Positions 1 to 64,000 of a DNA stretch of 64,000 nt are shown here, piece by piece. This DNA comes from an uncultured Bacteroidales bacterium. Lineage in GTDB: Bacteria > Bacteroidota > Bacteroidia > Bacteroidales > Bacteroidaceae. The notes beneath the pieces are model-generated. The model was not told the DNA's origin and ran no database searches. It saw nothing but the letters and a program-made list of their open reading frames with translations. The position numbers and the translations under genes were made by a program. The stretch spans positions 153 through 64,152 of the forward strand of contig CADCCR010000011.1 in assembly GCA_902799985.1 (NCBI GenBank), read 5' to 3'. How positions within the stretch are numbered: position 1 is the first letter of the stretch; each line of letters begins with the position of its first letter.

Positions 1-354
1 AGCATCTACACCGCCGGGAAGACCAACCTCTACCTCGGTGCTGAAAACACCCTCTACTATCCTACGGACGAGAACTTACAGGTGAACGCCTTCCGCGGCT
101 ACTTCCAGCTGAAGCAGGGCCTCACCGCCGGGGAGCCTTCCAATTCCAATCAGGCCAGCGTCCGCGCCTTCGTGCTGAACTTCGACGACGATGATAACGC
201 AACAGGAATAGTCAGTGCGGAAGCAAATTCTTCACTATTCACTCTTCACTCTTCACTTTCAGAGTGGTACACGCTCGACGGCCGCAAACTCTCTGGCAAG
301 CCGACTCAGCGCGGCATCTACATCCACGGAGGCAAGAAGGTAGTAGTGAAGTAA
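1..354 (+). CDS. 3' end of a secreted surface protein (5' end lies outside the window) with a T9SS-type C-terminal sorting tail
   Basis: Frame 1 is open from base 1 (SIYTAGKTNLYLG...) to the stop at 352-354. The tail NAFRGYFQL...NATGI...WYTLDGRKLSGKPTQRGIYIHGGKKVVVK parallels the C-termini of the CDSs ending at 12435 and 37381. Confidence 0.7.
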   Translation, partial: SIYTAGKTNLYLGAENTLYYPTDENLQVNAFRGYFQLKQGLTAGEPSNSNQASVRAFVLNFDDDDNATGIVSAEANSSLFTLHSSLSEWYTLDGRKLSGKPTQRGIYIHGGKKVVVK

Positions 355-358
355 ACCT

Positions 359-558
359 CTAAGGAGTCAAGGAGTAAAGGAGTGTCTGAGCCAAAAACTC
401 CTGAACTCCCAAACTCCTTAGAATAATAACAAATTCTACGGACTCAAAGGACTGTCCTGTAAGTCCCGAAAGTCCGTAGACAAAAAGAACCCCCTAAGGA
501 GTCCAGGAGCCAAGGAGTGGCTCCGCCAGAAAAACTCCCCAACTCCTAAACTCCTTAG
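359..558. repeat. Three consecutive hairpins whose arms are short tandem repeats (359-421, 435-480, 494-558)
   Basis: H1 is CTAAGGAGTcAAGGAGTaAAGGAGTg...ACTCCTgaACTCCcaaACTCCTTAG. H2 is TCTACGGACTcaaaGGACT...AGTCCcgaaAGTCCGTAGA. H3 is a near copy of H1. They fill the gap between the stop at 354 and the ATG at 595. Confidence 0.85.
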
Positions 559-594
559 ACAAAGAAAAAAGAAACAATTAATCCATAGAGAACA

Positions 595-777
595 ATGAAG
601 AAAACATATTTGCAGCCCACCACGATGGTGGTCACGCTACAGCAGCAAGGAATCATCTGCACCAGCAACGATGTAAGTCGTGTCAGCGGCAATACTGACA
701 TTGGCTACGGCGGCAGTGGCAGCGGACCGGCCCGCGCCCGCCAGCATAGCGGCATCGATTGGGACGATTGGGACTGA
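595..777 (+). CDS. Small hypothetical protein (60 aa), paralog of the ORF at 12449-12616
   Basis: MKKTYLQPTTMVVTL...TS...SGIDWDDWD aligns at both ends with MKKTYIIPLTTIEVA...TS...NSIDW at 12449-12616. Both lie downstream of surface-protein genes with related C-termini. Confidence 0.55.
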   Translation: MKKTYLQPTTMVVTLQQQGIICTSNDVSRVSGNTDIGYGGSGSGPARARQHSGIDWDDWD

Positions 778-797
778 TCCAAAGCAGATGAGATGAG

Positions 798-2708
798 ATG
801 AGACGACACGCTCTGATATGTATCGTGCTGGCCCTCTGCGTCAGCCTTTCGGCACAGGTGCAGCAGGGTGGCCCGGCGGACAACGTGAAGGTGAAGCCCT
901 TCCGCTTCGCCCAGCTGACCGACGTCCACCTGAACCCGAACAGCGACGGCCCCACCAAGGCCCTGCTGGCAAGTATCGAACAGATAAACCAGACGGACAG
1001 CATCGACTTCGTGCTCGTGACCGGCGACCTCATCGAGCAGGGCGACACCCGGATGATGCAGCAAGTTAAGGCTTGTCTCGACAGGCTGAACCGCCCCTAT
1101 CACGTGTGCATGGGCAACCACGAAACCACGTGGAGCGAGTCGGGCTGCACGGGATATAGCCGCATCTTCGGCCCCGAATACTACAGCATGGACTTCGGCG
1201 GCGTACACTTCGTCTTCTTCAACACTGGTCCGCTGCTGAAGATGGCCTACGGCCACGTGTCGCCCTACGTCTATACGTGGGCAGCGCGTGACCTGCAGGC
1301 CCATCGCGACATGCCAGCCATCGTCGTGACCCACTATCCCCTGACGGAGGGCGACGTGGATAACTGGTACGACGTCACCGATGCCCTGCGACGCCCGGGC
1401 AACATACGGCTCTTCATCGGCGGACACTACCATACCCTGCGCACCTTGCGCTACGACGGCATGCCGGGCATACTGATGCGCAGCAACCTGCCCGACGAGG
1501 AAGGGAAGCCCGGCTATGGCATCTACGAGGTGGACGGGAAGGAGATACGTGCCTACATACAGCGCGTGGGCGAAGAGAAGAAGTTCGTGCAGGCCTACAG
1601 CATGCAGCAGGCCGACTACGACCCGCAGGGGAAGGCCGCGAAGTACCCCGACTACAGCGACAACGAGCGTTTCCCGCAGGTCCGTGAGGTGTGGAAAGCA
1701 CAGGCCGGAGCCGCCATCTACGGTTCGCCCGGCGTGGAGAAGAAACGCGTCTTCGTGGGCGACGACGAGGGGCGGGTGCAGGCTTTCTCGCTGCGCGACG
1801 GGCAGAAGCTCTGGGAGTTCAAGGCCGGTGCTCGCATCGTGGGCGGACCCGCTGCCGACAAGGGCATCGTGGTGTTCGGCTCGGCCGACTGCAAGATATA
1901 TGGCCTGAAGGCATCGGACGGCCACCTGCTATGGACGCTGCAGGCATCGCAGCCCGTGCTGGGCTCCGTGAGCATCGACCGCGGCACGGCCTACGTCGGC
2001 GCCAGCGACTCCACATTCCGTGCCATCGACATCAGGACGGGCAGGCTCCTCTGGGCTTACCGGGGGCTGCGCGGCTACGTGATGACAAAGCCGCTCGTCA
2101 CTCGCGACCGCGTCATATTCGGTGCCTGGGACAACACGCTCTACTGTCTGCGGCGGACCGACGGCCACGAGCTATGGCGCTGGACGGGCGGACTCACCCG
2201 CATGCACTTCTCGCCGGCCCAGGTGTGGCCCGTCGCTGCGGACGGCTGCGTCTTCATCGTCGACCCGCAGCGTGCCATGACGGCCATCGACCTTGAGACG
2301 GGCGAGACACGGTGGCGCACGTTCCAGTCGAAGGTGCGCGAGAGCCTGGGCCTCTCGGCCGACGGTCAGCGCCTCTATGCCAAGACGATGCAGGACAGCA
2401 TCGTGTGTTATGCCGCACAGGGCGATGCGCCGCGCCAGCTGTGGGCCACCGATGCCGGCATCGGCTACGAGCATGCGCCCTGCATGCTGCCCGAGCGCGA
2501 CGGCATCGTCTTCGGCAGCACAAACGACGGCGTGAGCTTTGCCCTCGAAGGCAAGACGGGGCGTCTGCTGTGGCGCCACAAGACGGGCAACTCGCTGATG
2601 AACACCCTCGTGCCGCTGGGCAGGCGACGCCTGCTCTTCTCGAACAGCGAGGGCCACGTGGGCCTGCTGGAATACCAACAGACAAGACATAACACATCCG
2701 AACGATGA
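798..2708 (+). CDS. Secreted metallophosphoesterase fused to a PQQ-like/BamB-like beta-propeller repeat region
   Basis: Signal peptide MRRHALICIVLALCVSLSAQ. Calcineurin-type motifs are present (FAQLTDVHLN, VTGDLIEQGD, GNHETTW, GGHYH). The C-terminal half has repeated ...G.L.W... blades (DGQKLWEF, DGHLLWTL, TGRLLWAY, DGHELWRW, TGRLLWRH). Confidence 0.85.
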   Translation: MRRHALICIVLALCVSLSAQVQQGGPADNVKVKPFRFAQLTDVHLNPNSDGPTKALLASIEQINQTDSIDFVLVTGDLIEQGDTRMMQQVKACLDRLNRPYHVCMGNHETTWSESGCTGYSRIFGPEYYSMDFGGVHFVFFNTGPLLKMAYGHVSPYVYTWAARDLQAHRDMPAIVVTHYPLTEGDVDNWYDVTDALRRPGNIRLFIGGHYHTLRTLRYDGMPGILMRSNLPDEEGKPGYGIYEVDGKEIRAYIQRVGEEKKFVQAYSMQQADYDPQGKAAKYPDYSDNERFPQVREVWKAQAGAAIYGSPGVEKKRVFVGDDEGRVQAFSLRDGQKLWEFKAGARIVGGPAADKGIVVFGSADCKIYGLKASDGHLLWTLQASQPVLGSVSIDRGTAYVGASDSTFRAIDIRTGRLLWAYRGLRGYVMTKPLVTRDRVIFGAWDNTLYCLRRTDGHELWRWTGGLTRMHFSPAQVWPVAADGCVFIVDPQRAMTAIDLETGETRWRTFQSKVRESLGLSADGQRLYAKTMQDSIVCYAAQGDAPRQLWATDAGIGYEHAPCMLPERDGIVFGSTNDGVSFALEGKTGRLLWRHKTGNSLMNTLVPLGRRRLLFSNSEGHVGLLEYQQTRHNTSER

Positions 2709-3985
2709 ACAACAGCAAGACAATCATCCTGGCAGGAAGGCTCCTGCTACTGGCAGGCCTGTTCCTGCTGCCCACACAGACATGGGCCAGACGGACACGC
2801 ACCGACAAGATACGCGTGAAGACGGGCATCGAGGTGCTCAAGGCGCAACACTTCCGTCCCCTGCAAGGCAAGCGGGTGGGCCTTATCACAAACCCTACGG
2901 GGGTGGACAACACGTTGCGCTCCACCATCGACCTGCTCTATGAAGCACCCGGCGTGCAGCTGGTGGCGCTCTACGGCCCTGAGCACGGCGTGCGGGGCAA
3001 CCAGCATGCAGGCGAGAGCGTGACCGACGTGCGCGACGAGGCCACAGGCCTGCCCATCCATTCGCTCTACGGCAAGACTCGCAAAGCCACGCCCGAGATG
3101 GTCCGGGGGCTGGATGCGCTGGTCTATGACATACAAGACATCGGCTGCCGTTCCTACACGTACATCAGTACGATGGGCCTGGCTATGGAGGTTGCTGCCG
3201 AACAGGACCTGGAGTTCATCGTCCTGGACCGCCCGAATCCTTTGGGAGGGTGGCGTGTGGAGGGCTGCCTCACCGAGGACGACTGCACCTCCTTCGTCAG
3301 CCAGTTCCCCATCCCGTATGTCTACGGACTGACGTGTGGCGAGCTGGCGCGCTTGCTCAACGGCGAGCGGATGCTGTCGGGCGGCAAGGCCTGCCGGCTC
3401 ACGGTGGTGCCGATGAAGGGCTGGCGTCGCGACATGATGTATGCCGATACGGGGCTGCAATGGATTCCGGCGTCGCCGCACATCCCGCAGCCGGCATCCG
3501 CCATCGCCTATCCCATGAGCGGCATCATCGGCGAGTTCAGCTACCTGAACATCGGTGTGGGGTACACCATACCCTTCCAGATGTTTGCCGCGCCGTGGAT
3601 TGATGCCAACCGTCTGGCCGCGCGTCTGTCCGCGCTGGGCCTGGAGGGAGTGGTGTTCCGCCCCGTCTACGCAAAGCCGTTCTATGCCACCATGCAGGGC
3701 GAACAGGTGCAGGGCGTGCAGGTGCACTTCACCGACTATCGCAAGGCCCCGCTCACGGACATCCAGTTCCTCGTGGCACAGGAGGTGGCAGCGTTGTGGC
3801 CCGAGCAGGCGATGTTCAAGGTGGCCGACCCGGGACGCTTCCGCATGTTCGACATCGTGTGCGGCTCGGAGCAGATACGCCGTCGCTTTGCCGAGCGTCA
3901 CCGCTGGGAGGATATCCGCGACTATTGGTACAAGGATGTGGATGCCTTTCGCCGCCTTTCCAAGAAGTACTACCTCTATAAGTAG
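2705..3985 (+). CDS. DUF1343 family protein (NamZ-like exo-beta-N-acetylmuramidase family)
   Basis: N-terminal signal/anchor, then KTGIEVL...LQGKRVGLITNPTGVD...LYGPEHGVRG, typical of DUF1343. The start overlaps the upstream stop as ATGA (2705-2708). Confidence 0.8.
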   Translation: MNNSKTIILAGRLLLLAGLFLLPTQTWARRTRTDKIRVKTGIEVLKAQHFRPLQGKRVGLITNPTGVDNTLRSTIDLLYEAPGVQLVALYGPEHGVRGNQHAGESVTDVRDEATGLPIHSLYGKTRKATPEMVRGLDALVYDIQDIGCRSYTYISTMGLAMEVAAEQDLEFIVLDRPNPLGGWRVEGCLTEDDCTSFVSQFPIPYVYGLTCGELARLLNGERMLSGGKACRLTVVPMKGWRRDMMYADTGLQWIPASPHIPQPASAIAYPMSGIIGEFSYLNIGVGYTIPFQMFAAPWIDANRLAARLSALGLEGVVFRPVYAKPFYATMQGEQVQGVQVHFTDYRKAPLTDIQFLVAQEVAALWPEQAMFKVADPGRFRMFDIVCGSEQIRRRFAERHRWEDIRDYWYKDVDAFRRLSKKYYLYK

Positions 3986-4095
3986 GCGAAGTGCAGGACC
4001 CTGTGGCGGCCCGGAGAATCGGCGGGCAGCAGGGGAAAAAGGCCTCTCGTGTTCATTTTGTGCGCGAATTTGTTGGAACGAACGGGGAAAAAGCG

Positions 4096-4103
4096 TAACT
4101 TTG
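4096..4103 (+). promoter_or_regulatory. Bacteroidota-type -7 box (TAACTTTG)
   Basis: Matches the TAnnTTTG consensus, about 55 nt upstream of the ATG at 4159. Confidence 0.4.
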
Positions 4104-4158
4104 TGCCCGTTACGTCGGGAAACCGGAGCGGACGAAACGCAAAATAAACAAAGAGACT

Positions 4159-4299
4159 ATGGAAGACAAGAAAGCGGAAGGCACGCAGAAAGCGGAGCGT
4201 ACGTATCGCTGCAACGACTGCGGCGGCACGATATACAGGCACGAGGTGTTCTGCTCGAAGTGCGGAAAGCTGCTCGACAGATACGACTTCGAGGATTAG
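4159..4299 (+). CDS. Small zinc-ribbon protein (46 aa)
   Basis: MEDKKAEGTQKAERTYRCNDCGGTIYRHEVFCSKCGKLLDRYDFED has paired CxxC motifs. It is below the ORF-track cutoff and was translated by hand. It has its own TAnnTTTG box upstream. Confidence 0.5.
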   Translation: MEDKKAEGTQKAERTYRCNDCGGTIYRHEVFCSKCGKLLDRYDFED

Positions 4300-4322
4300 G
4301 GCAGGCGGGTGTCTGCCGGTGG

Positions 4323-6447
4323 TCAGGGCTCGGCCTTCAGCTCCACGATGTGGCTGACGAGTTCGCCCGATGATGTGAGGGTGAGACCGACCTTCATGAG
4401 GTAGTCGCCTGTGAAGGTTCGGCCCGAGCATGCGAGTGAGCTTTTGCGTCCGGGCATGAGGCATATCTCGCTGACGCGGTAGCGTGCATCGGGGTCGAGG
4501 CCTTTCAGCCGGGTGGGCAGTTGCTGTTCGCCGTATCGCGGGTGCATGTCGTAGGCGAAGAGGAGGGCGTGCCGGCGGTCGGGTGTGACGCGCTCAAGGA
4601 TGCAATGTTGGCTGTCGTAGGGTGAGAGGAGTCGGTAGAGTTCGGGCGAGAAGATGACGGGTTTCAGGCGTTTGTACTCGCTGATGGCTTGCCGGCAGTA
4701 TGCCATGTCGTCGGAGGAGAGGCCTTTCAGTCCGATGTCGAAGCCGAGTTTACCGGTGAAGGCGACGTCGACGCGGAATTTGACGGAAGCTCGGTTGTTC
4801 CAGTTTGTCACGTGTGCGCACATGGCTTTGGCGGGCATGAAGTGCGAGTAGCCCCATTGAATGAAGATGCGTTCCACGGGGTCGGTGTTGTCGGAGCACC
4901 AGAATTCGGTGAAGTAGCGTAGTCCCTCGAAGTCGGAGCGTCCGCCGCCGCCCGAGCACATCATCATGTAGAGGTCGGGGTAGCGCTGTTGTACGCGTTG
5001 GAGGACGTTGTAGAGTCCGCGCACGTAGTCCACGTAGAGGTTGCCTTGTTCGGTCTTTTCGTAGTGCGAGAAGATGTTGGTGATGGGTGAGTTGCAGTCC
5101 CATTTCATGAATTTGATGTGTGGGTTCTCCTGCATGAGTCCGTCGACGACGCCGAAGACGAAGTCTTGCACGCTGGGGTTGGCGAGGTCGAGCACCAGCT
5201 GGTTGCGGAAGTAGTAGTCTTCGCGTCCGTCCCATTTCAGTATCCAGTCGGGGTGTTGTTCGGCGAGTTCGCTTTTGGGGTTGACCATTTCGGGCTCTAT
5301 CCAGATGCCGAAGTCCACGCCTCGTTCGTTGGCGGCCTTGACGAGATAGGGTATTCCTCCGGGCAGTTTGGAGCGCGTCACCTGCCAGTCTCCCAGTCCG
5401 GCGTGGTCGTCGCGCCTCGGATACTTGTTGCCGAACCATCCGTCGTCGAGCAGGAAGAGGTCGACGCCCAGGTCCTTAGCTTCGCCGAAGAGGTCGGTGA
5501 GCTTCTTCTCGTCGAAGTCGAAGTAGGTGTTTTCCCAGTTGTTGAGGAGTGTGAGTCGGTCGTCCTGGCCTTTGTAGAGGCGGTGGTTGAGAGCCCATCG
5601 CTGGAATCGTCGGCTGCCGAGGCCTGTTCCTTCGTTGGAGAGTGTGAAGATGAAGTCGGGTGTGCGGAAGGTGTCGTCCTTCTTGAGGAGGTAGGTTGAG
5701 GCGTCGGGATTGATGCCGCTCACCACTCGGAGTGCTCTGTCGTGGTCCACCTCGAAGGTGAAGCGGAAGTTTCCGGTCCATGCCAGTGTGCCCATGAGCA
5801 CGGTGCCGTGGTCCTCTTCGACTGGTGTGCCGATGCCCACTTCGAAGAAAGGCGAGGCGAACATATTGGCGCGCGAACCGAGTCGGGAGTCGACGATTTT
5901 CTTGCCGAACTGCAGTTGTTGGCTCGACATGCGCATCTCCTTGGCCCAGTCGCCCGAGAATTCGGTGAGGTAGTACTGTGGTGCCTCGAAGTAGAGCATG
6001 GATGAAGCATAGCGGACGATGTTGACGCGTCCCTTTTCGCTGTGGCTTATCTCGCTCCATTGGCAGATGATGTCTTCCTCGGGGAACACCTCATAGTGCA
6101 GTACGACGGTGATGGGGTAGAGGTCGTCCTGCAGGGTGATGGCTGTGTGGCCTGCTTCCGTGTCGGAGCTCGAAGGCCGGTTCGTAGTAGTCCTCGGTGC
6201 CCATCACGGGATAGGCTTCGAATCCCTTGATGCCTGTGCTGGTGAGCCGTCCGTAGGGTTGGCTGAGCAGGCTGATGTCGGTCTGGTCGGAGAGCCGTTC
6301 GCCCAGGTAAGTCTGGTAGAGTCGGCCGTCGGCTTTCACTTGCAGCACCAGCTGAGTGTGTTCCGTGGCGATGGAGATGTTGGTCTCGGCTGCGGTGCTG
6401 AGTGTCAGGCCCAGCAGCAGGATGAGGGAGGAAAAGAGGTGTTTCAT
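4323..6447 (-). pseudogene. GH36 alpha-galactosidase interrupted by a single frameshift near 6158-6161
   Basis: The N-terminal piece (6091-6447) has a signal peptide and ...GTEDYYEPAFELRH, then goes out of frame. The other frame continues EAGHTAITLQDDLYPITVVLHYEVFPEEDIICQW into the 588-aa ORF. That ORF carries GH36-like motifs (DDGWF, KFMKWDCN). Confidence 0.8.
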
Positions 6448-6472
6448 GTCGTCAGTTTTATGCTTCTGCCTG

Positions 6473-6480
6473 CAAAGTTA
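6473..6480 (-). promoter_or_regulatory. -7 box (TAACTTTG on the minus strand) for the alpha-galactosidase gene
   Basis: The plus strand reads CAAAGTTA, 26 nt upstream of the minus-strand ATG at 6447. Confidence 0.45.
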
Positions 6481-6544
6481 CGAAATCTTAGGCTATTTGC
6501 AAGGCAAAAGCATGTAAAAAATCAGTTTGTGAAATCTGTTGCCT

Positions 6545-6847
6545 CGCGGAGACAGTTTCTTCGTCCCGCGGAAACAATTTCTTTGCCCCAGATGAACAAT
6601 TTCTTCGCCCCGGATGAACAAATTCCTCTTTCCGGATGAACAAATTCCTCTTTCCGGATGAACAAATTCTTCTTTCCGCAAAAACAATTTCCTCGTCCCG
6701 CGGAATAAAACTTTTTCAGAGGTTCGGAAATATATTTCAAAGGCTTGGAAATATATTTTAGTGGCTTGGAAATATATTTCAAAGGCTTGGAAATAGTTTT
6801 GTGGCGCGGAGCGAGGAATTTTTAGCCGCAGGGAAACGGATTTCATG
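6545..6847. repeat. Tandem array of about 14 units, period 22 bp (a few units 19-21 bp), in a divergent promoter region
   Basis: Units include cgcggagacagtttcttcgtcc, cggatgaacaaattcctctttc (three copies) and gcttggaaatatatttcaaag (three or four copies). The 117-aa ORF at 6493-6846 is only a translation of this array. Confidence 0.9.
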
Positions 6848-6995
6848 GGGTGGCGGTAGAGGTTTCATGGTTTGTGCCTCGGGATTGTACGATGTTCGCG
6901 ACGGGAAACAGACAAATGATGCTTCGTTTAGGTCTGTTCGTTGATGATTGGGGAACTTTTCGGCTCAAATCGTTGCATAATTATGAGATTATTCA

Positions 6996-7003
6996 TAACT
7001 TTG
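6996..7003 (+). promoter_or_regulatory. -7 box (TAACTTTG) upstream of the CDS at 7126
   Basis: Matches TAnnTTTG, and would give a 5' leader of about 120 nt. Confidence 0.4.
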
Positions 7004-7125
7004 CACGCTTTTTTGAAGGCTTTGCCACATCTTTATATAAGAAGAGAAGCGTTTTTATATAAGATGGGAAGTGTTCGGGAGGGCAATAATAAAGTAACGA
7101 AAAACACAATCAAATCAAGAAAAAT

Positions 7126-8820
7126 ATGAAGAAAACCATCGTTACCATCGCCGCTGCTGTGGCGATACTGTCGTGTATGCCGGTCGGCGCACAGAGTCTG
7201 AAGCTGAAAGGCATCGGCCACAACAATCGCTACGACGACGGAGAGCAGATGAGGTCGACCTACGTGGCCTGGAACTCCGAGCAGGGCAAAGCGGTCTTCA
7301 TCGTGGACAACGGCATCTATGCCATGACCTACGATGCCCAGGGCCTTTCCATGCCCACGAAAGAGCCGGCTGTGGACATCGCCGAGGTGCGGGCCGATGC
7401 CGAGAAGCAGACCTGGGCCACAAACTTCAATCTGATGTACGGCAACAGCGGAGCCGTCTATGCCGACGGGCAGCTGGTGACGGTCTTCTCGCGCGACGAG
7501 TCCTCCACCACCGACGAAGAGCTGTTCCAAGTCTGCAAGTGGGATGCCACGACAGGCGAGCTGCTGAGCAAAGAGACACGCCCCAAGTCCGACTGCCTCG
7601 AGTCGGCCGGCATGAGCTACAACCCCAAGGACGGTAAGGTCTACGGCCTCTTCTACCTGACAGGCCAGGACCTCCCCGACGAAATCACCTCCGACCCCGA
7701 CTACTTCGAGGACCAGGATGCCGACATGACCGACGGCGATGCAGGCTACTGCCTCTGCACCATCGACCTCAAGACCATGAAGGTGACGCCCATCACCCCC
7801 GGTCTCTACTACTATAACTTCATCACCTTCGCCATCAACAGCGAGGGTCGCGCCTTCGCCCTCACCAGCGGCGGCAGCGGCGGCTACATCGACGACGACG
7901 GCCGGCAAAGGGACATCGACGGCAAACTGGCTGGAGCACAGCTCTGCGAGTTCAACCTCCAGACAGGCCTCCTCGTGCGCAACCCTGTGCAGAAGACCGA
8001 CGCGGAAGGCGAGACATACACCGACTACGAGTTCCCCACCGAGGGCACAGGCTACAGCTCGCAGTACAGCCGCCAGGCAGCATGCTTTGCCATGAGCAAC
8101 CCGGGCAAGATGTACTGGATAGGCTACGTGAACAGCGGCAAGGGCATCAACGAGTGGGGCTCCTGGAGCTCGCTCAGCGACAAGCAATGGCGCACCAACG
8201 GCAAGTACGACACAGCCCTGTATGAAGTGGACATCGAGACGGGCCAGGCCACCTTCCTCTCCAAGGTGACGAACCGCTGGACCTTCTCTGCCCTCTGGGT
8301 GGACGGCGACGATGCAAGCGACGGCGCAGGCATCAACGTCATTCCCGAAGAGCCCGTGGCAGGCGCATACATCGCCCTTTCCACAGCCGACAACGGCGCC
8401 ATCTGGCAAAAGGTAGAGCTCGGACAGCAGTACACCTACTTCCTGGAGCCCGCCATCGGCTGGAAGGTGCACAGCATATCCTTCAACAATCAGGACATCA
8501 CAAGCCAGCTCACGAAGGCCGGCACCATCACGACACCCGTCATCACCAGCGAGCTCTCCACACTCTTCATCACCTTCGAAGAGGAGGACGCCACAGATGT
8601 GCAGGGAACGGAACAGGCCAGCCAGGTGCGCATCCTGGGCAGGACAGGCGGCATCAGCGTGCGCGGAGCCAAGGCAGGCGACGTGCTACAGGTCTATTCC
8701 GCCGACGGCATCCTGCAATCCTCCCAGCAGCTCCACTCCGAAGAGACCGAAGTTGCACTCCCCGGCAAAGCACTCTACATCATCAAGGTGGCAGACAAAG
8801 TGCTGAAAGTACGCCTCTGA
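7126..8820 (+). CDS. Secreted hypothetical protein with a T9SS C-terminal sorting domain
   Basis: Signal peptide MKKTIVTIAAAVAILSCMPVGAQS. The C-terminus ...VRILGRTGGISVRGAKAGDVLQVYSADGILQSS...GKALYIIKVADKVLKVRL has the T9SS CTD pattern. Confidence 0.8.
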   Translation: MKKTIVTIAAAVAILSCMPVGAQSLKLKGIGHNNRYDDGEQMRSTYVAWNSEQGKAVFIVDNGIYAMTYDAQGLSMPTKEPAVDIAEVRADAEKQTWATNFNLMYGNSGAVYADGQLVTVFSRDESSTTDEELFQVCKWDATTGELLSKETRPKSDCLESAGMSYNPKDGKVYGLFYLTGQDLPDEITSDPDYFEDQDADMTDGDAGYCLCTIDLKTMKVTPITPGLYYYNFITFAINSEGRAFALTSGGSGGYIDDDGRQRDIDGKLAGAQLCEFNLQTGLLVRNPVQKTDAEGETYTDYEFPTEGTGYSSQYSRQAACFAMSNPGKMYWIGYVNSGKGINEWGSWSSLSDKQWRTNGKYDTALYEVDIETGQATFLSKVTNRWTFSALWVDGDDASDGAGINVIPEEPVAGAYIALSTADNGAIWQKVELGQQYTYFLEPAIGWKVHSISFNNQDITSQLTKAGTITTPVITSELSTLFITFEEEDATDVQGTEQASQVRILGRTGGISVRGAKAGDVLQVYSADGILQSSQQLHSEETEVALPGKALYIIKVADKVLKVRL

Positions 8821-8930
8821 CCGACATTCGCCCGTCTTCGCCAAAACTACTTAACTACTGTCTACTTAACTACAGACTACTGAAAACTTCCATAATATAT
8901 TAATAAGGTAAAAAAGAAAAGTTAACCAAA

Positions 8931-11900
8931 ATGAGAAAAATGACTCTTTTATTTGCCGCGTTGCTCTCACTTGCAAGCACGACAACGAAGGCAGAAACGC
9001 TGACAGCCAACTTCGACAGCGAGCTGCCAGCAGGTTGGAGCATCGTCGGAGACCTCAGCAGAGACTCTGACCGTGCCAAAAGTGGTTCCGGTGTTTGGAC
9101 GTCGTCCAAGTCCGATAACGCCAATTATCTCGTGACAGAGCCCGTCGAAGGCTCCATCACCTTCTATGCAAGGGCCTACAACAAGAGCACCAATGCCTAC
9201 GTCTTCATCTATGCCTACGACGGCTCCGCCCTTGGCGACAAGCTGTACGAAAGCGCAAATATGAAAGCCTATTCCACCCCCAGCTGGAGCGAATACACAG
9301 CCGACCTGGGCGACTACAAGGGACAGGTGGCCATCGCCCTGAACTATGCAGCCATCGACGACGTGACCTACACGCAGATGGAGGTCGTGGAGGGTCCCGC
9401 CCTCACAGTCAAGGACGGCAGCAAGGTGACGTCTCCCTACAGCTACGACTTCGGTCTGGCAGCAGCCGGCACACAGAAGAGCTTCACCCTGGCCAATCCG
9501 GGTACGGAGGACCTCGGCGTCTCTGTGTCCGAGACAGGCAGCTTCAGCGCCACACTCTCTGCTACGACCATCGCAGCAGGCAGCGAGGTGACACTTACCG
9601 TCACCATGCCCGATGCAACAAGCAGCAGCCAGGTGACCATCACACCCGACGCCGGCAGCGGCATCGACCCCTTCATCATCAACGTGAGCGGCACCGTTCG
9701 CGACCCCAACAAGGTCTATCTTGACTTTGCCGACGGACAGATGCCCGAAGGCTGGACCGCAAAGGGAAACGACAGCGGCTACAGCACTTACGAGTGGACC
9801 GTGAGCGAAGGCTACATCTCCTACTCGGCCTCCAGCTCCTCCTACGCCGGCACCTTCACCTCGCCCAAAATGGTCTTCGCCAAGGACGAGCAGGTGTTCT
9901 TCGAGACCTCGAAGTACGGCAGCAGCTCATGGTCCTCGCCCTCCATCGTCGTAGAGTACTCCCTGGACGGCGAGACATGGACCGCTATCGGCTCAGCCTT
10001 CACGGATGACGTGAACGGCACATGGACCTCTCGCAGCGTCAGCATTCCCGAAGAGGGCGTGAAGTACATCCGCTTCAACGGCTGGTACATTAACCTCCGC
10101 AACATCTACGGCGGCGAACTGCCCAACGAACCGAACATGAAGGTGACACAGCCCGAGTCGCTCGGCTTCGGCATGATTACAGAGGCTACCGCCAAGACCT
10201 TCACCATCGCCAACATCGGCAAGGCTACCCTGGAGGGCATCAACGTGACATCCTCTGGCGAGGCCTTCACTCTGACAGGTGTTCCCGCAAGCCTCGCAGC
10301 CGGCGAGAGCGCTGAGGTGACCATCACGATGGCCGCCACCACCAAGGGCGCACAGAGCAGCGACATCGCAGTCAGCGCCACAGGCATGGAGACCGTCCAG
10401 TTCACCGTCAGCGGCTACGTGCTCAACACCGACGCCATGCTCGTTCAGTTCACCGGCAACACCGTTCCCGAAGGCTGGGAGAACAAGAGCTTCACCGTGG
10501 ATAACGACGAGCTGAGTTCCAGCTATTCGGCTGCCACCCTGACCTCGCCCGCTATCACCGTTGCCGAAGGCCAGACGCTTGCCATCTATGCAAAGAGCTC
10601 CAGCACCAGCTCATACAGCACTCCCTCTCTGTCGGTAAAGACCTCTACGGACAATGGCACGACATGGACCGAGGCCAAGAAGTTCAGCGATGACCATCAA
10701 CGGTTACAGCTACGACATGAACGCTCCCCAGATGAGCTTCACAGCCGAGGACTTCGTGGCAGGCAAGGTGATGAGCAACGCCAGCAAGACCTATACCGTC
10801 AGCAACGCTGGTACAGGCACCCTGACCGTCAATATTGCTTCCGACAACGAGAAGTTCACCGTAGAGCCCGCACAGCTCGACATCACAGACGAGCCTAAGG
10901 AGTTCACCGTCACCTTCAACTTCGAGGAGGGCGTCTACGGCAAGTTCAATGCCAACATCACCGTCACTCCGACCTACGACGAGAGCGCTGCCGTCACCTT
11001 CGCCGCTTCTGCTCAGAGCCTCAACCCCGACCTCTGGGAAGAAGACTTCGAGGAGGGCGAGCTGCCTCAGGGCTGGGTGGCCAGCAACTGGACAGTAGGC
11101 ACGAACAGCAGCTACGAGAACAAAACCAAGATGGCACTCGCTCCCAACAGCACCACAGCCGGCACGCTGACTACACCTTGCCTCACAGCCAAGGAAGGCG
11201 ACGTGCTGACCTGGGACTCTTACTTCAAGTGGGACGATGAGGCCCTGAAGGTAGAATGGTCGAACGACAACCAGGAAACCTGGACCGAACTCTACAACTT
11301 CATGGCCAAGGATGAGAGCCTCGGCAACAACAGCCACAAGGAGATGAGCTTCACCGCTCCTGCCGACGGCGACTACTACCTGCGCTTCACATCCACCTAC
11401 AACAATGGCGTGGACAACTTCCAGGGCTTCAAGCTCAATCTGCCCGAGCACATCATGGCCATCAGCGAAAGCAATATTCCTTCGTCAAACTCTTATATGC
11501 CGTCGATGAAGGTCAGCAAGTCCTTCGACGCCACCGTCACCGTCAAGGAGAGCCGTGGCGTGAACGAGGAGAATGTCGTGGCTAAGTTCTACATGGGCGA
11601 GGAGGTTATCGGCACTTCCGAGGCTGTGACCGTAGAGGCTTACAGCACGAAGCAGATCACCATTACCGCCACTCCGACCGTTGCCGCTACCTCCGGCGCT
11701 GAGATGCACATCGAGGTAGAGTACGCAGGCGGCACCCTGAAGACAGAGGCTGTGACCCGCTATGTCTCGGAGTACAAGAAGTTGGAGCTCACCGAAAAGG
11801 AAGAGACAGAAATCAGCACAGGCTACTCCGCCACCTACGACCTTGTTACCCTGACCCGCAGCTTCGCTAAGGGCTGGAACACCTTCGTGGCTCCCGTGGA

Positions 11901-12435
11901 AACCAACATCAGCGAGTTTGGCGAGGGTGCTAAGGCTTATGCCTTCAGCGACTATGCCGACGGCGAACTGAAGTTCACGGCTGTGACAGACTCCAAGCTC
12001 ACCGTTGCCACTCCCTACATCGTCTATGTTCCCGAAGCTATCGAAAGCAAGGAATTCGCATGGGAGTCTCCCGTCATCCGCAGCACAGCTGTCGGTGCCG
12101 ACAACATCAAGGTTACGAAGAACGGCGTCACCTTCCAGGGCACTTACGCTCCCGTGGCTGCTCCCGGCATGGAGGGCAAGTATGGTGTGACATCTGCTGC
12201 CAACATCGCCAAGGGCACGGACAAGGCCAGCATCAGGGGCTTCCGCGCTTACTTCGAACTGCCCGAAGGTGTGGAAATCAAGGCACTCACCTTCGATGGC
12301 GACGACGCAACCGGCATTATCACAATCAGCAATGTTCAAGGTGCGACGGACAATGTCTATAACCTTGCCGGACAGCGTCTGCAGAAGATGCAGCGTGGCA
12401 TCAATATCGTGAACGGTAAGAAGATACTGAAGTAA
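8931..12435 (+). pseudogene. Large multi-domain T9SS-tailed surface protein split by a frameshift or deletion near 10680-10695
   Basis: ORF 8931-10898 has the signal peptide and ORF 10654-12435 has the T9SS-like tail. The frames join at ...TWTEAKKFSDD / MTINGYSYDMNAPQMSF. There are four sibling modules with E/PxGW openings alternating with Ig-like FTxxNxG modules. See the finding for the missing roughly 30 aa. Confidence 0.75.
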
Positions 12436-12448
12436 AAGGAATCAAACA

Positions 12449-12616
12449 ATGAAGAAGACATATATCATCCCCCTGACCACCATCGAGGTGGCAGAAGCAG
12501 AACTGATGCTGGCCACCAGCTTGCTCGACCCCAACCAGGACAACCTCTCCGTCACTCCCTCCGACGAGACCTACGACGGCGAGTTCAATGCTAAGGAGAA
12601 CAGCATCGACTGGTGA
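12449..12616 (+). CDS. Small hypothetical protein (55 aa), paralog of 595-777
   Basis: Hand translation gives MKKTYIIPLTTIEVAEAELMLATSLLDPNQDNLSVTPSDETYDGEFNAKENSIDW. It starts 13 nt after the upstream stop and is below the ORF-track cutoff. Confidence 0.55.
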   Translation: MKKTYIIPLTTIEVAEAELMLATSLLDPNQDNLSVTPSDETYDGEFNAKENSIDW

Positions 12617-12694
12617 TTCTCATTCGTCTCAGCGCCATGCTCTCCGCGGCATGGCGCAGAGGCACTGTTCAAAGTGCCTGAGGAAACAAAAAAA

Positions 12695-12835
12695 GCGCCC
12701 CGTGCTTATTTCGGAAGCACAGGGCGCTTATCTTTTAGGCGCAGGGCGCTTATTTCGGAAGCGCAGGGCGCTTATCTTTTAGGCGCAGGGCGCTTAATTC
12801 AGAAGCACGGGGCGCTTATTCCGGAAGCGCAGGCG
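12695..12835. repeat. 22-bp tandem hairpin array (6.5 units) abutting the trpS stop codon
   Basis: Exact 22-bp units start at 12695, 12717, 12739, 12761, 12783 and 12805 (gcgcagggcgcttatttcggaa and variants). Each unit contains the dyad AAGCGC-n3/4-GCGCTT. Confidence 0.95.
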
Positions 12836-13972
<1,137 letters not shown>

Positions 13973-14026
13973 TTATTTCGTTATTTCGAGGCTTTTGTTT
14001 CTTCCCCCTAAGGGGGCAGGGGAGCC

Positions 14027-15892
14027 TTAGCCGAACATCTTGTCGATTGCCTCCTGCTGGAGGATGGTGAGTATGGTCTGGCCGCTGGGAGATTGATTGG
14101 GGTTCTCGCACTGGAAGAGGTCGCCGATGAGCGTCTCCATCTGCACAGGCGAGAGCACTTCGCCCACTTCGATGGCGTTGTGGCGGGCCAGCACGAGGGC
14201 CAGCTTGTGGTGCAAGGCATCGGTGTGTCCGCCATCCTGCACCTTGACCGACTCCACCATCTCCTGCACGACGGCCAGCGGGTCGTTCTGCCCCGAGGGT
14301 GTGCCGCCGATGGAGAAGCTGCTGCCGCCCAGGGGCGAGATGTCGAAGCCAAGGGCCCGCACGTCGTCGAGGATTGCTGTGAGCACGGCCGCATCGGAGG
14401 GCGACAGCTCGAGCAGCTCGGGAAAGAGGAGACCCTGTGTGGCAGCGTTGTGCTCCTGCATCTGCTTCATGTAGCGCTCGTAGAGGATGCGTATGTGGGC
14501 ACGCCGCTGGTCGACCATCATCAGGCCCGACTGCACGGCGGTGAGGATGTACTGCCCCTTGAACTGGAAGTGCTGCGAGCTGCGGTCCGCCTCGGGGAAA
14601 AGGGTGTCATTAGGGGCAGGTGGCAAGGGGCAAGGGGCAAGAGGATTGTCAGGGATGTCCGACTCTCCATTGTATTCTCTTGCTCCTTGCTCCTTGCCCC
14701 TTGCTCCCTCGAGCTCCTTGCCCCTTGCTCCCTCGAAGAGTTTCTCCCATTGCCGGACAGGTTTCCTGTTCTGGCTGTTGGTGCTGAAGGGGTTGTAGCT
14801 GACATCGAGCTGTACGCGGGGTGCCTTGATGCCGGACAGGTCACCGCCCTGGTAGGTCGGGATGTCGGGCCGTCCCTCCACGTCGAAGTCGATGGTCGGC
14901 ACAGCATTGAACTTGCCCAAGGCATCGCGCACGGCTGCCACGATGATGCTCCATATCTCCTGTTCGTTCTCGAACTTAATCTCTGTCTTTGTGGGATGTA
15001 TGTTGACGTCGATAGCGGCAGGGTCCACCTGGAAGAAGATGAAGTAGGGCACTTGGTCGCCCTCGGGGATGAGGTGGTTGAAGGCTTCCATCACAGCATA
15101 GTGGAAGCGCGGATGGCGCATGAAGCGACCGTTGACGAAGAGGTACTGCGCAGCTCCCTTCTTGCGTGCCGAATCGGGCTTGCCCACGAAGCCGCTTATC
15201 TTCACCAGCGTCGTCTCTACCTGCACCGGCAGGAGCTGTTCGCTGAGTTTCTTGCCGAAGATGTTCACGATGCGTTGCAGGGAACTGCCTGCCGGAAGCT
15301 GCATCAGGTTGTTGCCGTTGCTTGACAGGGAGAAGGTGACGGAGGGGTTGACCAGCGCGATGCGCTCGAAGTCCTGAATGATGTTGCTCAGCTCCGTCTG
15401 GTTCGTCTTGAGGAACTTCCGTCGCGCCGGCACGTTGAAGAAGAGGTTGCTGACCTCGAAGTTGGCACCCACCGGGCACGAACACACTTCCTGCCCCACA
15501 AAGCGCGACCCATCGATGCTCAGCCGCACACCCAGCTCCTGCTCAGCCGTGCGTGTGGTGAGGCGCACCTGTGCCACGGCAGCGATGGAGGCCAGTGCTT
15601 CGCCGCGGAAGCCCATGGTGCGGAGCTTGAAGAGGTCCTCGGCATGCAGTATCTTCGACGTGGCATGGCGCTCGAAGGCCATGCGGGCATCCGTCTCGCT
15701 CATCCCCTTGCCGTCGTCGATGACCTGAATGGACGTACGTCCCGCATCCTGCACCAGCACATCGATGGTCGATGCACCGGCATCCACGGCATTCTCCATC
15801 AGTTCCTTGATGACGGATGCCGGACGCTGCACAACCTCGCCGGCTGCGATTTGGTTGGCAACAGAATCGGGAAGAAGGTGTATGATGTCCAT
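14027..15892 (-). CDS. mutL: DNA mismatch repair protein MutL
   Basis: The N-terminus IHLLPDSVANQIAAGEVVQRPASVIKELMENAVDAG is a GHKL ATPase signature, and a C-terminal dimerisation region follows. Confidence 0.95.
   Translation of the reverse strand: MDIIHLLPDSVANQIAAGEVVQRPASVIKELMENAVDAGASTIDVLVQDAGRTSIQVIDDGKGMSETDARMAFERHATSKILHAEDLFKLRTMGFRGEALASIAAVAQVRLTTRTAEQELGVRLSIDGSRFVGQEVCSCPVGANFEVSNLFFNVPARRKFLKTNQTELSNIIQDFERIALVNPSVTFSLSSNGNNLMQLPAGSSLQRIVNIFGKKLSEQLLPVQVETTLVKISGFVGKPDSARKKGAAQYLFVNGRFMRHPRFHYAVMEAFNHLIPEGDQVPYFIFFQVDPAAIDVNIHPTKTEIKFENEQEIWSIIVAAVRDALGKFNAVPTIDFDVEGRPDIPTYQGGDLSGIKAPRVQLDVSYNPFSTNSQNRKPVRQWEKLFEGARGKELEGARGKEQGAREYNGESDIPDNPLAPCPLPPAPNDTLFPEADRSSQHFQFKGQYILTAVQSGLMMVDQRRAHIRILYERYMKQMQEHNAATQGLLFPELLELSPSDAAVLTAILDDVRALGFDISPLGGSSFSIGGTPSGQNDPLAVVQEMVESVKVQDGGHTDALHHKLALVLARHNAIEVGEVLSPVQMETLIGDLFQCENPNQSPSGQTILTILQQEAIDKMFG
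14613..14734. repeat. Inverted repeat with tandem-repeat arms, in frame in the mutL linker
   Basis: GGCAAGGGGCAAGGGGCAAGAG (14622-14643) pairs with CTCTTGCTCCTTGCTCCTTGCC (14677-14698) at 20 of 22 positions. The region encodes ...EGARGKELEGARGKEQGARE...NPLAPCPLPPAP. Confidence 0.85.
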
Positions 15893-15937
15893 CCTCGTTT
15901 CTTTCTTGTTCTCTTACTTCTTATTATCTCACCTCTC

Positions 15938-16231
15938 TCATCTTAATCCTGTGAGCAGGTAACGCCATATTACCAGCAAGGCAAAGATGATGAGTATGGC
16001 TAAAGGCCAGCCCAGCTTCGAGTCGCTCTCCTTGTGCTTCTTGGCGCGCGGGGTGAAGTTGATGAACGTGCCGCGGAACTTGTCGGGGTTGTAAGGCTCG
16101 TCGTGTGCCGGTGCTTCGCCCTGCTCGCGCTTCACGTCGTCGACCAGTTTCTGCAGCCGGTCGCGCGACTCATCGGTGTAGATACTCACGCGGCGGTAGC
16201 TGCGTGGCTTCCTTGTGCTGAACAGTTTCAT
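15938..16231 (-). CDS. Small hypothetical protein with a C-terminal transmembrane helix
   Basis: 97 aa with a hydrophobic tail WPLAILIIFALLVIWRYLL. The ATG overlaps the upstream stop as ATGA (16228-16231). Confidence 0.6.
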   Translation of the reverse strand: MKLFSTRKPRSYRRVSIYTDESRDRLQKLVDDVKREQGEAPAHDEPYNPDKFRGTFINFTPRAKKHKESDSKLGWPLAILIIFALLVIWRYLLTGLR

Positions 16232-18138
16232 GGGTTATTGCTTTTGTTGTCGGTGACTTTGGAGTCTTCTGGGTTCTCTGGGTTCTCTGAGTTCTCTGAA
16301 TTCTCTGAGTTCTCTGAGCTCTCTGAGCTCTCTGAATTCTCTGAGTCTTCTGAATTCTCTGAGTTCTCGGTATTCTCAGGGACTGTCTCCTCCCCCTTGG
16401 GGGAGGTTGGGAGGGGGCTTTCCTCTTCGGTGGAGGTTGTAAGGGGGCTTGAGTTCTGGTCGGGGGCTTCTATCCCCTTTTGCTTCTTGATGTCGCTGAG
16501 CTTCTGCTTGGGAGCCGCGTGGCGTACGCTCTCCTTGAGTTCGCTGCCGGCCTTCTTGGGGCGCCATTCGAAAATGTCATCCTTGTTGAGCGGACGTATG
16601 TAGTCGAACCATTCGAAGTTCTGCAGGTAGAGCATGTCCTGTGGGATAAGTGGAATGGGATACATGGTGCCGGTGGCAGCAGGCATCCAGATGCGGTCCA
16701 CCTTCCTGTCTGTCAGGAACATCTTGAGCAGAGTCGTCTCGGTATGGTTCATCTCCACCATGATGCTGTCCTCGTCGAAAGGATAGTAGTTGACGAAGAC
16801 GTTGCCCTCCGAGGTGCTGAGATACATTTCCCCATTCTTGAAGTAGGAGTGCATCTCGTGTCCTGACACTTGGTTGTAGTGTGTGTCGTCGAGCCGTTCC
16901 ACCGAGAGCGCCTGCCGCAGCACCAGCGTGCTGTCAATGGTGCTGTCGTTGAAGAAGATTTGTATCTCTTCGCCCAGCTGCTGCTGTCCCGCTTGCCAGA
17001 GGATGGGGTCGCGATACATGACGAGGATGCTGTCGCGTGTGTCGTAGACCATCGAGTCGCACACCGCCTGAATGTCGCGGCGGAAGGCTCGCATGTGGTG
17101 GTAGGCATGAATGACGCGGTAGGTGGAGTCCGTGTCGAGGTTGAACGTAAAGACCTTGAACGTGTCGGCATGCGCATACATCGTGTCCTGCTGGCTGTAG
17201 TCGATGCAGACGGCACGGTCGGTCGTCATGACGTATTCGGTGCTGTCCTCGTAGTAGCAGTATTCGCCGGTGAACATGTTCTTGTTGACGACATCGGAGT
17301 AGACCACATTGCCGAATGCCTCGGCTGTGGAGGTATCGTCGTTCCACACTACGCTGTCGCCCACGAGCCGTTTGCCGTTGTTGGTCAGAATGCTGCGGTC
17401 CAGCAGATGCGAGTGGTTCGTCTGCGTGTAGTAGTAGCCCAGCTCGGAATAGATATGGTTCTCGCCATTCTCTATATTGGAGGGGCCTACGATGTGTGCA
17501 ATGGCCGTCAGCGTGTTGTAGTGCAGCGTGTCGGAGATAAGCACCGTCTCAGGCTTGGCTGGAGGTGCGGGATTGACCAGCCGGACATTGTAGTTGAAGA
17601 CTGCTTCGTGGGTGGCCGGACTGTACTCTCCCCAGTCGCTGGTCAGCTCGTTGCCTTGGTCGAGAAGCCGTCCGCCCTCGAAGAAATAGCCGAGGTCGTA
17701 GAGACGGTCGTAGTCGAGGCTGTCCGTGTAGATGGTCGTGGTGCCGTGTTCGAGCACGACATCATATCGGGCACGTGCCAACTGGTCCAGGCCGTTGTAG
17801 TAGAGCACTTCGCTTTTGAGCATGAGTGTGTCGCCCTGGTTCAGGAGGACATGGCCGAAGGCATCAAGGGAGTTTGTGGATTCGTAGAAGAGCGCGCTGT
17901 CGCAGTAGAGCAACGCACCGTCGTGGCTGAACTGTACATGGCCCACCAGGAACTGTGCCGTGCGGTGCTTCCGCTCGTCGAAGAAGAGACGGTCGGCATG
18001 CAGCAAGTGCACCTTGCTGTCGGACGGCGGTCTGTTCTTGTCGGTCCGCCGCTGAGGCGTTACTGCCATAAGCAGACAAAGGCCGAAGAACAGTGACGCA
18101 CAGAGGATATATAGCCGCTGACCTTTCACTTTACCCAA
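16228..18138 (-). CDS. OstA/LptD-N-terminal-like domain protein with a repeat-derived acidic C-terminal tail
   Basis: N-terminal anchor, then repeated beta-jellyroll-like segments (LLHADRLFFDE...GHVQFSHDGALLYCDSALFYESTN...). Its position between the SurA-like genes and mutL is typical of Bacteroidota. Confidence 0.75.
   Translation of the reverse strand: MGKVKGQRLYILCASLFFGLCLLMAVTPQRRTDKNRPPSDSKVHLLHADRLFFDERKHRTAQFLVGHVQFSHDGALLYCDSALFYESTNSLDAFGHVLLNQGDTLMLKSEVLYYNGLDQLARARYDVVLEHGTTTIYTDSLDYDRLYDLGYFFEGGRLLDQGNELTSDWGEYSPATHEAVFNYNVRLVNPAPPAKPETVLISDTLHYNTLTAIAHIVGPSNIENGENHIYSELGYYYTQTNHSHLLDRSILTNNGKRLVGDSVVWNDDTSTAEAFGNVVYSDVVNKNMFTGEYCYYEDSTEYVMTTDRAVCIDYSQQDTMYAHADTFKVFTFNLDTDSTYRVIHAYHHMRAFRRDIQAVCDSMVYDTRDSILVMYRDPILWQAGQQQLGEEIQIFFNDSTIDSTLVLRQALSVERLDDTHYNQVSGHEMHSYFKNGEMYLSTSEGNVFVNYYPFDEDSIMVEMNHTETTLLKMFLTDRKVDRIWMPAATGTMYPIPLIPQDMLYLQNFEWFDYIRPLNKDDIFEWRPKKAGSELKESVRHAAPKQKLSDIKKQKGIEAPDQNSSPLTTSTEEESPLPTSPKGEETVPENTENSENSEDSENSESSESSENSENSENSENPENPEDSKVTDNKSNNP
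16261..16377. repeat. 9-bp tandem repeat, about 13 units (TGAGTTCTC family), coding for an (E-N/D/S-S)n tail
   Basis: Units run from 16261 to 16377. On the coding strand they give ENTENSENSEDSENSESSESSENSENSENSENPENPEDS. Confidence 0.9.
16389..16450. repeat. Two tandem copies of the GC-rich palindromic element, in frame in the OstA-like CDS
   Basis: cctcccccttgggggaggttgggagggggctt (16389-16420) and tcctcttcggtggaggttgtaagggggctt (16421-16450). They translate as SPLTTSTEEESPLPTSPKGEE. Confidence 0.85.
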
Positions 18139-19478
18139 CCATCATATTGAAAATCGCAGTTCCGCCAATCCGGGTTGATGCGGATGTATGTGCTTTGTTG
18201 TTTCTCCTTTATCCATTTCCGGATAGCTTCCTCGCCCTTCTTCTGCTTCACAACATTGTTCAGCACCTGAAAGTCCTCGGTGATGCTTGCACGGTGGGTC
18301 GTGGTACGGTTCTTGAGGCGTGCGATGGCACAGATGGTCATGCCCCTTTTGTTGAGCATCGTGAAGGGTTTCGATATTTCGCCCACTTCCAACTGGTCGA
18401 CCACGCGTGCCAGTTCGGACGAGAGGGCGGAGAGTTCGCTCATCTCGAAGCGTGTGGTGGTCTCGCCCGTCTCCTTCATGTTGGACATGATGCCGCGGTT
18501 GTTGCGTGTGTCCTTGTCGTCCGAAGCATAGCGAACGGCATCCTCAAAGGAGATCTTCTCGCTCTTGATGTCCTTGGTGATGGAGTCGAGAATGACCAAT
18601 GCGCTGTCGATGTCGGCCTGTGCCACTTCGGGTCGTTTCAGGATGTGGCGGCACTTCATCTTGTCGCCGCGCTTGTCGATGAGCTGTATGATGTGGAAGC
18701 CGAACTCGCTCTGTGCTATCTTGCTCACCTTCTTGGGGTCTGTGAGGCTGAAGGCGACGCTGGCAAAGCCTGGGTCGAGCTCACCTTTTCCCATGTAAGG
18801 CATCTCGCCGCCCTGACGTGCCGAGCCGGGGTCTTCGCTGTAGAGACGTGCCAGGGTAGCAAAGGAGGTCGTGCCGTTGTTGACACGCTCGGTGTAATCG
18901 CGCAGCAAGGCTTTGACGCGGTCAATCTCGGTCTGCGGGATGCGGGGCTGCAGCACGAGCAACTGCACCTCCACCTGTGTGGGGATGAGTGGCAGGCTGT
19001 CCTCCGGGAGGTCCTTGAAGTAGCGGCGCACTTCGGCAGGCGTCACCTTGATTTCGGATGTCAGCTGGTCGCGCATACGCATTGCCGTGGCTTCGTTCCT
19101 GTACTGGTCGAAGAGCTCCTCGCGTATCTGCACCATCGGCATCTTCATGTACTCTTCGAGCTTTTCCTTCGAGCCTGCCATCATGATTTTCTGATTGATG
19201 TCGTTCTCGACAAACTGGTTGACGTCGGCATCGGTCACGTTGATACTGTCGATGATGGCCTGGTGCAGGAAGAGCTTCTGTATGGCCAGCTGTTCGGGAA
19301 TGACGCAGTAGGGGTTGCCTTTGATTTGTGAACCGTAGTCCACGCGGCGCTTCTCAATGTCGGAGCGCAGGATGGCCTCGTCGCCCACAATCCATACCAC
19401 TTCGTCGACTACATTCTTCTGTGCCACGGAGAGCAGGCTGCAGAGCACGGCGAGCAGGCAGAGTGCGTATCGTTTCAT
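18126..19478 (-). CDS. SurA-like periplasmic chaperone / PpiC-type peptidyl-prolyl isomerase
   Basis: Signal peptide MKRYALCLLAVLCSLLSVAQ, and a parvulin-type segment (...SEDPGSARQGGEMPYMGKGELDPGFASVAF...FGFHIIQL). Confidence 0.85.
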   Translation of the reverse strand: MKRYALCLLAVLCSLLSVAQKNVVDEVVWIVGDEAILRSDIEKRRVDYGSQIKGNPYCVIPEQLAIQKLFLHQAIIDSINVTDADVNQFVENDINQKIMMAGSKEKLEEYMKMPMVQIREELFDQYRNEATAMRMRDQLTSEIKVTPAEVRRYFKDLPEDSLPLIPTQVEVQLLVLQPRIPQTEIDRVKALLRDYTERVNNGTTSFATLARLYSEDPGSARQGGEMPYMGKGELDPGFASVAFSLTDPKKVSKIAQSEFGFHIIQLIDKRGDKMKCRHILKRPEVAQADIDSALVILDSITKDIKSEKISFEDAVRYASDDKDTRNNRGIMSNMKETGETTTRFEMSELSALSSELARVVDQLEVGEISKPFTMLNKRGMTICAIARLKNRTTTHRASITEDFQVLNNVVKQKKGEEAIRKWIKEKQQSTYIRINPDWRNCDFQYDGWVK

Positions 19479-19490
19479 GTCGGGTGTTGC

Positions 19491-20915
19491 TTAATGGTTG
19501 TTGACGGTCTTGAGGACTTCTTCGTCTATCTCGAAGGCATAGCGTTTGCGCAGTTCTGCCACGAACTCGTCTTCCTTGAGGTGCTGGTAGTCGCTCACTA
19601 CCTGACTGCTGACGTCGGTCCATTGGGCGGGACCCTTCTTGAGTACCTTGCCGAAGACGCCGACGTGCGGATAGTTCTTCACGGGCTTCAGCTCAGCATC
19701 CTTCACCTTGAAGGCCAGACGGTCTACGTTGGAATTGTCGCCCTTCTTGAAGACGCGACGCTCCACGCGCACCATGATGCTGTCCTTGTTGAATGTCTCG
19801 CGTATGGCTCCCATCCACTGGTCCTGCGGCAGCTTCTTGACGAGCTTCTGCACGGCCTTGATGTCGGCAGCATCCTTGCAATAGTAGGCCATGCCGCTGT
19901 AGTGCGGTTCGTCCCAGGCATACTGCTTCTTGTTCTTCTTGAAGTAGGTCTGCAGAGCCAGTGTGTCCTTGGCAGCAGGTTCCCAGATGCGTCTGTTGCA
20001 TTCCTCGAAGAGGAGAAGTCCGTCGTGGTATTCCTGTACCAGATACTTCAGTTCGCTGTCCTTGGCGCAGAACTCTTCGGTCTTCTCGTCGAGGATTTGT
20101 TCTATGGTTTTCTGTTCTTCGCCCTGACTGGCGAGAGAGTCGAGGACCTGCTGTGCCAGTTGCTGTTCGATGCCTTGGCTGTCGAGGTACTTCATAATCA
20201 TGTCGTGCAGTTCCTCGTAGGTCTCGAGGTCTTTCTTGCCGATGAGCTTGATGATGTCGTAGCCGATGGGCATGAGGAAGGGTTCGCTTATCTCGTTCAC
20301 CTCGAGTGAATAGGCAACGTCCTCAAACTCCTTCATCACCTGATTGGGACCAATCCATGGCAGCATGCCGCCGCGTCCTGCCGAGCCCGGGTCCTGCGAC
20401 ACCTGCTTGGCCATTTCGGCAAAGTCGGCGCCGTCCTTCAGAGCCTGATAGACCGAGTCGATGGTTGCTTTGGCCTTGGTGCGGTCGTCTTCTGTGGCAT
20501 CCTGTGCCAGACGTATCAGGATGTGTGCGGGCTGCAGGAGTTGCTTGCCGTCGAGGCGGGTCAGCATGCCGTCGTAGTAGGCGCGGCATTCGGTTTCCTT
20601 TGCCCCCTCGGGAACCAGCAGCGGACGTATCTGCTGGTCGCGGTAGGTGCGGAACTCCTTTTGGTAGCTTGAGAGCGTGTCGAGGTGGTCGTCAAGAGCT
20701 GCGAGCACCTTGAGCTTATAGTTCACGAAGAGTTGGGCGTATTCCTCGACGTTCTTCTTGTCGATGACGCCCTCGGAGTTGTTCTTGTTGTAGTTGTATT
20801 CGAATTCGCTGCGTGTGACGGGCACTCCGCCGATGCGCATTACGATGGGGTCTTCCTGGGCGGCAGCCGTCATTGTCAGGGCTGCCAGCGCAAAGCATGT
20901 GAGTATCTTTTTCAT
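19491..20915 (-). CDS. PpiC-type peptidyl-prolyl cis-trans isomerase
   Basis: Signal peptide, and the parvulin motif ...SQDPGSAGRGGMLPWIGPNQVMKEFEDVAYSL... Confidence 0.85.
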   Translation of the reverse strand: MKKILTCFALAALTMTAAAQEDPIVMRIGGVPVTRSEFEYNYNKNNSEGVIDKKNVEEYAQLFVNYKLKVLAALDDHLDTLSSYQKEFRTYRDQQIRPLLVPEGAKETECRAYYDGMLTRLDGKQLLQPAHILIRLAQDATEDDRTKAKATIDSVYQALKDGADFAEMAKQVSQDPGSAGRGGMLPWIGPNQVMKEFEDVAYSLEVNEISEPFLMPIGYDIIKLIGKKDLETYEELHDMIMKYLDSQGIEQQLAQQVLDSLASQGEEQKTIEQILDEKTEEFCAKDSELKYLVQEYHDGLLLFEECNRRIWEPAAKDTLALQTYFKKNKKQYAWDEPHYSGMAYYCKDAADIKAVQKLVKKLPQDQWMGAIRETFNKDSIMVRVERRVFKKGDNSNVDRLAFKVKDAELKPVKNYPHVGVFGKVLKKGPAQWTDVSSQVVSDYQHLKEDEFVAELRKRYAFEIDEEVLKTVNNH

Positions 20916-20948
20916 TTACGATATTAATATTATTGTCATTCTTTCTTT

Positions 20949-20990
20949 CGTTATGACGTTATGACGTTATGACGAAATAACGTTATGACG
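20949..20990. repeat. Octamer tandem repeat (GTTATGAC, four units) upstream of the PPIase start
   Basis: cgttatgacgttatgacgttatgacgaaataacgttatgacg. Confidence 0.8.
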
Positions 20991-21009
20991 CCTCTACTTT
21001 GTGTGAAGC

Positions 21010-22614
<1,605 letters not shown>

Positions 22615-22685
22615 TTACACAGGAAAAAGGGGCATAAATGCAAAAAAAATTGAAGAAAAGTGTCGTGCTTGTCACTATTATTTAG

Positions 22686-22693
22686 TATCTTTG
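22686..22693 (+). promoter_or_regulatory. -7 box (TATCTTTG) for the polyferredoxin gene
   Basis: Matches TAnnTTTG, 42 nt upstream of the ATG at 22735. Confidence 0.5.
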
Positions 22694-22734
22694 TGCCGAT
22701 GTTTCTGAAAAATAATCAAGAATAGTTATATGTT

Positions 22735-24312
22735 ATGCTAAGAAAAATCCGTTTGACACTTGCTATCCTCTTTTGGGTGCTCATCACTTGGCTGCTTGTG
22801 GACTTCACCGGCACGGCACATGTCTACCTGGGATGGATGGCTAAAATTCAGTTTGTGCCGGCTCTGTTGGCACTGAATGTTGGAGCATTGCTCTTTGTGG
22901 TGACCCTGACGCTGCTCATGGGGCGCATCTATTGTTCTGTCATCTGCCCGTTGGGCGTGATGCAGGATGCTATCGCATGGCTGCGTCCTGGGAAGAACAA
23001 GTACAGCTTCTCGCCGGCTAAGACGACGTTGCGCTACACACTTCTCGTCGTGGCCTGCGCTGCCTTGGTCCTCAACGTGGCTTGGCTGGGCGGACTCATC
23101 TTCCCATACAGCACCTACGGCCGCATCGTCTCTGTCTGTGTGGCTCCCCTCTACAAGCTGGCCAACAACGGCCTTGCTGCTCTTGCCGAGCACTATGGCA
23201 GCTATGCCTTCTACGAGGTGGACGTCTGGCTGAAGAGCGTCACAGCCCTCGTCGTGGCACTCCTGACGTGGGCCGTCATTGCCGTGCTGGCCTGGAAGAA
23301 CGGCCGCACCTGGTGCAACACCATCTGTCCCGTAGGCACGCTGCTCGGCCTTATCAGCAGACATTCGTATCTCAGAATGACAATCGATGCCGACAAGTGC
23401 AAGAACTGTCGCAAGTGCGAGCGTAACTGCAAGGCAGCCTGCATCGACCTGAAGACGCACACCGTCGACCTCTCCCGTTGCGTGGTTTGCGGCGACTGCG
23501 AGGGGCAGTGCAAGTTCGATGCGTTGCATTTCACAAGCCTGAGTCCACAGACCCCCTCTAACTCCCCCTCAAAGGAGGAGGATTCCGGGCAGAAAGTCTT
23601 CCCTTCAAAGGGAGATTTAGAAGGGTCTCGCCGTGCAGCCCTGACCAGCATCGCCCTTCTTGCCGGCACAGCCCTCGCAAAGGCACAGAGCAAGGTGGAG
23701 CCTAAGACCACCGACGGCGGCCTGGCCGACATCATCAAGAAGGAGAAGTCGAAGCGCGACAAGCTCATCACACCTCCCGGCTCGCTCTCTATCCGCAACC
23801 TTCGCACCCATTGCACGGCTTGTCAGCTCTGCATCGATGCCTGTCCCAACGACGTGCTGCGTCCCAGCAGCAGCCTGGACCGCTTCATGCAGCCCGAGGT
23901 GAGCTTCGAGCGCGGCTATTGCCGACCCGAGTGCAACCGCTGTTCGCAGGTCTGCCCCACATCGGCCATCCAGCCCGTCACCGTGGAGCAGCGCACAGCC
24001 ATACAGGTGGGTCATGCTGTCTGGACGCGTGAGCTCTGCATCCCCGTCAGGGACGAAAAGCCCTGCGGACTCTGTGCCCGCAAGTGTCCTGCACAGGCCA
24101 TCCAGATGGTGCCCCTGCAGGCTGGCGTCCATCAGGACGGATGGCGCTGGCGCGATGCCGACAATCAGGAGATACCGCGCGAGAAGGTTCTGCTCATCCC
24201 CGTCGTGAACGAGGAGAAGTGCATCGGCTGCGGTGCCTGCGAGAACCTCTGCCCATCGAACCCCCTGAGCGCCATTCATGTGGAAGGACACGAGGTACAC
24301 AGAGAGATATAA
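22735..24312 (+). CDS. Membrane polyferredoxin with a NapH-like N-terminal half and a NapG-like C-terminal half
   Basis: The N-terminal half has transmembrane helices with two CX3CP motifs (YCSVICPLG, WCNTICPVG) and two CxxCxxCxxxC clusters. The C-terminal half has four more cluster motifs (CTACQLCIDACP, CNRCSQVCP, CGLCARKCP, CIGCGACENLCP). Confidence 0.8.
   Translation: MLRKIRLTLAILFWVLITWLLVDFTGTAHVYLGWMAKIQFVPALLALNVGALLFVVTLTLLMGRIYCSVICPLGVMQDAIAWLRPGKNKYSFSPAKTTLRYTLLVVACAALVLNVAWLGGLIFPYSTYGRIVSVCVAPLYKLANNGLAALAEHYGSYAFYEVDVWLKSVTALVVALLTWAVIAVLAWKNGRTWCNTICPVGTLLGLISRHSYLRMTIDADKCKNCRKCERNCKAACIDLKTHTVDLSRCVVCGDCEGQCKFDALHFTSLSPQTPSNSPSKEEDSGQKVFPSKGDLEGSRRAALTSIALLAGTALAKAQSKVEPKTTDGGLADIIKKEKSKRDKLITPPGSLSIRNLRTHCTACQLCIDACPNDVLRPSSSLDRFMQPEVSFERGYCRPECNRCSQVCPTSAIQPVTVEQRTAIQVGHAVWTRELCIPVRDEKPCGLCARKCPAQAIQMVPLQAGVHQDGWRWRDADNQEIPREKVLLIPVVNEEKCIGCGACENLCPSNPLSAIHVEGHEVHREI
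23552..23628. repeat. Two degenerate copies of the GC-rich palindromic element, in frame, forming the inter-domain linker
   Basis: ccccctctaactccccctcaaaggaggagg (23552-23581) and agtcttcccttcaaagggagatttagaagggtc (23596-23628). They translate as TPSNSPSKEEDSGQKVFPSKGDLEG. Confidence 0.6.
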
Positions 24313-24383
24313 AGCCTCGTCAAAGGGGAAGAAAGTGTTATACCGTAATACCGTTATAACGTCATAACGAAAAACATACCAGA

Positions 24384-25799
24384 ATGAAAAAATATATTGA
24401 CAGACGAGACTTCCTCAAAGTCTCTGGCACCACGGCTGCTACGGCGGCTTTGGCATCATGTGGCATACAAGGCGGCAACGCTGACGGCGAGGTGGACTAC
24501 ATGGGACACCACGAAGGCCCCATTCCATCGGACAAAATGACCTATCGCACCAACCCCAAGCAGGGCGACAAGGTCAGTCTGCTGGGCTATGGATGGATGC
24601 GCCTGCCGACCATGAAGAACGGCAGTGCCCGCACACAGGAGAACGTCAGCGGCGACGCCCTGGACCAGGAACAGATAAACCGCCTCTGCAAGTTTGCCCT
24701 CGACCACGGCGTCAACTACTTCGACACATCGCCGGCCTATTGCCGCGGACAAAGCGAGCAGAGCCTGGGCATCGCCCTGGAGGCCAGCGGATACAAGCGC
24801 AGCGACTATTTCATCGCCACGAAGCTCTCCAACTTCTCGCCCTCGCAATATGACTTCGAGGAGGGCAAGGCCATGTTCGAGCGCAGCCTGGAGTTCCTGA
24901 AGACCGACTACATCGACTATCTGCTCCTGCACAGCATTGGCGGCGGTGGCATGGGGCCTGTCCATCAGCGCTACCTCGACAACGGACTGCTCGACTGGCT
25001 CGTGGAACAGCGTGAAGCAGGCCGCATCCGCAACCTCGGCTTCTCGTTCCATGGCGACGTCGCCGTCTTCGACTGGGCCCTCGCACACCACGACCAGTAT
25101 CACTGGGACTTCGTGCAGATTCAGGCCAACTACGTCGACTGGAACAACGAGCAGGACAAGGGACGCTCCGGCAAGTACCTCTACGAAGAACTGGTGAGGC
25201 GGAACATCCCCGTCGTTATCATGGAGCCCCTGCTCGGCGGACGTCTGTCGAAGGTGCCCGACCACGTCGTGGCGCACTTCAAGCAGCGCAAGCCGGAGGA
25301 CAGCGTGGCTTCGTGGGCCTTCCGCTACATCGGCTCCAAACCCGCCGTGCTCACCGTGCTCAGCGGCATGACGTATATGGAACACCTGGAGGACAACCTG
25401 CGCACATACTCTCCCCTGGAACCTCTCACCGTGGAGGAGCAGGACTGGCTGGAGAACGAGACGGCAACGCTCATCAAGAGCTATCCCACCATCGATTGCA
25501 ACGACTGCAATTACTGCATGCCGTGCCCCTACGGACTCAACATCCCTGCCATCTTCGTACATTATAATAAATGTGTGAACCAAGGTAACGTGCCCGAGAG
25601 CCAGCAGGCCGAGAACTACCAGAAGGCACGCCGTGCTTTCCTCATCGGCTACGACCGTAGTGTGCCCCGTCTCCGCCAGGCCAACCACTGCATCCAGTGC
25701 CGCGAGTGCGTCAGTCACTGCCCGCAGCAAATCGACATCCCGCGCGAACTGCAACGTATTGACAGCTTCGTCGAGAAGCTCAAGCAAGGCACGCTCTGA
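24384..25799 (+). CDS. Tat-signal aldo/keto reductase with a C-terminal Fe-S (ferredoxin-like) cysteine module
   Basis: The N-terminus MKKYIDRRDFLKVSGTTAATAALASCG has a twin-arginine motif plus a lipobox-like ASC. An AKR core follows (GVNYFDTSPAYCRGQSE). The C-terminus has CNDCNYCMPCP and CIQCRECVSHCP. Confidence 0.85.
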   Translation: MKKYIDRRDFLKVSGTTAATAALASCGIQGGNADGEVDYMGHHEGPIPSDKMTYRTNPKQGDKVSLLGYGWMRLPTMKNGSARTQENVSGDALDQEQINRLCKFALDHGVNYFDTSPAYCRGQSEQSLGIALEASGYKRSDYFIATKLSNFSPSQYDFEEGKAMFERSLEFLKTDYIDYLLLHSIGGGGMGPVHQRYLDNGLLDWLVEQREAGRIRNLGFSFHGDVAVFDWALAHHDQYHWDFVQIQANYVDWNNEQDKGRSGKYLYEELVRRNIPVVIMEPLLGGRLSKVPDHVVAHFKQRKPEDSVASWAFRYIGSKPAVLTVLSGMTYMEHLEDNLRTYSPLEPLTVEEQDWLENETATLIKSYPTIDCNDCNYCMPCPYGLNIPAIFVHYNKCVNQGNVPESQQAENYQKARRAFLIGYDRSVPRLRQANHCIQCRECVSHCPQQIDIPRELQRIDSFVEKLKQGTL

Positions 25800-25805
25800 G
25801 GAAAC

Positions 25806-25853
25806 CTCCCTGCGCTTCCTAAGCGCCCTGCGCTTCCGCAATAAGCGCACGCC
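25806..25853. repeat. Short 22-bp hairpin array (about 2 units) after the AKR stop
   Basis: cctgcgcttcctaagcgccctgcgcttccgcaataagcgcacgcc. This is the same family as 12695-12835 in the opposite orientation. Confidence 0.8.
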
Positions 25854-25871
25854 GTGTAGGAAACAAAAAAA

Positions 25872-25900
25872 GCCCCTTCCCGAATCTCCCGGGAAGGGGC
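25872..25900. terminator. Bidirectional intrinsic-terminator-like hairpin between convergent genes
   Basis: GCCCCTTCCCG-aatctcc-CGGGAAGGGGC is flanked by an A-run (25861-25871) and by cTTTcTgTTTg. Confidence 0.7.
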
Positions 25901-25922
25901 TTTCTGTTTGTCCTGTTGTCGT

Positions 25923-28163
25923 TTACTTCTTCTCGCTCATGGTGAAGTCGAGTGTGCCGCCGGCAATGAGCTGCTGGTGCGTGAGCTTCCAGTCGGTTAT
26001 CTTCTGTCCGTTCAGTTTCACACCCTTCACGTAGATGGCCTTGTCCGATTTGCGCGGTGCGTTGATGACAAGGTCCTTGCCGCCCGGCATGTGCATGACT
26101 GCACGACGGAACAGCGGCGTGCCGATGACGAACTCTGCCGAGCCTGCGTTGAAGGGGTAGAAGCCCAACGAGGAGAATATGTACCAGGCCGACATCTGTC
26201 CGCAGTCGTCGTTGCCGGCATAGCCGCAGGGAGTGGCGTTGTAGAACGTACTGCGCACCTGTTCCACCAGCTCCTGTGTGCGCCAGGGCTGACCCGCGAA
26301 GTTATATAGGTATACGGTGTGGTGGCTTGGCTCGTTGCCATGGGCATATTGTCCGATGAAACCGCTCGCATTGCCGTTCACTTCGCCGCTCGTTTCGGTC
26401 AGCGTGAAGTTCTTGTTGAGCTTCTCGATGAACGGCTTCACACCGCCGAAAAGGTCGATGAGTCCTTGCGGATTCTGCGGCACGAACCACATGTATTGCC
26501 AGGCGTTGCCCTCCACGAAGCAGGGATTCTCGTAGCTCAGGGGGTCGAATGGCTCTATCCAGTTGCCTTTATCGTCCTTCGGCTGGAAGAATCCTGTGGC
26601 CGGATTGAACAAGTTGCGGTAGTACTCGCTGCGCTTGCTGAAGCGTTCAAAATCGCCCATTTTACCGAGCTTTTTTGCCACAGCTGCCACGCACCAGTCG
26701 TCGAAGGCTTGCTCCATCGTGATGCTGACGCTGACGTTCTGCTTGTTCTGCGGCATGTAGCCGTACTCTTCCCACACCTCGAAGGGACTGTTGGGGTGCG
26801 TGCGTGTGCTGCTCTCCACCATTGCGCGGTAGGCACGTTCCACGTCGAGGCCCGGCAGCTCGGACAGGATGGCGTCGGCCACAACGGGGATGGCATGATT
26901 GCCTATCATGCAGTAGTTGTCCTGTCCCCAGAGGTCCCAGATGGGCAGGTAGCCGTATGTCTCGTGATGCAGCACCATATCACGGACGAACTGCACGGCG
27001 ATGTTGGGGTAGAGGAGCGTGTAGAGGGGATGGGCGGCACGGAAGGTGTCCCACAGACTGAACGTGCTATGATAGGCCTGACCCTTTGGCATCTGCTTGA
27101 TTTCGAAGTTGGTGTCCATGTAGCGGCCGTCCACGTCGCTGACTGTGTTGGGCTGCATGAGAACGTGGTAGAGGCCGGTGTAGAAGATGGTCTTCTGTTC
27201 GTCGGTGCCTTCGATGTCGATGGTGGAGAGTTCCTTCTCCCAGGCATCGTGCGCGGCCTTGGTATAGTAGTTGAAATCCCACGACTGTGCCTCTGCCTGC
27301 ATGTTGCGGCGGGCACCGTCGTTGTCAACGGCCGAAATGGCAACCTTCACCATCACTTCCTTGCCAGCCTTCTCGTCGAAGTGGAGCGCTGCACGCAGCG
27401 TCTTGCCATTGACGACGTCGCTGCCGCCGGCATTGCGCCCGCCGTCCATCAGGATGCGGCTTGCTATGGGGCGTGAGAACTCGGCGCGGAAATACACCTT
27501 GCGCAGCTTTGCCCAGCCCGTCACGACGCGGAAGCCTTCGATGGTCTTGTCGTCGAGCACACGTATCTGGCTTTGGATAATCTGATAGGCACGTCGCCCG
27601 GAGTAATAGGCATCGCCTCGCCAGGTCATTCTGTCGAGGTCGAGGATAATATTTTGCTCCATTCCATCGGGGAAAACGTACTTGTGGATGCCGGCGTGAA
27701 CTGTGGCCGACAGCTCTACGTGGATGTTTTCGCCGCCCAGCAGGTCGACTGAATAGAAGCCAGGTGCAGCACTTTCCTTGTCGTGCTTGAAAGGCAATGC
27801 GAAGATGCCCTTGCGCAGCAGGTCGGGTGTGACACGCTTGACGGTAGGCATCAGCGAGATGTCGATGAGGTCGGTACAGCCAGTGCCGCTGAGGTGTGTG
27901 TGCGTGAAGCCGAAGATGGAGTCGCGGTTGTAGTCGTAGCCGCAGCAGGGGTCCCACGTGACGTATTGCTCTGTCTCGGGAGCCAACTGTACCATGCCCT
28001 GAGGCATCGTGGGGCCTGGGAAGGTGCTGCCGCTCAAGGCGCCAGTGTCATCGGTCTGAGTCCCGATGAAGGGGTTGACGTACTTCGTGTAGTCCACTGC
28101 CACACCGCTCAATGCAAAGCAGGCTGTGAGGCATATCGCTGCTATTCGTTTTGGGTAGAACAT
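25923..28163 (-). CDS. GH92 family alpha-mannosidase
   Basis: Signal peptide, YVNPFIGTQTDD...GSTFPGPTMPQGMVQLAPET, and ...HGNEPSHH..., typical of GH92. Length 746 aa. Confidence 0.9.
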   Translation of the reverse strand: MFYPKRIAAICLTACFALSGVAVDYTKYVNPFIGTQTDDTGALSGSTFPGPTMPQGMVQLAPETEQYVTWDPCCGYDYNRDSIFGFTHTHLSGTGCTDLIDISLMPTVKRVTPDLLRKGIFALPFKHDKESAAPGFYSVDLLGGENIHVELSATVHAGIHKYVFPDGMEQNIILDLDRMTWRGDAYYSGRRAYQIIQSQIRVLDDKTIEGFRVVTGWAKLRKVYFRAEFSRPIASRILMDGGRNAGGSDVVNGKTLRAALHFDEKAGKEVMVKVAISAVDNDGARRNMQAEAQSWDFNYYTKAAHDAWEKELSTIDIEGTDEQKTIFYTGLYHVLMQPNTVSDVDGRYMDTNFEIKQMPKGQAYHSTFSLWDTFRAAHPLYTLLYPNIAVQFVRDMVLHHETYGYLPIWDLWGQDNYCMIGNHAIPVVADAILSELPGLDVERAYRAMVESSTRTHPNSPFEVWEEYGYMPQNKQNVSVSITMEQAFDDWCVAAVAKKLGKMGDFERFSKRSEYYRNLFNPATGFFQPKDDKGNWIEPFDPLSYENPCFVEGNAWQYMWFVPQNPQGLIDLFGGVKPFIEKLNKNFTLTETSGEVNGNASGFIGQYAHGNEPSHHTVYLYNFAGQPWRTQELVEQVRSTFYNATPCGYAGNDDCGQMSAWYIFSSLGFYPFNAGSAEFVIGTPLFRRAVMHMPGGKDLVINAPRKSDKAIYVKGVKLNGQKITDWKLTHQQLIAGGTLDFTMSEKK

Positions 28164-28234
28164 GTTAAATAAGTTTTAATGATTGTGCAAAGTTCGGGAA
28201 ATCTTTTGTTTTTTGCAAAGAAATATATAATTTT

Positions 28235-28699
28235 GTGGCGAAAATCGAACGAACAATATATATAAATATGTTATACTATCCTCTCCTTGCCCTAATGTTC
28301 CCGTTCATGCAGGCCGACACAGCACGCGTCGACACCTCCCGGACCGACAACACCATCCGCGTCGACACCCTAAAAGAATTGGAGGTGCGTGGCGACTCAG
28401 TCCTGCGTGTCAACGAGGCGATTCGCCAAACGATAGGCAGGGAGTTGAAAAGCCGTCAGGGAACTCCCACCTTGAGCGATGTCATCGGCGGCAAGGCCAC
28501 TGACGTGATTATGCACCCCTTCGCCATAAAGGACCGCAAGCGGGAACGCAAACATGCGCGCGACCGGAAGATTCTGGAAGAGTACGAAAAGTTGGGACGC
28601 ATAAAGACCTTCGAGGAACTCCTCGACGAGGCTATCCGCCAGCAGGCCATCGATGACGGCATAGAACCGCCTACGCGCTCCGGCAAGAAAAACAAATAA
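28235..28699 (+). CDS. Hypothetical protein (start may be the Met at 28268)
   Basis: Open frame with a hydrophobic N-terminus MLYYPLLALMFPFMQA and a basic C-terminal half. I recognise no family. Confidence 0.45.
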   Translation: MAKIERTIYINMLYYPLLALMFPFMQADTARVDTSRTDNTIRVDTLKELEVRGDSVLRVNEAIRQTIGRELKSRQGTPTLSDVIGGKATDVIMHPFAIKDRKRERKHARDRKILEEYEKLGRIKTFEELLDEAIRQQAIDDGIEPPTRSGKKNK

Positions 28700-28708
28700 A
28701 CCAGTGTC

Positions 28709-29554
28709 TTGAACTTGAATAAGGTAACTCCTGCTATTCTTACGTTGCTAATCTTCCTTTTGATGCAAGGGATTGGCACAGCGGCCCTCTTTGGCATGGG
28801 CATCCTTATCTCGCCTGAATTCGCTACAGCCCTCAGCGAATATGTCAGCGGTGCGACGGACGAACTGCCATTGCTCAATGTGTTGCCCGTTTCGCTCTTC
28901 GCGTTGACGCTGATGGCTACCAACATATTGACTGTTCTTGCCTGCCGTCGCATACTGCATAACATCTGTTTCAAGTCGGCTTTCGACTATGCTTCTGTCA
29001 ACTGGCAGCCTGGCATATTGGCTTTGTCCGGTGGCATCTTGGGCGCCATTGGCATGTCGGTCCTGACCGATTCTGTCGAGATGCCCGACTCCATGCAACA
29101 GGCTTCGCTGGCTTTGTCGCGCAATGTGTGGGGCCTGCTTGCGATTGTTATCGTAGGCCCCGTCACAGAGGAACTTCTCTTTCGGGAGGCCATAGCAGGC
29201 GAGATGTTGCGCAGGGGAGCTGGTCCTTGGGTGGCGATCCTGACCTCTGCATTGGCATTCAGCATCGTGCACTTCAACTTTGCACAAGGCATCTATGCCC
29301 TTCCCCTCGGCATTCTTTTGGGAATTATCTATTTCAAGACGGGAAACATCGTGCTCTCTTCCCTGCTACACATTATTAATAATAGTATTGTCGTACTTCA
29401 ACTGTACATCGTTGGCGAAGAATTTGTCAATACTTCTTATGCGGAACTGTTTGGAGGGATGTTGATACCTTATATAATTATGACGTTTAGCATCGTGTTT
29501 TGTTGCTTTCTTATGTGTGCATTTTGGAGGCATTATGTACCATTCGCAACATAG
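28709..29554 (+). CDS. CPBP family intramembrane glutamic endopeptidase (CAAX protease-like)
   Basis: Multiple transmembrane helices with GPVTEELLFREAI, FSIVHFNF and LLHIINNS motifs. The annotated start is TTG, and an in-frame stop at 28697 excludes a longer ORF. Confidence 0.75.
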   Translation: MNLNKVTPAILTLLIFLLMQGIGTAALFGMGILISPEFATALSEYVSGATDELPLLNVLPVSLFALTLMATNILTVLACRRILHNICFKSAFDYASVNWQPGILALSGGILGAIGMSVLTDSVEMPDSMQQASLALSRNVWGLLAIVIVGPVTEELLFREAIAGEMLRRGAGPWVAILTSALAFSIVHFNFAQGIYALPLGILLGIIYFKTGNIVLSSLLHIINNSIVVLQLYIVGEEFVNTSYAELFGGMLIPYIIMTFSIVFCCFLMCAFWRHYVPFAT

Positions 29555-29680
29555 CGAACAATGGAAGTAAATTGATAAGATAGGTGGAAAATGTAGGTTA
29601 AAATTCTAAAATATGCAATAAGTTTTGTTAAAATAGCTTAAACGCCCTTCTTTCCTCATCTTTATTTCGCCGTATTGTCT

Positions 29681-29688
29681 TACCTTTG
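29681..29688 (+). promoter_or_regulatory. -7 box (TACCTTTG) upstream of the giant lipoprotein gene
   Basis: Matches TAnnTTTG and implies a 5' leader of about 105 nt. The leader contains the hairpin CACCCaaaaGGGTG. Confidence 0.45.
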
Positions 29689-29799
29689 CCAAACAATAGC
29701 ACCCAAAAGGGTGTACTATGCAGATATGAGAAAAAAGTTTAAGTAGAAAACGTATTAACTAAACTCAAACATAATTTATATAAACAAACTTATTAAAAA

Positions 29800-32700
29800 A
29801 TGAAAAAGAAACTCATTCAATCACTCACGCTGCTGTTAGTGGCAGTCAGTGTGGGAGCGTTCGTATCTTGTAAGGATACCAACGAGGATTTGTACAACGA
29901 GTATCGTACAGAGGCTGCTGGCCAGTCCGCGACTCTGCAACAGAAGCTTTCTCAGCTCGAGGGAACAATTGCAACCCTCCAGGCACAGCTGGCTGCTGTC
30001 AACTCATGCACATGTGACCCGACCAAGGTTACCACTCTTGAAGGCAAAGTGGCTGCTATCGAAGCCGCACTTGCAGGCGGTGGTGGCACAGGCACAGCTC
30101 CGGTTATCGTCGACATCATCGATGACTATATTGATGATTTGCTTGGCGGTGGCTCTGGCAGTGGTGGCTTAACCCTGCAGGACATTGTGAATATCGTTAA
30201 TAACCTTCAGGGTGACCAGGGTGATTTGTCAAAGATTTACAATACCCTTACAACTTATGGTAACGACATTACTACCATTCTGACGACCCTGAATGATCAT
30301 GGCGACAACATCCAGTTGCTCCTCACCAACCAGCAGGCTGCTCAGACATTGCTCAACAGCACTATTGCTGACCTGGCTGCCCTTCAGCAGAAGGTTAATG
30401 ACATCAAGCAGTGCAACTGTGACTTCACCACTCTGTGGAATGCCATCCATGAGCTCGAAACAGGTCTGGCTGCTGCTGAGGCAAAGGCACAGAATGCATT
30501 GGATTTGGCAACAGCTGCCGACACAAAGGCTACGAATGCTCAAAACACTGCTAATGCTGCCAATAACACAGCTAATGCTGCCAATAACACAGCTAACGAG
30601 GCCAAGCTGACTGCCGATGAAGCTAAGGCTGCTGCTGCTGCTGCAACAACAATCGCTAATGCTGCTACCGATTTGGCTCAAACAGCTGTTCAGACTGCTG
30701 CAAATGCTGAGAGCCTTGCCACGGCTGCCGGTCTGACCGCACAGGAAGCTAAGACTTTCGCTGAAACAGCTAAGACAAATGCTGAGAATGCCCTCAATAT
30801 TGCCAACAACGCAATCAGCGCTGCAGCAACAGCTCAGACTGCTGCAACAGCAGCTCTGAACCAGGCAAATGCTAACAAGGAGGCTATCGATCAGCTCAAG
30901 AATGACATCACAACCATTCAGAACACCCTCACACAGTATGGTGATCAGATTAACCTGAATACAACAAACATTCAGAAGAACGCTGATGCCATTGCTGATG
31001 CTGTCAATAAGATTCAGACTAATGCTGAGAAGATTCAGCAGAACAAGGAAGCTATCGACGCTCTGAAGACTCAGATCACAACCGTGAGCGAGACTGCAGC
31101 CAATGCTCTCCAGAAGGCAATCGACGCAGACGCAAAGGCTACTGCCAACGCTCTTGCTATCGAAAACCTGAAGCCCGCTGTCGAGGCTAACAAGACTGCT
31201 ATCGATGAGCTGAAGACAAAGACCCAGACTCTCGAGTCTACCGTTACAAATCTTCAGACTGTCGTTAACGACCTCAGCACTCAGGTGAACAACAACACTA
31301 CAGCTATCACCAACAACACCACAGCTATCACCAACCTAACAACCACCGTCAACAACCTGACAACTCAGGTTAACACAATCGAAGGTTCTGTTGATGAGCT
31401 GAAGACTACTGTTGCCGAACACACAACCAAGCTGGCAACTATGGAGGCCGAACTTGCTACTGTTAAGACAGAATGTGCTGCCAACCTTCTGACTGCAAAG
31501 CAGTATGCTGAGGCACAGGCTGAGGCTGTCAGAACTGCTCTGATGACTGAGATCAACAACCTCATTGCTCAGCTTGCAAACTACTACACAAAGGATCAGG
31601 TTTACACCAAGCAAGAAGTTGACGACCTGCTTAAGCAATTGAAGGATAACCTGAACATCACGATTAACAACAACACCGTAAGAATTGAGGTGCTTGAAGG
31701 TAAGGTTACTACCCTCGAAGGTAAGGTTGTCGATCTTCAGAGCGCTGTTGACGATCAAGGCGATAGAATCACTGCCCTCGAGACAAAGCTCAATGGCTAT
31801 GAGACATTGGTTGAGACAGTCAACGGACACACAACAAAGATTGAAAAACTCACAACCGACCTTGGTTCACTGCAAAGCATCGTAGATAACCTCTCTACTA
31901 CTGTTGGTCAAAACACTTCCGACATTGCTACAAACGCTGCCGCTATTGAGGCTATCAATGCTGCTATTGCTGCAATCAAGAGCTGCACTTGCGACCCCAA
32001 CGCTATCACAAAACTGAACGAAGACATCGCCGGCATACTGGAGCGTCTCGCTGCTGCAGAGGCAAATATTACTAAGAACGCTGGTGATATTGCCACAAAT
32101 GCTGAAGCTATTGCCGCAAACACCAAGCTCATCAACGATGTAAAGAAGGAACTGACTGACCTCATCAATGAGCAGATTGACCAGCTGAAGTCCACTCTTG
32201 AGGAGCAAATTGGTGCAGTCGACCACAAGGCTGACAGTGCACACGCCAGAATCGACGCATTGCAGTTGGCCTTTGACAACCTCAACTACATCACTCCCGA
32301 GGAGGTAGATGACAAGTTAGGTGACTTGGCTGAACTCCTCTTAGACAAGATTCATGCTGACTCTCTCGTTTCTGCCCAGACAGACGAGGACTTCAAGAAG
32401 CGTATGGATATCATTGGCGACTCCGTTGCTACTGCATTCCAGGACATCATCACCATGCAGACTACCATCGCTGCACTTGATGCTGCTACCGTCAAGAAGG
32501 ATGACTACAACGCCGACAAGGAAGAGATTCTTGGCAAGATTAGCGCTAATGAGACAGCCATCAGTGACCTGCAGGATGTCGTTGAGACCCTCAGCGACCA
32601 GCTGACCTCTCTCGAGGATAGAATAGAAGACCTGGAGGATCGCATGGATGTGGCAGAGGCTAACATCGAGCAGGCACTCGACGACATTCAGGACCTCAAG

Positions 32701-34899
32701 TCCGACGTGGCCGAAATTCAGGAGTTCCTTGCTAAGCAGGTAACAGGTATCATGATTCAAGGCACATACAATCCTGCCTTCGGTACTTTGGATCTGCCCT
32801 TCGACGTTCAGTCCAACATCCTCGTCGCTTACTATGGCAAGCCCGCCAAGGACGTTGAATTCCCCACATCGCGCACAAGTAATTATGTACGCCCAGAGGA
32901 GGCTCTCACCGAGAAGGATATGCAGATGATTAACGGCGTTGAGGTATTCGAGCACCTTGCCAACATTCCTCTCATGTTCGAGAACAACTATGCAGGTAAG
33001 GTTTACATGACCATCAACCCCAACACAGCTGATCTTTCTGGCCTGGAGCTGAGCATTGTCAATACTCAGGATACAGAGTCTCCCATCAAGCTCGAGGGTG
33101 TCAAGAAGAGCACCGAGAAGCTGAAGTTCGGCTACACTCGTGGCGAGAATGGCTTCTACGAGGCTGACGCTGTCGTTGCTCCCATCGATGTCGAGAAGGT
33201 TGAGCACATTTCCGTTGACAAGGCTGCCATCAAGGATGCCTATAAGGAGATTGCCGAGAAGCGCCTTAATGCTGACATCGAACAGGTAGCAACAGATGTC
33301 TACAAGGTAGTGAAGTCCCTGAAGCTCAACAAGAGCGGTTTGAAGTGTTCTTACACAGAGAACGGCAACACACACTCTGTCTACTCTCAGTACAACCTGG
33401 CAGCTACAGCTATCGATCCTCTCGACTTCGCTTCGTATAAGGATTGGAACTACCAGACTGTTCCTGGTTACGAGCGCGTCAACAACCTGCTCAACAGAAT
33501 TTCAAGAAAGGCAAAGGACAAGATTCATATCTTCTTCAAGGAGCTCAACGAATCTGCTTTGGTTGAGAAGGTTTGCGATCTTCAGATCAATGACATTGAG
33601 GTTCCCGACCTCTCTAACGACCTGCTGGCTAAATTCGTCCTGCACATGGATACCACCTTCGTAATGGATGGCCTCAAGTATCATCTGGATATGAAACTTG
33701 ACAAAGAAGTAACTGTCAAGTTCGACACAACGATTACAATTCCTATCAATTTGGAGGGAGTTACGGTTAACGTTCCTATTGACTATGATCAGAATGTAAA
33801 TATTGATTTGTCAACAGTCGTTGTAGAATCTCCCACAGTAGTTGTTAAGGGTTATGCTACCGGTCATGCAAATACAGGAAATTACAAGGCAGAAGTTGAT
33901 CCAATAACAGGTGACACAATAAATAAGGTTATTATTGACCCGGAAACCGGTCTGCCAGTATATGAGACAGTACTTGTTGTTCCTGTGAAGGACGATGCAG
34001 GTAATACTGTAGGTAACGCTGAAATTGATTTGAACGATGTCAATATCACTGCAGATGTTAATGCTTCTGGTACTGCAGGTACGATTAAACTCAATGGTTC
34101 TCCTGTTGCTACCATTAGCATCCATAAGACGTTCACTGGCACAGGAAATGTTCATCAGAATATGGATTACCATCTCGTAATTGAGAAGACCGTGGATATA
34201 TCGTACCAGCTTGACAAGTGGATCTACTTCGGTGATGGTGGCACAGACAAGAAGGAGTTCAAGCTTGTCTTCAGCTACGACATGCGCGACGCAGCTACGG
34301 ATCTTTGGGGACAAGCTCAGCACGCTATTGGCGACGTGAACAAGATGCTGAATGATCTCCGCGACATCGTCAGCGAGGTGAACAACGCTTTGGATAAGAT
34401 CAACAGCTACGAGGCAAGGATTGGCAATACGATTGACGAATATATTGACAGGGTTCGCAGCTACATCGACAAGATCAACAGCAAGATTGTCGGCTTCGTC
34501 AATTCTACCAACAGCCGCTTCCAGCCCTTCATGGTTGCTGCAGACAGCAAGGGTATCAAGCGTCTGAGCGGTAGTAAGAACTATCCCACTCAGTTGAGGT
34601 CGGACATCTCTCTCTATCCCACTTCTCAGACAATGGAGCTCATTGTTCCTATTGCCAGAAAGCATGTGGCTGTGACCAACGTCTTCAAGGGTAGTGCAAG
34701 TGCTCAGGGTGGCAACGCCGACTGTCTGGCTCGTCTGAAGGCTGCCAACACCGGTAAGCTCAACACTGTGCTGGATGGTAATGTCCGTCAGATTGCTCTG
34801 AATGGTTTGAAGTCTGGCTATGTATACGAGATTGCATACTCAGGCCTCGACTTCCATGGCAACATCGCTACACGCAAGTACTATGTAACTGTGAAGTAA
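29800..34899 (+). CDS. Giant (1,699 aa) coiled-coil lipoprotein, predicted to be surface-exposed
   Basis: Lipoprotein signal ...SVGAFVSC (Cys24) followed by KDTNED. Residues about 25-980 are an A/T/N/Q-rich heptad-like sequence with three CxCD motifs (C70/C72, C205/C207, C729/C731). Residues about 980-1699 are beta-rich. Confidence 0.9.
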   Translation: MKKKLIQSLTLLLVAVSVGAFVSCKDTNEDLYNEYRTEAAGQSATLQQKLSQLEGTIATLQAQLAAVNSCTCDPTKVTTLEGKVAAIEAALAGGGGTGTAPVIVDIIDDYIDDLLGGGSGSGGLTLQDIVNIVNNLQGDQGDLSKIYNTLTTYGNDITTILTTLNDHGDNIQLLLTNQQAAQTLLNSTIADLAALQQKVNDIKQCNCDFTTLWNAIHELETGLAAAEAKAQNALDLATAADTKATNAQNTANAANNTANAANNTANEAKLTADEAKAAAAAATTIANAATDLAQTAVQTAANAESLATAAGLTAQEAKTFAETAKTNAENALNIANNAISAAATAQTAATAALNQANANKEAIDQLKNDITTIQNTLTQYGDQINLNTTNIQKNADAIADAVNKIQTNAEKIQQNKEAIDALKTQITTVSETAANALQKAIDADAKATANALAIENLKPAVEANKTAIDELKTKTQTLESTVTNLQTVVNDLSTQVNNNTTAITNNTTAITNLTTTVNNLTTQVNTIEGSVDELKTTVAEHTTKLATMEAELATVKTECAANLLTAKQYAEAQAEAVRTALMTEINNLIAQLANYYTKDQVYTKQEVDDLLKQLKDNLNITINNNTVRIEVLEGKVTTLEGKVVDLQSAVDDQGDRITALETKLNGYETLVETVNGHTTKIEKLTTDLGSLQSIVDNLSTTVGQNTSDIATNAAAIEAINAAIAAIKSCTCDPNAITKLNEDIAGILERLAAAEANITKNAGDIATNAEAIAANTKLINDVKKELTDLINEQIDQLKSTLEEQIGAVDHKADSAHARIDALQLAFDNLNYITPEEVDDKLGDLAELLLDKIHADSLVSAQTDEDFKKRMDIIGDSVATAFQDIITMQTTIAALDAATVKKDDYNADKEEILGKISANETAISDLQDVVETLSDQLTSLEDRIEDLEDRMDVAEANIEQALDDIQDLKSDVAEIQEFLAKQVTGIMIQGTYNPAFGTLDLPFDVQSNILVAYYGKPAKDVEFPTSRTSNYVRPEEALTEKDMQMINGVEVFEHLANIPLMFENNYAGKVYMTINPNTADLSGLELSIVNTQDTESPIKLEGVKKSTEKLKFGYTRGENGFYEADAVVAPIDVEKVEHISVDKAAIKDAYKEIAEKRLNADIEQVATDVYKVVKSLKLNKSGLKCSYTENGNTHSVYSQYNLAATAIDPLDFASYKDWNYQTVPGYERVNNLLNRISRKAKDKIHIFFKELNESALVEKVCDLQINDIEVPDLSNDLLAKFVLHMDTTFVMDGLKYHLDMKLDKEVTVKFDTTITIPINLEGVTVNVPIDYDQNVNIDLSTVVVESPTVVVKGYATGHANTGNYKAEVDPITGDTINKVIIDPETGLPVYETVLVVPVKDDAGNTVGNAEIDLNDVNITADVNASGTAGTIKLNGSPVATISIHKTFTGTGNVHQNMDYHLVIEKTVDISYQLDKWIYFGDGGTDKKEFKLVFSYDMRDAATDLWGQAQHAIGDVNKMLNDLRDIVSEVNNALDKINSYEARIGNTIDEYIDRVRSYIDKINSKIVGFVNSTNSRFQPFMVAADSKGIKRLSGSKNYPTQLRSDISLYPTSQTMELIVPIARKHVAVTNVFKGSASAQGGNADCLARLKAANTGKLNTVLDGNVRQIALNGLKSGYVYEIAYSGLDFHGNIATRKYYVTVK

Positions 34900-34934
34900 A
34901 AACTAATTCGTCGAACCAGAAAAAGAGAACGATT

Positions 34935-36077
34935 ATGAAAATCAAGAATATTATCATGTCTGTTGCCCTGCTTGCCGGATGCATCACTGCATCCGCGCAG
35001 CAGACAACAGCTGCACCCAGCGAAGAGTTCAACCCCCACTGGTATGTTCAGGCTCAGGCAGGTGGACAGCACACTCTGGGCGAAGTATGCTTCGGCGACC
35101 TCCTTTCTGTCAATGCACAGATAGCAGGCGGCTATAACTTCACCTCTGTTTGGGGTGTTCGCCTTGCTATTGGTGCCTGGCAGAGCAAGGGTGGCACTCA
35201 TCTCGATTACTTAGGACTTGGCGACAAGACCTGGAAGTACAATTACATTGCTCCTACAGTTGACGTGGTTTGCGACCTCAGCAACTTGATTCTCGGCTAC
35301 AACCCTAAGCGCGTTTGCAACTTCGGTTTGTTGGCTGGTATCGGTGCCAACATCGGTTTCAACAACGGTGAGGCATTGGATGTAAGGAATCAGGTTATTG
35401 CAGCCAGCAACAATGTGCTCGACGAGGCCCATCTGATGTCCCTGTACTGGGATGGCACTAAGGCTCGTTTCTTGGGTAAGTTCGGCGCTTTCGTCGACTT
35501 CAACCTGAGCCGTCGCGTATCTCTCGGTCTGGAAGTGAACTGCAATCCCACCACTGACAGCTACAACTCGAAGAAGGCAGGCAATGGCGACTGGTACTTC
35601 AACGCCCTGGCCGGTGTCAAGGTAAGACTTGGCAAGGTTTCCCGCGAGGGTAAGCCTGCACCCGCTCCTGCTGTTGTAGAGAAGATTGTAGAGAAGATTG
35701 TGGAGAAGCCCGTCGAGAAGATTGTCTACAAGGAAACTCCCGCTCCGAAGCCCGAGCCTCTGCGTCGCGACATCTTCTTCAAGATCCGTGGCTCGCAGGT
35801 CAACAGGACCGAGATGCTTAAGGTAGAGGATGTAGTAGCTTACCTCAACAAGTATCCCGAAGCAAAGGTAACTGTTACCGGTTATGCAGACAAGGGTACC
35901 GGCAATCCGAAGTTGAATGTCGGCTATGCCCGCAAGCGTGCCGAGATGGTTGCCGACCTGCTGGTTAACACCTATGGTATCTCTCGCAGCCGCATCACAG
36001 TGGACAGCAAGGGTGACACCGTTCAGCCCTACGAGCAGAACGACCTGAACCGTGTCAGCATCTGTGTTGCCCAGTAA
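34935..36077 (+). CDS. OmpA family outer-membrane protein (N-terminal beta-barrel, VEKIVEK linker, OmpA-like C-terminal domain)
   Basis: Signal peptide, then alternating-hydrophobic barrel strands, then the linker PAPAPAVVEKIVEKIVEKPVEKIVYKETPAPKPEP. The C-terminus reads ...VTVTGYADKGTGNPKLNVGYARKRAEMVADLL... Confidence 0.9.
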   Translation: MKIKNIIMSVALLAGCITASAQQTTAAPSEEFNPHWYVQAQAGGQHTLGEVCFGDLLSVNAQIAGGYNFTSVWGVRLAIGAWQSKGGTHLDYLGLGDKTWKYNYIAPTVDVVCDLSNLILGYNPKRVCNFGLLAGIGANIGFNNGEALDVRNQVIAASNNVLDEAHLMSLYWDGTKARFLGKFGAFVDFNLSRRVSLGLEVNCNPTTDSYNSKKAGNGDWYFNALAGVKVRLGKVSREGKPAPAPAVVEKIVEKIVEKPVEKIVYKETPAPKPEPLRRDIFFKIRGSQVNRTEMLKVEDVVAYLNKYPEAKVTVTGYADKGTGNPKLNVGYARKRAEMVADLLVNTYGISRSRITVDSKGDTVQPYEQNDLNRVSICVAQ

Positions 36078-36106
36078 TCATTGAGTAACAGGCTAATCTA
36101 AGAGAC

Positions 36107-36147
36107 ATTCCCCCGTCATTCTGCTTCTGGCGGAGTGGCGGGGGAAT
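36107..36147 (+). terminator. Hairpin downstream of the OmpA-family gene
   Basis: ATTCCCCCG...CGGGGGAAT has a stem of about 9 bp and is followed by TTTGATT, which is only weakly T-rich. Confidence 0.4.
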
Positions 36148-36181
36148 TTGATTACTAAATCAACAGAAGCTTTTGTCTATT

Positions 36182-37381
36182 ATGAAGAGATTCTTATCAT
36201 TCGTTTTTGTTGCGTCCTTGCTGAGTGCAGGCAGTGTCCTTGCCCAGACTGGCACGGGCTTCATCGGCAACGGCTACTATCGTATCCGCAATTATGCCAC
36301 CGACCGTTACATTTATGTGACGGACAACAAGGATTATTACGATATGGCACGCGACAAGGAGGATTTTCAGGCTATACAACTTTGGAAGGATGTCACTCGC
36401 TTTGCATCCGACCCCGGCAGTGTCATCTACTTTGAGGAAGTGACACCCGACCATTTCGACCTAAGGGCTCAGGGCACCGGGGTTCATTCCTTTACTGGTT
36501 ATTATGTTGGTGTGACCAAGAGTTCCGGCACTTATATTGTTTCGGCCAGTGTGACGAAAGCTGGAATGCAGGTGACGAAGTACCTGACCGATGACGAGCA
36601 GAGTTCGTCGGACCAAGGCACGATGGGAACCCGAGGCAAGCTCAACTACCGCAAGTGGATTGTGGACAAGATAGAGACGGACCATGCAACCAACTATTTC
36701 GGCATCAAGCCATCGATAGAGGTTGGTGGCAAGTTCTATCATCCGTTCTATGCCGCTTTCCCCTTCAAGGTGGCAAGCGCAGGGATGCATGTCTACTACA
36801 TCGACGAGGTGGAGAGCAAGTATGCCGTCTTGAAGGAGATAGAGGGCGAAGTGCCGGCCAGCACGCCTGTCCTCATCGAGTGCAGTTCAGCCAACCCTTC
36901 GGAGAACCGTGTTGAGCTTCTTGCCACTTCATCCGCTAAGGTGACTGGCAACTTGCTTGGCGGTAATTATTTCTGCAATGGCAAACGCCCTCAGGAGTCG
37001 GTCGATGCTTATAAAGTCTTCGATGCAGACAAGATGCGTGTCTTCTCGGTGGTGGACGGTCAGCTTGTGCTTACGAACAATGCGCAGGACCGTCTCAACG
37101 AGATAAAGACTGTCGACTACTCCACATTATCTATGATAAAGCTCAAGTGTCTTCCTTCCAACACCAGTTATATGAAGGCGGACTCTGATACACCTGCCGA
37201 GGTGCCCGTGTTCGTCGACGGTCAGGTTCCCGACGCCATTGGCAGCATCTTGGCAGAGCAGAAGCCTACGGCCGCAGGTGTCTATTCCCTCAGCGGCACA
37301 CAGCTTAGGGCATCGAGCGATTTGCAAGGTCTGCCTGCAGGCCTGTATATCGTGAACGGTAAGAAGGTAGTCATAAAATAA
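36182..37381 (+). CDS. Secreted hypothetical protein with a T9SS-type C-terminal tail
   Basis: The ATG at 36182 gives MKRFLSFVFVASLLSAGSVLAQ. The C-terminus ...GVYSLSGTQLRASSDLQGLPAGLYIVNGKKVVIK resembles those ending at 354 and 12435. Confidence 0.8.
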   Translation: MKRFLSFVFVASLLSAGSVLAQTGTGFIGNGYYRIRNYATDRYIYVTDNKDYYDMARDKEDFQAIQLWKDVTRFASDPGSVIYFEEVTPDHFDLRAQGTGVHSFTGYYVGVTKSSGTYIVSASVTKAGMQVTKYLTDDEQSSSDQGTMGTRGKLNYRKWIVDKIETDHATNYFGIKPSIEVGGKFYHPFYAAFPFKVASAGMHVYYIDEVESKYAVLKEIEGEVPASTPVLIECSSANPSENRVELLATSSAKVTGNLLGGNYFCNGKRPQESVDAYKVFDADKMRVFSVVDGQLVLTNNAQDRLNEIKTVDYSTLSMIKLKCLPSNTSYMKADSDTPAEVPVFVDGQVPDAIGSILAEQKPTAAGVYSLSGTQLRASSDLQGLPAGLYIVNGKKVVIK

Positions 37382-37459
37382 AGTCCCATCCCGACCTCGT
37401 CCGAGGGATGAGGTGAGGGGGTGACATATACATTATATATAATATATAGAGATTCTACG

Positions 37460-38650
37460 ATGAAGGCTTTTGGAGCTTTTGCAATAGCCCTGTCTCTGAC
37501 GGCAGCGATGTCGGCCCAGGAGGGCAGTCAGTCCTTTACTTCTGTGTTGGCTCGGAAGAATATCCTGAACCACATGGACGTTGGCGTGAACGTGGGCACG
37601 ATGGGTGTCGGCGTTGATGTGGCAGTGCCTGTAGGCGACTATGTGCGCGTGCGTGCCGGCTACCACTATATGCCGCGCTTCACCATCAACTCCGACTTCC
37701 CTGTCGAGACGCGTAGCGGCAGCTTGAGCCAGTCCGACTTGAAGCGCTACATGGGCAAGATGAGCGAAGTGACCACCATCTTGGAGCAAAACGGCATCAA
37801 CCTCGACAACTATTCGAGGGAAAAGTCGCTGATAGATAAGTTCAGCGGCGTGGAGCTGAAGGACAAAGTGTCGATGGGCATGCGTCCCAGCATGCATCAG
37901 TTCAAGCTTCTGGTAGACGTTCTTCCCTTCAAGAACAATAAGCATTGGAGTCTGACGACAGGTATCTTTGTCGGTCCGGCTCAGGTGGGCGATGCCTGCA
38001 ACAAGGATCTGGAAATGCCATTGCTGCAGGCAATCAATGCCTACAACGAGCTGTACGTCATGTCCTGCACCTGGGAAATGTTAGGTGGCGGCGACGTTTA
38101 CTACAGGGGCAGGTCGCTCCACGACACCTTCTCCAAGATGGGTGTTGCCGGCTTCCCCTTGGGAACGTTCGCCAGGGACGTCACGCGTGTCGTTACCGAC
38201 GAGAATGGCGCAGAACATACGCTTGTGGCGGCGAAGGGCACTAAGGCTATCATGGTGCCTTCAGCCGACGGGACTGCGCGTGCAGAGATGGAGGTGAGCA
38301 AGGTGCGTCCCTACATCGGGTTCGGCTACAACACACATCTGTCGCGCAACAAGCGTTGGCAGTTGAATGTCGATGCCGGTGTGATGTTCCTCTGTGGAGC
38401 TCCGAAGGTGTACGTTGACAACGTCTATAGCATCGACGAGTCGCTCATCGATACCGGCAACGAGGTGTACGATATAGTCCGCCCCAACGAGGAAGGGACG
38501 GACTATGTGGTGGACACACCTTTGTCGCACATCGACCTGGTTCGCGACTTGCAGGGAATCACCGGCAAGGTGGGCGACTTGGTGGACGTTGCCTCCAAGT
38601 TCAAGGTCTATCCGAATGCGACGGTGACGTTCTCGTACAGGTTGTATTAG
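37460..38650 (+). CDS. Hypothetical outer-membrane beta-barrel-like protein
   Basis: The ATG at 37460 gives the signal peptide MKAFGAFAIALSLTAAMSAQ. The protein ends ...ATVTFSYRLY, the aromatic terminus typical of outer-membrane barrels. Confidence 0.65.
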   Translation: MKAFGAFAIALSLTAAMSAQEGSQSFTSVLARKNILNHMDVGVNVGTMGVGVDVAVPVGDYVRVRAGYHYMPRFTINSDFPVETRSGSLSQSDLKRYMGKMSEVTTILEQNGINLDNYSREKSLIDKFSGVELKDKVSMGMRPSMHQFKLLVDVLPFKNNKHWSLTTGIFVGPAQVGDACNKDLEMPLLQAINAYNELYVMSCTWEMLGGGDVYYRGRSLHDTFSKMGVAGFPLGTFARDVTRVVTDENGAEHTLVAAKGTKAIMVPSADGTARAEMEVSKVRPYIGFGYNTHLSRNKRWQLNVDAGVMFLCGAPKVYVDNVYSIDESLIDTGNEVYDIVRPNEEGTDYVVDTPLSHIDLVRDLQGITGKVGDLVDVASKFKVYPNATVTFSYRLY

Positions 38651-38659
38651 GAGCCCCTA

Positions 38660-38727
38660 AAGCCCCTCTCCAAACCTCCCCCAAAGGGGAGGCTTTTTTT
38701 GTTAGGGGAGGTTGGGATGAGGGGAGG
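38660..38727. repeat. GC-rich palindromic element (one full and one partial copy) between convergent genes
   Basis: aagcccctctccaaacctcccccaaaggggaggc, then TTTTTTT, then ggggaggttgggatgaggggagg. Confidence 0.85.
38675..38700 (+). terminator. Intrinsic terminator formed by the palindromic element
   Basis: CCTCCCC-caaa-GGGGAGG followed by cTTTTTTT, 25 nt after the stop at 38650. Confidence 0.6.
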
Positions 38728-38730
38728 ACC

Positions 38731-38835
38731 TCAGTAGCCCATGCACGAGGTGGTGCCGAGGGCGGTGAGGAAGGCTGTGAGGGCGGCAACGGCCATCTTC
38801 ACGAGCAGTTCGATAAATCTGTTCTTCTTTTTCAT
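38731..38835 (-). CDS. 34-codon ORF: signal peptide plus lipobox plus 3 residues (resembles the small ORFs I recall being labelled 'smalltalk protein' in Bacteroidales)
   Basis: Hand translation gives MKKKNRFIELLVKMAVAALTAFLTALGTTSCMGY. Its ATG overlaps the upstream TGA as ATGA (38832-38835). It is below the ORF-track cutoff. Confidence 0.55.
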   Translation of the reverse strand: MKKKNRFIELLVKMAVAALTAFLTALGTTSCMGY

Positions 38836-39320
38836 ACGTTCTTTTTGTATAGTTCAAAACCTTTGTTAATGATCTCTTCGGTCAGGAGCATCCCGCACTC
38901 CTGACGTGCCATGGCACGGACGAGTGCCGGCCAGTCATGTTCCGTGAGCCGCTGCGTGTCGCTCAGGCCAGTCCACAGGCAGACGTTGCGGATGTAGCGT
39001 TCGGTATCGTTCTCTGTGGGCGGTGCCCAGCGTCCGATGATGTCGCGGATGCAGCACAGCCCGTGCTTGTTGCGATAGGAGCGTAGGATGCAGAATGCGG
39101 CTCGGAGGCCCCATTCCATGCTCTCAAAGCGGACGAAGGCCCCTCTCCCGACCTCCCCCAAAGGGGAGGCCACATTGCTGATGAGGGGCTGCTCGCCTGG
39201 AGTTGACTTCGTCGGGCGTTTGCTACTCCCCTTGCAGAGGGAGTCAGCGGGGGTCTCTTCCCCCTTCCACTTCTGCCCTTTGACTCGGCGGATATTCAGC
39301 GGGTTGTTGTTAGAGTTCAT
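38832..39320 (-). CDS. Hypothetical protein downstream of the HU-HIG gene (family seen in phage and Bacteroidales contexts; function unknown)
   Basis: NPLNIRRVKGQKWKGE...FVRFESMEWGLRAAFCILRSYRNKHG...IRDIIGRWAPPTENDTERYIRNV. It carries an in-frame palindromic element (ASPLGEVGRGAF). Confidence 0.7.
   Translation of the reverse strand: MNSNNNPLNIRRVKGQKWKGEETPADSLCKGSSKRPTKSTPGEQPLISNVASPLGEVGRGAFVRFESMEWGLRAAFCILRSYRNKHGLCCIRDIIGRWAPPTENDTERYIRNVCLWTGLSDTQRLTEHDWPALVRAMARQECGMLLTEEIINKGFELYKKNV
39136..39170. repeat. GC-rich palindromic element in frame within CDS 38832-39320
   Basis: aaggcccctctcccgacctcccccaaaggggaggc. Confidence 0.85.
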
Positions 39321-39346
39321 AGTTCATAATTCATAGTTCATAGTTA
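39314..39346. repeat. Octamer-type repeat (TTCATAGT/TTCATAAT) spanning the start codon of CDS 38832-39320
   Basis: agttcatagttcataattcatagttcatagtta. Confidence 0.75.
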
Positions 39347-39380
39347 AGAGTTTTGCGTTTTTGTTTCCGCGGCCGTTCCC

Positions 39381-39423
39381 CGCCTCCCCTTTGGGGGAGG
39401 AGGGGTTAGGGGAGGAGAGGGGC
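39381..39423. repeat. GC-rich palindromic element between the HU-HIG gene and the downstream gene
   Basis: cgcctcccctttgggggaggaggggttaggggaggagaggggc. Confidence 0.85.
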
Positions 39424-39427
39424 ATGG

Positions 39428-39889
39428 TTACTCGAGCCCCTGGATGGTGTCCTGGTTCTTGATGACCTCGATGGCGGAGTTCTGTGCGGCACGGGTGGGC
39501 ACAAGCTGGAAGGTGGCGTAGGAGCGGAGGTCCTGGAATTCCTTGCCGGGAGTCCAGCTGACGTTCACCTCCTTGATGTTGGCAGCGGTGAAGGCATCGG
39601 CGGTCTTGGCTCCTTCGGTCTTGAGCTGTGCCTGGAAGTCGCCCAGGTCGCCGAGCTTGACGCGCTTGCCGTCGAGGATGAGTTCGCGCAGACACCCTAC
39701 GGCGATGTTGAGTACGGCGATGATGTCCCCCTTGCTGTAGACGCTGCCGTGGTTGGTGATGTGGTTGGCAAAGGCGTTGATGTCGAGTACTTCGTTCGAC
39801 TGTGCCACGCCGTAGGCCTTGGTCTCGGTGATGTCTTCCTTCTTGGTTCCGGGCTGTGCGGACATGATAGCGATGCTGTAGTTAATCAT
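39428..39889 (-). CDS. Bacteroidales-type HU-like DNA-binding protein (HU-HIG architecture)
   Basis: 153 aa with an HU-like core (...NHITNHGSVYSKGDIIAVLNIAVGCLRELILDGKRVKLGDLGDF...) and a C-terminal extension. Confidence 0.75.
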   Translation of the reverse strand: MINYSIAIMSAQPGTKKEDITETKAYGVAQSNEVLDINAFANHITNHGSVYSKGDIIAVLNIAVGCLRELILDGKRVKLGDLGDFQAQLKTEGAKTADAFTAANIKEVNVSWTPGKEFQDLRSYATFQLVPTRAAQNSAIEVIKNQDTIQGLE

Positions 39890-40064
39890 AATAGTTGTTG
39901 TTTGTAGTTAATGAATAATGAGTGATTGTTTTCAGAAGCGCTTCTACTTATATATACAGCATTTGTGTGCATTTGTCAACCCCTTGACGTAAATATTTAT
40001 TCTTGTGGCGGGTGAATTTCTTCTCCCCACATATTATAATATATACGTGCGGACGTGCGCATAA

Positions 40065-40157
40065 GGAAGCTCAGGCTTCCGGGGTAAGCGGCCCGTGCTT
40101 CCGTAATAAGCGCCCTGCGCTTCCGAGATAAGCGCCTTGCGCTTCTGAAATAAGCGC
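40065..40157. repeat. 22-bp hairpin array (about 4 units)
   Basis: ...gcttccgtaataagcgccctgcgcttccgagataagcgccttgcgcttctgaaataagcgc. Same family as 12695-12835, in reverse orientation. Confidence 0.85.
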
Positions 40158-40217
40158 GGGGAGTTTCTGCTACAAGTGCGGGAAGTGATGGATGAAGGAC
40201 TGTGTAGGAAACAAAAA

Positions 40218-40244
40218 GACCCCTCCCGTCATTTGGGAGGGGTC
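40218..40244 (-). terminator. Second hairpin plus T-run downstream of the HU gene
   Basis: GACCCCTCCC-gtcattt-GGGAGGGGTC, followed on the minus strand by TTTTTGTTTCCTACAC. The same junction sequence occurs at 25855-25871. Confidence 0.55.
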
Positions 40245-40295
40245 GCTGGAGAGGCTGTTGCTCTTCCTCGGCACAATTAGAAATAAAAAGTGCCT

Positions 40296-40328
40296 ACAAA
40301 AAGGTGCTTCCCAAGGGGGAAGTGCCTA
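40296..40328 (-). terminator. Intrinsic terminator of the HU gene
   Basis: The minus strand reads GGCACTTCCCccttGGGAAGCACC followed by TTTTT, about 20 nt after the stop. Confidence 0.65.
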
Positions 40329-40347
40329 TGAGGGTGAGTGTAGCCAG

Positions 40348-40611
40348 TTAGAATGCGAGTTCTGCGCCAGCCTTGAACTTAACCACCTTCTTAGCAGGGA
40401 TGGTGATAGTCTTACCGGTTGCGGGGTTGACACCCTTGCGAGCGCCACGCTCTGAAACGGCGAATGTGCCGAAGCCCACCAGAGCTACCTTGTCTTCTGC
40501 CTTAACAGCGGCGGTGATGGCGTCCAGAGTTGCCTCCAATGCCTTCTTTGCGTCTACTTTGCTCAAGCCTGCGCCCTCGGCGATCTTGGCTACTAATTCT
40601 GTTTTATTCAT
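40348..40611 (-). CDS. hup: HU family DNA-binding protein
   Basis: MNKTELVAKIAEGAGLSKVDAKKALEA...FGTFAVSERGARKGVNPATGKTITIPAKKVVKFKAG, the canonical HU fold signature. Confidence 0.95.
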   Translation of the reverse strand: MNKTELVAKIAEGAGLSKVDAKKALEATLDAITAAVKAEDKVALVGFGTFAVSERGARKGVNPATGKTITIPAKKVVKFKAGAELAF

Positions 40612-40680
40612 ACTCGAAATAATAAATATTGTTTGTAAATAGGTTGTTTATTCTGTGTTTATCATGCTTTTGCCTTACAA

Positions 40681-40688
40681 ATGTAGGG
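40681..40688 (-). promoter_or_regulatory. -7 box (TACATTTG on the minus strand) for the HU gene
   Basis: The plus strand reads CAAATGTA, about 70 nt upstream of the ATG at 40611. Confidence 0.4.
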
Positions 40689-40790
40689 AAACTTGTGCTA
40701 ACTACAAAGGAATTAAGCAAAAAAATGCTATAAATAGTGAAATTTTAATATGTTTGATTGTTTTTCCCCTTCTCCTACGTCTATTTTTTG

Positions 40791-40798
40791 TACCTTTG
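40791..40798 (+). promoter_or_regulatory. -7 box (TACCTTTG) for the rhomboid gene
   Basis: Matches TAnnTTTG, 34 nt upstream of the ATG at 40832. Confidence 0.5.
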
Positions 40799-40831
40799 CA
40801 GTCGAAAAAAAGAAACTACAGACTTTTCGAT

Positions 40832-41757
40832 ATGAATAACATGCCTCCTATAACGAAGAACCTGCTCATCATTAACGTTCTATGCTTTCTGGCCAGCCTG
40901 GCTTTCAGCACGCACGGCATAGACCTCGACGAGATTTTCGGTCTTCACTTTGTGCTGGCCGGCCATTTCCGTCCCTGGCAGTTCTTCACCTACATGTTCA
41001 TGCACGCCGGCTGGCAGCACCTCTTCTTCAATATGTTTGCCGTGTGGATGTTCGGACGCATCATGGAGCAGACGATGGGGCAGGGACGCTTCCTCTTCTA
41101 CTACCTGACGTGCGGACTGGGCGCCGGCGTGGCACAGGAACTGGTGCAGCTGGCAGAGTACTGGTACTACGGCTTCGGCAGCTTCGAGCAAGTGTCGCTC
41201 GGCGGCACGCTCGTCCCCATGGCCGACTATCTGGACCGCTGGAACACCGTCGGAGCCTCGGGTGCCGTCTATGGCATCCTGCTCTCCTTCGGCATGACGT
41301 TCCCCGAGGAGTGCCCATCAAGGCCAAGTACTTCGTCATGGGCTATGCCGTCATCGAGCTTCTCTCGGCGCTCTCGCAGAAGGGCGACGGCGTGGCACAC
41401 ATGGCTCACCTGGGCGGCATGCTCGTGGGCTTCCTGCTACTCCTCTACTGGCGCGGCGGAGGCGGCAAGAGCGGAGGCGGCGGCTACCGGAACTACGGGC
41501 GTGACGACAGCTCGTGGGACGGCTTCCGCAGCTGGTTCACCTCGCTGGGCAGCAGACTCTCCGCCTTGTGGAAGAAGAAGGAGCCGCACATCGACGTCAC
41601 CTACGGCGGGCAGTACAGCCGCGAGACGGCCTATCGCCAACAGAAGAAACAAGAGGAAGAGGAACTCAACCGCATCCTGGACAAGATAAAGAAGAGCGGC
41701 TACAGTCAGCTCACCGACGAGGAGAAGCGCCGCCTCTTCGACATGAGCAAGAAGTAA
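40832..41757 (+). pseudogene. Rhomboid family intramembrane serine protease, frameshifted near 41305-41312
   Basis: Frame A runs from MNNMPPITKNLL... to ...GASGAVYGILLSFGMTFPEE, which includes the catalytic Ser. Frame B continues VPIKAKYFVMGYAVIELL...AHLGGMLVGF, which includes the catalytic His, to the stop at 41757. Confidence 0.75.
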
Positions 41758-41811
41758 GAGCGCCCGTCCCCATCCTTCCGCGAAGAAGGGAGGGGAGAAG
41801 AAACAATCTGC

Positions 41812-42915
41812 ATGAGCAAGAAAGAAAGCAAAAAAGCCGCCCTCCGCGGAGGAAGGTTAGAGAAGGGCCTCAAGCGCATATCGGTCAGCCTTATCCTGGG
41901 TGCCAACATCTGCACCACGTTGCTGCTGTGGCTGTGCGTGGCCCTCACCTTCGTCTCGCCCGACGTCATCCCGCGCCTCTCGCTCCTGACGCTCGCCTTC
42001 CCCGTCTTCCTTGTCGTCGAAGTGCTCTTCGTGCTGTTCTGGCTCATCTTCTATGCCCGGCTCGCCTGGGTGCCTGTCGTCGGACTGCTCGTCGTGGGCG
42101 GCTACATCCTCGACTACTCTCCCATGCGTCTGGCAGGCGACACCGACGGCACCGACAGCACCCTGACCGTCATCTCCTACAATGTGGGCGGCATGTCGGA
42201 CAAGGAGAAACGCACCGAGCTCTTGGACTACCTCCGCACGGCAGACGCCGACATCGTCTGTCTGCAAGAGGTCTCCACCCATTTCCTCAAGAACCATCAG
42301 AAGTGGCTCGACTCCACGTCCTACCACACCCTGCAGGCCGGCAGCCTGGCCTTCCTCTCCCACCATCCCTTCCTGAGCGATACCATCCGCATCAGCTTCC
42401 CCACCCGCAGCAACAGCAGCGTTGCCTGCTGGATAGACCTCGGCGGCGACAGCCTGCTCGTCATCAACAATCACCTGGAGAGCAACCATCTGAGCGAGGA
42501 AGAGAAGAGCGAGTATGCCCACACCATCACCGACCCTCACCGCCAGACCATCAAGAGCAGTTCGCGCATGCTCGTGGGCAAGTTGAGCGAAGCGGCAGGC
42601 TATCGCGGCGCACAGGCCGACAGCGTCTGCACCTTCGTCGACCGCCATGCCGGCCACCCCGCCATTGTCTGCGGCGACTTCAACGAGACCCCTGTCTCCT
42701 ACGTCTACCAGCAGTTCGACCGTCGCCTCGTGTCGGCCTATCGCGAAGCAGGCGTCGGCCCAGGTTTTTCTTACTCCCGACGCTCCTTCCCGGTGCGCAT
42801 CGACCACCTCTTTCACTCCCCTCATTGGACGTGCACCTCATACCGCATCGATCGCACCATTTCGGTCTCCGACCACTACCCGCTCATCGTCCGTTTGCGG
42901 AAAAAAGTGCAATAA
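41812..42915 (+). CDS. Membrane-anchored endonuclease/exonuclease/phosphatase (EEP) family protein
   Basis: N-terminal transmembrane helices, then TVISYNVGGM...DIVCLQEV...CGDFNETP...RIDHLFHS...SDHYPL. Confidence 0.85.
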   Translation: MSKKESKKAALRGGRLEKGLKRISVSLILGANICTTLLLWLCVALTFVSPDVIPRLSLLTLAFPVFLVVEVLFVLFWLIFYARLAWVPVVGLLVVGGYILDYSPMRLAGDTDGTDSTLTVISYNVGGMSDKEKRTELLDYLRTADADIVCLQEVSTHFLKNHQKWLDSTSYHTLQAGSLAFLSHHPFLSDTIRISFPTRSNSSVACWIDLGGDSLLVINNHLESNHLSEEEKSEYAHTITDPHRQTIKSSSRMLVGKLSEAAGYRGAQADSVCTFVDRHAGHPAIVCGDFNETPVSYVYQQFDRRLVSAYREAGVGPGFSYSRRSFPVRIDHLFHSPHWTCTSYRIDRTISVSDHYPLIVRLRKKVQ

Positions 42916-42971
42916 AACTCCTTTTGTGCGGAAAAAAGTGGCAAAATCTCTTTTGTTTCAAGAAAAAAGCG

Positions 42972-42979
42972 TATCTTTG
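42972..42979 (+). promoter_or_regulatory. -7 box (TATCTTTG), with TTTG at 42952-42955, upstream of secDF
   Basis: TAnnTTTG with a candidate -33 TTTG 16 nt upstream, 60 nt before the ATG. Confidence 0.5.
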
Positions 42980-43038
42980 CACGCTATAATGCCCAAAACG
43001 AATAAAAACAAACAAAACATTAAATAAAATTATTAACA

Positions 43039-46000
43039 ATGCAAAACAAAGGATTTGTAAAGGTTTTCGCGCTCCTGCTTACGCTGGTGTGCATCTTTTA
43101 CCTGAGTTTCTCCGTTGTGACAAGTCACTACGAGAGCAAGGCTGAGGCTATCGCACAGACTGACGGCCAGGAAGCTGCCGACCGTTATCTGGACACCCTG
43201 CTCAACAAGAAGGTGTACTGCAACGTATGGACTCTGAAGGAGTGCCGCGAGATGGGCATCGGCCTGGGTCTCGACCTCAAGGGCGGTATGAATGTCATTC
43301 TCGAGGTAAGCGTGCCTGATGTCGTCAAGGCATTGGCCGACCACAAGGAGGAGACCGACGAAAACTTCCGCAAGGCTGTAGAGCAGGCAACAACCGCTGC
43401 TCAGGCTAGTCAGAGTGATTTTATTACCTTATTTATTAAGAACTACAAGGAATTGGAGCCCAACAAGGCTCTGGCCGAGCTCTTTGCCACACAGCAGCTG
43501 CGCGACAAGGTGACCACCAAGAGCACCGATGCAGAGGTGGAGCGCGTGCTCCGCGCCGAGGTGAAGAGTGCCATCGACAACTCGTACAACGTGCTTCGCA
43601 CACGTATCGACCGTTTCGGTGTGGTTCAGCCCAACATCCAGGCCCTCGAAGGCCAGGAGGGTCGCATCATGGTCGAAATGCCCGGCGTGAAGGAGCCCGA
43701 GCGCGTGCGTAAGCTCTTGCAGGGCAGCGCCAACCTCGAGTTCTGGGAGACCTACAATGCACAGGAGATTACTCCTTTCCTCATTAACCTCGACGCCAAG
43801 CTTGCTGCCGCACTGAGCACCATCGAAGATGAGGCTCCTGCCGACACAGCAACTGTCGTTGCACATACCGACGAGCAGAAGGTTGAAGCACCTGCCGACA
43901 CCGCTAAGGCAACAGCCGACCTGGCTTCTGCCGTAGCCGACAAGGATGTCGATGCCACTCAGAACATGTCTGCTGCCGACATCGAGAAGGCTCACAAGCA
44001 GAATCCCCTGCTCAGCCGCTTGAACCACAGATATGCCTATGGTTGCGTGGTAGGCGTTGCCAGCAAGCGCGACATGGACGCCATCGACGAACTGCTTGCT
44101 TCTCCCGAGGCAAAGGAAGTTCTTCCCTCTGACCTCCGCCTCAAGTGGGGCGTGAAGGGCATGGGCGAAGGTGCCAACGCAAACATCTATGAGCTCTATG
44201 CCATCAAGGTTACGGAGCGCAACGGCCGTGCTCCCCTCGAGGGCGACGTTGTGACCGATGCCAGCGACTCTTTCGACCAGCGCGGTATGCCTTGCGTCAG
44301 CATGAAGATGAACGTCGACGGTGCACGCCGCTGGGCAGCCCTCACCAAGGCTAACCTCAAGCGTAGCGTCGCCATCGTGCTCGACGACAATGTATACAGT
44401 GCTCCCACCGTACAGAGCGAGATTACCGGTGGTAACTCCGAGATTACGGGTCACTTCACAGCAGAGGACACCCGCGACCTGGCCAACGTGCTGAAGTCCG
44501 GTAAGATGCCCGCTCCTGCCAAGATTGTGAGCGAGGAGATTGTAGGTCCCTCTCTGGGTGCCGAGTCCATCCGCCAGGGTATCTGGAGCTGCGTCATCGC
44601 CTTCATTATCCTCATGGTCTACATGATCACGATGTATGGCTTCATTCCTGGAATGGTTGCCAACGGTGCTCTTATCCTGAACCTCTTCTTCACCATCGGT
44701 GTCCTGACCAGTTTCCAGGCAGCCCTGACCATGAGCGGTATCGCCGGTATGGTGCTGTCGTTGGGTATGGCCGTCGATGCCAACGTGCTCATCTACGAGC
44801 GCACGAAGGAAGAGATGAAGGCCGGCAAGAAGGTGCGCGAGGCACTGGCTGCCGGTTACAGCAACGCCTTCAGCGCCATCTTCGACTCGAACCTGACGTC
44901 CGTCATCACGGCTATCATCCTCTACTACTTCGGTACAGGACCCATCCGCGGCTTCGCCACCACGTTGCTCATCGGTATCTGCGTCAGCTTCTTCACCGCT
45001 GTGTTCCTCACACGCGTCGTGTACACACAGGTTATGGATAAGGACAAGTGGCTCGGCCTGACCTTCCGTACGGCCATCGGCGACAAGATTTCCTTCCAGA
45101 ATCCTGCCTACAAGTTCATGAATGCCTACAAGCGTAGCTTCACCATCTTCGGCGTGTTGGCAATCCTCAGCGTTGTCTTCATGTTCACACGCGGCTTCAG
45201 CAAGAGCATCGACTTCACCGGCGGTCGCAACTTCGTTGTGCTGTTCGAGAATCAGGTGCAGCCCGAGACCGTTCGTGGTCTGCTGGCCGAGGCATTCCCC
45301 GAAAGCAACACCAGCGCCATCGCTCTGGGCACCGAGGGCAAGACCGTCCGTATCTCTACGAACTATCGCATTGAAGAGGACGGCATCGAGGTGGACAGCG
45401 AGATTGAAGAGAAGCTCTTCAACACCCTGAAGGGCGGCGGTCTGCTGGCAGGCGACCTCACCTTGGAGAACTTCATCAACCGCGACGAGCGTGCCGGCGG
45501 CTCCATCATCAGCAGCCAGAAGGTAGGTCCTTCCGTAGCATCCGACATCACGAAGGGTGCCATCTGGAGCGTCATCCTCGCCTTCATCGCCATCTTCGTC
45601 TACATCTTCATCCGCTTCCGCAACCTGTCATTCTCCTTCGGTGCCATCACCGCACTGTTTGTCGACATCATCCTCATCCTGGGAATGTACAGCATGTGCT
45701 GGGGCTGGATGCCCTTCTCGCTCGAGATAGACCAGACGTTCATCGGTGCCGTGCTGACCGCTATCGGTTATTCTATCAACGATAAGGTGGTTGTCTTCGA
45801 CCGCATCCGCGAGTTCCTCCGCCTGCACCCGAAGCGCGACAAGCAGGACCTCTTCAATGCTTCGCTGAACAGCACCCTGAACCGTACCATCAACACCTCT
45901 GTCTCTACGTTCATCGTACTGGCAGTCATCTTCTGCCTCGGCGGTAACAGCATCCGCTCGTTCGCCTTCGCTATGATTCTGGGTGTCATCTTCGGTACGC

Positions 46001-46083
46001 TCTCGTCCATCTTCGTGGCAGCTCCCACAGCCTACCTCACACATGGCAAGACCATCGTGGAAGGTGCAGAAGAGAAGAAGTAA
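43039..46083 (+). CDS. secDF: Protein translocase subunit SecDF (fused)
   Basis: 1,014 aa with a large periplasmic domain and two 6-TM blocks (...GLDLKGGMNVILEV..., ...IDFTGGRNFVV...). Confidence 0.95.
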   Translation: MQNKGFVKVFALLLTLVCIFYLSFSVVTSHYESKAEAIAQTDGQEAADRYLDTLLNKKVYCNVWTLKECREMGIGLGLDLKGGMNVILEVSVPDVVKALADHKEETDENFRKAVEQATTAAQASQSDFITLFIKNYKELEPNKALAELFATQQLRDKVTTKSTDAEVERVLRAEVKSAIDNSYNVLRTRIDRFGVVQPNIQALEGQEGRIMVEMPGVKEPERVRKLLQGSANLEFWETYNAQEITPFLINLDAKLAAALSTIEDEAPADTATVVAHTDEQKVEAPADTAKATADLASAVADKDVDATQNMSAADIEKAHKQNPLLSRLNHRYAYGCVVGVASKRDMDAIDELLASPEAKEVLPSDLRLKWGVKGMGEGANANIYELYAIKVTERNGRAPLEGDVVTDASDSFDQRGMPCVSMKMNVDGARRWAALTKANLKRSVAIVLDDNVYSAPTVQSEITGGNSEITGHFTAEDTRDLANVLKSGKMPAPAKIVSEEIVGPSLGAESIRQGIWSCVIAFIILMVYMITMYGFIPGMVANGALILNLFFTIGVLTSFQAALTMSGIAGMVLSLGMAVDANVLIYERTKEEMKAGKKVREALAAGYSNAFSAIFDSNLTSVITAIILYYFGTGPIRGFATTLLIGICVSFFTAVFLTRVVYTQVMDKDKWLGLTFRTAIGDKISFQNPAYKFMNAYKRSFTIFGVLAILSVVFMFTRGFSKSIDFTGGRNFVVLFENQVQPETVRGLLAEAFPESNTSAIALGTEGKTVRISTNYRIEEDGIEVDSEIEEKLFNTLKGGGLLAGDLTLENFINRDERAGGSIISSQKVGPSVASDITKGAIWSVILAFIAIFVYIFIRFRNLSFSFGAITALFVDIILILGMYSMCWGWMPFSLEIDQTFIGAVLTAIGYSINDKVVVFDRIREFLRLHPKRDKQDLFNASLNSTLNRTINTSVSTFIVLAVIFCLGGNSIRSFAFAMILGVIFGTLSSIFVAAPTAYLTHGKTIVEGAEEKK

Positions 46084-46201
46084 GAACCAGGAATCCGACG
46101 GGGACTGACCCCGACAGATGCTCCTATATAGAGAGAAGGACGTGTGTCAAAGACTTTTGGCACACGTCCTTCTTTGTTTTTCGACACGTGGTTGGTTCGG
46201 A

Positions 46202-46283
46202 GACCCCCTCCAAACCTCCCCGAGGGGAGGCGTCCTTCGCTGCGACATCCACTCCCCCGCGGGGGAGACGGAAGGGGGCGCTT
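46202..46283. repeat. Two copies of the GC-rich palindromic element in opposite orientation
   Basis: gaccccctccaaacctccccgaggggaggc (46202-46231) and ctcccccgcgggggagacggaagggggcgctt (46252-46283). Confidence 0.8.
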
Positions 46284-46349
46284 CCGGAAGCGCCCCGTGC
46301 TTATTCCGGAAGCGCCTAGCGCTTATTTTGGAAGCGCACGGAGCTTTTT
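46277..46349. repeat. 22-bp hairpin array (about 3 units) ending in a T-run
   Basis: ggcgcttccggaagcgccccgtgcttattccggaagcgcctagcgcttattttggaagcgcacggagcttttt. Confidence 0.85.
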
Positions 46350-46415
46350 GTCCCGCCGCAGGGGGTGAGAAGTCAGAATCTGTTTCGTTTCCTTTGTCAT
46401 TTCGAATTTTATCTG

Positions 46416-46423
46416 TAACTTTG
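46416..46423 (+). promoter_or_regulatory. -7 box (TAACTTTG) for mutS
   Basis: Matches TAnnTTTG, 23 nt upstream of the ATG at 46446. Confidence 0.5.
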
Positions 46424-46445
46424 CAGAAAGAAAATACAGACAGAC

Positions 46446-49064
46446 ATGGCAAAAGAAGCGCTCACACCGATGATGAAACAGTTCTACGACCTCAAGGCCA
46501 AGCACCCCGAGGCGCTTCTGCTGTTCCGTTGCGGCGACTTCTACGAGACGTATGCCGACGATGCTGTCATCGCAGCCGAGATACTGGGCATCACCCTGAC
46601 GCGGCGCAACAACGGCAAGACGGGCGCCGTCGAGAGCATCGCCATGGCCGGCTTCCCCTATCATGCACTCGACACCTACCTGCCGAAGCTCGTCAGGGCA
46701 GGCAAACGTGTGGCCATCTGCGACCAGCTCGAAGACCCGAAGATGACGAAGACGCTCGTCAAGCGCGGCATCACGGAACTCGTCACGCCCGGCGTCACCA
46801 TGTCCGACACGGTGCTCAACCATCGCGAGAACAACTTCCTCTGCGCCATACACTTCGGCAGACAAGCCTGCGGCATGGCACTCCTCGACATCAGCACCGG
46901 CGAGTTCCTCGTCACGGAAGGCACAACCGACTACGTCGACAAGCTCATGTCCTCCTTCGCCCCCAAGGAAGTGCTCTACGAGCGCGGCAAGAAAGGCATG
47001 TTCGAAGGGTCGTTCGGCACACGCTACGTCACCTTCGAGCTCGACGACTGGGCCTTCACCGAGCAGACCGCCCGACAGAAACTCCTGCGCCACTTCGAGG
47101 TGACCAGCCTGAAGGGCTTCGGCGTAGAGCACATGACGAGCGCAGTGGTGGCGGCAGGTGTCATCCTGCAGTACTTGGAGATGACGCAGCATCAGCAGCT
47201 CGGACACATCACCACGCTGCGCCGCATCGAGGAGGACCGCTACGTCCGCCTCGACAAGTTCACGGTGCGCAACCTCGAACTGGTGGGCAGCATGAACGAA
47301 GGCGGCATCTCGCTCCTCGACATCATCGACCGCACCGTCACCCCCATGGGCGCCCGCATGCTCCACCGATGGATGCTCTTCCCCCTGAAGGACCCCGTGG
47401 AGATAGGGAAACGTCAGGACGTCGTGGAGTACTTCTTCCGCGACCCCGACCTCCGCGACGCTGTGTTGGAACGGCTCCGTACGGTGGGCGACCTGGAACG
47501 CATCATATCGAAGGTCAGCGCACGGCGCGTCACACCGCGCGACGTCGTACAGCTCCGCATCGCCCTGCAGGCCGTGGAGCCCATCAAACAGATGTGTCTC
47601 ACCTCCGACGACCACACGCTCCACGACATCGGACAGCGGCTCGACCTCTGTGCCGACATACGCGACCGCATCGCCCGCGAAGTGCGGCCCGACCCGCCAC
47701 TGCTCACTACCGGCGGCGGCATCATCATGGAAGGCATCAACAGCGAACTGGACGAACTGCGACACATCGCCTACCAGGGGAAGAGCTACCTGCTCGAAAT
47801 GCAGCAACGCGAAATAGAGAAGACCGGCATACAGAGCCTGAAGATAGGCTACAACAACGTCTTCGGCTACTACCTCGAGGTGCGCAACACCTATCGCGAC
47901 CAAGTGCCGGCAGACTGGATACGCAAGCAGACGCTCACACAGGCCGAACGATACATCACGCAGGAGCTCAAGGAGTACGAGGACAAGATAATGGGTGCCG
48001 AGGAACGCATCTTCAGCCTCGAGGCCATGCTCTTCGACCAGCTCATCACAGCCCTCGCAGCCTACGTCACACCCATCCAGCGCGATGCGTCGCTCCTGGC
48101 ACAGCTCGACTGCCTTCTCTCCTTTGCTCAGAGCGCCCAGGAAAACAGATACATACGTCCCATCGTGGACGACAGCGATGCCATCGACATACATGGCGGC
48201 CGGCATCCCGTCATCGAGAAGCAGCTCCCCGTGGGCGAACGCTACATCCCCAACGACGTCTTCCTCGACACACAGACACAGCAAATCATCATCATCACCG
48301 GACCGAACATGGCCGGTAAGAGCGCTCTGCTCCGCCAGACGGCACTCATCACCCTGCTGGCTCAAATGGGCAGCTTCGTGCCGGCCGAGCGGGCACGTAT
48401 CGGTTACGTGGACAAGATCTTCACCCGCGTCGGGGCCAGCGACAACATCAGCATCGGCGAGAGCACCTTCATGGTGGAGATGAACGAGGCGGCCAGCATC
48501 CTGAACAACCTCTCGGAGCGCAGTCTGGTGCTCTTCGACGAACTGGGTCGCGGCACAAGCACCTACGACGGCATCTCCATCGCATGGGCCATCGTGGAGT
48601 ACATCCACGAGAGCAACAAGGGCCGCGCCCGCACGCTTTTCGCCACACACTACCACGAACTGAACGAGATGGAACGCAGCTTCCAGCGCATCAAGAACTT
48701 CAATGTCAGCGTCAAGGAAGTCGACGGGAAGGTCATCTTCCTGCGCAAGCTCGAGCGAGGCGGCTCGGAACACAGCTTCGGCATACACGTGGCCAAGATA
48801 GCCGGCATGCCTCGCGTCATCGTCCAGCGTGCAGGAACGATTCTCGAGCAACTCGAAGGCTCCACGAGTCACAAGGACCTGGCCGGCCGCATCAAGACCG
48901 GCACCGACTCCGAGAAAGGTGTGCAGATGAACTTCTTCCAGCTCGACGACCCCGTCCTCTGTCAGATTCGCGACGAAATCCTCGGCCTCGACATCAACAA
49001 CCTCACTCCCCTCGAAGCCCTCAGCAAGCTCAACGACATCAAGAAGCTGGTGAAAGGGAAATAA
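46446..49064 (+). CDS. mutS: DNA mismatch repair protein MutS
   Basis: [30 protein letters not shown], and the Walker A motif [10 protein letters not shown]. Length 872 aa. Confidence 0.95.
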
Positions 49065-49103
49065 CTAAATACGTCAAGACACCAAACTTCACACGTCAAA
49101 TTC

Positions 49104-49169
49104 ATTGCACATACATGTAAATGCAATTGCACATACATGTAGATGCAATTGCACATACATGTAAATGCA
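49104..49169. repeat. Three exact-period 22-bp near-palindromic units ending 6 nt before a start codon
   Basis: attgcacatacatgtaaatgca, attgcacatacatgtagatgca, attgcacatacatgtaaatgca. Confidence 0.9.
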
Positions 49170-49175
49170 AACAAT

Positions 49176-49673
49176 ATGACTCAGGAAATTGACTTGGAAA
49201 GCCGCATACAAAGGGCGGTGGAGCTGTTCATGCAGGGCTACGGCTGCTGCCAGAGTGTGCTGTGCGCCTTTGCGGACCGCTACGGACTGGACGAAGAGAT
49301 GGCGCTCAGGATTAGTGCCGGCTTCGGTGGCGGTGTGGGACGGATGCGCATGATGTGCGGCACGTGCTCGGCTTTGGTGATTCTGGCGGGCTTGGAGAAA
49401 GGCCAGACCCGTGGCGACGACCGCGAGGGGAAGGCTGCCTGCTATCAGCTCGTGCGCCAACTCCTCGAGACGTTCCGCCAGAGGAACGGCAGCATCATCT
49501 GTGCAGAACTGTTGCAGATGAACGGCCTTAAAGCGGAGACAAACACTTCGCAGCCCGACGAGCGCAACGCCGAATACTACCGCGTGCGGCCTTGTGCCCG
49601 CAAGGTGGAGAGCGCGGCGCGTGTCTTTGCCGAGTGGATTGCCTCCGATTCCAACCGGAGCGAAACTTTGTAG
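49176..49673 (+). CDS. C_GCAxxG_C_C family protein
   Basis: LFMQGYGCCQSVLCAF...MMCGTCSALVIL...SIICAELL...RPCARKV. The Met at 49176 is preferred over 49143, which lies inside the repeat. Confidence 0.75.
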   Translation: MTQEIDLESRIQRAVELFMQGYGCCQSVLCAFADRYGLDEEMALRISAGFGGGVGRMRMMCGTCSALVILAGLEKGQTRGDDREGKAACYQLVRQLLETFRQRNGSIICAELLQMNGLKAETNTSQPDERNAEYYRVRPCARKVESAARVFAEWIASDSNRSETL

Positions 49674-49682
49674 CACGCCAAC

Positions 49683-51650
49683 ATGCGGTGGTCTGTTCTC
49701 CTTTTGCTATGGCTCTTCCCTCTTGTTGAAGCTATGGCTCAGAACTCCTCCCCTTTGGTGGAGGCTGGGAGAGGGGCTTCGTGGGACGACTTTGTCGAGG
49801 AATATCTGAGCGACGAGGAACGGGCTGACGACGAGGACCTGCAGCTGCATCTGCAAGACCTCAAGGAACTTTCCGAACACCCCCTGAACATCAACACGGC
49901 AACCGTAGAGGACCTTCTGCAGTTGCCGTTCCTGTCTGAGGCACAGATAGAACAGATACATGCCTACATCTACCTGCACGGACAGATGCAGACGCTCTCG
50001 GAACTGCGACTGGTGCCGCTCATCGACGATGCGACACGCCGCTGGCTCTCCCTCTTCGCCTATGCCGGGACGGAGCAACACGAGGACCGCCGCTTCCTGG
50101 GCCGCCTGCATCACGACATCTCGTCGCGCCTCGACGTGCCCCTCTACTACCGCATGGGACAGCAGCGGGCCGACGGTTACAGGGGCGATGCGCTCTATCA
50201 TCGCCTGCGCTACACGCTCTCCGACGGCCGGCACCTGCAGGCGGGACTGCGCATAGAGAAGGATGCAGGCGAACGCTTCTACGACAGCTACGGCGCCTAC
50301 GCCATGCTGCAGGATGTGGGACCGCTGCAGAAGGCCGTCGTAGGCGACTACCGCATCGGCTTCGGCGAAGGGCTGGTGATGGGCGGTTCGACGTGGCACA
50401 GCAAGTCGACACCGCCGCTGAAGGTGCAGGGTGGACTGCGACCGATGACGGGCATGGACGAGGTGAACTTCCTGCGCGGCGCGGCTGTGACGTTCTCGCT
50501 GGGCAGACATGTCAGTCTGAGCGCGTTCGGTTCCTATCGCAAGCGCGATGCTACGCTGACCGACGAGGGCGAGGTGCAGACCTTGCGCACAGACGGTTAT
50601 CACCGGACAGCATCGGAATGGGACAGGAGGCGGAACGTGGGCAGCACCATGCTGGGCGGCAACATCGCCTGGCAGGGCAGCGGCTTCCACCTGGGAGCCA
50701 CAGGCTACTGGCAGCAGTTCAGCCGCTCCCTCAACCCCGGCACGCAGCAGTATCGTGCCATTTATCCCAAAGGAAAGACCTTCGGCACGGCAGGCGTGAA
50801 CTATGGCTACACGCGCTACCGCATCGCACTGGCCGGCGAGACGGCCTACAGCACAGCCGGCGGGGGCATGGCCACCGTGAACCGCATCTCGTGGACCCCA
50901 AGCCGACGCTACACGCTCTCCGTCGTGCAACGCTTCTTCTCCTATAACTATTATTCCTTCTACGGCAGCACCTTGAGCGAGAACAGCTCGCCGCAGAACG
51001 AGAGCGGCGTGCTCGTACACCTGCAAGCCGAGCCGCTGGCGGGACTCTCGCTGACGGCCTATGCCGATTTCTTCCACAATCCCTGGCCGCGCTACCGCAT
51101 GACGCACAGCAGCACCGGCCAGGACTTCATGCTGCAAGGCACGTATGCCCTCTCCCGAAGGCAGACCATCATGGCACGATATCAGTTGAAGCGCAAGGAG
51201 AACGGCGACCGCATGGAGCCGCACCACCGCGTGAAGTTGCAGTGGACCTGCGAAGCATCCGGCCGTTGGCGCCTGCAGACGACGGGTTCCTTCCACAGCG
51301 TGCTGGGCTGCAAAGGCTTCCTCCTGAGCCAAAACGCCCGTTTCATCGTAAAAAAACCGGGCTTGACCCTCAACGGACAGCTCGGATACTTCCACACCGA
51401 CGACTACGCGAGCCGCATCTACGTCCAGCATCCTGCACTCTTCAGCAGCGTCTCGTCGGCCTCCTACTACGGGCACGGCATGCTGGGCGTCGCCACGTGC
51501 CGCTGGCAAAGCAAGAACAGACGTTGGATGCTCGAAGGGCGTTACAGTCTGCTCCGCTACTTCGACCGCGACGAGCAGGGCACAGGTCTGCAGGCCATCA
51601 TGAGCGCCTGGAAGAACGACATCTCCGTGCAGTTCCGCATAAGGATATAG
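49683..51650 (+). CDS. Helix-hairpin-helix domain protein with a large C-terminal beta-rich region
   Basis: Signal peptide, HhH segments (LNINTATVEDLLQLPFLSEAQIEQI), then about 500 aa rich in aromatic-alternating strands. Confidence 0.8.
   Translation: MRWSVLLLLWLFPLVEAMAQNSSPLVEAGRGASWDDFVEEYLSDEERADDEDLQLHLQDLKELSEHPLNINTATVEDLLQLPFLSEAQIEQIHAYIYLHGQMQTLSELRLVPLIDDATRRWLSLFAYAGTEQHEDRRFLGRLHHDISSRLDVPLYYRMGQQRADGYRGDALYHRLRYTLSDGRHLQAGLRIEKDAGERFYDSYGAYAMLQDVGPLQKAVVGDYRIGFGEGLVMGGSTWHSKSTPPLKVQGGLRPMTGMDEVNFLRGAAVTFSLGRHVSLSAFGSYRKRDATLTDEGEVQTLRTDGYHRTASEWDRRRNVGSTMLGGNIAWQGSGFHLGATGYWQQFSRSLNPGTQQYRAIYPKGKTFGTAGVNYGYTRYRIALAGETAYSTAGGGMATVNRISWTPSRRYTLSVVQRFFSYNYYSFYGSTLSENSSPQNESGVLVHLQAEPLAGLSLTAYADFFHNPWPRYRMTHSSTGQDFMLQGTYALSRRQTIMARYQLKRKENGDRMEPHHRVKLQWTCEASGRWRLQTTGSFHSVLGCKGFLLSQNARFIVKKPGLTLNGQLGYFHTDDYASRIYVQHPALFSSVSSASYYGHGMLGVATCRWQSKNRRWMLEGRYSLLRYFDRDEQGTGLQAIMSAWKNDISVQFRIRI
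49746..49779. repeat. GC-rich palindromic element in frame just after the signal peptide
   Basis: ctcctcccctttggtggaggctgggagaggggctt, which encodes SSPLVEAGRGAS. Confidence 0.8.
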
Positions 51651-51695
51651 TGTGAACAAGAAGACACGGCGTGCGCTTCTGCCGGAAGCGCCGTT

Positions 51696-51955
51696 CGTGC
51701 GGATTTGAAATCCGCACGCTTGAATATAGGGATTTATAATCCCGCAACTCTTTTTGCCGCATTTCAAATGCTTATATCCAATGCTGTCGGATTGCAAATC
51801 CGACAGAACATTACAAGAAGCGCCCCGTGCTTATTTTGGAAGCGCGGATTGCAAATCCGACAGAACATTACAAGAAGCGCCCCGTACTTATTTCGGAAGC
51901 GCTAGGCGCTTATTCCGGAAGCACAGGGCGCTTATTTTGGAAGCGCACGCCGTGT
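51696..51955. repeat. Composite repeat region: GGATT-loop-AATCC hairpins, a roughly 57-bp direct duplication and 22-bp hairpin units
   Basis: Hairpins at 51696-51716, 51728-51742, 51784-51804 and 51843-51860. A direct repeat spans 51787-51843 and 51845-51900. 22-bp units run to about 51955. Confidence 0.85.
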
Positions 51956-51965
51956 CTGTATGAAG

Positions 51966-53435
51966 TCAGTGGCGTGTTGGCCTCTTTGTCCTGGACTTTT
52001 GACGGTTTCCCTTCGACGTTGCGTTGAGGGGAATGAGCAGTGTGGTGATGCTCCTCTCGGGGAGTCCGACCTCGATGATGCCGTCGGAGGTGATGCCGAC
52101 GTTGCCAATCGGCTCCATCGACTCGGTTTCGCTGGAGCGCCAGGCCTGGATGCCGCCATTCACGTCAGCCCCCAACAGACTGATGTGGTGGGTGCTTGGC
52201 TCCTTGTCGCCCAGCAGGACGACGGTCAGCGTGTCGGCTTCGGGATTGATGGCAGCCAGCGACTGTCCGTTCCGGCTCTCCACGATGTGGTAGCCCTGAC
52301 GGATGAATCGCGTGAAGTGCTGGCGGACGTAGAAGTTCTTCACCTTGCGGTAAGTGCCTCGGGCAAAGTTGCCCTGGACGAGGCACCATTGGTCGCCGTA
52401 CTCCTCCACGTACTGCCAGTCCAGCCAGGCCGAGGGCCTGATGTCGCGCATGTCGTCGATGAGGCGCTGAGCCATGTTCAGGTTGCCCTCGATGCCTCTG
52501 CCGCCGCTGCCCGACTCGCTCATCCAGACCTCTTTGCCAGCGTTCCGGGCCAGGTCGCCCACCTTGCGTCGCGTGTCCCTGTCGGCCGAATAAGTGTGGG
52601 TGTTCCACTGCCCAATCAGGTCGATGGCGCCGCTCCGGAGGTACTCCTTCAGCACCGCGAGGCTGTGCTTGGTGCACGTCTCGTCGCTTGCGCTGATGAT
52701 GGTGCGCAGACCGCTCTCCTTCAGGATGGGAGCCAGCACACGCAGGAATGCCACCTGGCTTGTGGCGTCGAAGTGGCAACCCTCCTGCGAGCCCGACCGA
52801 TACCAGTAGTCCGTGGTGGGTTCGTTGAAGGGCTCCAGCGTCTTGAACTCAATGCCGTACGTGTCGCGATAGTGCAGACATACGTCGACAAGATAGCGTG
52901 CGAAGTCCTCGTAGCAGTCGGTGCGCAGATTGTCCGTCCGGGCATCCTGGTGCCCCGCCGCACAGCCGCTGACGGTCATCCACCAGGGCGGACTGTTCGA
53001 GAAGGCTTCGAAGATGGCGTCCGGACGCTTCTCCTTTATCTTGAGCATGATGCGTCGCTGGGCAGAATCGCGTTCCCATCGGTACGGGCCTCCGCGTTCG
53101 TCCTGGAATCCCTCCATTTCGGCTCGCAGACCTTTCCCCTTTCCCATGTGGTGGACGTCGCAGTTCGTCCACTCGGGGTCGTCGCCTCCACCGATGTTGT
53201 AGCGGAAGATGTTCCAGTTCAGTCCGTCGGGGCTGACCATCCAGTCAATGAGTTGGTCGATGCTTTCCTCGTCCCATTTGCCGCACATATTGGCCCACCA
53301 GCACAGGCTCACGCCCCATCCCTCCACCGTTTGGCGGCGGGCATCGACGTCCACAGCGTACTCATGCCGGTGCTGAGCCGTTGCGGTCAGAACCGTCATG
53401 AAGAGGGCGATTGCCAGGGAGCCGGAGCCTTTCAT
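51966..53435 (-). CDS. GH30 family glycoside hydrolase (O-glycosyl hydrolase family 30)
   Basis: Signal peptide, then ...QTVEGWGVSLCWWANMCGKW...FEAFSNSPPWWMT...MSESGSGG... Family assignment is by motif recall only. Confidence 0.7.
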   Translation of the reverse strand: MKGSGSLAIALFMTVLTATAQHRHEYAVDVDARRQTVEGWGVSLCWWANMCGKWDEESIDQLIDWMVSPDGLNWNIFRYNIGGGDDPEWTNCDVHHMGKGKGLRAEMEGFQDERGGPYRWERDSAQRRIMLKIKEKRPDAIFEAFSNSPPWWMTVSGCAAGHQDARTDNLRTDCYEDFARYLVDVCLHYRDTYGIEFKTLEPFNEPTTDYWYRSGSQEGCHFDATSQVAFLRVLAPILKESGLRTIISASDETCTKHSLAVLKEYLRSGAIDLIGQWNTHTYSADRDTRRKVGDLARNAGKEVWMSESGSGGRGIEGNLNMAQRLIDDMRDIRPSAWLDWQYVEEYGDQWCLVQGNFARGTYRKVKNFYVRQHFTRFIRQGYHIVESRNGQSLAAINPEADTLTVVLLGDKEPSTHHISLLGADVNGGIQAWRSSETESMEPIGNVGITSDGIIEVGLPERSITTLLIPLNATSKGNRQKSRTKRPTRH

Positions 53436-53452
53436 GTGTCAAGGCTTGGGGT

Positions 53453-54289
53453 TCAGCGTTTCTCGGCCAACGCCTTGCAGTACTTCCCGCCGAACATGCA
53501 GTAGAGTCCGAGCACGACGAAGGGGATAGAGAGCAGTTGGCCCATGTTCAGGAGCATGCCGCTTTCGAAGTCCACCTGGTTCTCCTTGGTGTACTCGATG
53601 AAGATGCGGCTCAGGAAGATCATGAAGAGGCAGAGCCCGAAGAAGAAGCCTGTGCCCACTTTCTGCGGGTAGCGGCGGTACAAAATCCAGCTGATGACGA
53701 AGAATATGGCGTAGCAGATGGCCTCGTAGAGCTGTCCGGGATGGCGCGGAAGCTGGTCGACGCGCTCGAAGATGAACGCCCAGGGCACGTCGGTCGGTCG
53801 GCCGATAATCTCGGAATTCATCAGGTTGCCGATGCGGATGGCACAGGCGCAGACAGGAGTGACAATGCCGACGTTGTCCAGCACGTGCATGATGTTGAGC
53901 TTCACGTGGCGGGCATAGAGCCAGAGGGCAAGCATCAGTCCCAGCGTACCGCCGTGACTGGCAAGGCCTTCGTAGCCGGTGTACGTCCAGCCCTTCCCGG
54001 GTATGTTGCGGGCAGGCAGTATCATCTCGATGGGGTGCGACAGGTAGTAGCCGGGCTCGTAGAACAGACAATGTCCCAGACGCGCACCGATGAGGATGCC
54101 CAGGAAGCAGTACAGGAACATCGGGTCGAACTTCTCTTCGGCAATCTTCTGCTGCCGGTAGAGCATGTGCATCAGCAGATAGACGCTCATCAAGCCGACT
54201 GCCCAGCACAGCGAGTACCAGCGAATGGCAAAGAAACCCAGGTCGAGGGCAATGATGTCGGGGTTCCAAGTGATGAATTGGAATTGCAT
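53453..54289 (-). CDS. lgt: Prolipoprotein diacylglyceryl transferase
   Basis: ...[14 protein letters not shown]...[15 protein letters not shown]...[24 protein letters not shown]...HPGQLYEA. Length 278 aa. Confidence 0.9.
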
Positions 54290-54292
54290 TTC

Positions 54293-54329
54293 AAATTAAA
54301 GATTAAGGATTAAAGATTAAAGATTAAGG
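54293..54329. repeat. Left arm of an inverted octamer-repeat pair flanking the four-helix-bundle gene
   Basis: aaattaaagattaaggattaaagattaaagattaagg, complementary to 54789-54822. Confidence 0.85.
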
Positions 54330-54368
54330 CTTGATTGTCTTGTAGGTGTGTTTCTGTTTAATTAATGT

Positions 54369-54761
54369 TTAAAGCTTTTGTTGTGATGGGCTGTAGTCGC
54401 CATTGTCTATTATTGATTTGTGTAAAGCAGACAGCTGTCTGTTAATAGGTATAATCTGGCTTTCTAATTCTTTTAGTTGCTCTTCGCTAATATAGTTCTC
54501 GTCCTGCGACAGCTCTAACTCGCACATAACTTCATTAAGTGAACCAAAGGCAATTTGTATAAAATGCGCCTTCTCTTTGGCAGAGAAGCGTCCGAATCCT
54601 TCAGCGATATTAATCGGGATTGACATGACAGCTCGCCGGAGCTGGTCGCACAGACCATATCGCTCATCAGCAGGGAAGGTTTTAATAAGCTTACACACAG
54701 CATGAGACAATGCTTTTGCTCGCTTGTAAACCTCTAACTTCCGATAGTAAAACTCTTCCAT
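54369..54761 (-). CDS. Four-helix-bundle protein (23S rRNA intervening-sequence protein family)
   Basis: YRKLEVYKRAKALSHAVCKLIKTFPADERYGLCDQLRRAVMSIPINIAEGFGR...AFGSLNEV..EL matches the family pattern. The gene is AT-rich compared with its neighbours. Confidence 0.85.
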   Translation of the reverse strand: MEEFYYRKLEVYKRAKALSHAVCKLIKTFPADERYGLCDQLRRAVMSIPINIAEGFGRFSAKEKAHFIQIAFGSLNEVMCELELSQDENYISEEQLKELESQIIPINRQLSALHKSIIDNGDYSPSQQKL

Positions 54762-54788
54762 CCTGCAATGGACTTTAGATACAAACAG

Positions 54789-54822
54789 CTTTAATCCTTA
54801 ATCTTTAATCTTTAATCCTTTT
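54789..54822. repeat. Right arm of the inverted octamer-repeat pair
   Basis: ctttaatccttaatctttaatctttaatcctttt. Confidence 0.85.
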
Positions 54823-54827
54823 CAACG

Positions 54828-55925
54828 CTACACGTTGAAACGGAAATGCATGATGTCGCCGTCCTGCACCACATAGTCCTTGCCTTCCACACTCATCTTG
54901 CCTGCTTCGCGGACGGCAGCCTCGCTACCATATTTAATATAGTCCTCGTACTTGATGACTTCGGCGCGGATGAAGCCCTTCTCGAAGTCGGTGTGGATGA
55001 CGCCGGCACACTGCGGGGCCTTCCATCCGCGGCGGAACGTCCAGGCCTTCACCTCCATCTCGCCTGCCGTGATGAACGTCTGCAGGGTGAGAAGATGGTA
55101 GATGGATTTGATGAGGCGGTTGCAGCCGCTCTCCGTTAGGCCCATGTCTTCGAGGAACATCTGCTTCTCCTCGTAGGTCTCCAGCTCGGCGATGTCGGCT
55201 TCGGTCTGTGCCGAGATAATCATCATCTCAGCATCCTCGCCGGCGATGGCCTGCTTGACGGCTTCGGTATAGGCGTTGCCTGTGGCGGCAGAGGCGTCGT
55301 CGACATTGCAGACGTAGAGCACAGGTTTCGTGGTGAGCAGGAAGAGACTGTTGGCAGCCGCCAGTTCGTCCTCGGTCTCGAAGCTGACGCTCCGGGCACT
55401 GAGGCCTTTGCTGAGGGCGTCCTGATAGCGGAGCAGGACGTCGAGCTCCACTTTGGCCTGCTTGTCGCCGCCCACGCGTGCCTGCTTCTCCACCTTCTTG
55501 ATGCGGTTCTCTATCGTTTCGAGGTCCTTGATTTGCAGCTCGGCGTCGATGATTTCCTTGTCGCGGACGGGGTCCACGCTGCCGTCGACGTGCACGATAC
55601 CGTCGTTGTCGAAGCAGCGGAGCACGTGGATGATGGCATCGCACTCGCGGATGTTGGCCAGGAACTGGTTGCCCAGTCCTTCGCCTTTGCTGGCTCCCTT
55701 CACGAGTCCGGCAATGTCGACAATGTCGCAGACGGCGGGCACGATGCGTCCCGGATGCACGAGTTCGGCAAGGCGGGTCAGTCTTTCGTCTGGCACAGTG
55801 ACTTGTCCGAGCTGGGCATCAATGGTGCAGAAGGGGAAATTGGCAGCCTGAGCTTTCGCGCTCGACAGGCAGTTGAAGAGGGTCGACTTGCCGACATTGG
55901 GCAGTCCTACTATTCCGGCTTTCAT
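54828..55925 (-). CDS. ychF: Redox-regulated ATPase YchF
   Basis: MKAGIVGLPNVGKSTLFN..., a C-terminal TGS-like region ...KAWTFRRGWKAPQCAGVIHTDFEKGFIRAEV, and a length of 365 aa. Confidence 0.95.
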   Translation of the reverse strand: MKAGIVGLPNVGKSTLFNCLSSAKAQAANFPFCTIDAQLGQVTVPDERLTRLAELVHPGRIVPAVCDIVDIAGLVKGASKGEGLGNQFLANIRECDAIIHVLRCFDNDGIVHVDGSVDPVRDKEIIDAELQIKDLETIENRIKKVEKQARVGGDKQAKVELDVLLRYQDALSKGLSARSVSFETEDELAAANSLFLLTTKPVLYVCNVDDASAATGNAYTEAVKQAIAGEDAEMMIISAQTEADIAELETYEEKQMFLEDMGLTESGCNRLIKSIYHLLTLQTFITAGEMEVKAWTFRRGWKAPQCAGVIHTDFEKGFIRAEVIKYEDYIKYGSEAAVREAGKMSVEGKDYVVQDGDIMHFRFNV

Positions 55926-55931
55926 TGTTTC

Positions 55932-55964
55932 AATTCATAATTCATAATTCACAATTCATAATTA
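55932..55964. repeat. Octamer tandem repeat (AATTCATA family) immediately upstream of ychF
   Basis: aattcataattcataattcacaattcataatta. Confidence 0.8.
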
Positions 55965-55986
55965 CAATCCCGCTGCCGAGGTGCGA

Positions 55987-57135
55987 TTAGAAATCGTTAA
56001 AGTCGTCGTTCTTTGCAGGCTGGATGGCGATGCACTCCATCTCGATGAGCCAGGCGGGACGGCAGACGGGGGCCAGGGTGAAGACGGTGGGGACGGCAGG
56101 ATACTTCTCGCTGAACATGCGGCTGACGGCTTCGTAGTCGGCTCCGTCGCGCAGGTAGACGATTATCTGTGCTGCGTTGTCCATCGTCATGCCGGCCTCG
56201 GCAAGCAGTGCCTCGACGTTCTCCCACATGCGGTGCGTCTGCTTCTCTATGTCGCCGGTGTGCATCACTTCGCCGTGGTTGTTGATGCTGGCTGTGCCGG
56301 AGATGAAGGCATGGTTGCGGTCGCCGAAGCGGAGGAGTGTGCCGCGCTCGAAGGTGACACCGTATTCGCTGGTGCGGTTCAGGTGGCTGGCGGCGTAGAG
56401 GTAGCGCTGTTGCTCAGGCTTGAAGCCGGTCAGGGCATAGCAGCCAAGCTGTATGAGCGCCTTGGGGTTGGAGGGGTTGCCGCCGATGCCTGTCGAGGCG
56501 ATGTAGTGCGTCTCGGGTGTGAGTCCGTGCATGGCGAAGTTCTCCCAACGGGCTACGACGAGGCCTTTGTACTGTGTATCGACGTCGCGCACGAAGAACC
56601 AGGTGCGGATGCAGTTGTCCTCCAGGGTGGCATGGTAGTCGGCGAGGAGCTGTTCGTACTCTTCGAGCAATGTCGTTGTCTGCACGTAGCTGGTGCCGTC
56701 GCTGGTGGTCATGCCCATCGTCCAGATGTGCTGATAGCCGTTGTGACGCACGACGGTGGAGCGCAGGCCGTCGGACACGGGAAGCACCTCTGTGCCTTGC
56801 TGCAGGTAAATCCACAGTGCCACTTTGCTGCCGTCGAGTGGCGGCTGCTGTATGTATGAGACGGTGCAGGCATCGTCCTGCTCCATGATGGGTTGCTGAT
56901 TGGTGGCGTCGGAGAGGAAGTAGCGTTTGAAGACGGGCTTGGCCCCCTTCATCTCCTCTGTTTCCGCCAGGATTGCCTCTGCCCGGCAAAGGCGGTGGTA
57001 TTGTCCGAGGAAGAATTCGCCGCGCGGCTCAACGCGCAGCATGGCGTGCCATTCTGCCACCTTGCCCTCCGGGGCAAACGTGGACAGTTCTATGCTGACA
57101 CCGAGCTCTTCCAAGGTTATTTTCTTGTATTGCAT
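55987..57135 (-). CDS. RidA/YjgF-domain protein with a long N-terminal region (FkbO/Hyg5-like chorismatase architecture, tentative)
   Basis: The C-terminal Rid-like segment is ...ISGTASINNHGEVMHTGDIEKQTHRMWENVEALLAEAG...IIVYLRD. The start at Met 57135 sits 24 nt below a -7 box. Confidence 0.65.
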   Translation of the reverse strand: MQYKKITLEELGVSIELSTFAPEGKVAEWHAMLRVEPRGEFFLGQYHRLCRAEAILAETEEMKGAKPVFKRYFLSDATNQQPIMEQDDACTVSYIQQPPLDGSKVALWIYLQQGTEVLPVSDGLRSTVVRHNGYQHIWTMGMTTSDGTSYVQTTTLLEEYEQLLADYHATLEDNCIRTWFFVRDVDTQYKGLVVARWENFAMHGLTPETHYIASTGIGGNPSNPKALIQLGCYALTGFKPEQQRYLYAASHLNRTSEYGVTFERGTLLRFGDRNHAFISGTASINNHGEVMHTGDIEKQTHRMWENVEALLAEAGMTMDNAAQIIVYLRDGADYEAVSRMFSEKYPAVPTVFTLAPVCRPAWLIEMECIAIQPAKNDDFNDF

Positions 57136-57158
57136 GTCGTATTGTGTGTTATAGTGTG

Positions 57159-57166
57159 CAAAGTTA
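57159..57166 (-). promoter_or_regulatory. -7 box (TAACTTTG on the minus strand)
   Basis: The plus strand reads CAAAGTTA, 24 nt upstream of the ATG at 57135. Confidence 0.5.
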
Positions 57167-57247
57167 CGAAAAAAAATCAGAATGTGAGGTTGTATGCTAT
57201 AAAAATTATCTTCTTTCAAGGGAACAGCGACACTTTCCTCCGTGTCG

Positions 57248-57345
57248 GGCGCCCTGAGCTTATCCCAGAAGCGCCCCGTGCTTATTTCGGAAGCGCCTCG
57301 CGCTTATCTCGGAAGCGCAGGGCGCTTATTTTGGAAGCGCAGGCA
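57248..57345. repeat. 22-bp hairpin array (about 4 units) just downstream of the stop at 57359
   Basis: Units start at 57271, 57293 and 57315 (gcgccccgtgcttatttcggaa, gcgcctcgcgcttatctcggaa, gcgcagggcgcttattttggaa). Confidence 0.9.
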
Positions 57346-57358
57346 GGATATGCCGGAG

Positions 57359-58108
57359 CTAAGGTTTGAGTTGCTCTATCCACTGGTCGATGAGGGCGGA
57401 CACCTCCTCGAGGTTCGTCTTGAACTGACTGCTGAGGATTTCCGTGTGGTTGTGCGAGAGCAGGTCTTCGCCGCCTTCCCTCAGGATGAGATGGAGGAGC
57501 GAAGCCTCTGCATTGCCGCTCTCCACGCGCATGTAGCCCGTGCGGCGTGTGCTGGGCACGTCCACCAGTGCGGCATAGGCATTGCCTTCGGTCAGGGTGA
57601 GACCTGCTGCCGAACGTCCGTTGGCACCGTGGCACTGGATGCAGGCGCGGTTGAAGAGTCCCATCTGCAGCACGCCGGTCTGTCCCACATCGACCTGCCC
57701 GAGGTCGAGACGAATCGTGTCGCGTGTGCCGTAGTCCCGGTAGTCGTTCATGTTGATGGTGGCCAGCGTGATGATACGCTTGCGCAAGGAGTTGGTCAGG
57801 GCCAGCTCCACGGTCTGCACATCGTCCGAGAGATTGGAGAGGGTGATGCTGAGGGGTGTGCCGTTGCCTATCGTGGCGGGCAGTGCACGTTGCACCTGGG
57901 CAAACTTGCTGTCGGCGGTGAAGCCGGCCACGGCCAGTGTGTAGTCGGTGCCGTCCCACTCCCCGATGCCGCTCACCCGTGCCGTCAGCTCCACGGTGTA
58001 GCCTTTCTCGTCGACCGTATAGACCTTCTCCGCGATGTCGCCGCTGTCGCAGGACGCGAGCGCGACACAGCAACAGACAATATATATATAATAATGTATG
58101 GACTTCAT
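57359..58108 (-). CDS. Lipoprotein with one c-type heme motif (Planctomycete-cytochrome-c-like domain)
   Basis: Lipobox VALASC. The heme region reads FNRACIQCHGANGRSAAGLTLTEGNAYAALVDVPS...ESGNAEASLLHLIL. Confidence 0.75.
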   Translation of the reverse strand: MKSIHYYIYIVCCCVALASCDSGDIAEKVYTVDEKGYTVELTARVSGIGEWDGTDYTLAVAGFTADSKFAQVQRALPATIGNGTPLSITLSNLSDDVQTVELALTNSLRKRIITLATINMNDYRDYGTRDTIRLDLGQVDVGQTGVLQMGLFNRACIQCHGANGRSAAGLTLTEGNAYAALVDVPSTRRTGYMRVESGNAEASLLHLILREGGEDLLSHNHTEILSSQFKTNLEEVSALIDQWIEQLKP

Positions 58109-58295
58109 AGGTGTTGTTTTTCTCTCGTTCTGACGTTCCGGTGGCGTAATGTTCTTCCGTTCCGTGGGCGTAATGTTCTGGTCTTCTGGCGTTATAACGT
58201 TATAATGTCATATCGTTATCACGAGCGCCAGGATGTTTTTATGCGCGCCGGGATGTTATCACGCACATCGGGATGTCATTGCGAGCCTTTCGATT

Positions 58296-59621
58296 TCAGA
58301 AACTATACTGCAGCTGTATGGTGGCAGCGTGCGTGCTGATGCCCAGGTCGTCGTTGTCGCGGTCGAGCTGAGTGGCGTGTCCGTAGCGTCCCGTGAACTG
58401 GTACATGGCCGAAAGCTTCAGGTTGCACTTGTTCACGTAGTAGTTCACGACGGCAGCCGGCATGTTCAGGATGCCGTCCTTGCCCGAACCGTTGCGGTCC
58501 AGGAAGTCGTAGCGCAGACCGGCCTGAATGCTTCTCGTGAAGAAGTAGCCCACCTGAGCGTAGGCTCCCCAGTAGTTGAACGCCTGGTCTATCTTCTGCC
58601 GGTCCGTGAAGCTGACGTGCATCCAGTAGCCTTCGGCGGCAGCGTACCAGCGTCCGTAGAGCATGCTCCATTCCAGGCCGAGGCGCGTGTCGTTGGTGCT
58701 TTCGCTCTCGCTCTCCACGTTGATGCCTCCGCTCAGGCCGAACAGCATGTGCCGCCCTTGGAGCATGTGGCTGTTGCCTTGCGTGGCAGGCATATTGCCC
58801 CAAGGCATGAAGGTGAGCCGGCCGGCATAGAGCAGCGAGGGGATGTGTGCATCGTCGGAAAGGGTCTTCGTGGCTGTGTTCACGCCGCTGCCGGTGCCAT
58901 TCCACAGTCCCACCTCGTAGCCCATCATCCAGCTGTTCTCCTTGCGGTTCAGCTTGGCTTTGCCATGGAACTGGAAGCCCAGGTCGAAGCCCGTGCCGAT
59001 GGTGGGAGTCACGGCGTTGAGGCTATAGGGCATGATGGTGGAGGCCGTCAGCGAAGTGGGCAGGGTGGGGAAGAGCGTCTCGCCCAGCGTGGTGAGGTAG
59101 GCATGGAAGAACGGCGTCTTGAACTTGCCGGCACGGAAGCGAGCGGCAGGCGACAGACGGTAGTCCACCCAGGCCTGCTGCAGGACGTTGCCGCCCGTGG
59201 CAGCCGCATTGATGCTCAGGTTGTAGTCGAGCCGCCCGAAGGTAGTGCCCGTGAAGCCCAGGATGGCGTAGGGCATCGAGAAGCCCGAGTTCGCCACATT
59301 GTCCTGGTTGTAGGCCTTGTCCAGTCCCTCGTCGTCGTAATAGTGGAACTGTCCCCTTGTCTGCAGGAAGAGGTATGGCTTGAAGATGAAGCGTCCGTCG
59401 CGCGACTGGAGCGTGAAGCCGCGGTCGTCGGCAATGCCCAGCACGCCGTTCTCCATGTCGATGCGGTCCGTCTGTTGCTGCAGGTCGGCACTCTGCAGGT
59501 TGTACTTCTCGAAGGTGATGCCCTTGCCTTTCGCAGGAGCAGGATTCTCTTTCTCGTTCTCCTCTGCCCATGTCGGCATGGCGAGGAGGGTTGCTAATAG
59601 CAGTATGTATGTCTTTTTCAT
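58296..59621 (-). CDS. Outer-membrane porin (phosphate-selective porin O/P-like)
   Basis: Signal peptide MKKTYILLLATLLAMPTWA, beta-strand periodicity, and a terminal ...ATIQLQYSF. Confidence 0.7.
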   Translation of the reverse strand: MKKTYILLLATLLAMPTWAEENEKENPAPAKGKGITFEKYNLQSADLQQQTDRIDMENGVLGIADDRGFTLQSRDGRFIFKPYLFLQTRGQFHYYDDEGLDKAYNQDNVANSGFSMPYAILGFTGTTFGRLDYNLSINAAATGGNVLQQAWVDYRLSPAARFRAGKFKTPFFHAYLTTLGETLFPTLPTSLTASTIMPYSLNAVTPTIGTGFDLGFQFHGKAKLNRKENSWMMGYEVGLWNGTGSGVNTATKTLSDDAHIPSLLYAGRLTFMPWGNMPATQGNSHMLQGRHMLFGLSGGINVESESESTNDTRLGLEWSMLYGRWYAAAEGYWMHVSFTDRQKIDQAFNYWGAYAQVGYFFTRSIQAGLRYDFLDRNGSGKDGILNMPAAVVNYYVNKCNLKLSAMYQFTGRYGHATQLDRDNDDLGISTHAATIQLQYSF

Positions 59622-59627
59622 AAAAGA

Positions 59628-59659
59628 AATTATGAATTATGAATTAATAATTATGAATT
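59628..59659. repeat. Octamer tandem repeat (ATTATGAA family) upstream of the porin start
   Basis: aattatgaattatgaattaataattatgaatt. Confidence 0.8.
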
Positions 59660-59661
59660 GC

Positions 59662-61173
59662 TTAGAGGCTCTCCAGGAACTTGACGAGTGCCGAGCGGTC
59701 GTCCTTCGTCATGCTGGCAAAGATGTTCTTGCTGGCTTCGCCTTCGCCGCCGTGCCACATGATGGCTTCGGTCAGGTTGCGGGCGCGGCCGTCGTGCAGG
59801 AAATAGGTGTGGGCATTGACCTTCTCCTGCAGTCCGATGCCCCAGAGCGGCGTGGTGCGCCACTCGTTGCCGCGTGCCAGACCGCTGACATAATTGTCGT
59901 TCAGGCCGACGCCCATCAGTTCGCTGCCCATATCGTGGAGCAGGTAGTCGCTGTAGGGATGAATGGTTTGTCCGCCCAGCCACGGGAGCTCTGTGCCATT
60001 GAGAAGCGTTGCGCCGCGAGGACGGGTGTGGAGCGTGGTGACGTGGCAAAGGTGACACTTCGCCTCGTAGAACTTCTGTTCGCCGATGCTGACCAGCTCC
60101 CGCTCCGTAATGGTGCGTCCCTGGTAGGCTGCCGGCTGTCGCGTGCTGCCCAGGCGCCGTGCCGGCACACCCAGTCCGTGCAGGTAGAAGTCCACGTCCT
60201 CCATGTCTTCGGTTGTGACGTCGAGCTGGTCGTAGAGCAATCCCATCATGGAACCTTCCTGCATCTGCGTTTGTCCTTCGCAAATCTTCTCCGGGTAGCG
60301 GCTGTTCGTGGCGCCCATGTCGGAGGAGAAGCCCAGCTCAACCGTCAGGTCGGCGTGCTGTGCCTTGTTGCCCGACAGACCGAGTTGCCGGATGCCGCGC
60401 TCGACGATGTAGTTGCAGCGGCCGCTGATGCCGTACTCCGGGTAGTTCGACTTCGCCGCAAGCTGTTCTATCTCGTTGCGGTCGAGGGCCATCATCTGTC
60501 CCATGCCGACGTGCCGCAAGGGGATGCGCACCGTGCAGAAGAGGTCCTCGGGCCTGATGTCTTCGTCCGTATCGCGGTACTTCGGCTTGTACCAGTCCGT
60601 GATGGTGTACTCGGGATAGGCCAGGCTGTACGTCTCCCCGTCGGGGAACGCGAACTGCTGCTCGTGCCAGCGGCATTCCAGTTTGCCTTCGGCGCTCACA
60701 CCATAGATGCTCTGGTCGTGGAGCACGCGCCCGTAGTTCTGGAAGAAGGCGCCGTTCTTGCGGGTGATATATACCAGCATGGAGCTGAAACCGTAGGCGC
60801 CTGAACCATAGACAGGCGTGCCGTCGGGGTCGGTGCCGGTCTGCGTCCAGAGTGCAGGCTTCGTGCGTCCGGCATTGCGGTGGCACGAGCCGCAGGAGTA
60901 GCCGGCATAGACAGGACCGAGACCCGCCTTTTGCGTCAGCACATCGTCGTAGAGGCCGTCGCCGTTGATGAAGCGTCGCGAGTTGGCCTTCACGTTCTCC
61001 ACCCACGGTGCATCCGTGTCGTAGGCGAACGAAGAGTTGACGAAGACCGTGCTGCTGCCTGCGCTCAGGGCATAGCCGCTGGGCACGCTGAAGTCTTCGG
61101 CAGTAAAGCAATCATCCTCCTTGTCGCAGGCGGCAAGGAGGAAGAGAGCAAGGAACAATATGTTCTTGTTCAT
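59662..61173 (-). CDS. Di-heme oxidoreductase family lipoprotein (DUF1111, 'thiol oxidoreductase'-like)
   Basis: The Met at 61173 gives MNKNILFLALFLLAACDKEDD. There are two CxxCH motifs (YSCGSCHRN, AKCHLCHV). The longer ORF to 61341 only translates the upstream repeat. Confidence 0.85.
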   Translation of the reverse strand: MNKNILFLALFLLAACDKEDDCFTAEDFSVPSGYALSAGSSTVFVNSSFAYDTDAPWVENVKANSRRFINGDGLYDDVLTQKAGLGPVYAGYSCGSCHRNAGRTKPALWTQTGTDPDGTPVYGSGAYGFSSMLVYITRKNGAFFQNYGRVLHDQSIYGVSAEGKLECRWHEQQFAFPDGETYSLAYPEYTITDWYKPKYRDTDEDIRPEDLFCTVRIPLRHVGMGQMMALDRNEIEQLAAKSNYPEYGISGRCNYIVERGIRQLGLSGNKAQHADLTVELGFSSDMGATNSRYPEKICEGQTQMQEGSMMGLLYDQLDVTTEDMEDVDFYLHGLGVPARRLGSTRQPAAYQGRTITERELVSIGEQKFYEAKCHLCHVTTLHTRPRGATLLNGTELPWLGGQTIHPYSDYLLHDMGSELMGVGLNDNYVSGLARGNEWRTTPLWGIGLQEKVNAHTYFLHDGRARNLTEAIMWHGGEGEASKNIFASMTKDDRSALVKFLESL

Positions 61174-61180
61174 GATGTAT

Positions 61181-61273
61181 GGTGTTATGGAACTTATGTG
61201 TCCTATGGGGCCAATGGGTCTTATAGACCTTATGGGTGCTATAGGACCGGTAGGAGTCAGGGGGTTGATGGGT
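61181..61273. repeat. 9-bp-period repeat (NNNNNTATG-like, about 10 units) filling the whole intergenic spacer
   Basis: ggtgttatg gaacttatg tgtcctatg gggccaatg ggtcttata gaccttatg ggtgctata ggaccggta ... Confidence 0.8.
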
Positions 61274-62506
61274 TTATTTGTTTCCAACTGTTCTGGGCTG
61301 TCCGTTCTTGAAGAGCAGGAACTCCAGGGTGTGGAAGCCACGGATGCTTTGTGCCTCGGCTATCTCTTCGGCGTGCTTGCTCATGTTGCCGTTCTCGTCC
61401 TCGCCTTCAAACTCGCCGTCCCATTCCATGCCCGAGAAGTCGCCGCTGGAGAGGACGTTCTTGATGGCATCCTGGTCGAGTGGCCATGAGTCCATGTTCG
61501 GGTCGAGGCCAAGCTCGTCGACGGGACCGAAGAGGAACGCCTCGCTCGATTCCCAGGGCTGACGAGCTGCCATCCAAGCCTTTGCCGCAGCTTCGAAGGT
61601 TGAGGTGGAGGGGTTTGCCTTCAACTGCTGCACGGTATTGTGCAGGTTGGCGTTCGCTGTGGCCAGGTCTCTGTAGGTGGGCAGCACGACGACGTCAACG
61701 TAGTCGGCCACGATGTTCCTCAGCTCTTCCTCGTTATCGAAGTTCTCCACTTCAGCCTTGAGCGTTCGGAGCACGCTCTTCAGCCTGTCGCATGCCTCCA
61801 TAGCGGTGAGGACGGTGGGGTTGCCGATGTGGTTGCGGAAGGGTGCAGCCATGCCTTCGATGGCAACAATGGCAGCAACGATGCGGTCGTTGACGTCCTT
61901 GGCAAGTTCCGCCTGTGCGTTCTTCGAGAGGTAGGCGGCAATGCTGTGCTGGCCTTGCTTGCCGTTGTAGGTGCAGAAGAATGCGTTCTGGATGGAGCGG
62001 ATGTTGTTGGCGTAGTCCTGGATGGAGTGGTAGCTGTACCATGACTCGACGGCGTAGACGGCTTCGGTGTAAAGCTTGTTCTCCCACTTGTCGCGCGGGT
62101 CGCCTATCTTGCTCTCGCCCACTTCGTTGGCAATGTCGATGCAGCCGTCCAGTATCTGCTCGATGCAGTCGTTGTAGCTGTGGTAGGCTCCCTTTGCCTC
62201 CTTGAAGGTTGTCTGGAATGCTTCGTCGCCGTTCAGGCCTTCGTTCCATGCCTTGTAGAGCGTCTCGGCATCGTTCTTCAGGTGCGAGGAAACGGCTTCC
62301 GCATAGTTGCCCCAGTTGGCTTGGTAGCGCGGGTCGTTGTAGTCGGCGTCGGTCTCGTTGATGGTGACGCGCGGGTCGCTGGTGCCTTCGGGCATTGTTG
62401 TTACATCGGGGTCGACGATGTTGTTGTTGTCGTCGTCGTTCTTGCTGCAGGAAGTGACGGTAGCGGCAAGGGCCATGAGGCCAAGGATAAAGATGTTCTT
62501 TTTCAT
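61274..62506 (-). CDS. Imelysin family lipoprotein (peptidase M75-like)
   Basis: Lipobox TVTSC followed by SKNDDDNNN, and the family HxxE motif in RGFHTLEFLLF. Confidence 0.8.
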   Translation of the reverse strand: MKKNIFILGLMALAATVTSCSKNDDDNNNIVDPDVTTMPEGTSDPRVTINETDADYNDPRYQANWGNYAEAVSSHLKNDAETLYKAWNEGLNGDEAFQTTFKEAKGAYHSYNDCIEQILDGCIDIANEVGESKIGDPRDKWENKLYTEAVYAVESWYSYHSIQDYANNIRSIQNAFFCTYNGKQGQHSIAAYLSKNAQAELAKDVNDRIVAAIVAIEGMAAPFRNHIGNPTVLTAMEACDRLKSVLRTLKAEVENFDNEEELRNIVADYVDVVVLPTYRDLATANANLHNTVQQLKANPSTSTFEAAAKAWMAARQPWESSEAFLFGPVDELGLDPNMDSWPLDQDAIKNVLSSGDFSGMEWDGEFEGEDENGNMSKHAEEIAEAQSIRGFHTLEFLLFKNGQPRTVGNK

Positions 62507-62538
62507 GTTATTGTTTTTTAGTGTTATGTATGTTCGGT

Positions 62539-63957
62539 TTATTCGGACAGTCTTTTCAGCTCGTCCAGCTGTTGTTGCATTTCTGCGAGGCGTTGCTGCA
62601 TGTCGTGCAGGTCGGTTTCCTTTGCTGCTCTCTTGGCAGCGCGGTTTTCGCGGATGCGTGCTGCTGTGCGGTCGGTGAAGAACCAGCCTGTGAAAGCTAC
62701 GCCCAGGGCGAACTCATTCTCGCTGTTGTAACGGCCTCCGCCTATGCGACGCGTGGTGTAGTCGGCCTTGATGATAACCCAGGGAATGGGACGATAGTTG
62801 AGTCCGGCCGTCCACATGGAAGTCTTGAGGCGTGCGTCCATCGTTTGCATGGCTTCGCCAACCTCCTGTGCGTTGTAGTATTCATAGCGTACGAAGGGGA
62901 TGATGTCCGGCATCTTCCAGGCGGAGAGGATGTTCCTGAGGCGCAGACCGCCCTCGATGCCGTAGCTGACGGCCTTGCTTGCTATGGGAGCCGTCTTGCT
63001 GTAGGGGCTGGCATTGCTCTGGCGGCGGTTGCGGGCGCTGAGCTGCGTGGAGTTGCCCACCTTGCCGCTGAGGATGTTGCCGCGCACGATGCCGTAGCGA
63101 TGCTGGTACTGAGCGTCGACGCTCCACAAGTTGACCGGGACGTCGAAGCTATAGGTGGTGGGCTTGTCGGCATTCGAGGCAGCGTTCTGGACGTGGTACC
63201 AGCTTGCACCGAGACGCAGGCCGGGCACGCCGGTATAGTTGATGCGGGCCACGTAGCCGGGCGACGTGAAGTTGTCCACCTCAAAGAAGCCTTGCTTGCC
63301 TTTCTTCACCCAGTTGTTGCGGTCGAAGCCGTTCGCATTGAGTCCTGCCACAATCTGTGCCTCCCAATTGAAGGAAGCCCAGCGGCGACCCACCTGTCCG
63401 AAGAAGCTGAGGCCCGTCTCGTGCCATGTGTTGGGGATGATGCTTGTCTCGCCTTCGGGGCGCACCGTGCCGAAGAAGTTAATGGGTTCGTGGTGCGCAT
63501 TGTTCAGTCCGACGGGCACAATGAAGTGTCCCGCGCGTACATTAAAATACTGGTTGAGGTGGTAGGTGAGGTGGAACTGTTCGATGGCCACCTCGCCGCC
63601 CTTCTCCACTTCTGTCTCGTATTCGCCGTTCTCCGAGTTCTCTATCTCGTAGGCCGAGCCAGTGCCTCCGCTCTCGAACTCCACCTCCAGGCCGATGTTC
63701 CAGTGGCGTCCGAACTTATAGTCGCCGGCCAGTACGAATCGCGGAATGGCGATGGTGTTGCGATGCAAGCGCGTGTTGCCCTCGCTGCCGCCGTAGAAGC
63801 GGTTGGTGCCGTAGTCCTTGAAGGCGGCCACCACCTCGCCGTAGCCGCCGATGCGGTAGCGCTGGTAGGAGTCAATCTCGGTGGAGTCGGTGTTCCATTG
63901 TGCCGAAGCTGTGCCGGCTGAAAGCAGCAGAAGTGCTGCAAGAAGAGTTCTGTTCAT
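62539..63957 (-). CDS. Outer-membrane beta-barrel-like protein with a C-terminal coiled-coil extension
   Basis: Signal peptide MNRTLLAALLLLSAGTASAQ. The barrel-like body ends ...LGVAFTGWFF, followed by about 50 aa of TDRTAARIRENRAAKRAAKETDLHDMQQRLAEMQQQLDELKRLSE. Confidence 0.7.
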   Translation of the reverse strand: MNRTLLAALLLLSAGTASAQWNTDSTEIDSYQRYRIGGYGEVVAAFKDYGTNRFYGGSEGNTRLHRNTIAIPRFVLAGDYKFGRHWNIGLEVEFESGGTGSAYEIENSENGEYETEVEKGGEVAIEQFHLTYHLNQYFNVRAGHFIVPVGLNNAHHEPINFFGTVRPEGETSIIPNTWHETGLSFFGQVGRRWASFNWEAQIVAGLNANGFDRNNWVKKGKQGFFEVDNFTSPGYVARINYTGVPGLRLGASWYHVQNAASNADKPTTYSFDVPVNLWSVDAQYQHRYGIVRGNILSGKVGNSTQLSARNRRQSNASPYSKTAPIASKAVSYGIEGGLRLRNILSAWKMPDIIPFVRYEYYNAQEVGEAMQTMDARLKTSMWTAGLNYRPIPWVIIKADYTTRRIGGGRYNSENEFALGVAFTGWFFTDRTAARIRENRAAKRAAKETDLHDMQQRLAEMQQQLDELKRLSE

Positions 63958-64000
63958 AGCTTTTTTTCTTTTTCTAGGCTTTACTAGGCTTTTCTAGGTT

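Follow-up and report, generated by a model that had tools for sequence, protein, structure and literature searches.

A low-GC block in an uncultured Bacteroidales genome is probably a strongly expressed, fast-diverging cell-surface cassette rather than a foreign island

We examined why a block of envelope-protein genes, within a 64,000-nucleotide stretch of DNA from an uncultured Bacteroidales bacterium (the whole stretch is termed the window), is depressed in GC content, and what structure its genes might encode. The initial annotation had described a fall in GC from the flanking genes into the block, and offered a horizontally acquired island or very highly expressed genes as the two readings. 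The fall was real: positions 28235–38650 were 49.7% GC compared with 54.6% for the genome and 58–61% for the flanking genes; the stretch from the CPBP gene through the OmpA gene was 48.3%, and the 10-kb windows of the block ranked about 17th lowest of 1,364, i.e., within the bottom 1–2% (genome mean for 10-kb windows 54.9%, sd 2.2). The two minima that had been seen by eye were found at 29250–29999 (37–39% GC; the CPBP 3′ end at 39.8% and the 245-bp spacer 29555–29799 at 29.0%) and at 33500–34250 (41%), within the 3′ third of the giant lipoprotein gene. Genome-wide, the 10-kb windows of lowest GC started at 24–37 kb of contig C8, beside or over the ribosomal operon (~27.7–42.4 kb of C8). On balance, we favour reading the block as a cassette of cell-surface genes that is strongly expressed and diverges fast, and not as a low-GC island of foreign DNA. 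Its features are as follows.

28235–28699, plus strand: orf154, conserved hypothetical gene; neighbours GH92 in all relatives, including at the empty site of G004
28700–28708, no strand: left junction, an indel hot spot; 522-bp gap in the L049 alignment
28709–29554, plus strand: CPBP/Rce1-like intramembrane glutamic protease (PF02517, 71 bits, E = 9e-20)
29597–29643, plus strand: two boxes of GTTAAAAT type 5′ of the promoter, conserved in six species
29681–29688, plus strand: predicted Bacteroidetes-type −7 promoter box TAcCTTTG (sequence match to consensus TAnnTTTG)
29700–29713, plus strand: small 5′-UTR hairpin CACCC-AAAA-GGGTG, conserved in part
29800–34899, plus strand: giant lipoprotein gene, 1,699 aa (ORF with signal peptide and lipobox)
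29800–29892, plus strand: signal peptide, lipobox Cys24 and export-signal-like C-K-D-T-N-E-D (homologue alignment)
29893–32739, plus strand: segmented coiled-coil rod, aa 32–980, ~950 aa (heptads, profile matches)
32740–34899, plus strand: conserved globular C-terminal region, aa 981–1699, ~720 aa (AF2 model)
33750–34250, plus strand: hypervariable lowest-GC segment, aa ~1318–1484 (41% GC; L049 alignment)
34935–36077, plus strand: OmpA-family protein (PF00691, 44.5 bits; PF13505, 28.2 bits)
36110–36144, plus strand: GC-rich hairpin 3′ of the OmpA gene, read off the sequence
36182–37381, plus strand: P5, secreted beta-trefoil (ricin-B-like) lectin-type protein (AF2 model, signal peptide)
37460–38650, plus strand: P6, signal-peptide protein ending ...VTFSYRLY, a conserved C-terminal beta-signal
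38675–38702, plus strand: intrinsic terminator CCTCCCC-AAAG-GGGAGG, then a T run; right end of the high-dS cassette
38731–39889, minus strand: smalltalk, orf162 and HU-HIG trio, inside the 11.6-kb segment missing in G004

The first gene of the annotated block, orf154, with 85–87% identity to the nearest relatives, lies outside the cassette, in the conserved left flank. At the junction that follows, a gene for a 149-aa nucleoside deaminase was present in the relatives L049, L051 and G007 and as a remnant in G011, and was absent in the window and in G016. The CPBP protease retains its EELLFR, FSIVH and HIINN motifs intact, and its linkage to the module is limited to the nearest clade. The conserved core is four genes, encoding the giant lipoprotein, a dedicated OmpA, P5 and P6; its hosts are uncultured rumen Bacteroidales, and all three non-OmpA proteins belong to unnamed families (for the giant lipoprotein, 905 clusters at 50% identity, every one unnamed). 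Across 8 more genomes of the genus and at least six contexts, the order giant–OmpA–P5 did not vary; P5 and P6 accompanied the giant gene in all 8 genus genomes that had it, and ~13 had none of the three. The core, giant–OmpA–P5(–P6), recurred in seven more genera, with this order kept in 10 of 12 loci and the OmpA gene missing between the giant gene and P5 in the other two. The core module occupies different sites in different species, and the family is patchy (45 of 301 genomes). Conservation of gene order across at least eight genera lends good support to the proposal that lipoprotein and OmpA are paired in function.

The lipoprotein had been described as a rod of about 1,000 residues; the protein is larger, and its ~950-aa rod is followed by the ~720-aa globular part. 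The lipobox reads ...GAFVSC-KDTNED, and S-C-K-D-T was near-invariant among 35 homologues. C-K-D-T resembles the lipoprotein export signal (LES; PMC5080379), but the match to the LES rules is partial (a single acidic residue right after K, and two more at +6 and +7), so the protein may instead face the periplasm. Within the rod, heptad periodicity was detected in 56% of windows, only five prolines occur, and profile matches were to coiled-coil families only; three CxC motifs are conserved (aa 70/72, 205/207 and 729/731), the coding DNA contains 21-bp repeats, and rod length differs among homologues. The AF2 model of the C-terminal region (pLDDT 65; end domains ~90) predicts Ig/FN3-like sub-domains and a single long helix, a fold in which we are moderately confident; structural matches were FN3-like only (E ≥ 0.01), and no PDB or Pfam relative of this region was found. 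The hypervariable segment had 53–61% nucleotide identity to L049, with 77–90% on either side; it cannot be aligned with distant homologues, and its AF2 confidence was below 50.

In the OmpA protein, an N-terminal barrel of the 8-strand type is joined through a (VEKI)n/Pro-rich linker to a peptidoglycan-binding OmpA_C domain. The AF2 model of P5 (pLDDT 79) matched beta-trefoils with probability 1.0, and RicinB_lectin_2 was weakly matched by 15 of 31 P5 homologues. P5 had been annotated as T9SS cargo, and its C-terminus is short and T9SS-tail-like; this assignment was not confirmed, since the window protein matched none of the T9SS tail models, including TIGR04183, to which only 5 of the 31 homologues gave weak matches. 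That P6 is an outer-membrane beta-barrel, as had been suggested, is plausible but unproven: its aromatic C-terminal beta-signal is kept in 30 homologues, Pfam gave no match, and the sole profile match was to a CarO barrel hairpin at E = 0.05.

In our best reading, the module makes a hypervariable fibre or coat at the cell surface and is expressed strongly and constitutively. The giant lipoprotein would be flipped onto the cell surface and build fibres or a coat with a length up to roughly 100 nm, extending from the lipid-anchored N-terminus through the coiled-coil rod to a globular head bearing the hypervariable insert; the OmpA barrel would hold the fibre base in the outer membrane and tie it to the cell wall, and P5 may bind glycan on or near the fibre. 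A physical interaction between lipoprotein and OmpA, and an envelope-spanning geometry, are what we infer here. The two proteins could instead form a periplasmic scaffold or tether, a coiled-coil layer or ruler reaching from outer membrane to peptidoglycan as a giant analogue of Lpp/OmpA or SlpA/OmpM; the peptidoglycan-binding domain of the OmpA partner and the imperfect export signal would suit such a role, and coiled-coil lipoproteins and outer membrane–wall connectors are known (PMC8824477, PMC9388160, PMC10628300). We consider this unlikely: the rod would measure several periplasm widths, a lectin-like secreted protein is associated with the module, and most genomes of the genus are without it, hence it is not a core part of the envelope; moreover, it is exposed antigens, not internal scaffolds, that typically vary so extremely in sequence and length, carry a hypervariable insert and are exchanged as cassettes.

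The strong expression claimed in the surface-fibre reading was assessed from codon usage. In closeness to ribosomal-like usage the giant gene ranked 9th (top 0.5%) and the OmpA gene 13th (top 0.8%) of 1,552, with a score validated on genes outside the training set (L1, top 0.3%; HU, 1.4%; rpoC, 9.5%). SecDF fell in the top 9.3%, so the bias that had been remarked upon for HU and secDF was borne out, as was the preference for T-ending codons, seen at four-fold sites in the giant and OmpA genes and as GGT in SecDF. The giant gene favours GCT (.57), GGT (.51), ACT (.30), GTT (.40), TCT (.31), TTC (.95), AAG (.92) and CAG (.84) and shuns NCG, GGG, CGA/CGG and ATA, as in ribosomal usage; its four quarters all scored alike. 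Among 227 low-GC3 genes, the giant and OmpA genes were 3rd and 4th closest to ribosomal usage and had the fewest non-optimal A/T codons (.11 and.07; median.28); OmpA is the most codon-optimised of four paralogues. High expression is therefore strongly supported for these two genes, as codon usage predicts it. The OmpA gene starts 35 nt downstream of the giant gene, no hairpin was found in that spacer, and hairpins follow the OmpA gene, P5 and P6, all as annotated; the predicted promoter box is invariant (TA.CTTTG) in 6 species. With this spacing and promoter match, the giant and OmpA genes are probably co-transcribed. P5 (top 9.7%) and P6 (top 32%) showed no codon optimisation, so expression levels of the four genes may be unequal.

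The same codon choice bears on GC content. GC3 was 0.54 for the giant gene and 0.63 for OmpA, compared with 0.75–0.84 for the flanks and a genome median of 0.69 (mean 0.67); ribosomal genes were mostly 0.43–0.61. Compared with their neighbours, the giant and OmpA genes had lower GC3 and more ribosomal-like usage in nearly every relative that was examined, at any background GC. The low GC of these two genes arises because, mainly, third codon positions are chosen as in ribosomal-protein genes, and it reflects translational selection; the other dips stem from three places: the promoter spacer and the CPBP allele, both AT-rich, and the hypervariable segment of the giant gene. For the block as a whole, the low GC is mainly due to codon choice of the ribosomal-protein kind and not to foreign DNA.

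The island claim stood in part, for the history of the cassette rather than for its composition. Compared with L049, dS was.90 for CPBP,.87 for the giant gene,.60 for OmpA,.78 for P5 and.57 for P6, versus 0.18–0.37 for the flanks, and synonymous divergence from CPBP to P6 was 2–3 times that of the flanks when measured against the nearest relatives. Past 38500, nucleotide identity to L049 recovered to 0.88–0.93, and dS for the smalltalk/orf162/HU-HIG trio was flank-like (0.27–0.29). Protein identity to the next three species was 33–65% for the cassette versus 76–94% for the flanks; between L049 and L051, cassette divergence was no greater than that of the flanks. By these sequence comparisons the CPBP-to-P6 segment has a separate and deeper history than its flanks, so its alleles were exchanged or retained by recombination; the cassette is diverging and recombining at a much higher rate than the genes next to it. 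Alternatively, the raised dS could come from flanks homogenised by gene flow. Diversifying pressure from phage or host, acting on a structure that is both abundant and exposed, would fit the pattern.

A classical horizontally acquired island, in which a lower-GC donor composition persists, would agree with this deeper history, with the recurrence in different contexts and patchy family, and with the absence of an 11.6-kb segment (~28700–40340) at the site in G004, a more distant species. The CPBP allele also agrees: all three of its codon positions are AT-rich, its codon usage departs from both the bulk and the ribosomal set (B 0.47 and 0.44), and its GC3 is 0.64 in the 5′ part and 0.47 in the 3′ part, compared with 0.77 and 0.66 in the nearest relative. 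We nevertheless regard such an island as quite unlikely. The giant and OmpA genes use the ribosomal-protein codon dialect of the host, with no foreign signature, rather than generic AT-rich codons, which is incompatible with a compositionally foreign origin of these two genes. P6 is typical in composition (GC3 0.73), and no tRNA, integrase, transposase or flanking direct repeat was found at the cassette. All five nearest relatives keep the block in synteny, yet its composition is atypical in each of them, and orthologous blocks in every relative were equally GC-depressed, independent of background GC. An amino-acid composition artefact, by which an Ala/Thr/Asn/Lys/Ile-rich coiled coil and hydrophobic membrane segments lower GC without any signal of expression or origin, is very unlikely and is largely refuted, to a minor share, by the codon-position breakdown: GC1 (0.54) and GC2 (0.36) of the giant gene are each ~0.04 under the genome means (0.585 and 0.40) and the membrane helices encoded at the CPBP 3′ end are rich in Ile/Phe/Tyr/Asn, but third positions carry ~60% of the giant gene's deficit, the bias is equal in its globular C-terminal half and in the rod, OmpA is normal in GC1 and GC2 and low only in GC3, and CPBP orthologues with nearly identical residues have much higher GC3.

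Among known systems, the closest analogue of this candidate surface module is the S-layer pair of Bacteroides thetaiotaomicron, in which the surface lipoprotein Bt1927 is encoded adjacent to the 8-strand outer-membrane barrel Bt1926 (PMC4611039, PMC12578637). In both cases a large Bacteroidaceae lipoprotein, at the surface for Bt1927 and predicted to be so here, is encoded directly beside a small beta-barrel thought, for Bt1926, to anchor it, and Bt1927/Bt1926 form a non-essential, patchy surface coat linked to phage and host defence. The lipoprotein here differs in its 1,699-aa length and mostly coiled-coil rod, the barrel partner adds the OmpA_C domain, and P5 and P6 are two further conserved genes; in contrast to Bt1927/Bt1926, neither an invertible promoter nor a GTTAC-N7-GTAAC repeat nor a recombinase turned up here, and codon usage predicts constitutive high expression.

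In Acinetobacter, too, the gene for a long surface fibre, AtaA, is directly followed by that of its operon partner TpgA, an OmpA_C-domain protein tying the fibre base to the cell wall. The AtaA fibre is a trimeric autotransporter carrying a barrel of its own, whereas the giant fibre here would be lipid-anchored. Membership of the OmpA protein in the TpgA family was rejected; its NF047726 match covered the OmpA_C domain only, at 31 bits versus a cut-off of 350. The streptococcal M protein (a coiled-coil fibril) and the Clostridioides difficile S-layer cassette are hypervariable, highly expressed surface-protein cassettes, both Gram-positive and wall-anchored. They would share with this module an abundant exposed protein with a hypervariable distal part, and alleles far older than the flanking genome and swapped by recombination; they are unrelated in sequence, and the anchor here would be lipid plus an outer-membrane barrel. 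Finally, SlpA of Deinococcus and OmpM of diderm Firmicutes are abundant envelope proteins in which a long coiled coil likewise occurs together with an outer-membrane barrel and a peptidoglycan-binding module (PMC9388160, PMC10628300). In SlpA and OmpM these three parts lie in a single polypeptide whose coiled coil spans the periplasm, whereas in this module they are distributed over two proteins, the lipoprotein and OmpA, and the rod far exceeds the periplasm.

We examined the base composition of the block at 28235-38650 against that of its source genome, a MAG of 3.05 Mb in 215 contigs that is 79% complete and has 54.6% GC; the window is its contig C11. The block has 49.7% GC, in agreement with the drop reported in the initial annotation; 10-kb windows across it range from 49.3 to 50.4% GC, where the genome mean is 54.9% (sd 2.2), and rank about 17th lowest of 1,364. 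The minima in 500-bp windows (37-39% at 29250-29999; 41% at 33500-34250) fall where that annotation had placed them. The genes of the block are:

28235-28699, orf154
28709-29554, CPBP protease (PF02517)
29800-34899, giant lipoprotein of 1,699 aa
34935-36077, OmpA-family protein
36182-37381, P5, a signal-peptide protein without a Pfam match
37460-38650, P6, a signal-peptide protein without a Pfam match

The giant gene has 1,699 codons, and not the approximately 1,000 first ascribed to it; the hairpin-free 35-nt spacer between the giant and OmpA genes, and the hairpins 3' of OmpA, P5 and P6, were as described. The CPBP product scored 71.2 bits against PF02517 (cut-off 22.4), which places it among the CPBP / Rce1-like intramembrane proteases, and its translation contains EELLFR, FSIVH and HIINN, read as the EExxxR, FxxxH and HxxxN motifs. 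The genes from CPBP to P6 (28709-38650) are referred to below as the cassette.

Two explanations had been offered for the low GC, very high expression of the genes or horizontal acquisition of an island. The genome median GC3 is 0.69, ribosomal genes lie mostly at 0.43-0.61 and the flanking genes at 0.75-0.84; the cassette values are 0.54 (giant), 0.58 (CPBP), 0.63 (OmpA), 0.63 (P5) and 0.73 (P6). The giant and OmpA genes mirror the ribosomal codon pattern, favouring T-ending Ala, Gly, Thr, Val and Ser codons, with few NCG, GGG, CGA/CGG or ATA codons and with TTC, AAG and CAG retained. When 1,552 ORFs were scored by per-codon log-likelihood for ribosomal-operon versus bulk-gene usage, the giant gene ranked 9th and OmpA 13th, and the four quarters of the giant gene gave similar scores. 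The score was considered validated because genes outside its training set behaved as expected (L1 in the top 0.3%, HU 1.4%, SecDF 9.3%, rpoC 9.5%). By a Karlin-type criterion both genes are predicted to be highly expressed (giant, B|RP 0.20 and B|bulk 0.46; OmpA, B|RP 0.20 and B|bulk 0.38); P5, P6 and CPBP, tested in the same way, are not. Plain AT-richness was controlled for with the 227 genes of GC3 < 0.65, among which giant and OmpA are the 3rd and 4th closest to ribosomal usage and have the fewest non-optimal A/T codons (0.11 and 0.07, respectively; median 0.28). The giant gene is the best codon-optimised non-ribosomal gene of the genome and comes from an unnamed family of ~900 clusters at 50% identity; the OmpA of the cassette is the most codon-optimised of four paralogues. 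The same two genes are below their neighbours in GC3, and more ribosomal-like, in nearly all relatives examined, at any background GC. The low GC of the block is mainly translational codon bias, and the codon usage of giant and OmpA supports the predicted high expression.

The lowest 10-kb GC windows genome-wide (contig C8, starts 24-37 kb) adjoin and overlap the ribosomal-protein operon (C8, ~27.7-42.4 kb). Low GC in this genome is a mark of translationally selected genes; therefore, composition alone is unfit for calling islands here. Three residual dips are the 245-bp promoter spacer (29% GC), the CPBP allele, which is AT-enriched relative to its orthologues at all three codon positions, and a hypervariable segment within the giant gene (41% GC); amino-acid composition takes ~0.04 off each of GC1 and GC2 of the giant gene, a minor share of the deficit. 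Ribosomal genes aside, the genes of this genome whose codon usage comes closest to the ribosomal pattern encode very large proteins of surface type, most of them without annotation (C68:1005-5480, C68:9458-13123, C3:22829-27925, C65:7174-9384, C145:9924-12803 and C4:6484-10794) with F5/8 type C, Laminin_G_3, Big_2, BACON and PCMD/calycin-like domains; one, of 1,698 aa, has a dockerin domain. Other low-GC windows of the genome coincide with such genes.

The island explanation stood in part. The whole rotamase-to-SecDF arrangement, block included, is syntenic in the five nearest relatives: UBA4336 (locus L049), an ENA assembly (L051) and the genomes G007, G011 and G016. The related genome G004 has the contiguous order GH92-orf154-HU-rhomboid-EEP-SecDF with nothing between, so that this site lacks ~28700-40340; G004 has its giant-OmpA pair on a different contig. 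Flanking proteins are 76-94% identical to those of G007, G011 and G016; the cassette proteins are 33-36% (giant), 44-51% (P6), 53-56% (CPBP), 57% (P5) and 64-65% (OmpA) identical. Relative to L049, dS is 0.18-0.37 for the flanks (IMPDH, Fer4, AKR, GH92, orf162, HU-HIG, HU, EEP) and two- to three-fold higher for the cassette (CPBP 0.90, giant 0.87, OmpA 0.60, P5 0.78, P6 0.57). Nucleotide identity to L049 drops from ~0.9 to 0.7-0.8 just past orf154, is lowest at 33751-34250 (0.53-0.61) and rises again after 38.5 kb. Presence/absence polymorphism and a separate history were thus borne out; foreign composition and the hallmarks of integration were not. GC is low, yet the codon dialect is that of the host ribosomal genes, and only the CPBP allele is atypical. 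The hallmarks sought (tRNA, integrase, direct repeats) did not appear: there was no tRNA at window positions 20-46 kb and no integrase among the neighbours of the block, and no Rfam family matched over 27.5-41 kb. When L049 is compared with L051, the cassette shows no more divergence than the flanks do; therefore, the dS excess represents an event in one lineage and not a property of the locus, and a locally raised mutation rate, which would also increase dS, was rejected on this pair. The excess may represent a divergent allele that was recombined in, or the cassette may have escaped gene flow that homogenised the flanks. The history of the cassette is separate from that of the flanks and deeper, and one relative lacks the cassette at this site.

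Several smaller differences were seen around the cassette. Three relatives have a 149-aa gene of the nucleoside/cytidine-deaminase family between orf154 and CPBP (L049:8470-8919, L051:8469-8918 and L011:2471-2917; matching site 28699-28709); the gene is a fragment in G011 and is missing from the window and from G016; other matches to it in this genome are only 32-38% identical. The two nearest relatives, L049 and L051, are themselves mosaics, the dS between them being 0.16-0.24 in the left flank (Fer4-GH92) and 0.00-0.14 in the cassette and right flank; therefore, recombination in tracts of a few kb seems to be frequent in this lineage. The minus-strand trio of smalltalk (DUF6486), orf162 and HU-HIG (38731-39889) lies within the segment missing from G004 and has flank-like dS, so its history differs from that of the adjacent cassette. 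The rhomboid/DUF6576 gene (40655-41757) is split over two frames, whereas in L049 and L051 it is intact and encodes 316 aa, which fits either a frameshift or an assembly error in this genome.

Eight additional genomes of the genus, without exception, have the order giant, OmpA, P5, with P6 a short distance away; the contexts number at least six and are unrelated. In another 12 loci, taken from two more members of the genus and from seven other genera, OmpA lay between giant and P5 in 10 and P6 was nearby in 11; the adjacency of giant and OmpA is kept in at least eight genera. Within the genus, P5 and P6 accompany the giant gene in all eight genomes that have it, and about 13 genomes have none of the three; the 16 genomes examined from other families had none of them either. 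The four genes form a conserved unit. CPBP was rejected as a member, its linkage being confined to the nearest clade. Across the family, a search for the C-terminal region of the giant gave homologues in 45 of 301 genomes, which belong to 9 of 35 genera, and none in the other 26. Public data contain 905 clusters of this region at 50% identity, always C-terminal in proteins of ~700-1,870 aa, and matches to it are usually split around the hypervariable insert; at 90% clustering there are 455 relatives of P5 and 360 of P6. The hosts are uncultured ruminant-gut Bacteroidaceae/Prevotellaceae genomes. The giant, P5 and P6 families are all unnamed, and a literature search for this module found no paper.

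The N-terminus of the giant, MKKKLIQ...FVSC|KDTNEDLYNE, is almost invariant across its family. It has a lipobox and Cys24; the following residues, C-K-D-T-N-E-D, fit only partly the export signal of Bacteroidetes lipoproteins, K-(D/E)2 or S-D-D-D-D (PMC5080379). Heptad periodicity was seen in 56% of windows over residues 32-980, a region with five prolines and three conserved CxC motifs that matches profiles of coiled-coil families only. Residues 981-1699 were modelled with moderate confidence (pLDDT 65), giving putative Ig/FN3-like sandwiches and a 70-residue helix, with a middle part that is disordered and hypervariable; a structure search with this model gave only generic FN3/Ig matches (E >= 0.01). 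PDB sequence and profile searches gave nothing useful for this region or for P5.

In the OmpA product a (VEKI)n/proline linker joins a barrel to an OmpA_C domain. The protein belongs to the OmpA family by PF00691 (44.5 bits; cut-off 27.2), and its N-terminal OMP_b-brl match, beside OmpA_C, is just under threshold (28.2 bits; cut-off 28.7). The linker is encoded by a 12-bp tandem repeat of 4.3 copies (35674-35725), its motif VEKIVEKPVEKIVYKE is present in most orthologues, and its length may vary. That OmpA is itself a lipoprotein was rejected, as the cysteine of 'LLAGC' is not kept among orthologues, all of which have an ASAQ signal-peptidase I site.

P5 was modelled (pLDDT 79) as a ricin-B-like beta-trefoil; Foldseek matched the model to 3pg0, 5xg5 and 6lf1 at probability 1.0 (TM-scores normalised to the target, 0.53-0.60), and 15 of 31 homologues matched RicinB_lectin_2 weakly, below the cut-off (best E = 0.012). 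In two species a P5-like domain lies within a protein of ~1,015-1,040 aa, not 400 aa (L020:3890-6937 of G015; G022:C43:216650-217432). The initial annotation had called P5 a T9SS cargo; the window protein has no match even at E <= 5 (PF18962) or E <= 1 (TIGR04183), and assignment through these tail models was rejected. Five of the 31 homologues match TIGR04183 weakly (best E = 0.0057), the ~38-residue C-terminal tail of P5 resembles the end of a T9SS sorting domain, and the genome encodes T9SS machinery (SprA at C64, E = 2e-218). P6, with a signal peptide, a conserved C-terminal ...SYRL(F/Y) beta-signal and a sole, weak profile match to a CarO hairpin (E = 0.05), is a probable outer-membrane barrel.

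Upstream of the giant gene, the -7 box of Bacteroidetes type at 29681-29688 (TAcCTTTG) does not vary among six species, in which two GTTAAAAT-type boxes (29597-29643), ~40-85 nt upstream of it, are also conserved; these may be a regulator site. The only inverted repeat around the promoter is imperfect, 14 nt long and not conserved in relatives, and neither a GTTAC-N7-GTAAC motif (Bt1927-type) nor a recombinase was found; therefore, nothing suggests phase variation, and it was rejected for this module.

In our interpretation the lipoprotein would be exported to the cell surface and build a long fibre or coat, with the OmpA barrel holding its base and tying it to peptidoglycan; P5 may bind glycan, and phage or host pressure could account for the variability of the cassette. 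We put forward tentatively, as a possible but rather doubtful reading, that in several genera of uncultured ruminant-gut Bacteroidaceae the module builds the dominant surface coat, by a hitherto undescribed architecture. Its parts would be a coiled-coil fibre of ~100 nm, segmented and lipid-anchored, that has a hypervariable head and conserved CxC knots; an OmpA dedicated to rooting the fibre to the wall; and a beta-trefoil lectin alongside. Interspecies cassette exchange would then be driven by phage/host recognition. Prevotella-like rumen bacteria rank among the most abundant fibre degraders; to our knowledge, almost nothing is known of their cell surfaces, and the companions of the giant (OmpA, the lectin-like protein and the probable barrel) are equally uncharacterised. 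Were the module the main surface structure, it would be a likely target of phage and host antibody and a likely mediator of attachment.

The closest precedent, by analogy, is the B. thetaiotaomicron surface lipoprotein Bt1927 with its adjacent 8-strand barrel Bt1926 (PMC4611039, PMC12578637). In both, the gene for a small outer-membrane beta-barrel adjoins that of a lipoprotein, here OmpA, 35 nt downstream. The module differs in having neither an invertible promoter flanked by inverted repeats nor a nearby recombinase; it differs further in its rod architecture, in a partner whose sequence predicts peptidoglycan binding, and in its two extra genes.

Follow-up and report, generated by a model that had tools for sequence, protein, structure and literature searches.

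A predicted coiled-coil lipoprotein heading a conserved outer-membrane gene module in Bacteroidales: a probable surface fibril

The fibre gene and its family

The locus described here lies in a 64,000-nucleotide stretch (the window) of contig CADCCR010000011.1, from the assembly of an uncultured Bacteroidales bacterium (GCA_902799985.1), a rumen organism of Prevotella type. Its largest gene, referred to as the fibre gene (29800..34899, from ORF reading), encodes a predicted 1,699-aa lipoprotein composed of a signal peptide, a coiled-coil stalk and a beta-rich head; the genes, encoded features and flanking sites given with coordinates below are likewise on the plus strand. The preliminary description of this DNA named the ORF as the largest in the window, and the runner-up, SecDF, indeed reaches only 1,014 aa. 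Neighbours in the window are chromosomal housekeeping genes, namely those for IMPDH, GH92, SecDF, MutS and a rhomboid protein.

The fibre ORF is real. Its exact protein sequence is present in public collections, and its cluster at 90% identity contains 33 members; the 15 that were read derive from separate assembly records and span 1,684-1,706 aa, with indels only of whole heptads or small in-frame changes. Prevotellaceae UBA4336 carries a syntenic, collinear orthologue of 1,646 aa, and dN/dS of the fibre gene is 0.2 overall. The 21-bp repeats and the composition dip inside the ORF might suggest an assembly artefact or pseudogene in which unrelated pieces were joined through repeats, but the recurrence of the full-length ORF in separate records, the in-frame nature of its indels, the collinear orthologue and the dN/dS value leave that explanation a negligible probability. 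The misassembled concatenation against which the preliminary description had cautioned is, for practical purposes, refuted.

By homology, the fibre protein is one member of a large, unannotated family of Prevotellaceae/Bacteroidaceae, in which the 720-aa head is conserved (matched by 905 representatives at 50% identity) and the stalk varies in length. Neither Pfam nor NCBIfam has a model for the family, no source gives it an informative name, and a literature search found no paper on it. Pfam and NCBIfam searches of the fibre protein yielded no model above cut-off, only coiled-coil noise, and PDB and Foldseek gave no assignment, in line with the initial failure to recognise a catalytic or characterised adhesin domain.

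Lipoprotein start and export motif

The protein begins MKKKLIQSLTLLLVAVSVGAFVSC, in which Cys24 is followed by K-D-T-N-E-D. Sequence and family conservation point to a type II (lipoprotein) signal peptide (29800..29871) with lipobox F-V-S-C and Cys24 as the lipidated residue. Its layout, MKKK-LIQSLTLLLVAVSVGA-FVS-C24, combines the positive n-region, hydrophobic core and lipobox Cys that identify a lipoprotein, and an equivalent lipobox Cys is present in 100/100 full-length homologues examined. The lipoprotein signal originally read at Cys24 is thus well founded, and the fibre protein is, as judged from these features, a lipoprotein.

The acidic K-D-T-N-E-D segment at positions +2 to +7 (29872..29889) resembles an export signal, given its family conservation and a partial match to published signals. 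Among the 100 full-length homologues, the residues after the Cys are conserved as K (94%), D (100%), T/Y (100%) and D at +7 (97%), and the start common to the family is C-K-D-T-x-x-D. The lipoprotein export signals that have been tested are C-S-(D/E)2 and C-X-K-(D/E)2 (PMC6222051, PMC5080379). The first, from Bacteroides thetaiotaomicron, needs two acidic residues, with single-Asp mutants at ~50% (PMC6222051); the second, from Capnocytophaga canimorsus, is given in full as C-X-K-(D/E)2-X, with K at +3 in its optimum (PMC5080379). The B. fragilis signal SDDDD was also compared with C-K-D-T-N-E-D. In the fibre protein, Lys occupies +2, Asp +3, Thr +4 and Glu-Asp +6/+7; the adjacent acidic pair of the tested signals is absent, and the match is only partial because there is one acidic residue at +3/+4. 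The likeness to a surface export signal that was first proposed therefore holds for the acidic and near-invariant character of the motif, and only in part for its fit. On sequence grounds, the fibre protein would be exposed at the cell surface.

Coiled-coil stalk and CxC modules

Residues ~31-980 (29890..32739) constitute a predicted coiled-coil stalk with 18 register breaks, as defined by autocorrelation and register assignment. Hydrophobicity along residues 25-980 autocorrelates at 0.37 for lag 7, with values of 0.25, 0.20 and 0.22 for lags 14, 21 and 28, which indicates a true heptad repeat beyond mere composition bias and bears out the heptad-like pattern first noticed over these ~955 residues. 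At 0.148 nm per residue, the stalk would be ~140 nm long. Across the family, stalks range from 308 to 992 aa (~46-147 nm), a range that does not fit a fixed periplasmic gap.

The core of the stalk is occupied by Ile (45), Leu (27), Ala (27) and Val (22) at position a, and by Leu (44), Ala (24), Ile (18), Asn (18) and Val (8) at position d. Of the residues at d, 22% are polar and 23% beta-branched; at a, 10% are polar. The Ile-a/Leu-d pattern also fits dimers, being reportedly the classic dimer pattern of Harbury's GCN4 variants. The direction of the Asn asymmetry (18 at d vs 1 at a in the fibre stalk, 127 vs 44 in 23 homologues) matches the a/d polarity described for trimeric autotransporter stalks, which in dimeric bZIPs is the other way round (PMC13580157). 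The stalk is probably a parallel oligomer, more likely a trimer than a dimer, and its early comparison with the stalk of a trimeric adhesin extends to the composition of the core.

Near the base of the stalk, the sequence contains a Gly-rich/acidic/Gly-rich interruption, GGGGTGTAPVIVDIIDDYIDDLLGGGSGSGG (30073..30168), a probable hinge that is kept in the L001 orthologue, partly kept in P0257 and missing from most of the family. Repeat searches also confirmed the two 21-bp tandem duplications described previously, in which one unit equals one heptad: NTANAAN, with 2.5 copies at 96% match (30544..30596), and NNTTAIT, with 2.2 copies at 96% match (31290..31335). A third, degenerate 21-bp repeat was found at 31924..31979. 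Copy number of NTANAAN is strain-variable, with cluster members gaining or lacking one unit at residue 249.

Three CxC modules are distributed along the stalk. Module 1, SCTCDP (C70/C72; 30004..30021), is located at a heptad discontinuity, and the D-P that follows opens the next helix. Module 2 is QCNCDF (C205/C207; 30409..30426), and module 3, again SCTCDP (C729/C731; 31981..31998), is a mid-stalk copy of the membrane-proximal module. The ~70-residue segments around the three motifs are mutually similar well above shuffled controls (z = 4.6, 6.5 and 10, the last for modules 3 vs 1), so that what had been noted as three copies of a CxCD motif are homologous modules. LAAAEA, said to follow the first and third within about 30 residues and the second after a longer spacer, is exact at residue 750 after module 3 and also at 223 after module 2, but module 1 is followed by AAIEAALAG. 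CxC occurs in 91/100 full-length homologues, its positions cluster +40-60 and +117-150 residues from the lipid Cys, and Asp follows it in 128 of the 178 family cases; other long-stalk relatives likewise possess a third, mid-stalk CxC. The partner cysteines needed for an antiparallel hairpin were not found in the fibre sequence. Disulfides are chemically doubtful because the habitat, the rumen, is strongly reducing, which makes metal-thiolate clamps an equal alternative; to our knowledge, Bacteroidales largely lack DsbA/DsbB. The CxC sites may be either inter-chain disulfide rings or metal-thiolate clamps, as equally good readings.

Head

The head was originally described as beta-rich over residues ~980-1699, and the beta-sandwich parts of its AF2 model agree with this. 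The N- and C-terminal parts of the model are confident, and ~35% of it (254/719 residues) has pLDDT <50. The conserved proximal head (residues 981-1290; 32740..33669), delimited by AF2 and alignment, is predicted to contain a beta-sandwich and helices and starts at an invariant junction, QVTGIMIQGTYNPAFGT. It shares 81-94% identity with the L001 orthologue, and pLDDT is ~70-89 over head residues 1-250. Towards the C-terminus, AF2 predicts a helical segment (residues ~1496-1573; 34285..34518) comprising head helices 516-529 and 536-588, the latter of 53 residues, and then a conserved beta-sandwich (residues ~1576-1699; 34525..34896) with pLDDT ~88-95 and 88-100% identity to the L001 orthologue. 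Foldseek searches with the head returned only generic FN3/Ig-like matches.

Between these conserved parts lies a hypervariable segment of lower GC content (residues 1292-1488; 33673..34263), recognised from identity, GC and AF2. Its identity to the L001 orthologue is 45-49%, compared to 76-94% in the flanking head segments, and up to 36% of its columns vary among strains that share 97-99% identity. Differences between strains are concentrated in this segment and in the heptad repeat NTANAAN, and most matches within the family are interrupted at the segment and so fall into two stretches. The AF2 monomer model renders it as very long beta strands at low confidence (pLDDT <50). GC content is 0.39-0.44 at 33,700-34,299 vs ~0.50 in the rest of the fibre gene; the claim of a very AT-rich stretch at ~33,650-34,250 was correct in direction and overstated in degree. 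The hypervariable segment is likely a ligand-contacting or antigenic surface.

Four-gene module

A pattern search places a -7 box, TACCTTTG (29681..29688), 112 bp upstream of the fibre ATG, inside a 245-bp intergenic region of ~31% GC. It fits the Bacteroidetes consensus TAnnTTTG, which we take to be the -7 consensus of Bacteroides promoters; the window contains 22 matches to this pattern vs 13.9 expected, which is weak taken alone. At the other end, 25 bp past the last gene, an intrinsic-terminator-like hairpin, CCTCCCC-CAAA-GGGGAGG followed by CTTTTTTTGT (38675..38701), is the only strong plus-strand terminator-like site within 29400-39000. These two sites bracket the fibre gene and three others.

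The next gene (34935..36077) encodes an OmpA-family outer-membrane protein with an N-terminal beta-barrel, a Pro/Lys-rich linker and a C-terminal peptidoglycan-binding OmpA domain. Membership of the OmpA domain family is clear from PF00691 (44.5 bits against a cut-off of 27.2, E = 2e-11), and the N-terminus scores 28.2 bits against PF13505 (OMP_b-brl), whose cut-off is 28.7. Protein 3 (36182..37381) is a predicted secreted protein of 399 aa. Its signal peptide precedes a conserved ~340-aa N-terminal domain that yielded no family assignment, and its C-terminal tail, ...GVYSLSGTQLRASSDLQGLPAGLYIVNGKKVVIK, is T9SS type A-like. Against TIGR04183 (Por_Secre_tail, cut-off 23 bits), this tail scores 9.4 bits (E = 1.1, residues 368-392), and that of the L005 homologue 15 bits (E = 0.019, model positions 34-72), which is also below cut-off. 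All protein-3 homologues end in ...(Y/F)xL(S/A/D/N)G...(K/P)G(I/L/T)YI(I/V)N(G/N)KK... or a similar tail; those at loci L003, L004, L005, L008 and L009 have 589-959 aa, with added Listeria-Bacteroides repeats.

Protein 4 (37460..38650; AF2 mean pLDDT 81.6) is modelled as a 396-aa outer-membrane beta-barrel with large extracellular inserts, ending ...TFSYRLY. Its best Foldseek matches are the 8-stranded CarO barrels 4rl9/4fuv of Acinetobacter baumannii (E = 3e-9, probability 1.0, TM-score on target 0.53-0.59), and by its model protein 4 may work like a small outer-membrane barrel. Membership of the CarO family was rejected, as NF038067 gives 17.7 bits against a cut-off of 300 (E = 0.0018), leaving a match of fold only. 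Protein 4 has 360 homologues, all unnamed and without Pfam assignment, and homologues occur at loci L001, L003, L004, L005 and L008.

Homologues of the OmpA-family protein and of protein 3 follow the fibre gene in 8/8 loci with downstream sequence, a protein-4 homologue is found in 6/8 of them, and the flanks are unrelated. Carriers of the module include cultivable Prevotella relatives. Synonymous divergence is 2-4 times higher in the module (dS 0.57-0.87) than in the flanks (0.18-0.35), and this, like the variation of the head segment and the heptad repeat, is typical of exposed structures. As predicted from these genes, the fibre gene heads a conserved four-gene outer-membrane module that encodes the fibre protein, an OmpA-like protein, a T9SS-tail-like protein and a CarO-like barrel. 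The module, the membership of the fibre protein in a family, the hypervariable head segment and the polymorphism of the 21-bp repeats had all escaped the preliminary description.

Proposed function and alternative explanations

The gene anatomy, heptad register, family conservation, synteny and patterns of variation observed here are probably best explained by a lipid-anchored surface fibril, with a shaft and a head, that heads a four-gene outer-membrane module. From these we infer localisation, oligomer state, cysteine chemistry, association with the neighbouring products and function as follows. Sec would export the precursor, which, as its lipobox suggests, would be cleaved ahead of Cys24 and receive its lipid; C-K-D-T-N-E-D would then direct it to the outer membrane and across to the outer leaflet. 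Residues ~31-980 would then assemble into a parallel, in-register homo-oligomer, with a trimer likelier than a dimer, yielding a rod of ~140 nm. In-register CxC modules of neighbouring chains would face each other and clamp the chains by disulfide rings or bound metal, with two clamps near the membrane and one in mid-stalk. The 720-residue head would be distal, its two conserved beta-sandwich parts flanking the hypervariable beta-rich segment. Slippage at the 21-bp repeats may tune the stalk by whole heptads, with large stalk expansions occurring over longer evolution. The OmpA-like (peptidoglycan-binding) protein and the CarO-like barrel, presumed to be co-transcribed, would probably provide a base that resists pulling forces, with the T9SS-tailed protein 3 as their partner at the surface. 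Adhesion, or alternatively spacing and shielding, at the surface of rumen and gut Prevotellaceae is the most likely role; an adhesin is suggested by the architecture.

The same anatomy would serve a surface canopy or shield instead of an adhesin, in which side-by-side fibres with touching C-terminal domains, as in tetrabrachion or an S-layer, keep phages, protozoal receptors or enzymes off the membrane, and the variable segment is a phage receptor whose variation reflects escape. The C-terminal beta-sandwich, strongly conserved and modelled at pLDDT ~90 with the variable segment nearby, is compatible with such a layer, and the high dS across the module points to allele exchange of the kind seen at surface-antigen loci. 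However, Pfam and NCBIfam searches gave no lattice-forming domain and no S-layer family above cut-off, and a canopy is considered unlikely, if with an appreciable chance of being correct. A periplasmic tether or scaffold is distinctly improbable. Lipid-anchored in the outer membrane's inner leaflet, with its coiled coil in the periplasm, the protein would be a giant analogue of Braun's lipoprotein (Lpp) or of Thermotoga Omp-alpha, linking the outer membrane to peptidoglycan together with the OmpA-like protein; Lpp is itself an N-terminally lipidated coiled coil, the next gene always encodes an OmpA-family peptidoglycan-binding protein, and the export-signal match is partial. Yet a 140 nm rod, and stalks that vary as widely as those of the family, do not fit a periplasm of ~25 nm or a fixed spacer, and that location offers no easy explanation for a hypervariable segment in the head or for heptad numbers that differ between strains. 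The near-invariance of the acidic post-Cys motif also argues against it, as do the surface-directed appearance of the T9SS-like tail of protein 3 and the large external inserts of the protein-4 barrel. The layout also recalls phage fibres, with its coiled-coil shaft leading to a C-terminal region that is beta-rich and variable, and weak BFVD matches to tail proteins were obtained, but these all have E > 1e-3 and TM-scores of ~0.1. Given also the lipoprotein signal peptide, the housekeeping neighbours and the recurrence of the module in different housekeeping contexts in other genomes, it is very unlikely that a phage-derived tail fibre or tailocin fibre has been mistaken for a cell protein.

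Taken further, the lipid-anchored fibril could be an undescribed surface organelle of Bacteroidota, a proposal made only tentatively. It would consist of a 45-150 nm lipid-anchored, probably trimeric fibre with CxC(D) clamps, which may be metal-thiolate because these bacteria are strict anaerobes, set in a base of two outer-membrane barrels (one peptidoglycan-tethered) with a T9SS partner. Such an organelle would be a counterpart of trimeric autotransporter adhesins with another anchoring and export principle, a cassette-like hypervariable head and length variation by heptad slippage. Prevotellaceae are dominant in the rumen and in the guts of many mammals, and their attachment to plant particles, microbes and host is almost uncharted. 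The family, with at least 905 clusters at 50% identity, would represent a major, abundant class of surface fibres whose strain-variable tip is a candidate for determining adhesion specificity, interaction with phages or protozoa, and the individuality of strains. It would also mean that the lipoprotein-export route of Bacteroidota could carry fibrous cargo of 1,700 residues, and that the barrel anchor of trimeric autotransporters could have a substitute in a lipid anchor paired with an OmpA-type protein. For a strict anaerobe, CxC(D) clamps pose a clear chemical question, that of disulfide vs metal.

Comparison with known systems

Trimeric autotransporters (YadA, UspA1, SadA, AtaA) share with the fibre protein, as predicted, a long fibrous form, a coiled-coil stalk with polar (notably Asn) d-layers, beta-rich heads and stalk lengths that are highly variable within the family, and would share its surface location. 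AtaA shares an operon with TpgA, an OmpA-like protein that binds peptidoglycan, and the fibre gene is likewise followed by an OmpA-family gene, though the domain of the latter matches the TpgA model weakly (E = 1.3e-7, far below cut-off). The type Vc anchor (PF03895) contributes four beta strands per chain to a 12-stranded barrel. Identity as a type Vc autotransporter was rejected, given that Pfam scans of the whole protein (E <=0.01) and of residues 981-1699 (E <=10) contain no YadA_anchor and that the C-terminus models as a soluble beta-sandwich, not a membrane anchor; Hep_Hag, HIM and YadA_stalk, of the YadA head, neck and stalk, are likewise absent from the Pfam matches. In contrast to these adhesins, the fibre protein would be anchored by an N-terminal lipid, with its polarity reversed and the head C-terminal and distal, and would be exported by the surface-lipoprotein route of Bacteroidota rather than by type Vc secretion.

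Streptococcal M and M-like proteins are also coiled-coil fibrils with a hypervariable distal and a conserved proximal region, if the fibre protein projects as proposed, and vary in size by in-frame gain and loss of repeats. They are, however, Gram-positive, dimeric, ~50-60 nm long and held by a C-terminal LPXTG sortase anchor, whereas the variable part of the fibre protein is inside a large beta-rich head rather than at a helical tip. An M-protein identity was rejected for want of an LPXTG sequence, a Pfam or NCBIfam M-protein match or any sequence relationship. Lpp resembles the proposed fibre as an N-terminally lipidated, parallel coiled-coil outer-membrane lipoprotein, and both may be functionally tied to OmpA-type proteins. 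Lpp has 58 residues, is periplasmic, trimeric and cross-linked to peptidoglycan by its C-terminal Lys, and sets periplasmic width; the fibre protein is ~30 times longer, with a 720-residue head and an acidic export-type motif. It was not accepted as an Lpp, as the mature protein has 1,676 aa with a 720-aa globular head and its C-terminal Lys sits in a beta strand of a folded domain. Tetrabrachion of Staphylothermus marinus has a comparable, very long parallel coiled-coil stalk with an envelope anchor, distal domains and a possible canopy, but is archaeal, tetrameric and right-handed, with a transmembrane anchor and no sequence relationship to the fibre protein.

The cysteine knots of animal matrix proteins (CxC in matrilin-1, CxxC in COMP/thrombospondin) offer a parallel for the CxC modules, both having a close Cys pair at the edge of a parallel coiled coil. 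In the matrilin-1 trimer, the CxC pairs reportedly join the chains through a ring of disulfides (Dames et al. 1998). Matrilin-1, COMP and thrombospondin fold in an oxidising secretory pathway, whereas the host of the fibre protein is a strict anaerobe and its CxC recurs up to three times along the rod, usually followed by Asp. The surface lipoproteins of Bacteroidota (SusD/E/F/G, BtuG, MucG) have, like the fibre protein, a lipobox Cys followed by polar or basic and acidic residues, and both would be expected on the outer leaflet (PMC5080379, PMC6222051). These proteins are globular and cap or accompany TonB-dependent transporters, with none forming a fibre >100 nm, and the fibre motif differs from theirs in its single acidic residue at +3/+4 plus E-D at +6/+7. 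On the best reading, the fibre protein belongs to neither the trimeric autotransporters nor the M proteins, but functionally resembles them.

A large lipoprotein family

The open reading frame at 29800-34899 (+) was confirmed as the longest in the window, encoding a protein of 1,699 aa. This exact sequence is present in public collections, and its 90% cluster comprises 33 members; the 15 that were read are 1,684-1,706 aa long, each from a separate assembly record, and show no length differences beyond the gain or loss of a single NTANAAN heptad at the 21-bp repeat and a pair of small in-frame indels within the head. Recurrence of the full-length frame in these records speaks against a misassembled concatenation, a possibility raised in the preliminary description. 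Prevotellaceae UBA4336 carries a collinear orthologue of 1,646 aa at the equivalent chromosomal position, relative to which the fibre gene has a dN/dS of 0.2, and the neighbourhood consists of housekeeping genes of the chromosome (IMPDH, GH92, SecDF, MutS and rhomboid). Together with the cluster members, these observations rule out that the frame is an artefact. Two antisense frames lie within the fibre gene, at 32341-33375 (-; 344 aa) and 33811-34665 (-; 284 aa). The counterpart of the latter at the syntenic UBA4336 locus is merely 60% identical over 155 aa, and the frame therefore fits a by-product of sense-strand codon bias rather than a gene.

As first described, the protein has no nameable domain: neither the full-length sequence nor the head reached the cut-off of any Pfam or NCBIfam model, and what appeared was coiled-coil noise below threshold (SMC, Rad50, tropomyosin and SpiroCoCo). 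Sequence searches of the PDB with the head, with residues 1-247 and with the secreted protein encoded downstream (protein 3) returned no match under E = 1e-3. The C-terminal 719 residues nevertheless define a large family lacking annotation, with 183 matches at E <= 1e-3 (90%-identity clusters) among 8,000 scored candidates. Where named at all, these matches are called 'hypothetical' or bear uninformative automatic labels, and any organism given is a MAG assigned to Bacteroidaceae or Bacteroidales. An exhaustive search brought the family to 905 representatives at 50% identity, of which 592 score E <= 1e-30; the shortest are fragments of about 330 aa and the longest reaches 1,858 aa. Sheep, yak and reindeer are the sources of the related genome loci; one distant locus (L010) carries the sample label WOLF17, a hint that the family might also occur outside the rumen. 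To see whether the anchor and CxC module is combined with other heads, homologues of the first 235 residues were sought, but this recovered only 15 mostly fragmentary proteins. A literature search for coiled-coil surface lipoproteins of Prevotella or Bacteroidota found no relevant description.

Lipid anchor, stalk and CxC modules

The lipoprotein signal is typical of Bacteroidota (MKKK, then LIQSLTLLLVAVSVGA, then FVS-C24) and is followed by K-D-T-N-E-D, in agreement with the initial reading. Across 100 full-length family members the lipobox cysteine is invariant (100/100) and precedes K (94%)-D (100%)-T/Y-x-x-D (97%). The proposed likeness of this motif to a surface export signal holds in that it is acidic and near-invariant, but it fits tested export signals only partly. 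The proposed surface exposure of the fibre is supported by this motif, together with the stalk lengths, the pattern of variation and the kind of proteins encoded alongside.

The heptad character noted for residues 25-980 is borne out by hydrophobic autocorrelation, which reaches 0.37, 0.25, 0.20 and 0.22 at lags 7, 14, 21 and 28 and is negative at lags incompatible with a 3-4 core spacing. When a register with 18 breaks was assigned, position a held I45/L27/A27/V22 and position d held L44/A24/I18/N18/V8. A trimer is tentatively favoured: asparagine occurs 18 times at d and once at a, and 23% of d residues are beta-branched. Stalks of trimeric autotransporters are described with this a/d asymmetry, and in dimeric bZIPs it runs the other way (PMC13580157). 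Isoleucine at a with leucine at d also fits a dimer, so the stalk may be trimeric or dimeric.

The three CxC motifs were located exactly as reported (C70/C72, C205/C207 and C729/C731). Local alignments against shuffled controls indicate that the segments around them are mutually homologous (z = 4.6-10); a BLASTP self-comparison recovered the identity match alone. The LAAAEA sequence said to accompany them follows motifs 2 and 3, but not motif 1. At least one CxC is present in 91 of the 100 full-length members, clustering 40-60 and 117-150 residues past the lipid cysteine and usually followed by Asp; stalk length across the family ranges from 308 to 992 residues, and a third, mid-stalk CxC tends to occur in long-stalk members, the fibre protein included. 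The sites lie at helix breaks, after which D-P re-starts the helix. Stalk cysteines are almost exclusively CxC pairs within this one conserved module. In an antiparallel hairpin they would require mirror partners, which are absent; that arrangement was rejected, and parallel, in-register assembly of the chains is proposed. CxC sites in matrilin-1 form a disulfide ring, a precedent for the clamping of neighbouring chains. Given a strictly anaerobic and reducing habitat, metal-thiolate coordination is as plausible a clamp chemistry as disulfide bonding.

The 21-bp tandem repeats within the stalk were also verified, and the one encoding NTANAAN is a length-variation device that acts in whole heptads. 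Between CxC modules 1 and 2, the stalk is broken at 30073-30168 (residues 92-123) by an acidic amphipathic peptide between Gly-rich linkers, GGGGTGTA-PVIVDIIDDYIDDLL-GGGSGSGG. This insert also occurs in the UBA4336 orthologue and partly in one family homologue (P0257), is missing from most of the family, and could be a hinge or docking site.

The head and its hypervariable segment

The head (residues 981-1699, numbered 1-719) was modelled with AF2 from an alignment of 45 sequences. Predicted features are a confident beta-sandwich with helices (1-250), a beta-rich middle of poor model quality that includes two strands of 26 residues (about 270-560), a helix of 53 residues (536-588) and a very confident C-terminal beta-sandwich (590-719; pLDDT about 90). 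Foldseek comparison, as proposed in the preliminary description, matched only generic FN3/Ig-like beta-sandwiches in PDB and BFVD (query TM-scores of about 0.1); neither a specific fold nor a link to phage fibres emerged. As modelled, the head combines common beta-sandwich folds in a new way and gives no clue to function, and the very long strands and low confidence of its middle could reflect beta structure intertwined between the chains of an oligomer. That the fibre protein itself ends in a T9SS C-terminal sorting domain was rejected, as TIGR04183 gave no match at E up to 10 and T9SS C-terminal-domain structures were absent among the Foldseek matches.

Residues 1292-1488 are 45-49% identical to the UBA4336 orthologue, compared with 76-94% for neighbouring head segments. 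They coincide with the low-pLDDT region, with a gap between two matched stretches in most family matches, and with a stretch previously called very AT-rich, in which the lower GC is real but amounts only to a moderate dip (39-44% GC). In strains that share 97-99.6% identity, the proportion of variable columns is highest in these residues (36%) and at the heptad repeat. From the low orthologue identity and this peak of strain variation, the lower-GC stretch is a hypervariable, probably exchanged, segment of the head.

A four-gene module in a divergent island

The fibre gene is followed by genes for an OmpA-family protein (34935-36077, +; barrel, linker and PF00691 domain), the 399-aa secreted protein 3 (36182-37381, +) and the 396-aa outer-membrane barrel protein 4 (37460-38650, +), which ends in FSYRLY. 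Proteins 3 and 4 each represent their own unannotated family. A TAnnTTTG box lies 112 bp 5' of the fibre gene, and the sole strong terminator-like hairpin 25 bp 3' of protein 4. At each of the eight loci with downstream sequence, the fibre gene is followed by homologues of the OmpA-family gene and of protein 3, and six of the eight also have a protein-4 homologue, once on the opposite strand; the module is thus conserved over deep divergence and in unrelated chromosomal contexts. At L010, a 233-aa lipocalin-like gene (10040-10741) is inserted between the fibre and OmpA genes. Downstream of the -7 box and ahead of the start codon, in what is probably the 5' leader, lies a short inverted repeat (CACCC-AAAA-GGGTG; 29700-29713); scanning 28000-40500 against Rfam assigned no RNA family to it or to the remainder of that region. 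Just 3' of the module, on the opposite strand, lies a gene for an HU-HIG domain protein (39428-39889, -; HU fused to an extra module), adjoined by one for a 162-aa protein without family assignment.

The last 30 residues of protein 3 resemble a T9SS type A tail. All protein-3 homologues, including those at five distant loci (L003, L004, L005, L008 and L009), have tails such as VYDLSGxxV...KGIYIVNGKKxxIK (37279-37381 in the window), which fall below the TIGR04183 cut-off (best E = 0.019) and look like the last strands of a type A sorting domain. In most relatives protein 3 is bigger, with Listeria-Bacteroides repeats. Protein 4 was also considered as PorP/SprF, to which it gave no match; its AF2 model (pLDDT 81.6) instead matches the 8-stranded outer-membrane barrels of CarO (E = 3e-9).

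Compared with the syntenic UBA4336 locus, the flanking genes (24384-28163 and 38832-42915) are 96-97% identical with dS of 0.18-0.35, whereas dS rises to 0.57-0.87 in the genes between and including CPBP protease and protein 4 (28763-38650). The fibre locus therefore has a history distinct from that of its flanks, which suggests allele exchange and points to a recombined or exchanged island of about 10 kb. The CPBP/Rce1-like intramembrane protease gene directly 5' of the fibre gene (28709-29554, +) diverges as fast as the fibre gene itself (73% identity, dS 0.82). At the distant loci L003, L004, L005 and L008-L010 the fibre gene has no such gene upstream, and the protease therefore probably does not belong to the core of the module.

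Proposed architecture and relation to known surface proteins

The best-supported interpretation is that the fibre protein forms a lipid-anchored surface fibril; its localization, oligomeric state, cysteine chemistry and function are what we infer from sequence and models. CxC sites would clamp neighbouring stalk chains, and, in a proposal drawn wholly by analogy with AtaA-TpgA, the OmpA-like and CarO-like proteins might form a fibre base tethered to peptidoglycan. The family matters in that it is large, unannotated and derived from ecologically dominant bacteria.

By analogy, the protein would work like a trimeric autotransporter adhesin or M protein, yet it fails the defining features of both, lacking the YadA anchor and head repeats of the former and the LPXTG motif of the latter; it is unlike Lpp in size and architecture. 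What we rate as new is a fibrous coiled-coil protein, presumed to reach the surface, that differs in its anchor and its presumed route of export and is encoded within a conserved outer-membrane module of its own.

Follow-up and report, generated by a model that had tools for sequence, protein, structure and literature searches.

A dispersed, coding-tolerant repeat family of putative intrastrand triplex motifs in an uncultured Bacteroidales genome

Described structured repeats and the Bacteroidales family

More than 25 years have passed since intrastrand triplex repeats became known. The BoxC/PIT/TMECO elements are intrastrand triplex motif repeats of E. coli and other Proteobacteria, and G/C-rich triplex motifs occur in cyanobacteria (Holder et al. 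2015, PMC4666352; triplex repeats of Hoyne et al. 2000 and Hoyne & Maher 2002, as cited there). TMECO is described as always intergenic and as not located on phages or plasmids, and Bacteroidetes are not mentioned in that paper (PMC4666352). For the E. coli motif, a triplex was shown in vitro on single-stranded DNA, and in vivo DMS footprinting found no triplex in duplex DNA (PMC4666352). A further structured element, the Rfam candidate RNA Whalefall-1 (RF01762), has a consensus in which a G-rich AGgGuGAGGA box comes after a UCuCuCC/GGaGaGA hairpin (Weinberg et al. 2010, PMC2864571).

The repeat family analysed here lies in a 64,000-nt stretch of contig CADCCR010000011.1 (assembly GCA_902799985.1; hereafter, the window) and resembles TMECO/BoxC in carrying pyrimidine, purine, and mirror purine/T blocks on one strand (class II purine motif), in having a variable loop 1 and a loop 2 of 3 nt (the TMECO loop-2 types TTA and CCG also occur here), in being G/C-rich and dispersed in tens to hundreds of copies whose loops are less conserved than their arms, in its frequent inverted doublets and local indel instability, and in having neither an assigned function nor a known mobilising gene. 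It differs from TMECO in its host, here Bacteroidota, in lying also within CDSs and on viral contigs, and in its arms of 7-8 nt (CCTCCCC) as against 9 nt (CCCTCNCCC). The TMECO consensus, 5'-CCCTCNCCC N3-6 GGGNGAGGG N3 GGGNGAGGG-3', had 0 matches in the window, and TMECO-like stems (CCCTCTCC/GGAGAGGG/GGGTGAGG) were present in related genomes. The preliminary description of this DNA had known of no equivalent, yet BoxC/PIT/TMECO is a published element of this kind in Proteobacteria and Cyanobacteria (PMC4666352). The architecture is thus already known from E. coli and cyanobacteria, and what is added here is a coding-tolerant Bacteroidota family.

With REP/REPIN sequences the family shares a structured unit of 20-40 nt, gene-end positions, the occurrence of singlets and inverted doublets, and genome-specific sub-families, but REPs are essentially extragenic, and the repeat here has an extra mirror block and no conserved GTAG head, a GTAG-type REP head being absent beside the palindrome in the aligned copies. 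Rickettsia palindromic elements (RPEs), to which the repeat had been likened, are about 100-150 bp long, encode 30-50 residues, and form long RNA or DNA hairpins; they are not known outside Rickettsia and relatives. The analogy holds for short repeated DNA that lies in frame in unrelated genes and is tolerated in non-essential surface segments, but it fails for architecture and length, since the unit here is a hairpin plus mirror repeat of 33 nt that does not reach RPE size, RPEs being several times longer. As in H-DNA, the purine arm and third block make up a homopurine mirror repeat; H-DNA, however, needs two blocks only plus negative supercoiling, in duplex DNA, whereas here an additional, complementary block on the same strand would allow all three strands to come from a lone single strand.

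That a dispersed GC-rich repeat family exists in this gut or rumen Bacteroidales genome, as had been proposed, was confirmed. On the G-rich strand the unit of ~33 nt (9-12 residues where coding) runs from a pyrimidine arm, CCTCCCC, through a 2-5 nt loop, a purine arm, GGGGAGG, and a 3-nt loop to a third block, GGAG(A)GGGG, which mirrors the purine arm; aligned copies begin AAGCCCC or finish GGGGCTT, and none of the reading frames of the consensus unit contains a stop codon. CCTCCCCCTTGGGGGAGGTTGGGAGGGGGC is an example of the G-rich 33-mer, and GGAGAGGGG is a local variant. The exact hairpin CCTCCCC-N3/4-GGGGAGG occurred 4 times in the window (16389, 38675, 39152, and 39383) versus 0.00 expected from 100 dinucleotide shuffles, and a strict ITxF-style scan (7-nt arms, <=1 mismatched triplet) detected 6 class II triplex motifs (TMs) versus 0 in 40 second-order Markov controls. 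These six units had a loop 1 of 2-6 nt, a loop 2 of 3-5 nt, and 0 mismatches in two copies (16389 and 46205) or 1 in the other four. About five more copies were recognisable as decayed (Table 1); those at 49746-49779 and 16421-16450 both fail the arm/mismatch criterion of the scan.

An HMM seeded with six copies chosen from the preliminary list scored these copies at E values of 7e-9 to 1.4e-5, which are partly circular because the same copies built the model; it further returned 39383-39400 as a partial copy (E 0.0016), with weak matches at 23549-23581, 37381-37407, 25870-25899, and 46252-46278. Most of the positions listed earlier stood, but three doubtful loci (14001-14026, 37385-37421, and 41767-41796) have only a hairpin, plain or interrupted, and lack the matching third block. 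Rejection as members, on the ground of a missing third block or interrupted arms, applied to 14001-14026, 37381-37418, 41767-41796, and 25870-25899. Hairpin folding energies, computed from Watson-Crick pairs alone, were unremarkable relative to shuffles (z -1.4 to +0.4) and therefore give no argument either way.

Table 1. Repeat copies and two host genes in the window. L127 is a contig from a related species; the last column gives the clear copies called by the HMM, with the strand of the match.
Feature	Position	Strand	Sequence or reading	Context	HMM copy
TM copy; G-rich (class II) reading on - strand	38660..38700	-	+ strand: GCCCCTCTCC (third-strand complement), AAA, CCTCCCC, CAAA, GGGGAGG, CTTTTTTT; 1 mismatched triplet	Orthologous copy kept in L127	38660-38693(+)
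Partial unit, extra G-boxes alone	38703..38727	+	GGGGAGG TTG GGATGAGGGGAGG	Inverted, incomplete doublet with 38660..38700; 16-nt box 38713-38728 missing from L127	
TM copy	39137..39169	-	G-rich sense; S52-P-L-G-E-V-G-R-G60	In CDS 38832-39320(-)	39137-39169(+)
TM hairpin CCTCCCC-TTTG-GGGGAGG plus duplicated G-boxes	39383..39423	+	G-boxes AGGGG TTA GGGGAGG AGAGGGGC	5 nt downstream of stop of HU-HIG gene 39428-39889(-); conserved in L127	
Perfect TM, 8/8 mirror	16388..16421	+	CCTCCCCC TT GGGGGAGG TTG GGAGGGGG; 0 mismatches	C-terminal extension of OstA_2/LptA-like protein 16228-18138(-); C-rich sense, SPLPTSPKGE	16388-16421(-)
Decayed tandem second copy, same orientation	16421..16450	+	Reads SSPLTTSTEE		16421-16450(-)
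Perfect TM	46200..46232	-	CCTCCCC TC GGGGAGG TTT GGAGGGGG on - strand; 0 mismatches	Left half of inverted doublet between SecDF (43039-46083) and MutS (46446-49064); conserved in L127, better than own flanks	46200-46232(+)
TM	46252..46278	+	CTCCCCC GC GGGGGAG ACG GAAGGGG; 1 mismatch	Right half of SecDF-MutS inverted doublet; perfect in L127	
Decayed TM, one G>T in purine arm	49746..49779	+	Reads SSPLVEAGRGAS	Inside CDS 49683-51650(+)	49746-49779(-)
Degenerate inverted doublet	23549..23625	.	23549-23581 C-rich, 23598-23625 G-rich	Inter-domain linker of polyferredoxin 22735-24312(+)	
Host gene 1	38832..39320	-	162 aa	Some records call relatives 'structural protein P5'; no match in Pfam or NCBIfam	
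Host gene 2	49683..51650	+	655 aa	Secreted helix-hairpin-helix (HHH_3) protein	

Mirror covariation and the putative triplex fold

The unit had been regarded as palindromic alone, but the trailing TTGGGAGGGGG repeats the purine arm in mirror image, and each unit therefore has the layout of a three-block intrastrand triplex motif. In the ITxF definition (PMC4666352), loops are 1-6 nt, arms are at least 6-7 nt, and <=1 mismatched triplet is allowed; block 3 is antiparallel to block 2 by G.G:C, A.A:T or T.A:T triplets (mirror symmetry). The window copies show the class II block order, Watson-Crick complementarity of blocks 1 and 2, an antiparallel block 3, and an excess over random sequence. In the three best copies of the interval 38660-39423, the third strand reads GGAGAGGGG where the mirror would be GGAGGGG, and the one extra A therefore leaves one mismatched or bulged triplet in those copies.

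Covariation was examined in 61 asymmetric pyrimidine/purine hairpins from ~930 kb of unrelated loci, with stems other than the searched pattern. In 44 of the 61, a third strand in perfect mirror match was present, usually behind a 3-nt loop, versus 3 of 61 for the direct-repeat control, and the covariation of the tail with the purine arm spanned >15 different stem sequences (for example, purine arm > third strand, GGGGAGA>AGAGGGG, GGGAGGA>AGGAGGG, GGAGAGGG>GGGTGAGG, and GGGGGAAGGG>GGGATGGGGG). In arms with a single A the 'mirror' partly equals a shifted G-run, but arms with several A residues covaried too. Mirror covariation over so many stem types is comparative evidence for upkeep of the three-block fold as a whole, beyond the hairpin alone.

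We consider it likely that the repeat is a family of putative intrastrand triplex motifs of the class II purine type, selfish or near-neutral, spread through a single-stranded DNA stage, and kept at harmless sites. One DNA strand would fold back twice, blocks 1 and 2 forming a Watson-Crick hairpin and the third block pairing with the purine arm in antiparallel orientation by reverse-Hoogsteen triplets (G.G:C, A.A:T or T.A:T); the complementary C-rich strand would have the matching pyrimidine-motif order.

Copies in frame within proteins

Translation verified in-frame copies in four unrelated host CDSs of the window, as the preliminary description had claimed: SPLGEVGRG in CDS 38832-39320(-), SSPLVEAGRGAS in CDS 49683-51650(+), SPLTTSTEEESPLPTSPKGEE in the tail of the OstA_2 protein 16228-18138(-), and the degenerate doublet within the linker of the polyferredoxin 22735-24312(+). 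Each of the four sites is disordered, being a linker, a tail, or a mature N-terminus. The expectation that copies sit in flexible segments agreed with an AF2 pLDDT of <50 for residues 26-58 of host protein 1, and homologs in the P5-like family had 0 to 3 copies in one linker. In the HHH_3 protein, SSPLVEAGRGAS sits right after the ...AQ cleavage motif of the signal peptide. Its orthologs were either 645 aa long without the segment or 655-656 aa long with it, exactly between ...AQ and WDDFVEE (36 nt in the filled versus 6 nt in the empty site in DNA); the segment was doubled in one ortholog and missing from every ortholog at 55-60% identity. The suggestion that the peptides are insertions was thus upheld by the alignments, in that distant orthologs were without the peptide, close ones differed in presence, absence, or copy number at the same spot, and, in two host proteins, a single exact position had 0, 1, 2 or 3 copies depending on the ortholog.

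The C-terminal tail of the OstA_2 protein was missing from most homologs, variable in others, and frameshifted in a 98%-identical variant, and the polyferredoxin linker was hypervariable in homologs. Indels of 30 nt (net), 24 nt, and 33 nt were seen in coding segments. In ortholog L176, the unit in the HHH gene was intact and 32/33 identical to the window copy 49746..49779, exceeding the identity of the flanking codons (~73%, a manual count from the alignment over the aligned 3' flank). Copies in coding sequence were frequent elsewhere too: among 140 matches, 38% lay inside long ORFs versus a background of 79%, the copies inside CDSs occurred in both senses (36 vs 17), and the in-frame peptides SSPxGGGREGA and SPLPTSPKGEE recurred across many hosts. 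For annotators, SPLGEVGRG, SSPxGGGREGA, and SPLPTSPKGEE in Bacteroidota proteins are best read as repeat-derived filler in disordered segments, not as conserved functional motifs.

Spread, persistence, and rival explanations

Loop 1 was common to 39% of within-genome pairs versus 4.4% between genomes and loop 2 to 35% versus 10%, with 0/2000 permutations as high in either case. Such genome-specific sub-families with common loops suggest copying from resident copies, and the within-genome loop sharing points to a copy-and-paste mode of spread; together with the precise filled and empty sites in genes, the sub-families are evidence for copy-and-paste and not for chance composition. Slippage of G-boxes comprised one 16-nt and one 9-nt indel relative to L127 and tandem copies of 24 nt and 33 nt in the P0071 linker, and small tandem duplications and deletions of G-boxes were seen. 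Unit numbers differed between related contigs, with 0 units in 22 kb of L175 as against 3-4 in L127 and L176. Among contigs 98-99.9% identical to the window there was no presence/absence polymorphism, every compared copy (38660-39423) being unchanged; no clean recent insertion was found, and a target-site duplication sought at the filled/empty HHH site and at the 37381 insert gave nothing readable, the flanks being too diverged. Between species about 85-89% identical to each other, orthologous copies were, in protein-fetched comparisons, conserved better than their flanks, which fits selection for function or gene conversion as well as selfish persistence. A comparison of in-CDS copies with their flanks in two ortholog trios was discounted because the loci had been fetched by the pattern itself, hence circularly.

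As selfish or near-neutral DNA-level repeats, the elements would spread by way of single-stranded DNA, at a stage when the fold itself may be recognised or copied; candidates for this stage are the replication fork or lagging-strand template, or a structure-specific nuclease or transposase. Copies would survive only where they are harmless, just past gene ends or in flexible protein segments, and some gene-end copies may have been co-opted as terminator hairpins. In coding segments the survivors would be indels in multiples of three, the unit being 33 nt and stop-free. The gene-end placement reported earlier was borne out, for example by the copy 38660..38700, which lies 10 nt past the stop of CDS 37421-38650(+) and provides that gene with a terminator-like hairpin.

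A possible but doubtful extension is that the triplex fold is itself the signal for active single-stranded DNA copy-and-paste across bacterial phyla and phage genomes, with the Bacteroidota copies colonising coding regions, kept by DNA-level selection, and acting both as functional structured-DNA elements (e.g. replication/recombination signals) and as a recurrent source of protein linkers; on this reading loop flips would be a sign of hairpin formation in vivo. Better conservation of the units than of surrounding codons is also cited for such functional elements. The palindromic selfish DNA of the preliminary description would correspond to an ordinary REP/MITE/RPE-like selfish palindrome, in which the hairpin alone matters and the G-rich tail is a conserved flank of no structural significance. 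Dispersed copies, singlets and inverted doublets, gene-end positions, in-frame tolerance, and genome-specific sub-families as in REPINs all agree with this, but the tail mirror-covaries with the purine arm (44/61 vs 3/61 for the direct-repeat control) and is more than a passive flank because a passive flank would not covary; no GTAG-type REP head is present, and the unit is 33 nt as against the 100-150 bp of RPEs. We regard the palindrome-only explanation as unlikely.

An RNA-level element, whether an intrinsic terminator, an mRNA-stabilising hairpin, or a small RNA (e.g. a Whalefall-1 relative), appears quite improbable. The terminator-like hairpin noted earlier at 38675-38700 was detected by a terminator scan as a canonical hairpin plus T7 run, a TTT-spacer sub-family in other genomes is flanked by AAAAG and so shows hairpin and T-run when its C-rich strand is read, and three window copies match Whalefall-1 on the G-rich strand. 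These matches are, however, below threshold (19.8, 19.7, and 16.9 bits vs a gathering score of 37), and the Whalefall-1 model has a 24-nt insert between hairpin and box, so that the likeness is a lead, not membership; the sub-threshold Whalefall-1 and CRISPR-DR53 matches were judged resemblance only. No Rfam family scored at its gathering threshold, either in the window or in 18 loci rich in TMs, the T-run is missing from most copies, no other window copy combines a hairpin with a T-run downstream of a gene in the sense orientation, orientation relative to transcription is inconsistent in the window, and both senses occur inside CDSs. The E. coli PIT elements have no promoter or terminator activity (PMC4666352), and the tolerance of a third-strand T opposite A:T fits the purine motif, a structure reported not to arise in RNA (PMC4666352), arguing for a DNA-level rather than an RNA-level structure. 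The four G-runs on the G-rich strand and four C-runs on the C-rich strand, with at least 2 G in each of the four tracts of GGGGGAGGTTGGGAGGGGG, would suit G-quadruplex or i-motif repeats, but neither mirrored A/T positions nor a conserved, complementary pyrimidine arm would be required for a quadruplex, and the hairpin would compete with it, which makes this account very improbable. Close to refuted is compositional or protein-level convergence, by which SPLGEVGRG or SPLPTSPKGE would be selected as a linker motif and the DNA likeness would be a by-product: the same reading frames do recur in many hosts (SSPxGGGREGA, SPLPTSPKGEE), but the same DNA unit is also intergenic and present in both orientations, the segment is missing from distant orthologs, nucleotide identity of the unit exceeds that of flanking codons, and the recurrence of particular frames is accounted for better if the remaining ones are selected against.

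Rumen and gut Bacteroidales MAGs, together with viral contigs, offer a large sampled population in which new insertions of the putative triplex motif could be caught. A phage check of a multi-copy IMG/VR contig gave two PHROG matches alone, both of unknown function. The motif was carried by 46 viral-contig stretches and found at >120 genome loci, about 80% of them in Bacteroidota and the remainder spread over at least 8 further phyla.

Architecture of the repeat and its copies in the window

The GC-rich palindromic repeat family proposed in the preliminary description is real: the core CCTCCCC-N3/4-GGGGAGG occurs four times in the 64 kb and in none of 100 dinucleotide-preserving shuffles, and a profile matches additional copies (see table). 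This profile was seeded with six of the copies listed in that description, so that the E-values it gave for the same six (7e-9 to 1.4e-5) are partly circular. The listed copies at 14001-14026, 37385-37421 and 41767-41796 were rejected as members, their hairpins being plain or interrupted. At 37381-37418, directly 3' of the stop codon of CDS 36173-37381, lies a 37-nt hairpin-forming insertion that is missing from the syntenic contig of a related species (L127) and is not convincing as a triplex motif.

Read along its G-rich strand, a unit consists of CCTCCCC, a loop, GGGGAGG, NNN and GGAG(A)GGGG; its second block is the first in reverse complement, so that a hairpin results, and its third block mirrors the second. 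The trailing TTGGGAGGGGG given in the preliminary description is the mirror of the purine arm rather than random flank, and the layout is that of an intrastrand triplex with all three strands supplied by one strand. A scan in the style of ITxF, the triplex-motif definition of PMC4666352 (7-nt arms, loops of 2-6 and 1-6 nt, at most one mismatched triplet, with G.G:C, A.A:T and T.A:T allowed), detected six units in the window and none in 40 second-order Markov controls. The two units with an extra A in the third strand both fall within the interval 38660-39423 singled out in the preliminary description.

Positions of repeat units and 22-nt-unit arrays in the window
Feature	Position	Orientation	Method
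Seed copy	38660-38693	C-rich on +	profile
Seed copy	39137-39169	C-rich on +	profile
Seed copy	46200-46232	C-rich on +	profile
Seed copy	49746-49779	G-rich on +	profile
Seed copy	16388-16421	G-rich on +	profile
Seed copy	16421-16450	G-rich on +	profile
Partial copy	39383-39400		same profile
Weak, degenerate matches	23549-23581, 23598-23625, 37381-37407, 46252-46278		profile
Perfect triplex unit	16389-16417		ITxF-style scan
Perfect triplex unit	46205-46230		ITxF-style scan
Unit, one mismatched triplet (extra A, third strand)	38663-38692		ITxF-style scan
Unit, one mismatched triplet (extra A, third strand)	39140-39169		ITxF-style scan
Unit, one mismatched triplet	46252-46278		ITxF-style scan
Sixth unit, degenerate	23551-23582		ITxF-style scan
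Doublets	46200-46283, 38660-38727, 23549-23625
22-nt-unit arrays	12682-12870, 25820-25866, 40075-40182, 46284-46362, 51788-51985, 57236-57379

The DNA of the window is chromosomal and belongs to a Bacteroidales bacterium; its genes include MutS, MutL, an OstA_2/LptA-like protein and HU-HIG, and the nearest homologs that carry a name are from 'Bacteroidaceae bacterium' MAGs. ENA metagenome assemblies contain contigs with 98-99.9% identity to the window, and some of these bear the label STEW19, in our reading a project on cattle rumen. One repeat in the window we read ourselves as T9SS-like tail sequences.

Mirror covariation, competing explanations and known triplex repeats

The pattern CCTCCCC-N2-5-GGGGAGG-NNN-GGAGRGGG was found at no fewer than 120 loci in the genome collection. 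Because other hairpins in the listed loci have stems unlike the searched pattern, they provide an unbiased test set. In these loci, the third block was a perfect purine-motif mirror of the purine arm in 44 of 61 asymmetric-arm hairpins and a direct-repeat match in only 3 of the 61, and the loop preceding it was usually 3 nt. The covariation spans more than 15 arm sequences in these hairpins, with purine arm and third block paired as GGGGAGA>AGAGGGG, GGGAGGA>AGGAGGG, GGAGGGG>GGGGAGG, GAGGGGG>GGGGGAG, GGAGAGGG>GGGTGAGG or GGGAGAGG, and GGGGGAAGGG>GGGATGGGGG. In the same hairpins the third block often has T opposite an A:T pair, something that the antiparallel purine motif permits and the C-rich strand's pyrimidine motif does not, and this sequence pattern points towards the G-rich DNA strand being the one that matters.

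A plain palindrome of the REP type or like the Rickettsia palindromic element (RPE) would share the hairpin but leaves the mirror covariation unexplained, and we regard it as unlikely. An RNA element, less likely again, explains neither the mixed orientation of the copies, nor the absence of T-runs from most of them, nor T in the third strand. A G-quadruplex has no need of the pyrimidine arm and is quite improbable, while convergence at the protein level, contradicted both by intergenic copies and by orthologs without the segment, is scarcely credible. Rfam gave no match at threshold; sub-threshold matches to Whalefall-1 (RF01762) fell at 39140-39172, 39380-39417 and 38661-38695, and none of 18 loci rich in the motif matched that family at threshold. 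Whalefall-1 is a candidate RNA from whale-fall metagenomes only, with a consensus of pyrimidine/purine hairpin plus G-box (RF01762); this consensus resembles the triplex motif.

Intrastrand triplex DNA repeats of the same architecture as the window units were described by Holder et al. 2015 (PMC4666352). The earlier suggestion that no equivalent had been described is not supported; Bacteroidetes go unmentioned in that paper and our search of literature on Prevotella or Bacteroidetes found no description of such repeats. TMECO (5'-CCCTCNCCC N3-6 GGGNGAGGG N3 GGGNGAGGG), which is the 1990s BoxC repeat and Hoyne and Maher's PIT element, has 3610 copies across 262 proteobacterial genomes, second loops of the TTA and CCG types, and doublets in inverted arrangement, and G/C-rich triplex motifs occur in abundance in cyanobacteria (PMC4666352). 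On single-stranded DNA in vitro TMECO forms a stable class II triplex; in vivo, DMS detected no triplex, prior work cited there found promoter/terminator activity absent, and local sequence variability is elevated around the triplex motif (PMC4666352). The window elements have all structural features of this class, doublets included, but fail the strict TMECO consensus, and whereas TMECO is always intergenic and absent from phages and plasmids (PMC4666352), the Bacteroidota repeat is tolerated in coding regions and present on viral contigs. It belongs to the already known intrastrand-triplex kind and opens no new category; the preliminary interpretation was partly right, in that the repeat is really inserted in frame, and overlooked both the mirror block that defines the unit and the work already published. 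The copies supply comparative evidence, together with a natural population, bearing on how repeats of this sort spread and on whether their triplex has any importance.

Units within coding sequences

Translated units are present in four proteins, as had been claimed, and are insertions rather than compositional coincidence, since orthologs vary in the presence or copy number of units. Orthologs carrying the peptide without the repeat, earlier proposed as the decisive counter-evidence, did not emerge: distant orthologs lack the segment. The product of CDS 38832-39320(-) is 162 aa long and has 886 homologs, some of which go by the name 'structural protein P5', and in this family a hypervariable segment between conserved WKGE and FVRFES holds 0, 1, 2 or 3 SPLGEVGRG-type units plus other repeat-derived peptides. 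The DNA of one multi-copy member contains a single C-rich unit, which belongs to a TMECO-like sub-family, and a single G-rich unit followed by 24-nt tandem copies made up of half the purine arm, loop 2 and the third block. Residues 26-58 of the window protein have pLDDT <50 (AlphaFold2), and S52-G60, encoded by the unit, are predicted to be the end of this disordered linker.

CDS 49683-51650(+) encodes a secreted HHH_3 (helix-hairpin-helix) protein whose orthologs measure 645 aa without the segment (...AQ-K-YDWDDFVEE) and 655-656 aa with it (...AQ-N-SSPLGEAGRGA-SWDDFVEE), corresponding to 36 nt at the filled versus 6 nt at the empty DNA site. Two units occur in a single ortholog, and the segment is missing from every ortholog at 55-60% identity. 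The unit in the filled contig L176 is intact and the window copy differs at 1 of 33 positions, while the aligned 3' flanks of the two are ~73% identical (hand count on the alignment). Most homologs of the OstA_2 protein lack the C-terminal extension that holds both its units, and in one variant of 98% identity a frameshift within the unit truncates the protein, so the tail is unconstrained. The polyferredoxin has a degenerate doublet in an inter-domain linker of highly variable length among homologs. Directly after both OstA_2 units, a 9-nt tandem repeat (16241-16393) encodes an acidic (E-N-S)n C-terminus; relatives have other PE/SE-rich tails or no tail.

Of 140 pattern matches listed, 53 were inside long ORFs (38% vs a background coding proxy of 79%), 36 of these in the G-rich and 17 in the C-rich sense, with SSPxGGGREGA and SPLPTSPKGEE as recurrent peptides. 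In a Chloroflexi MAG (L114, 3899-3985), two near-identical tandem units in a 2258-aa ORF read PSPTGGGWERVQG(E/A)QQLDN; thus the motif enters coding repeats outside Bacteroidota too.

Spread of the unit and other repeats

Loop 1 was shared by 39% of within-genome pairs versus 4.4% between genomes, and loop 2 by 35% versus 10%, values reached by 0 of 2000 permutations; such sharing is the mark left when resident copies are amplified or act in conversion. G-boxes showed small-step gains and losses. A related contig with an empty HHH site (L175) had 0 units in 22 kb, compared with 3-4 per 20 kb in filled relatives. The copies compared (38660-39423) are stable between strains (98-99.9% identical contigs), and between species that are ~85-89% identical, orthologous copies are retained and better conserved than flanks; conservation figures from two pattern-fetched in-CDS ortholog sets are inflated by ascertainment and were discounted. 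No mobilizing enzyme was found, nor was a target duplication at the HHH filled/empty sites or the 37381 insert, where flanks are too diverged to read. Orthologous in-CDS units at L007 7719-7747 and at L034 3716-3744 and L124 5560-5588 differ solely by CCCCCTTGGGGG versus CCCCCAAGGGGG (loop CTTG versus CAAG), the hairpin being inverted and the third block unmoved, as expected if template switching inverts the hairpin.

The unit may be a selfish or near-neutral DNA repeat defined by structure, the copying of which would pass through a single-stranded stage and which would persist where harmless, with occasional co-option, a possible terminator-like example being the hairpin and T7 at 38675-38700.

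The motif was present on 46 IMG/VR viral-contig stretches, with at most 6 matches per contig. Three single contigs of 41-58 kb had 4-6 exact matches each, a density at least that of the window (4 exact hairpins per 64 kb); they are IMGVR_UViG_3300000302_000009 (L131/L144/L153/L157), IMGVR_UViG_3300031994_005366 (L132/L137/L163/L166) and IMGVR_UViG_3300038345_000409 (L161/L162/L164/L174). A PHROG search of one of them gave two matches, both of unknown function, and did not confirm it as viral.

A second intergenic family in the window consists of tandemly arrayed 22-nt units (~GCGCTTATTTCGGAAGCGCAGG), every unit including a small palindrome AAGCGCnnnGCGCTT; the array at 46284 adjoins a triplex-motif doublet and is ~84 nt (4 units) longer in L127. 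Directly 5' of start codons at 39307-39346, 55925-55964 and 59628-59660 are 7-nt tandem repeats TTCATAG/TTCATAA, which on the coding strand read TATGAAC with ATG in every unit. Their copy number varies (five strain-level contigs have lost 14 nt, and L127 has an insertion of 21 nt), which could alter start-site choice or expression. The intergenic stretch 6552-6811 contains two neighboring tandem arrays with periods of 22 nt (ACAATTTCTTCGCCCCGGATGA-type) and 21 nt (AAATATATTTCAAAGGCTTGG-type), as well as a 68-nt inverted repeat.
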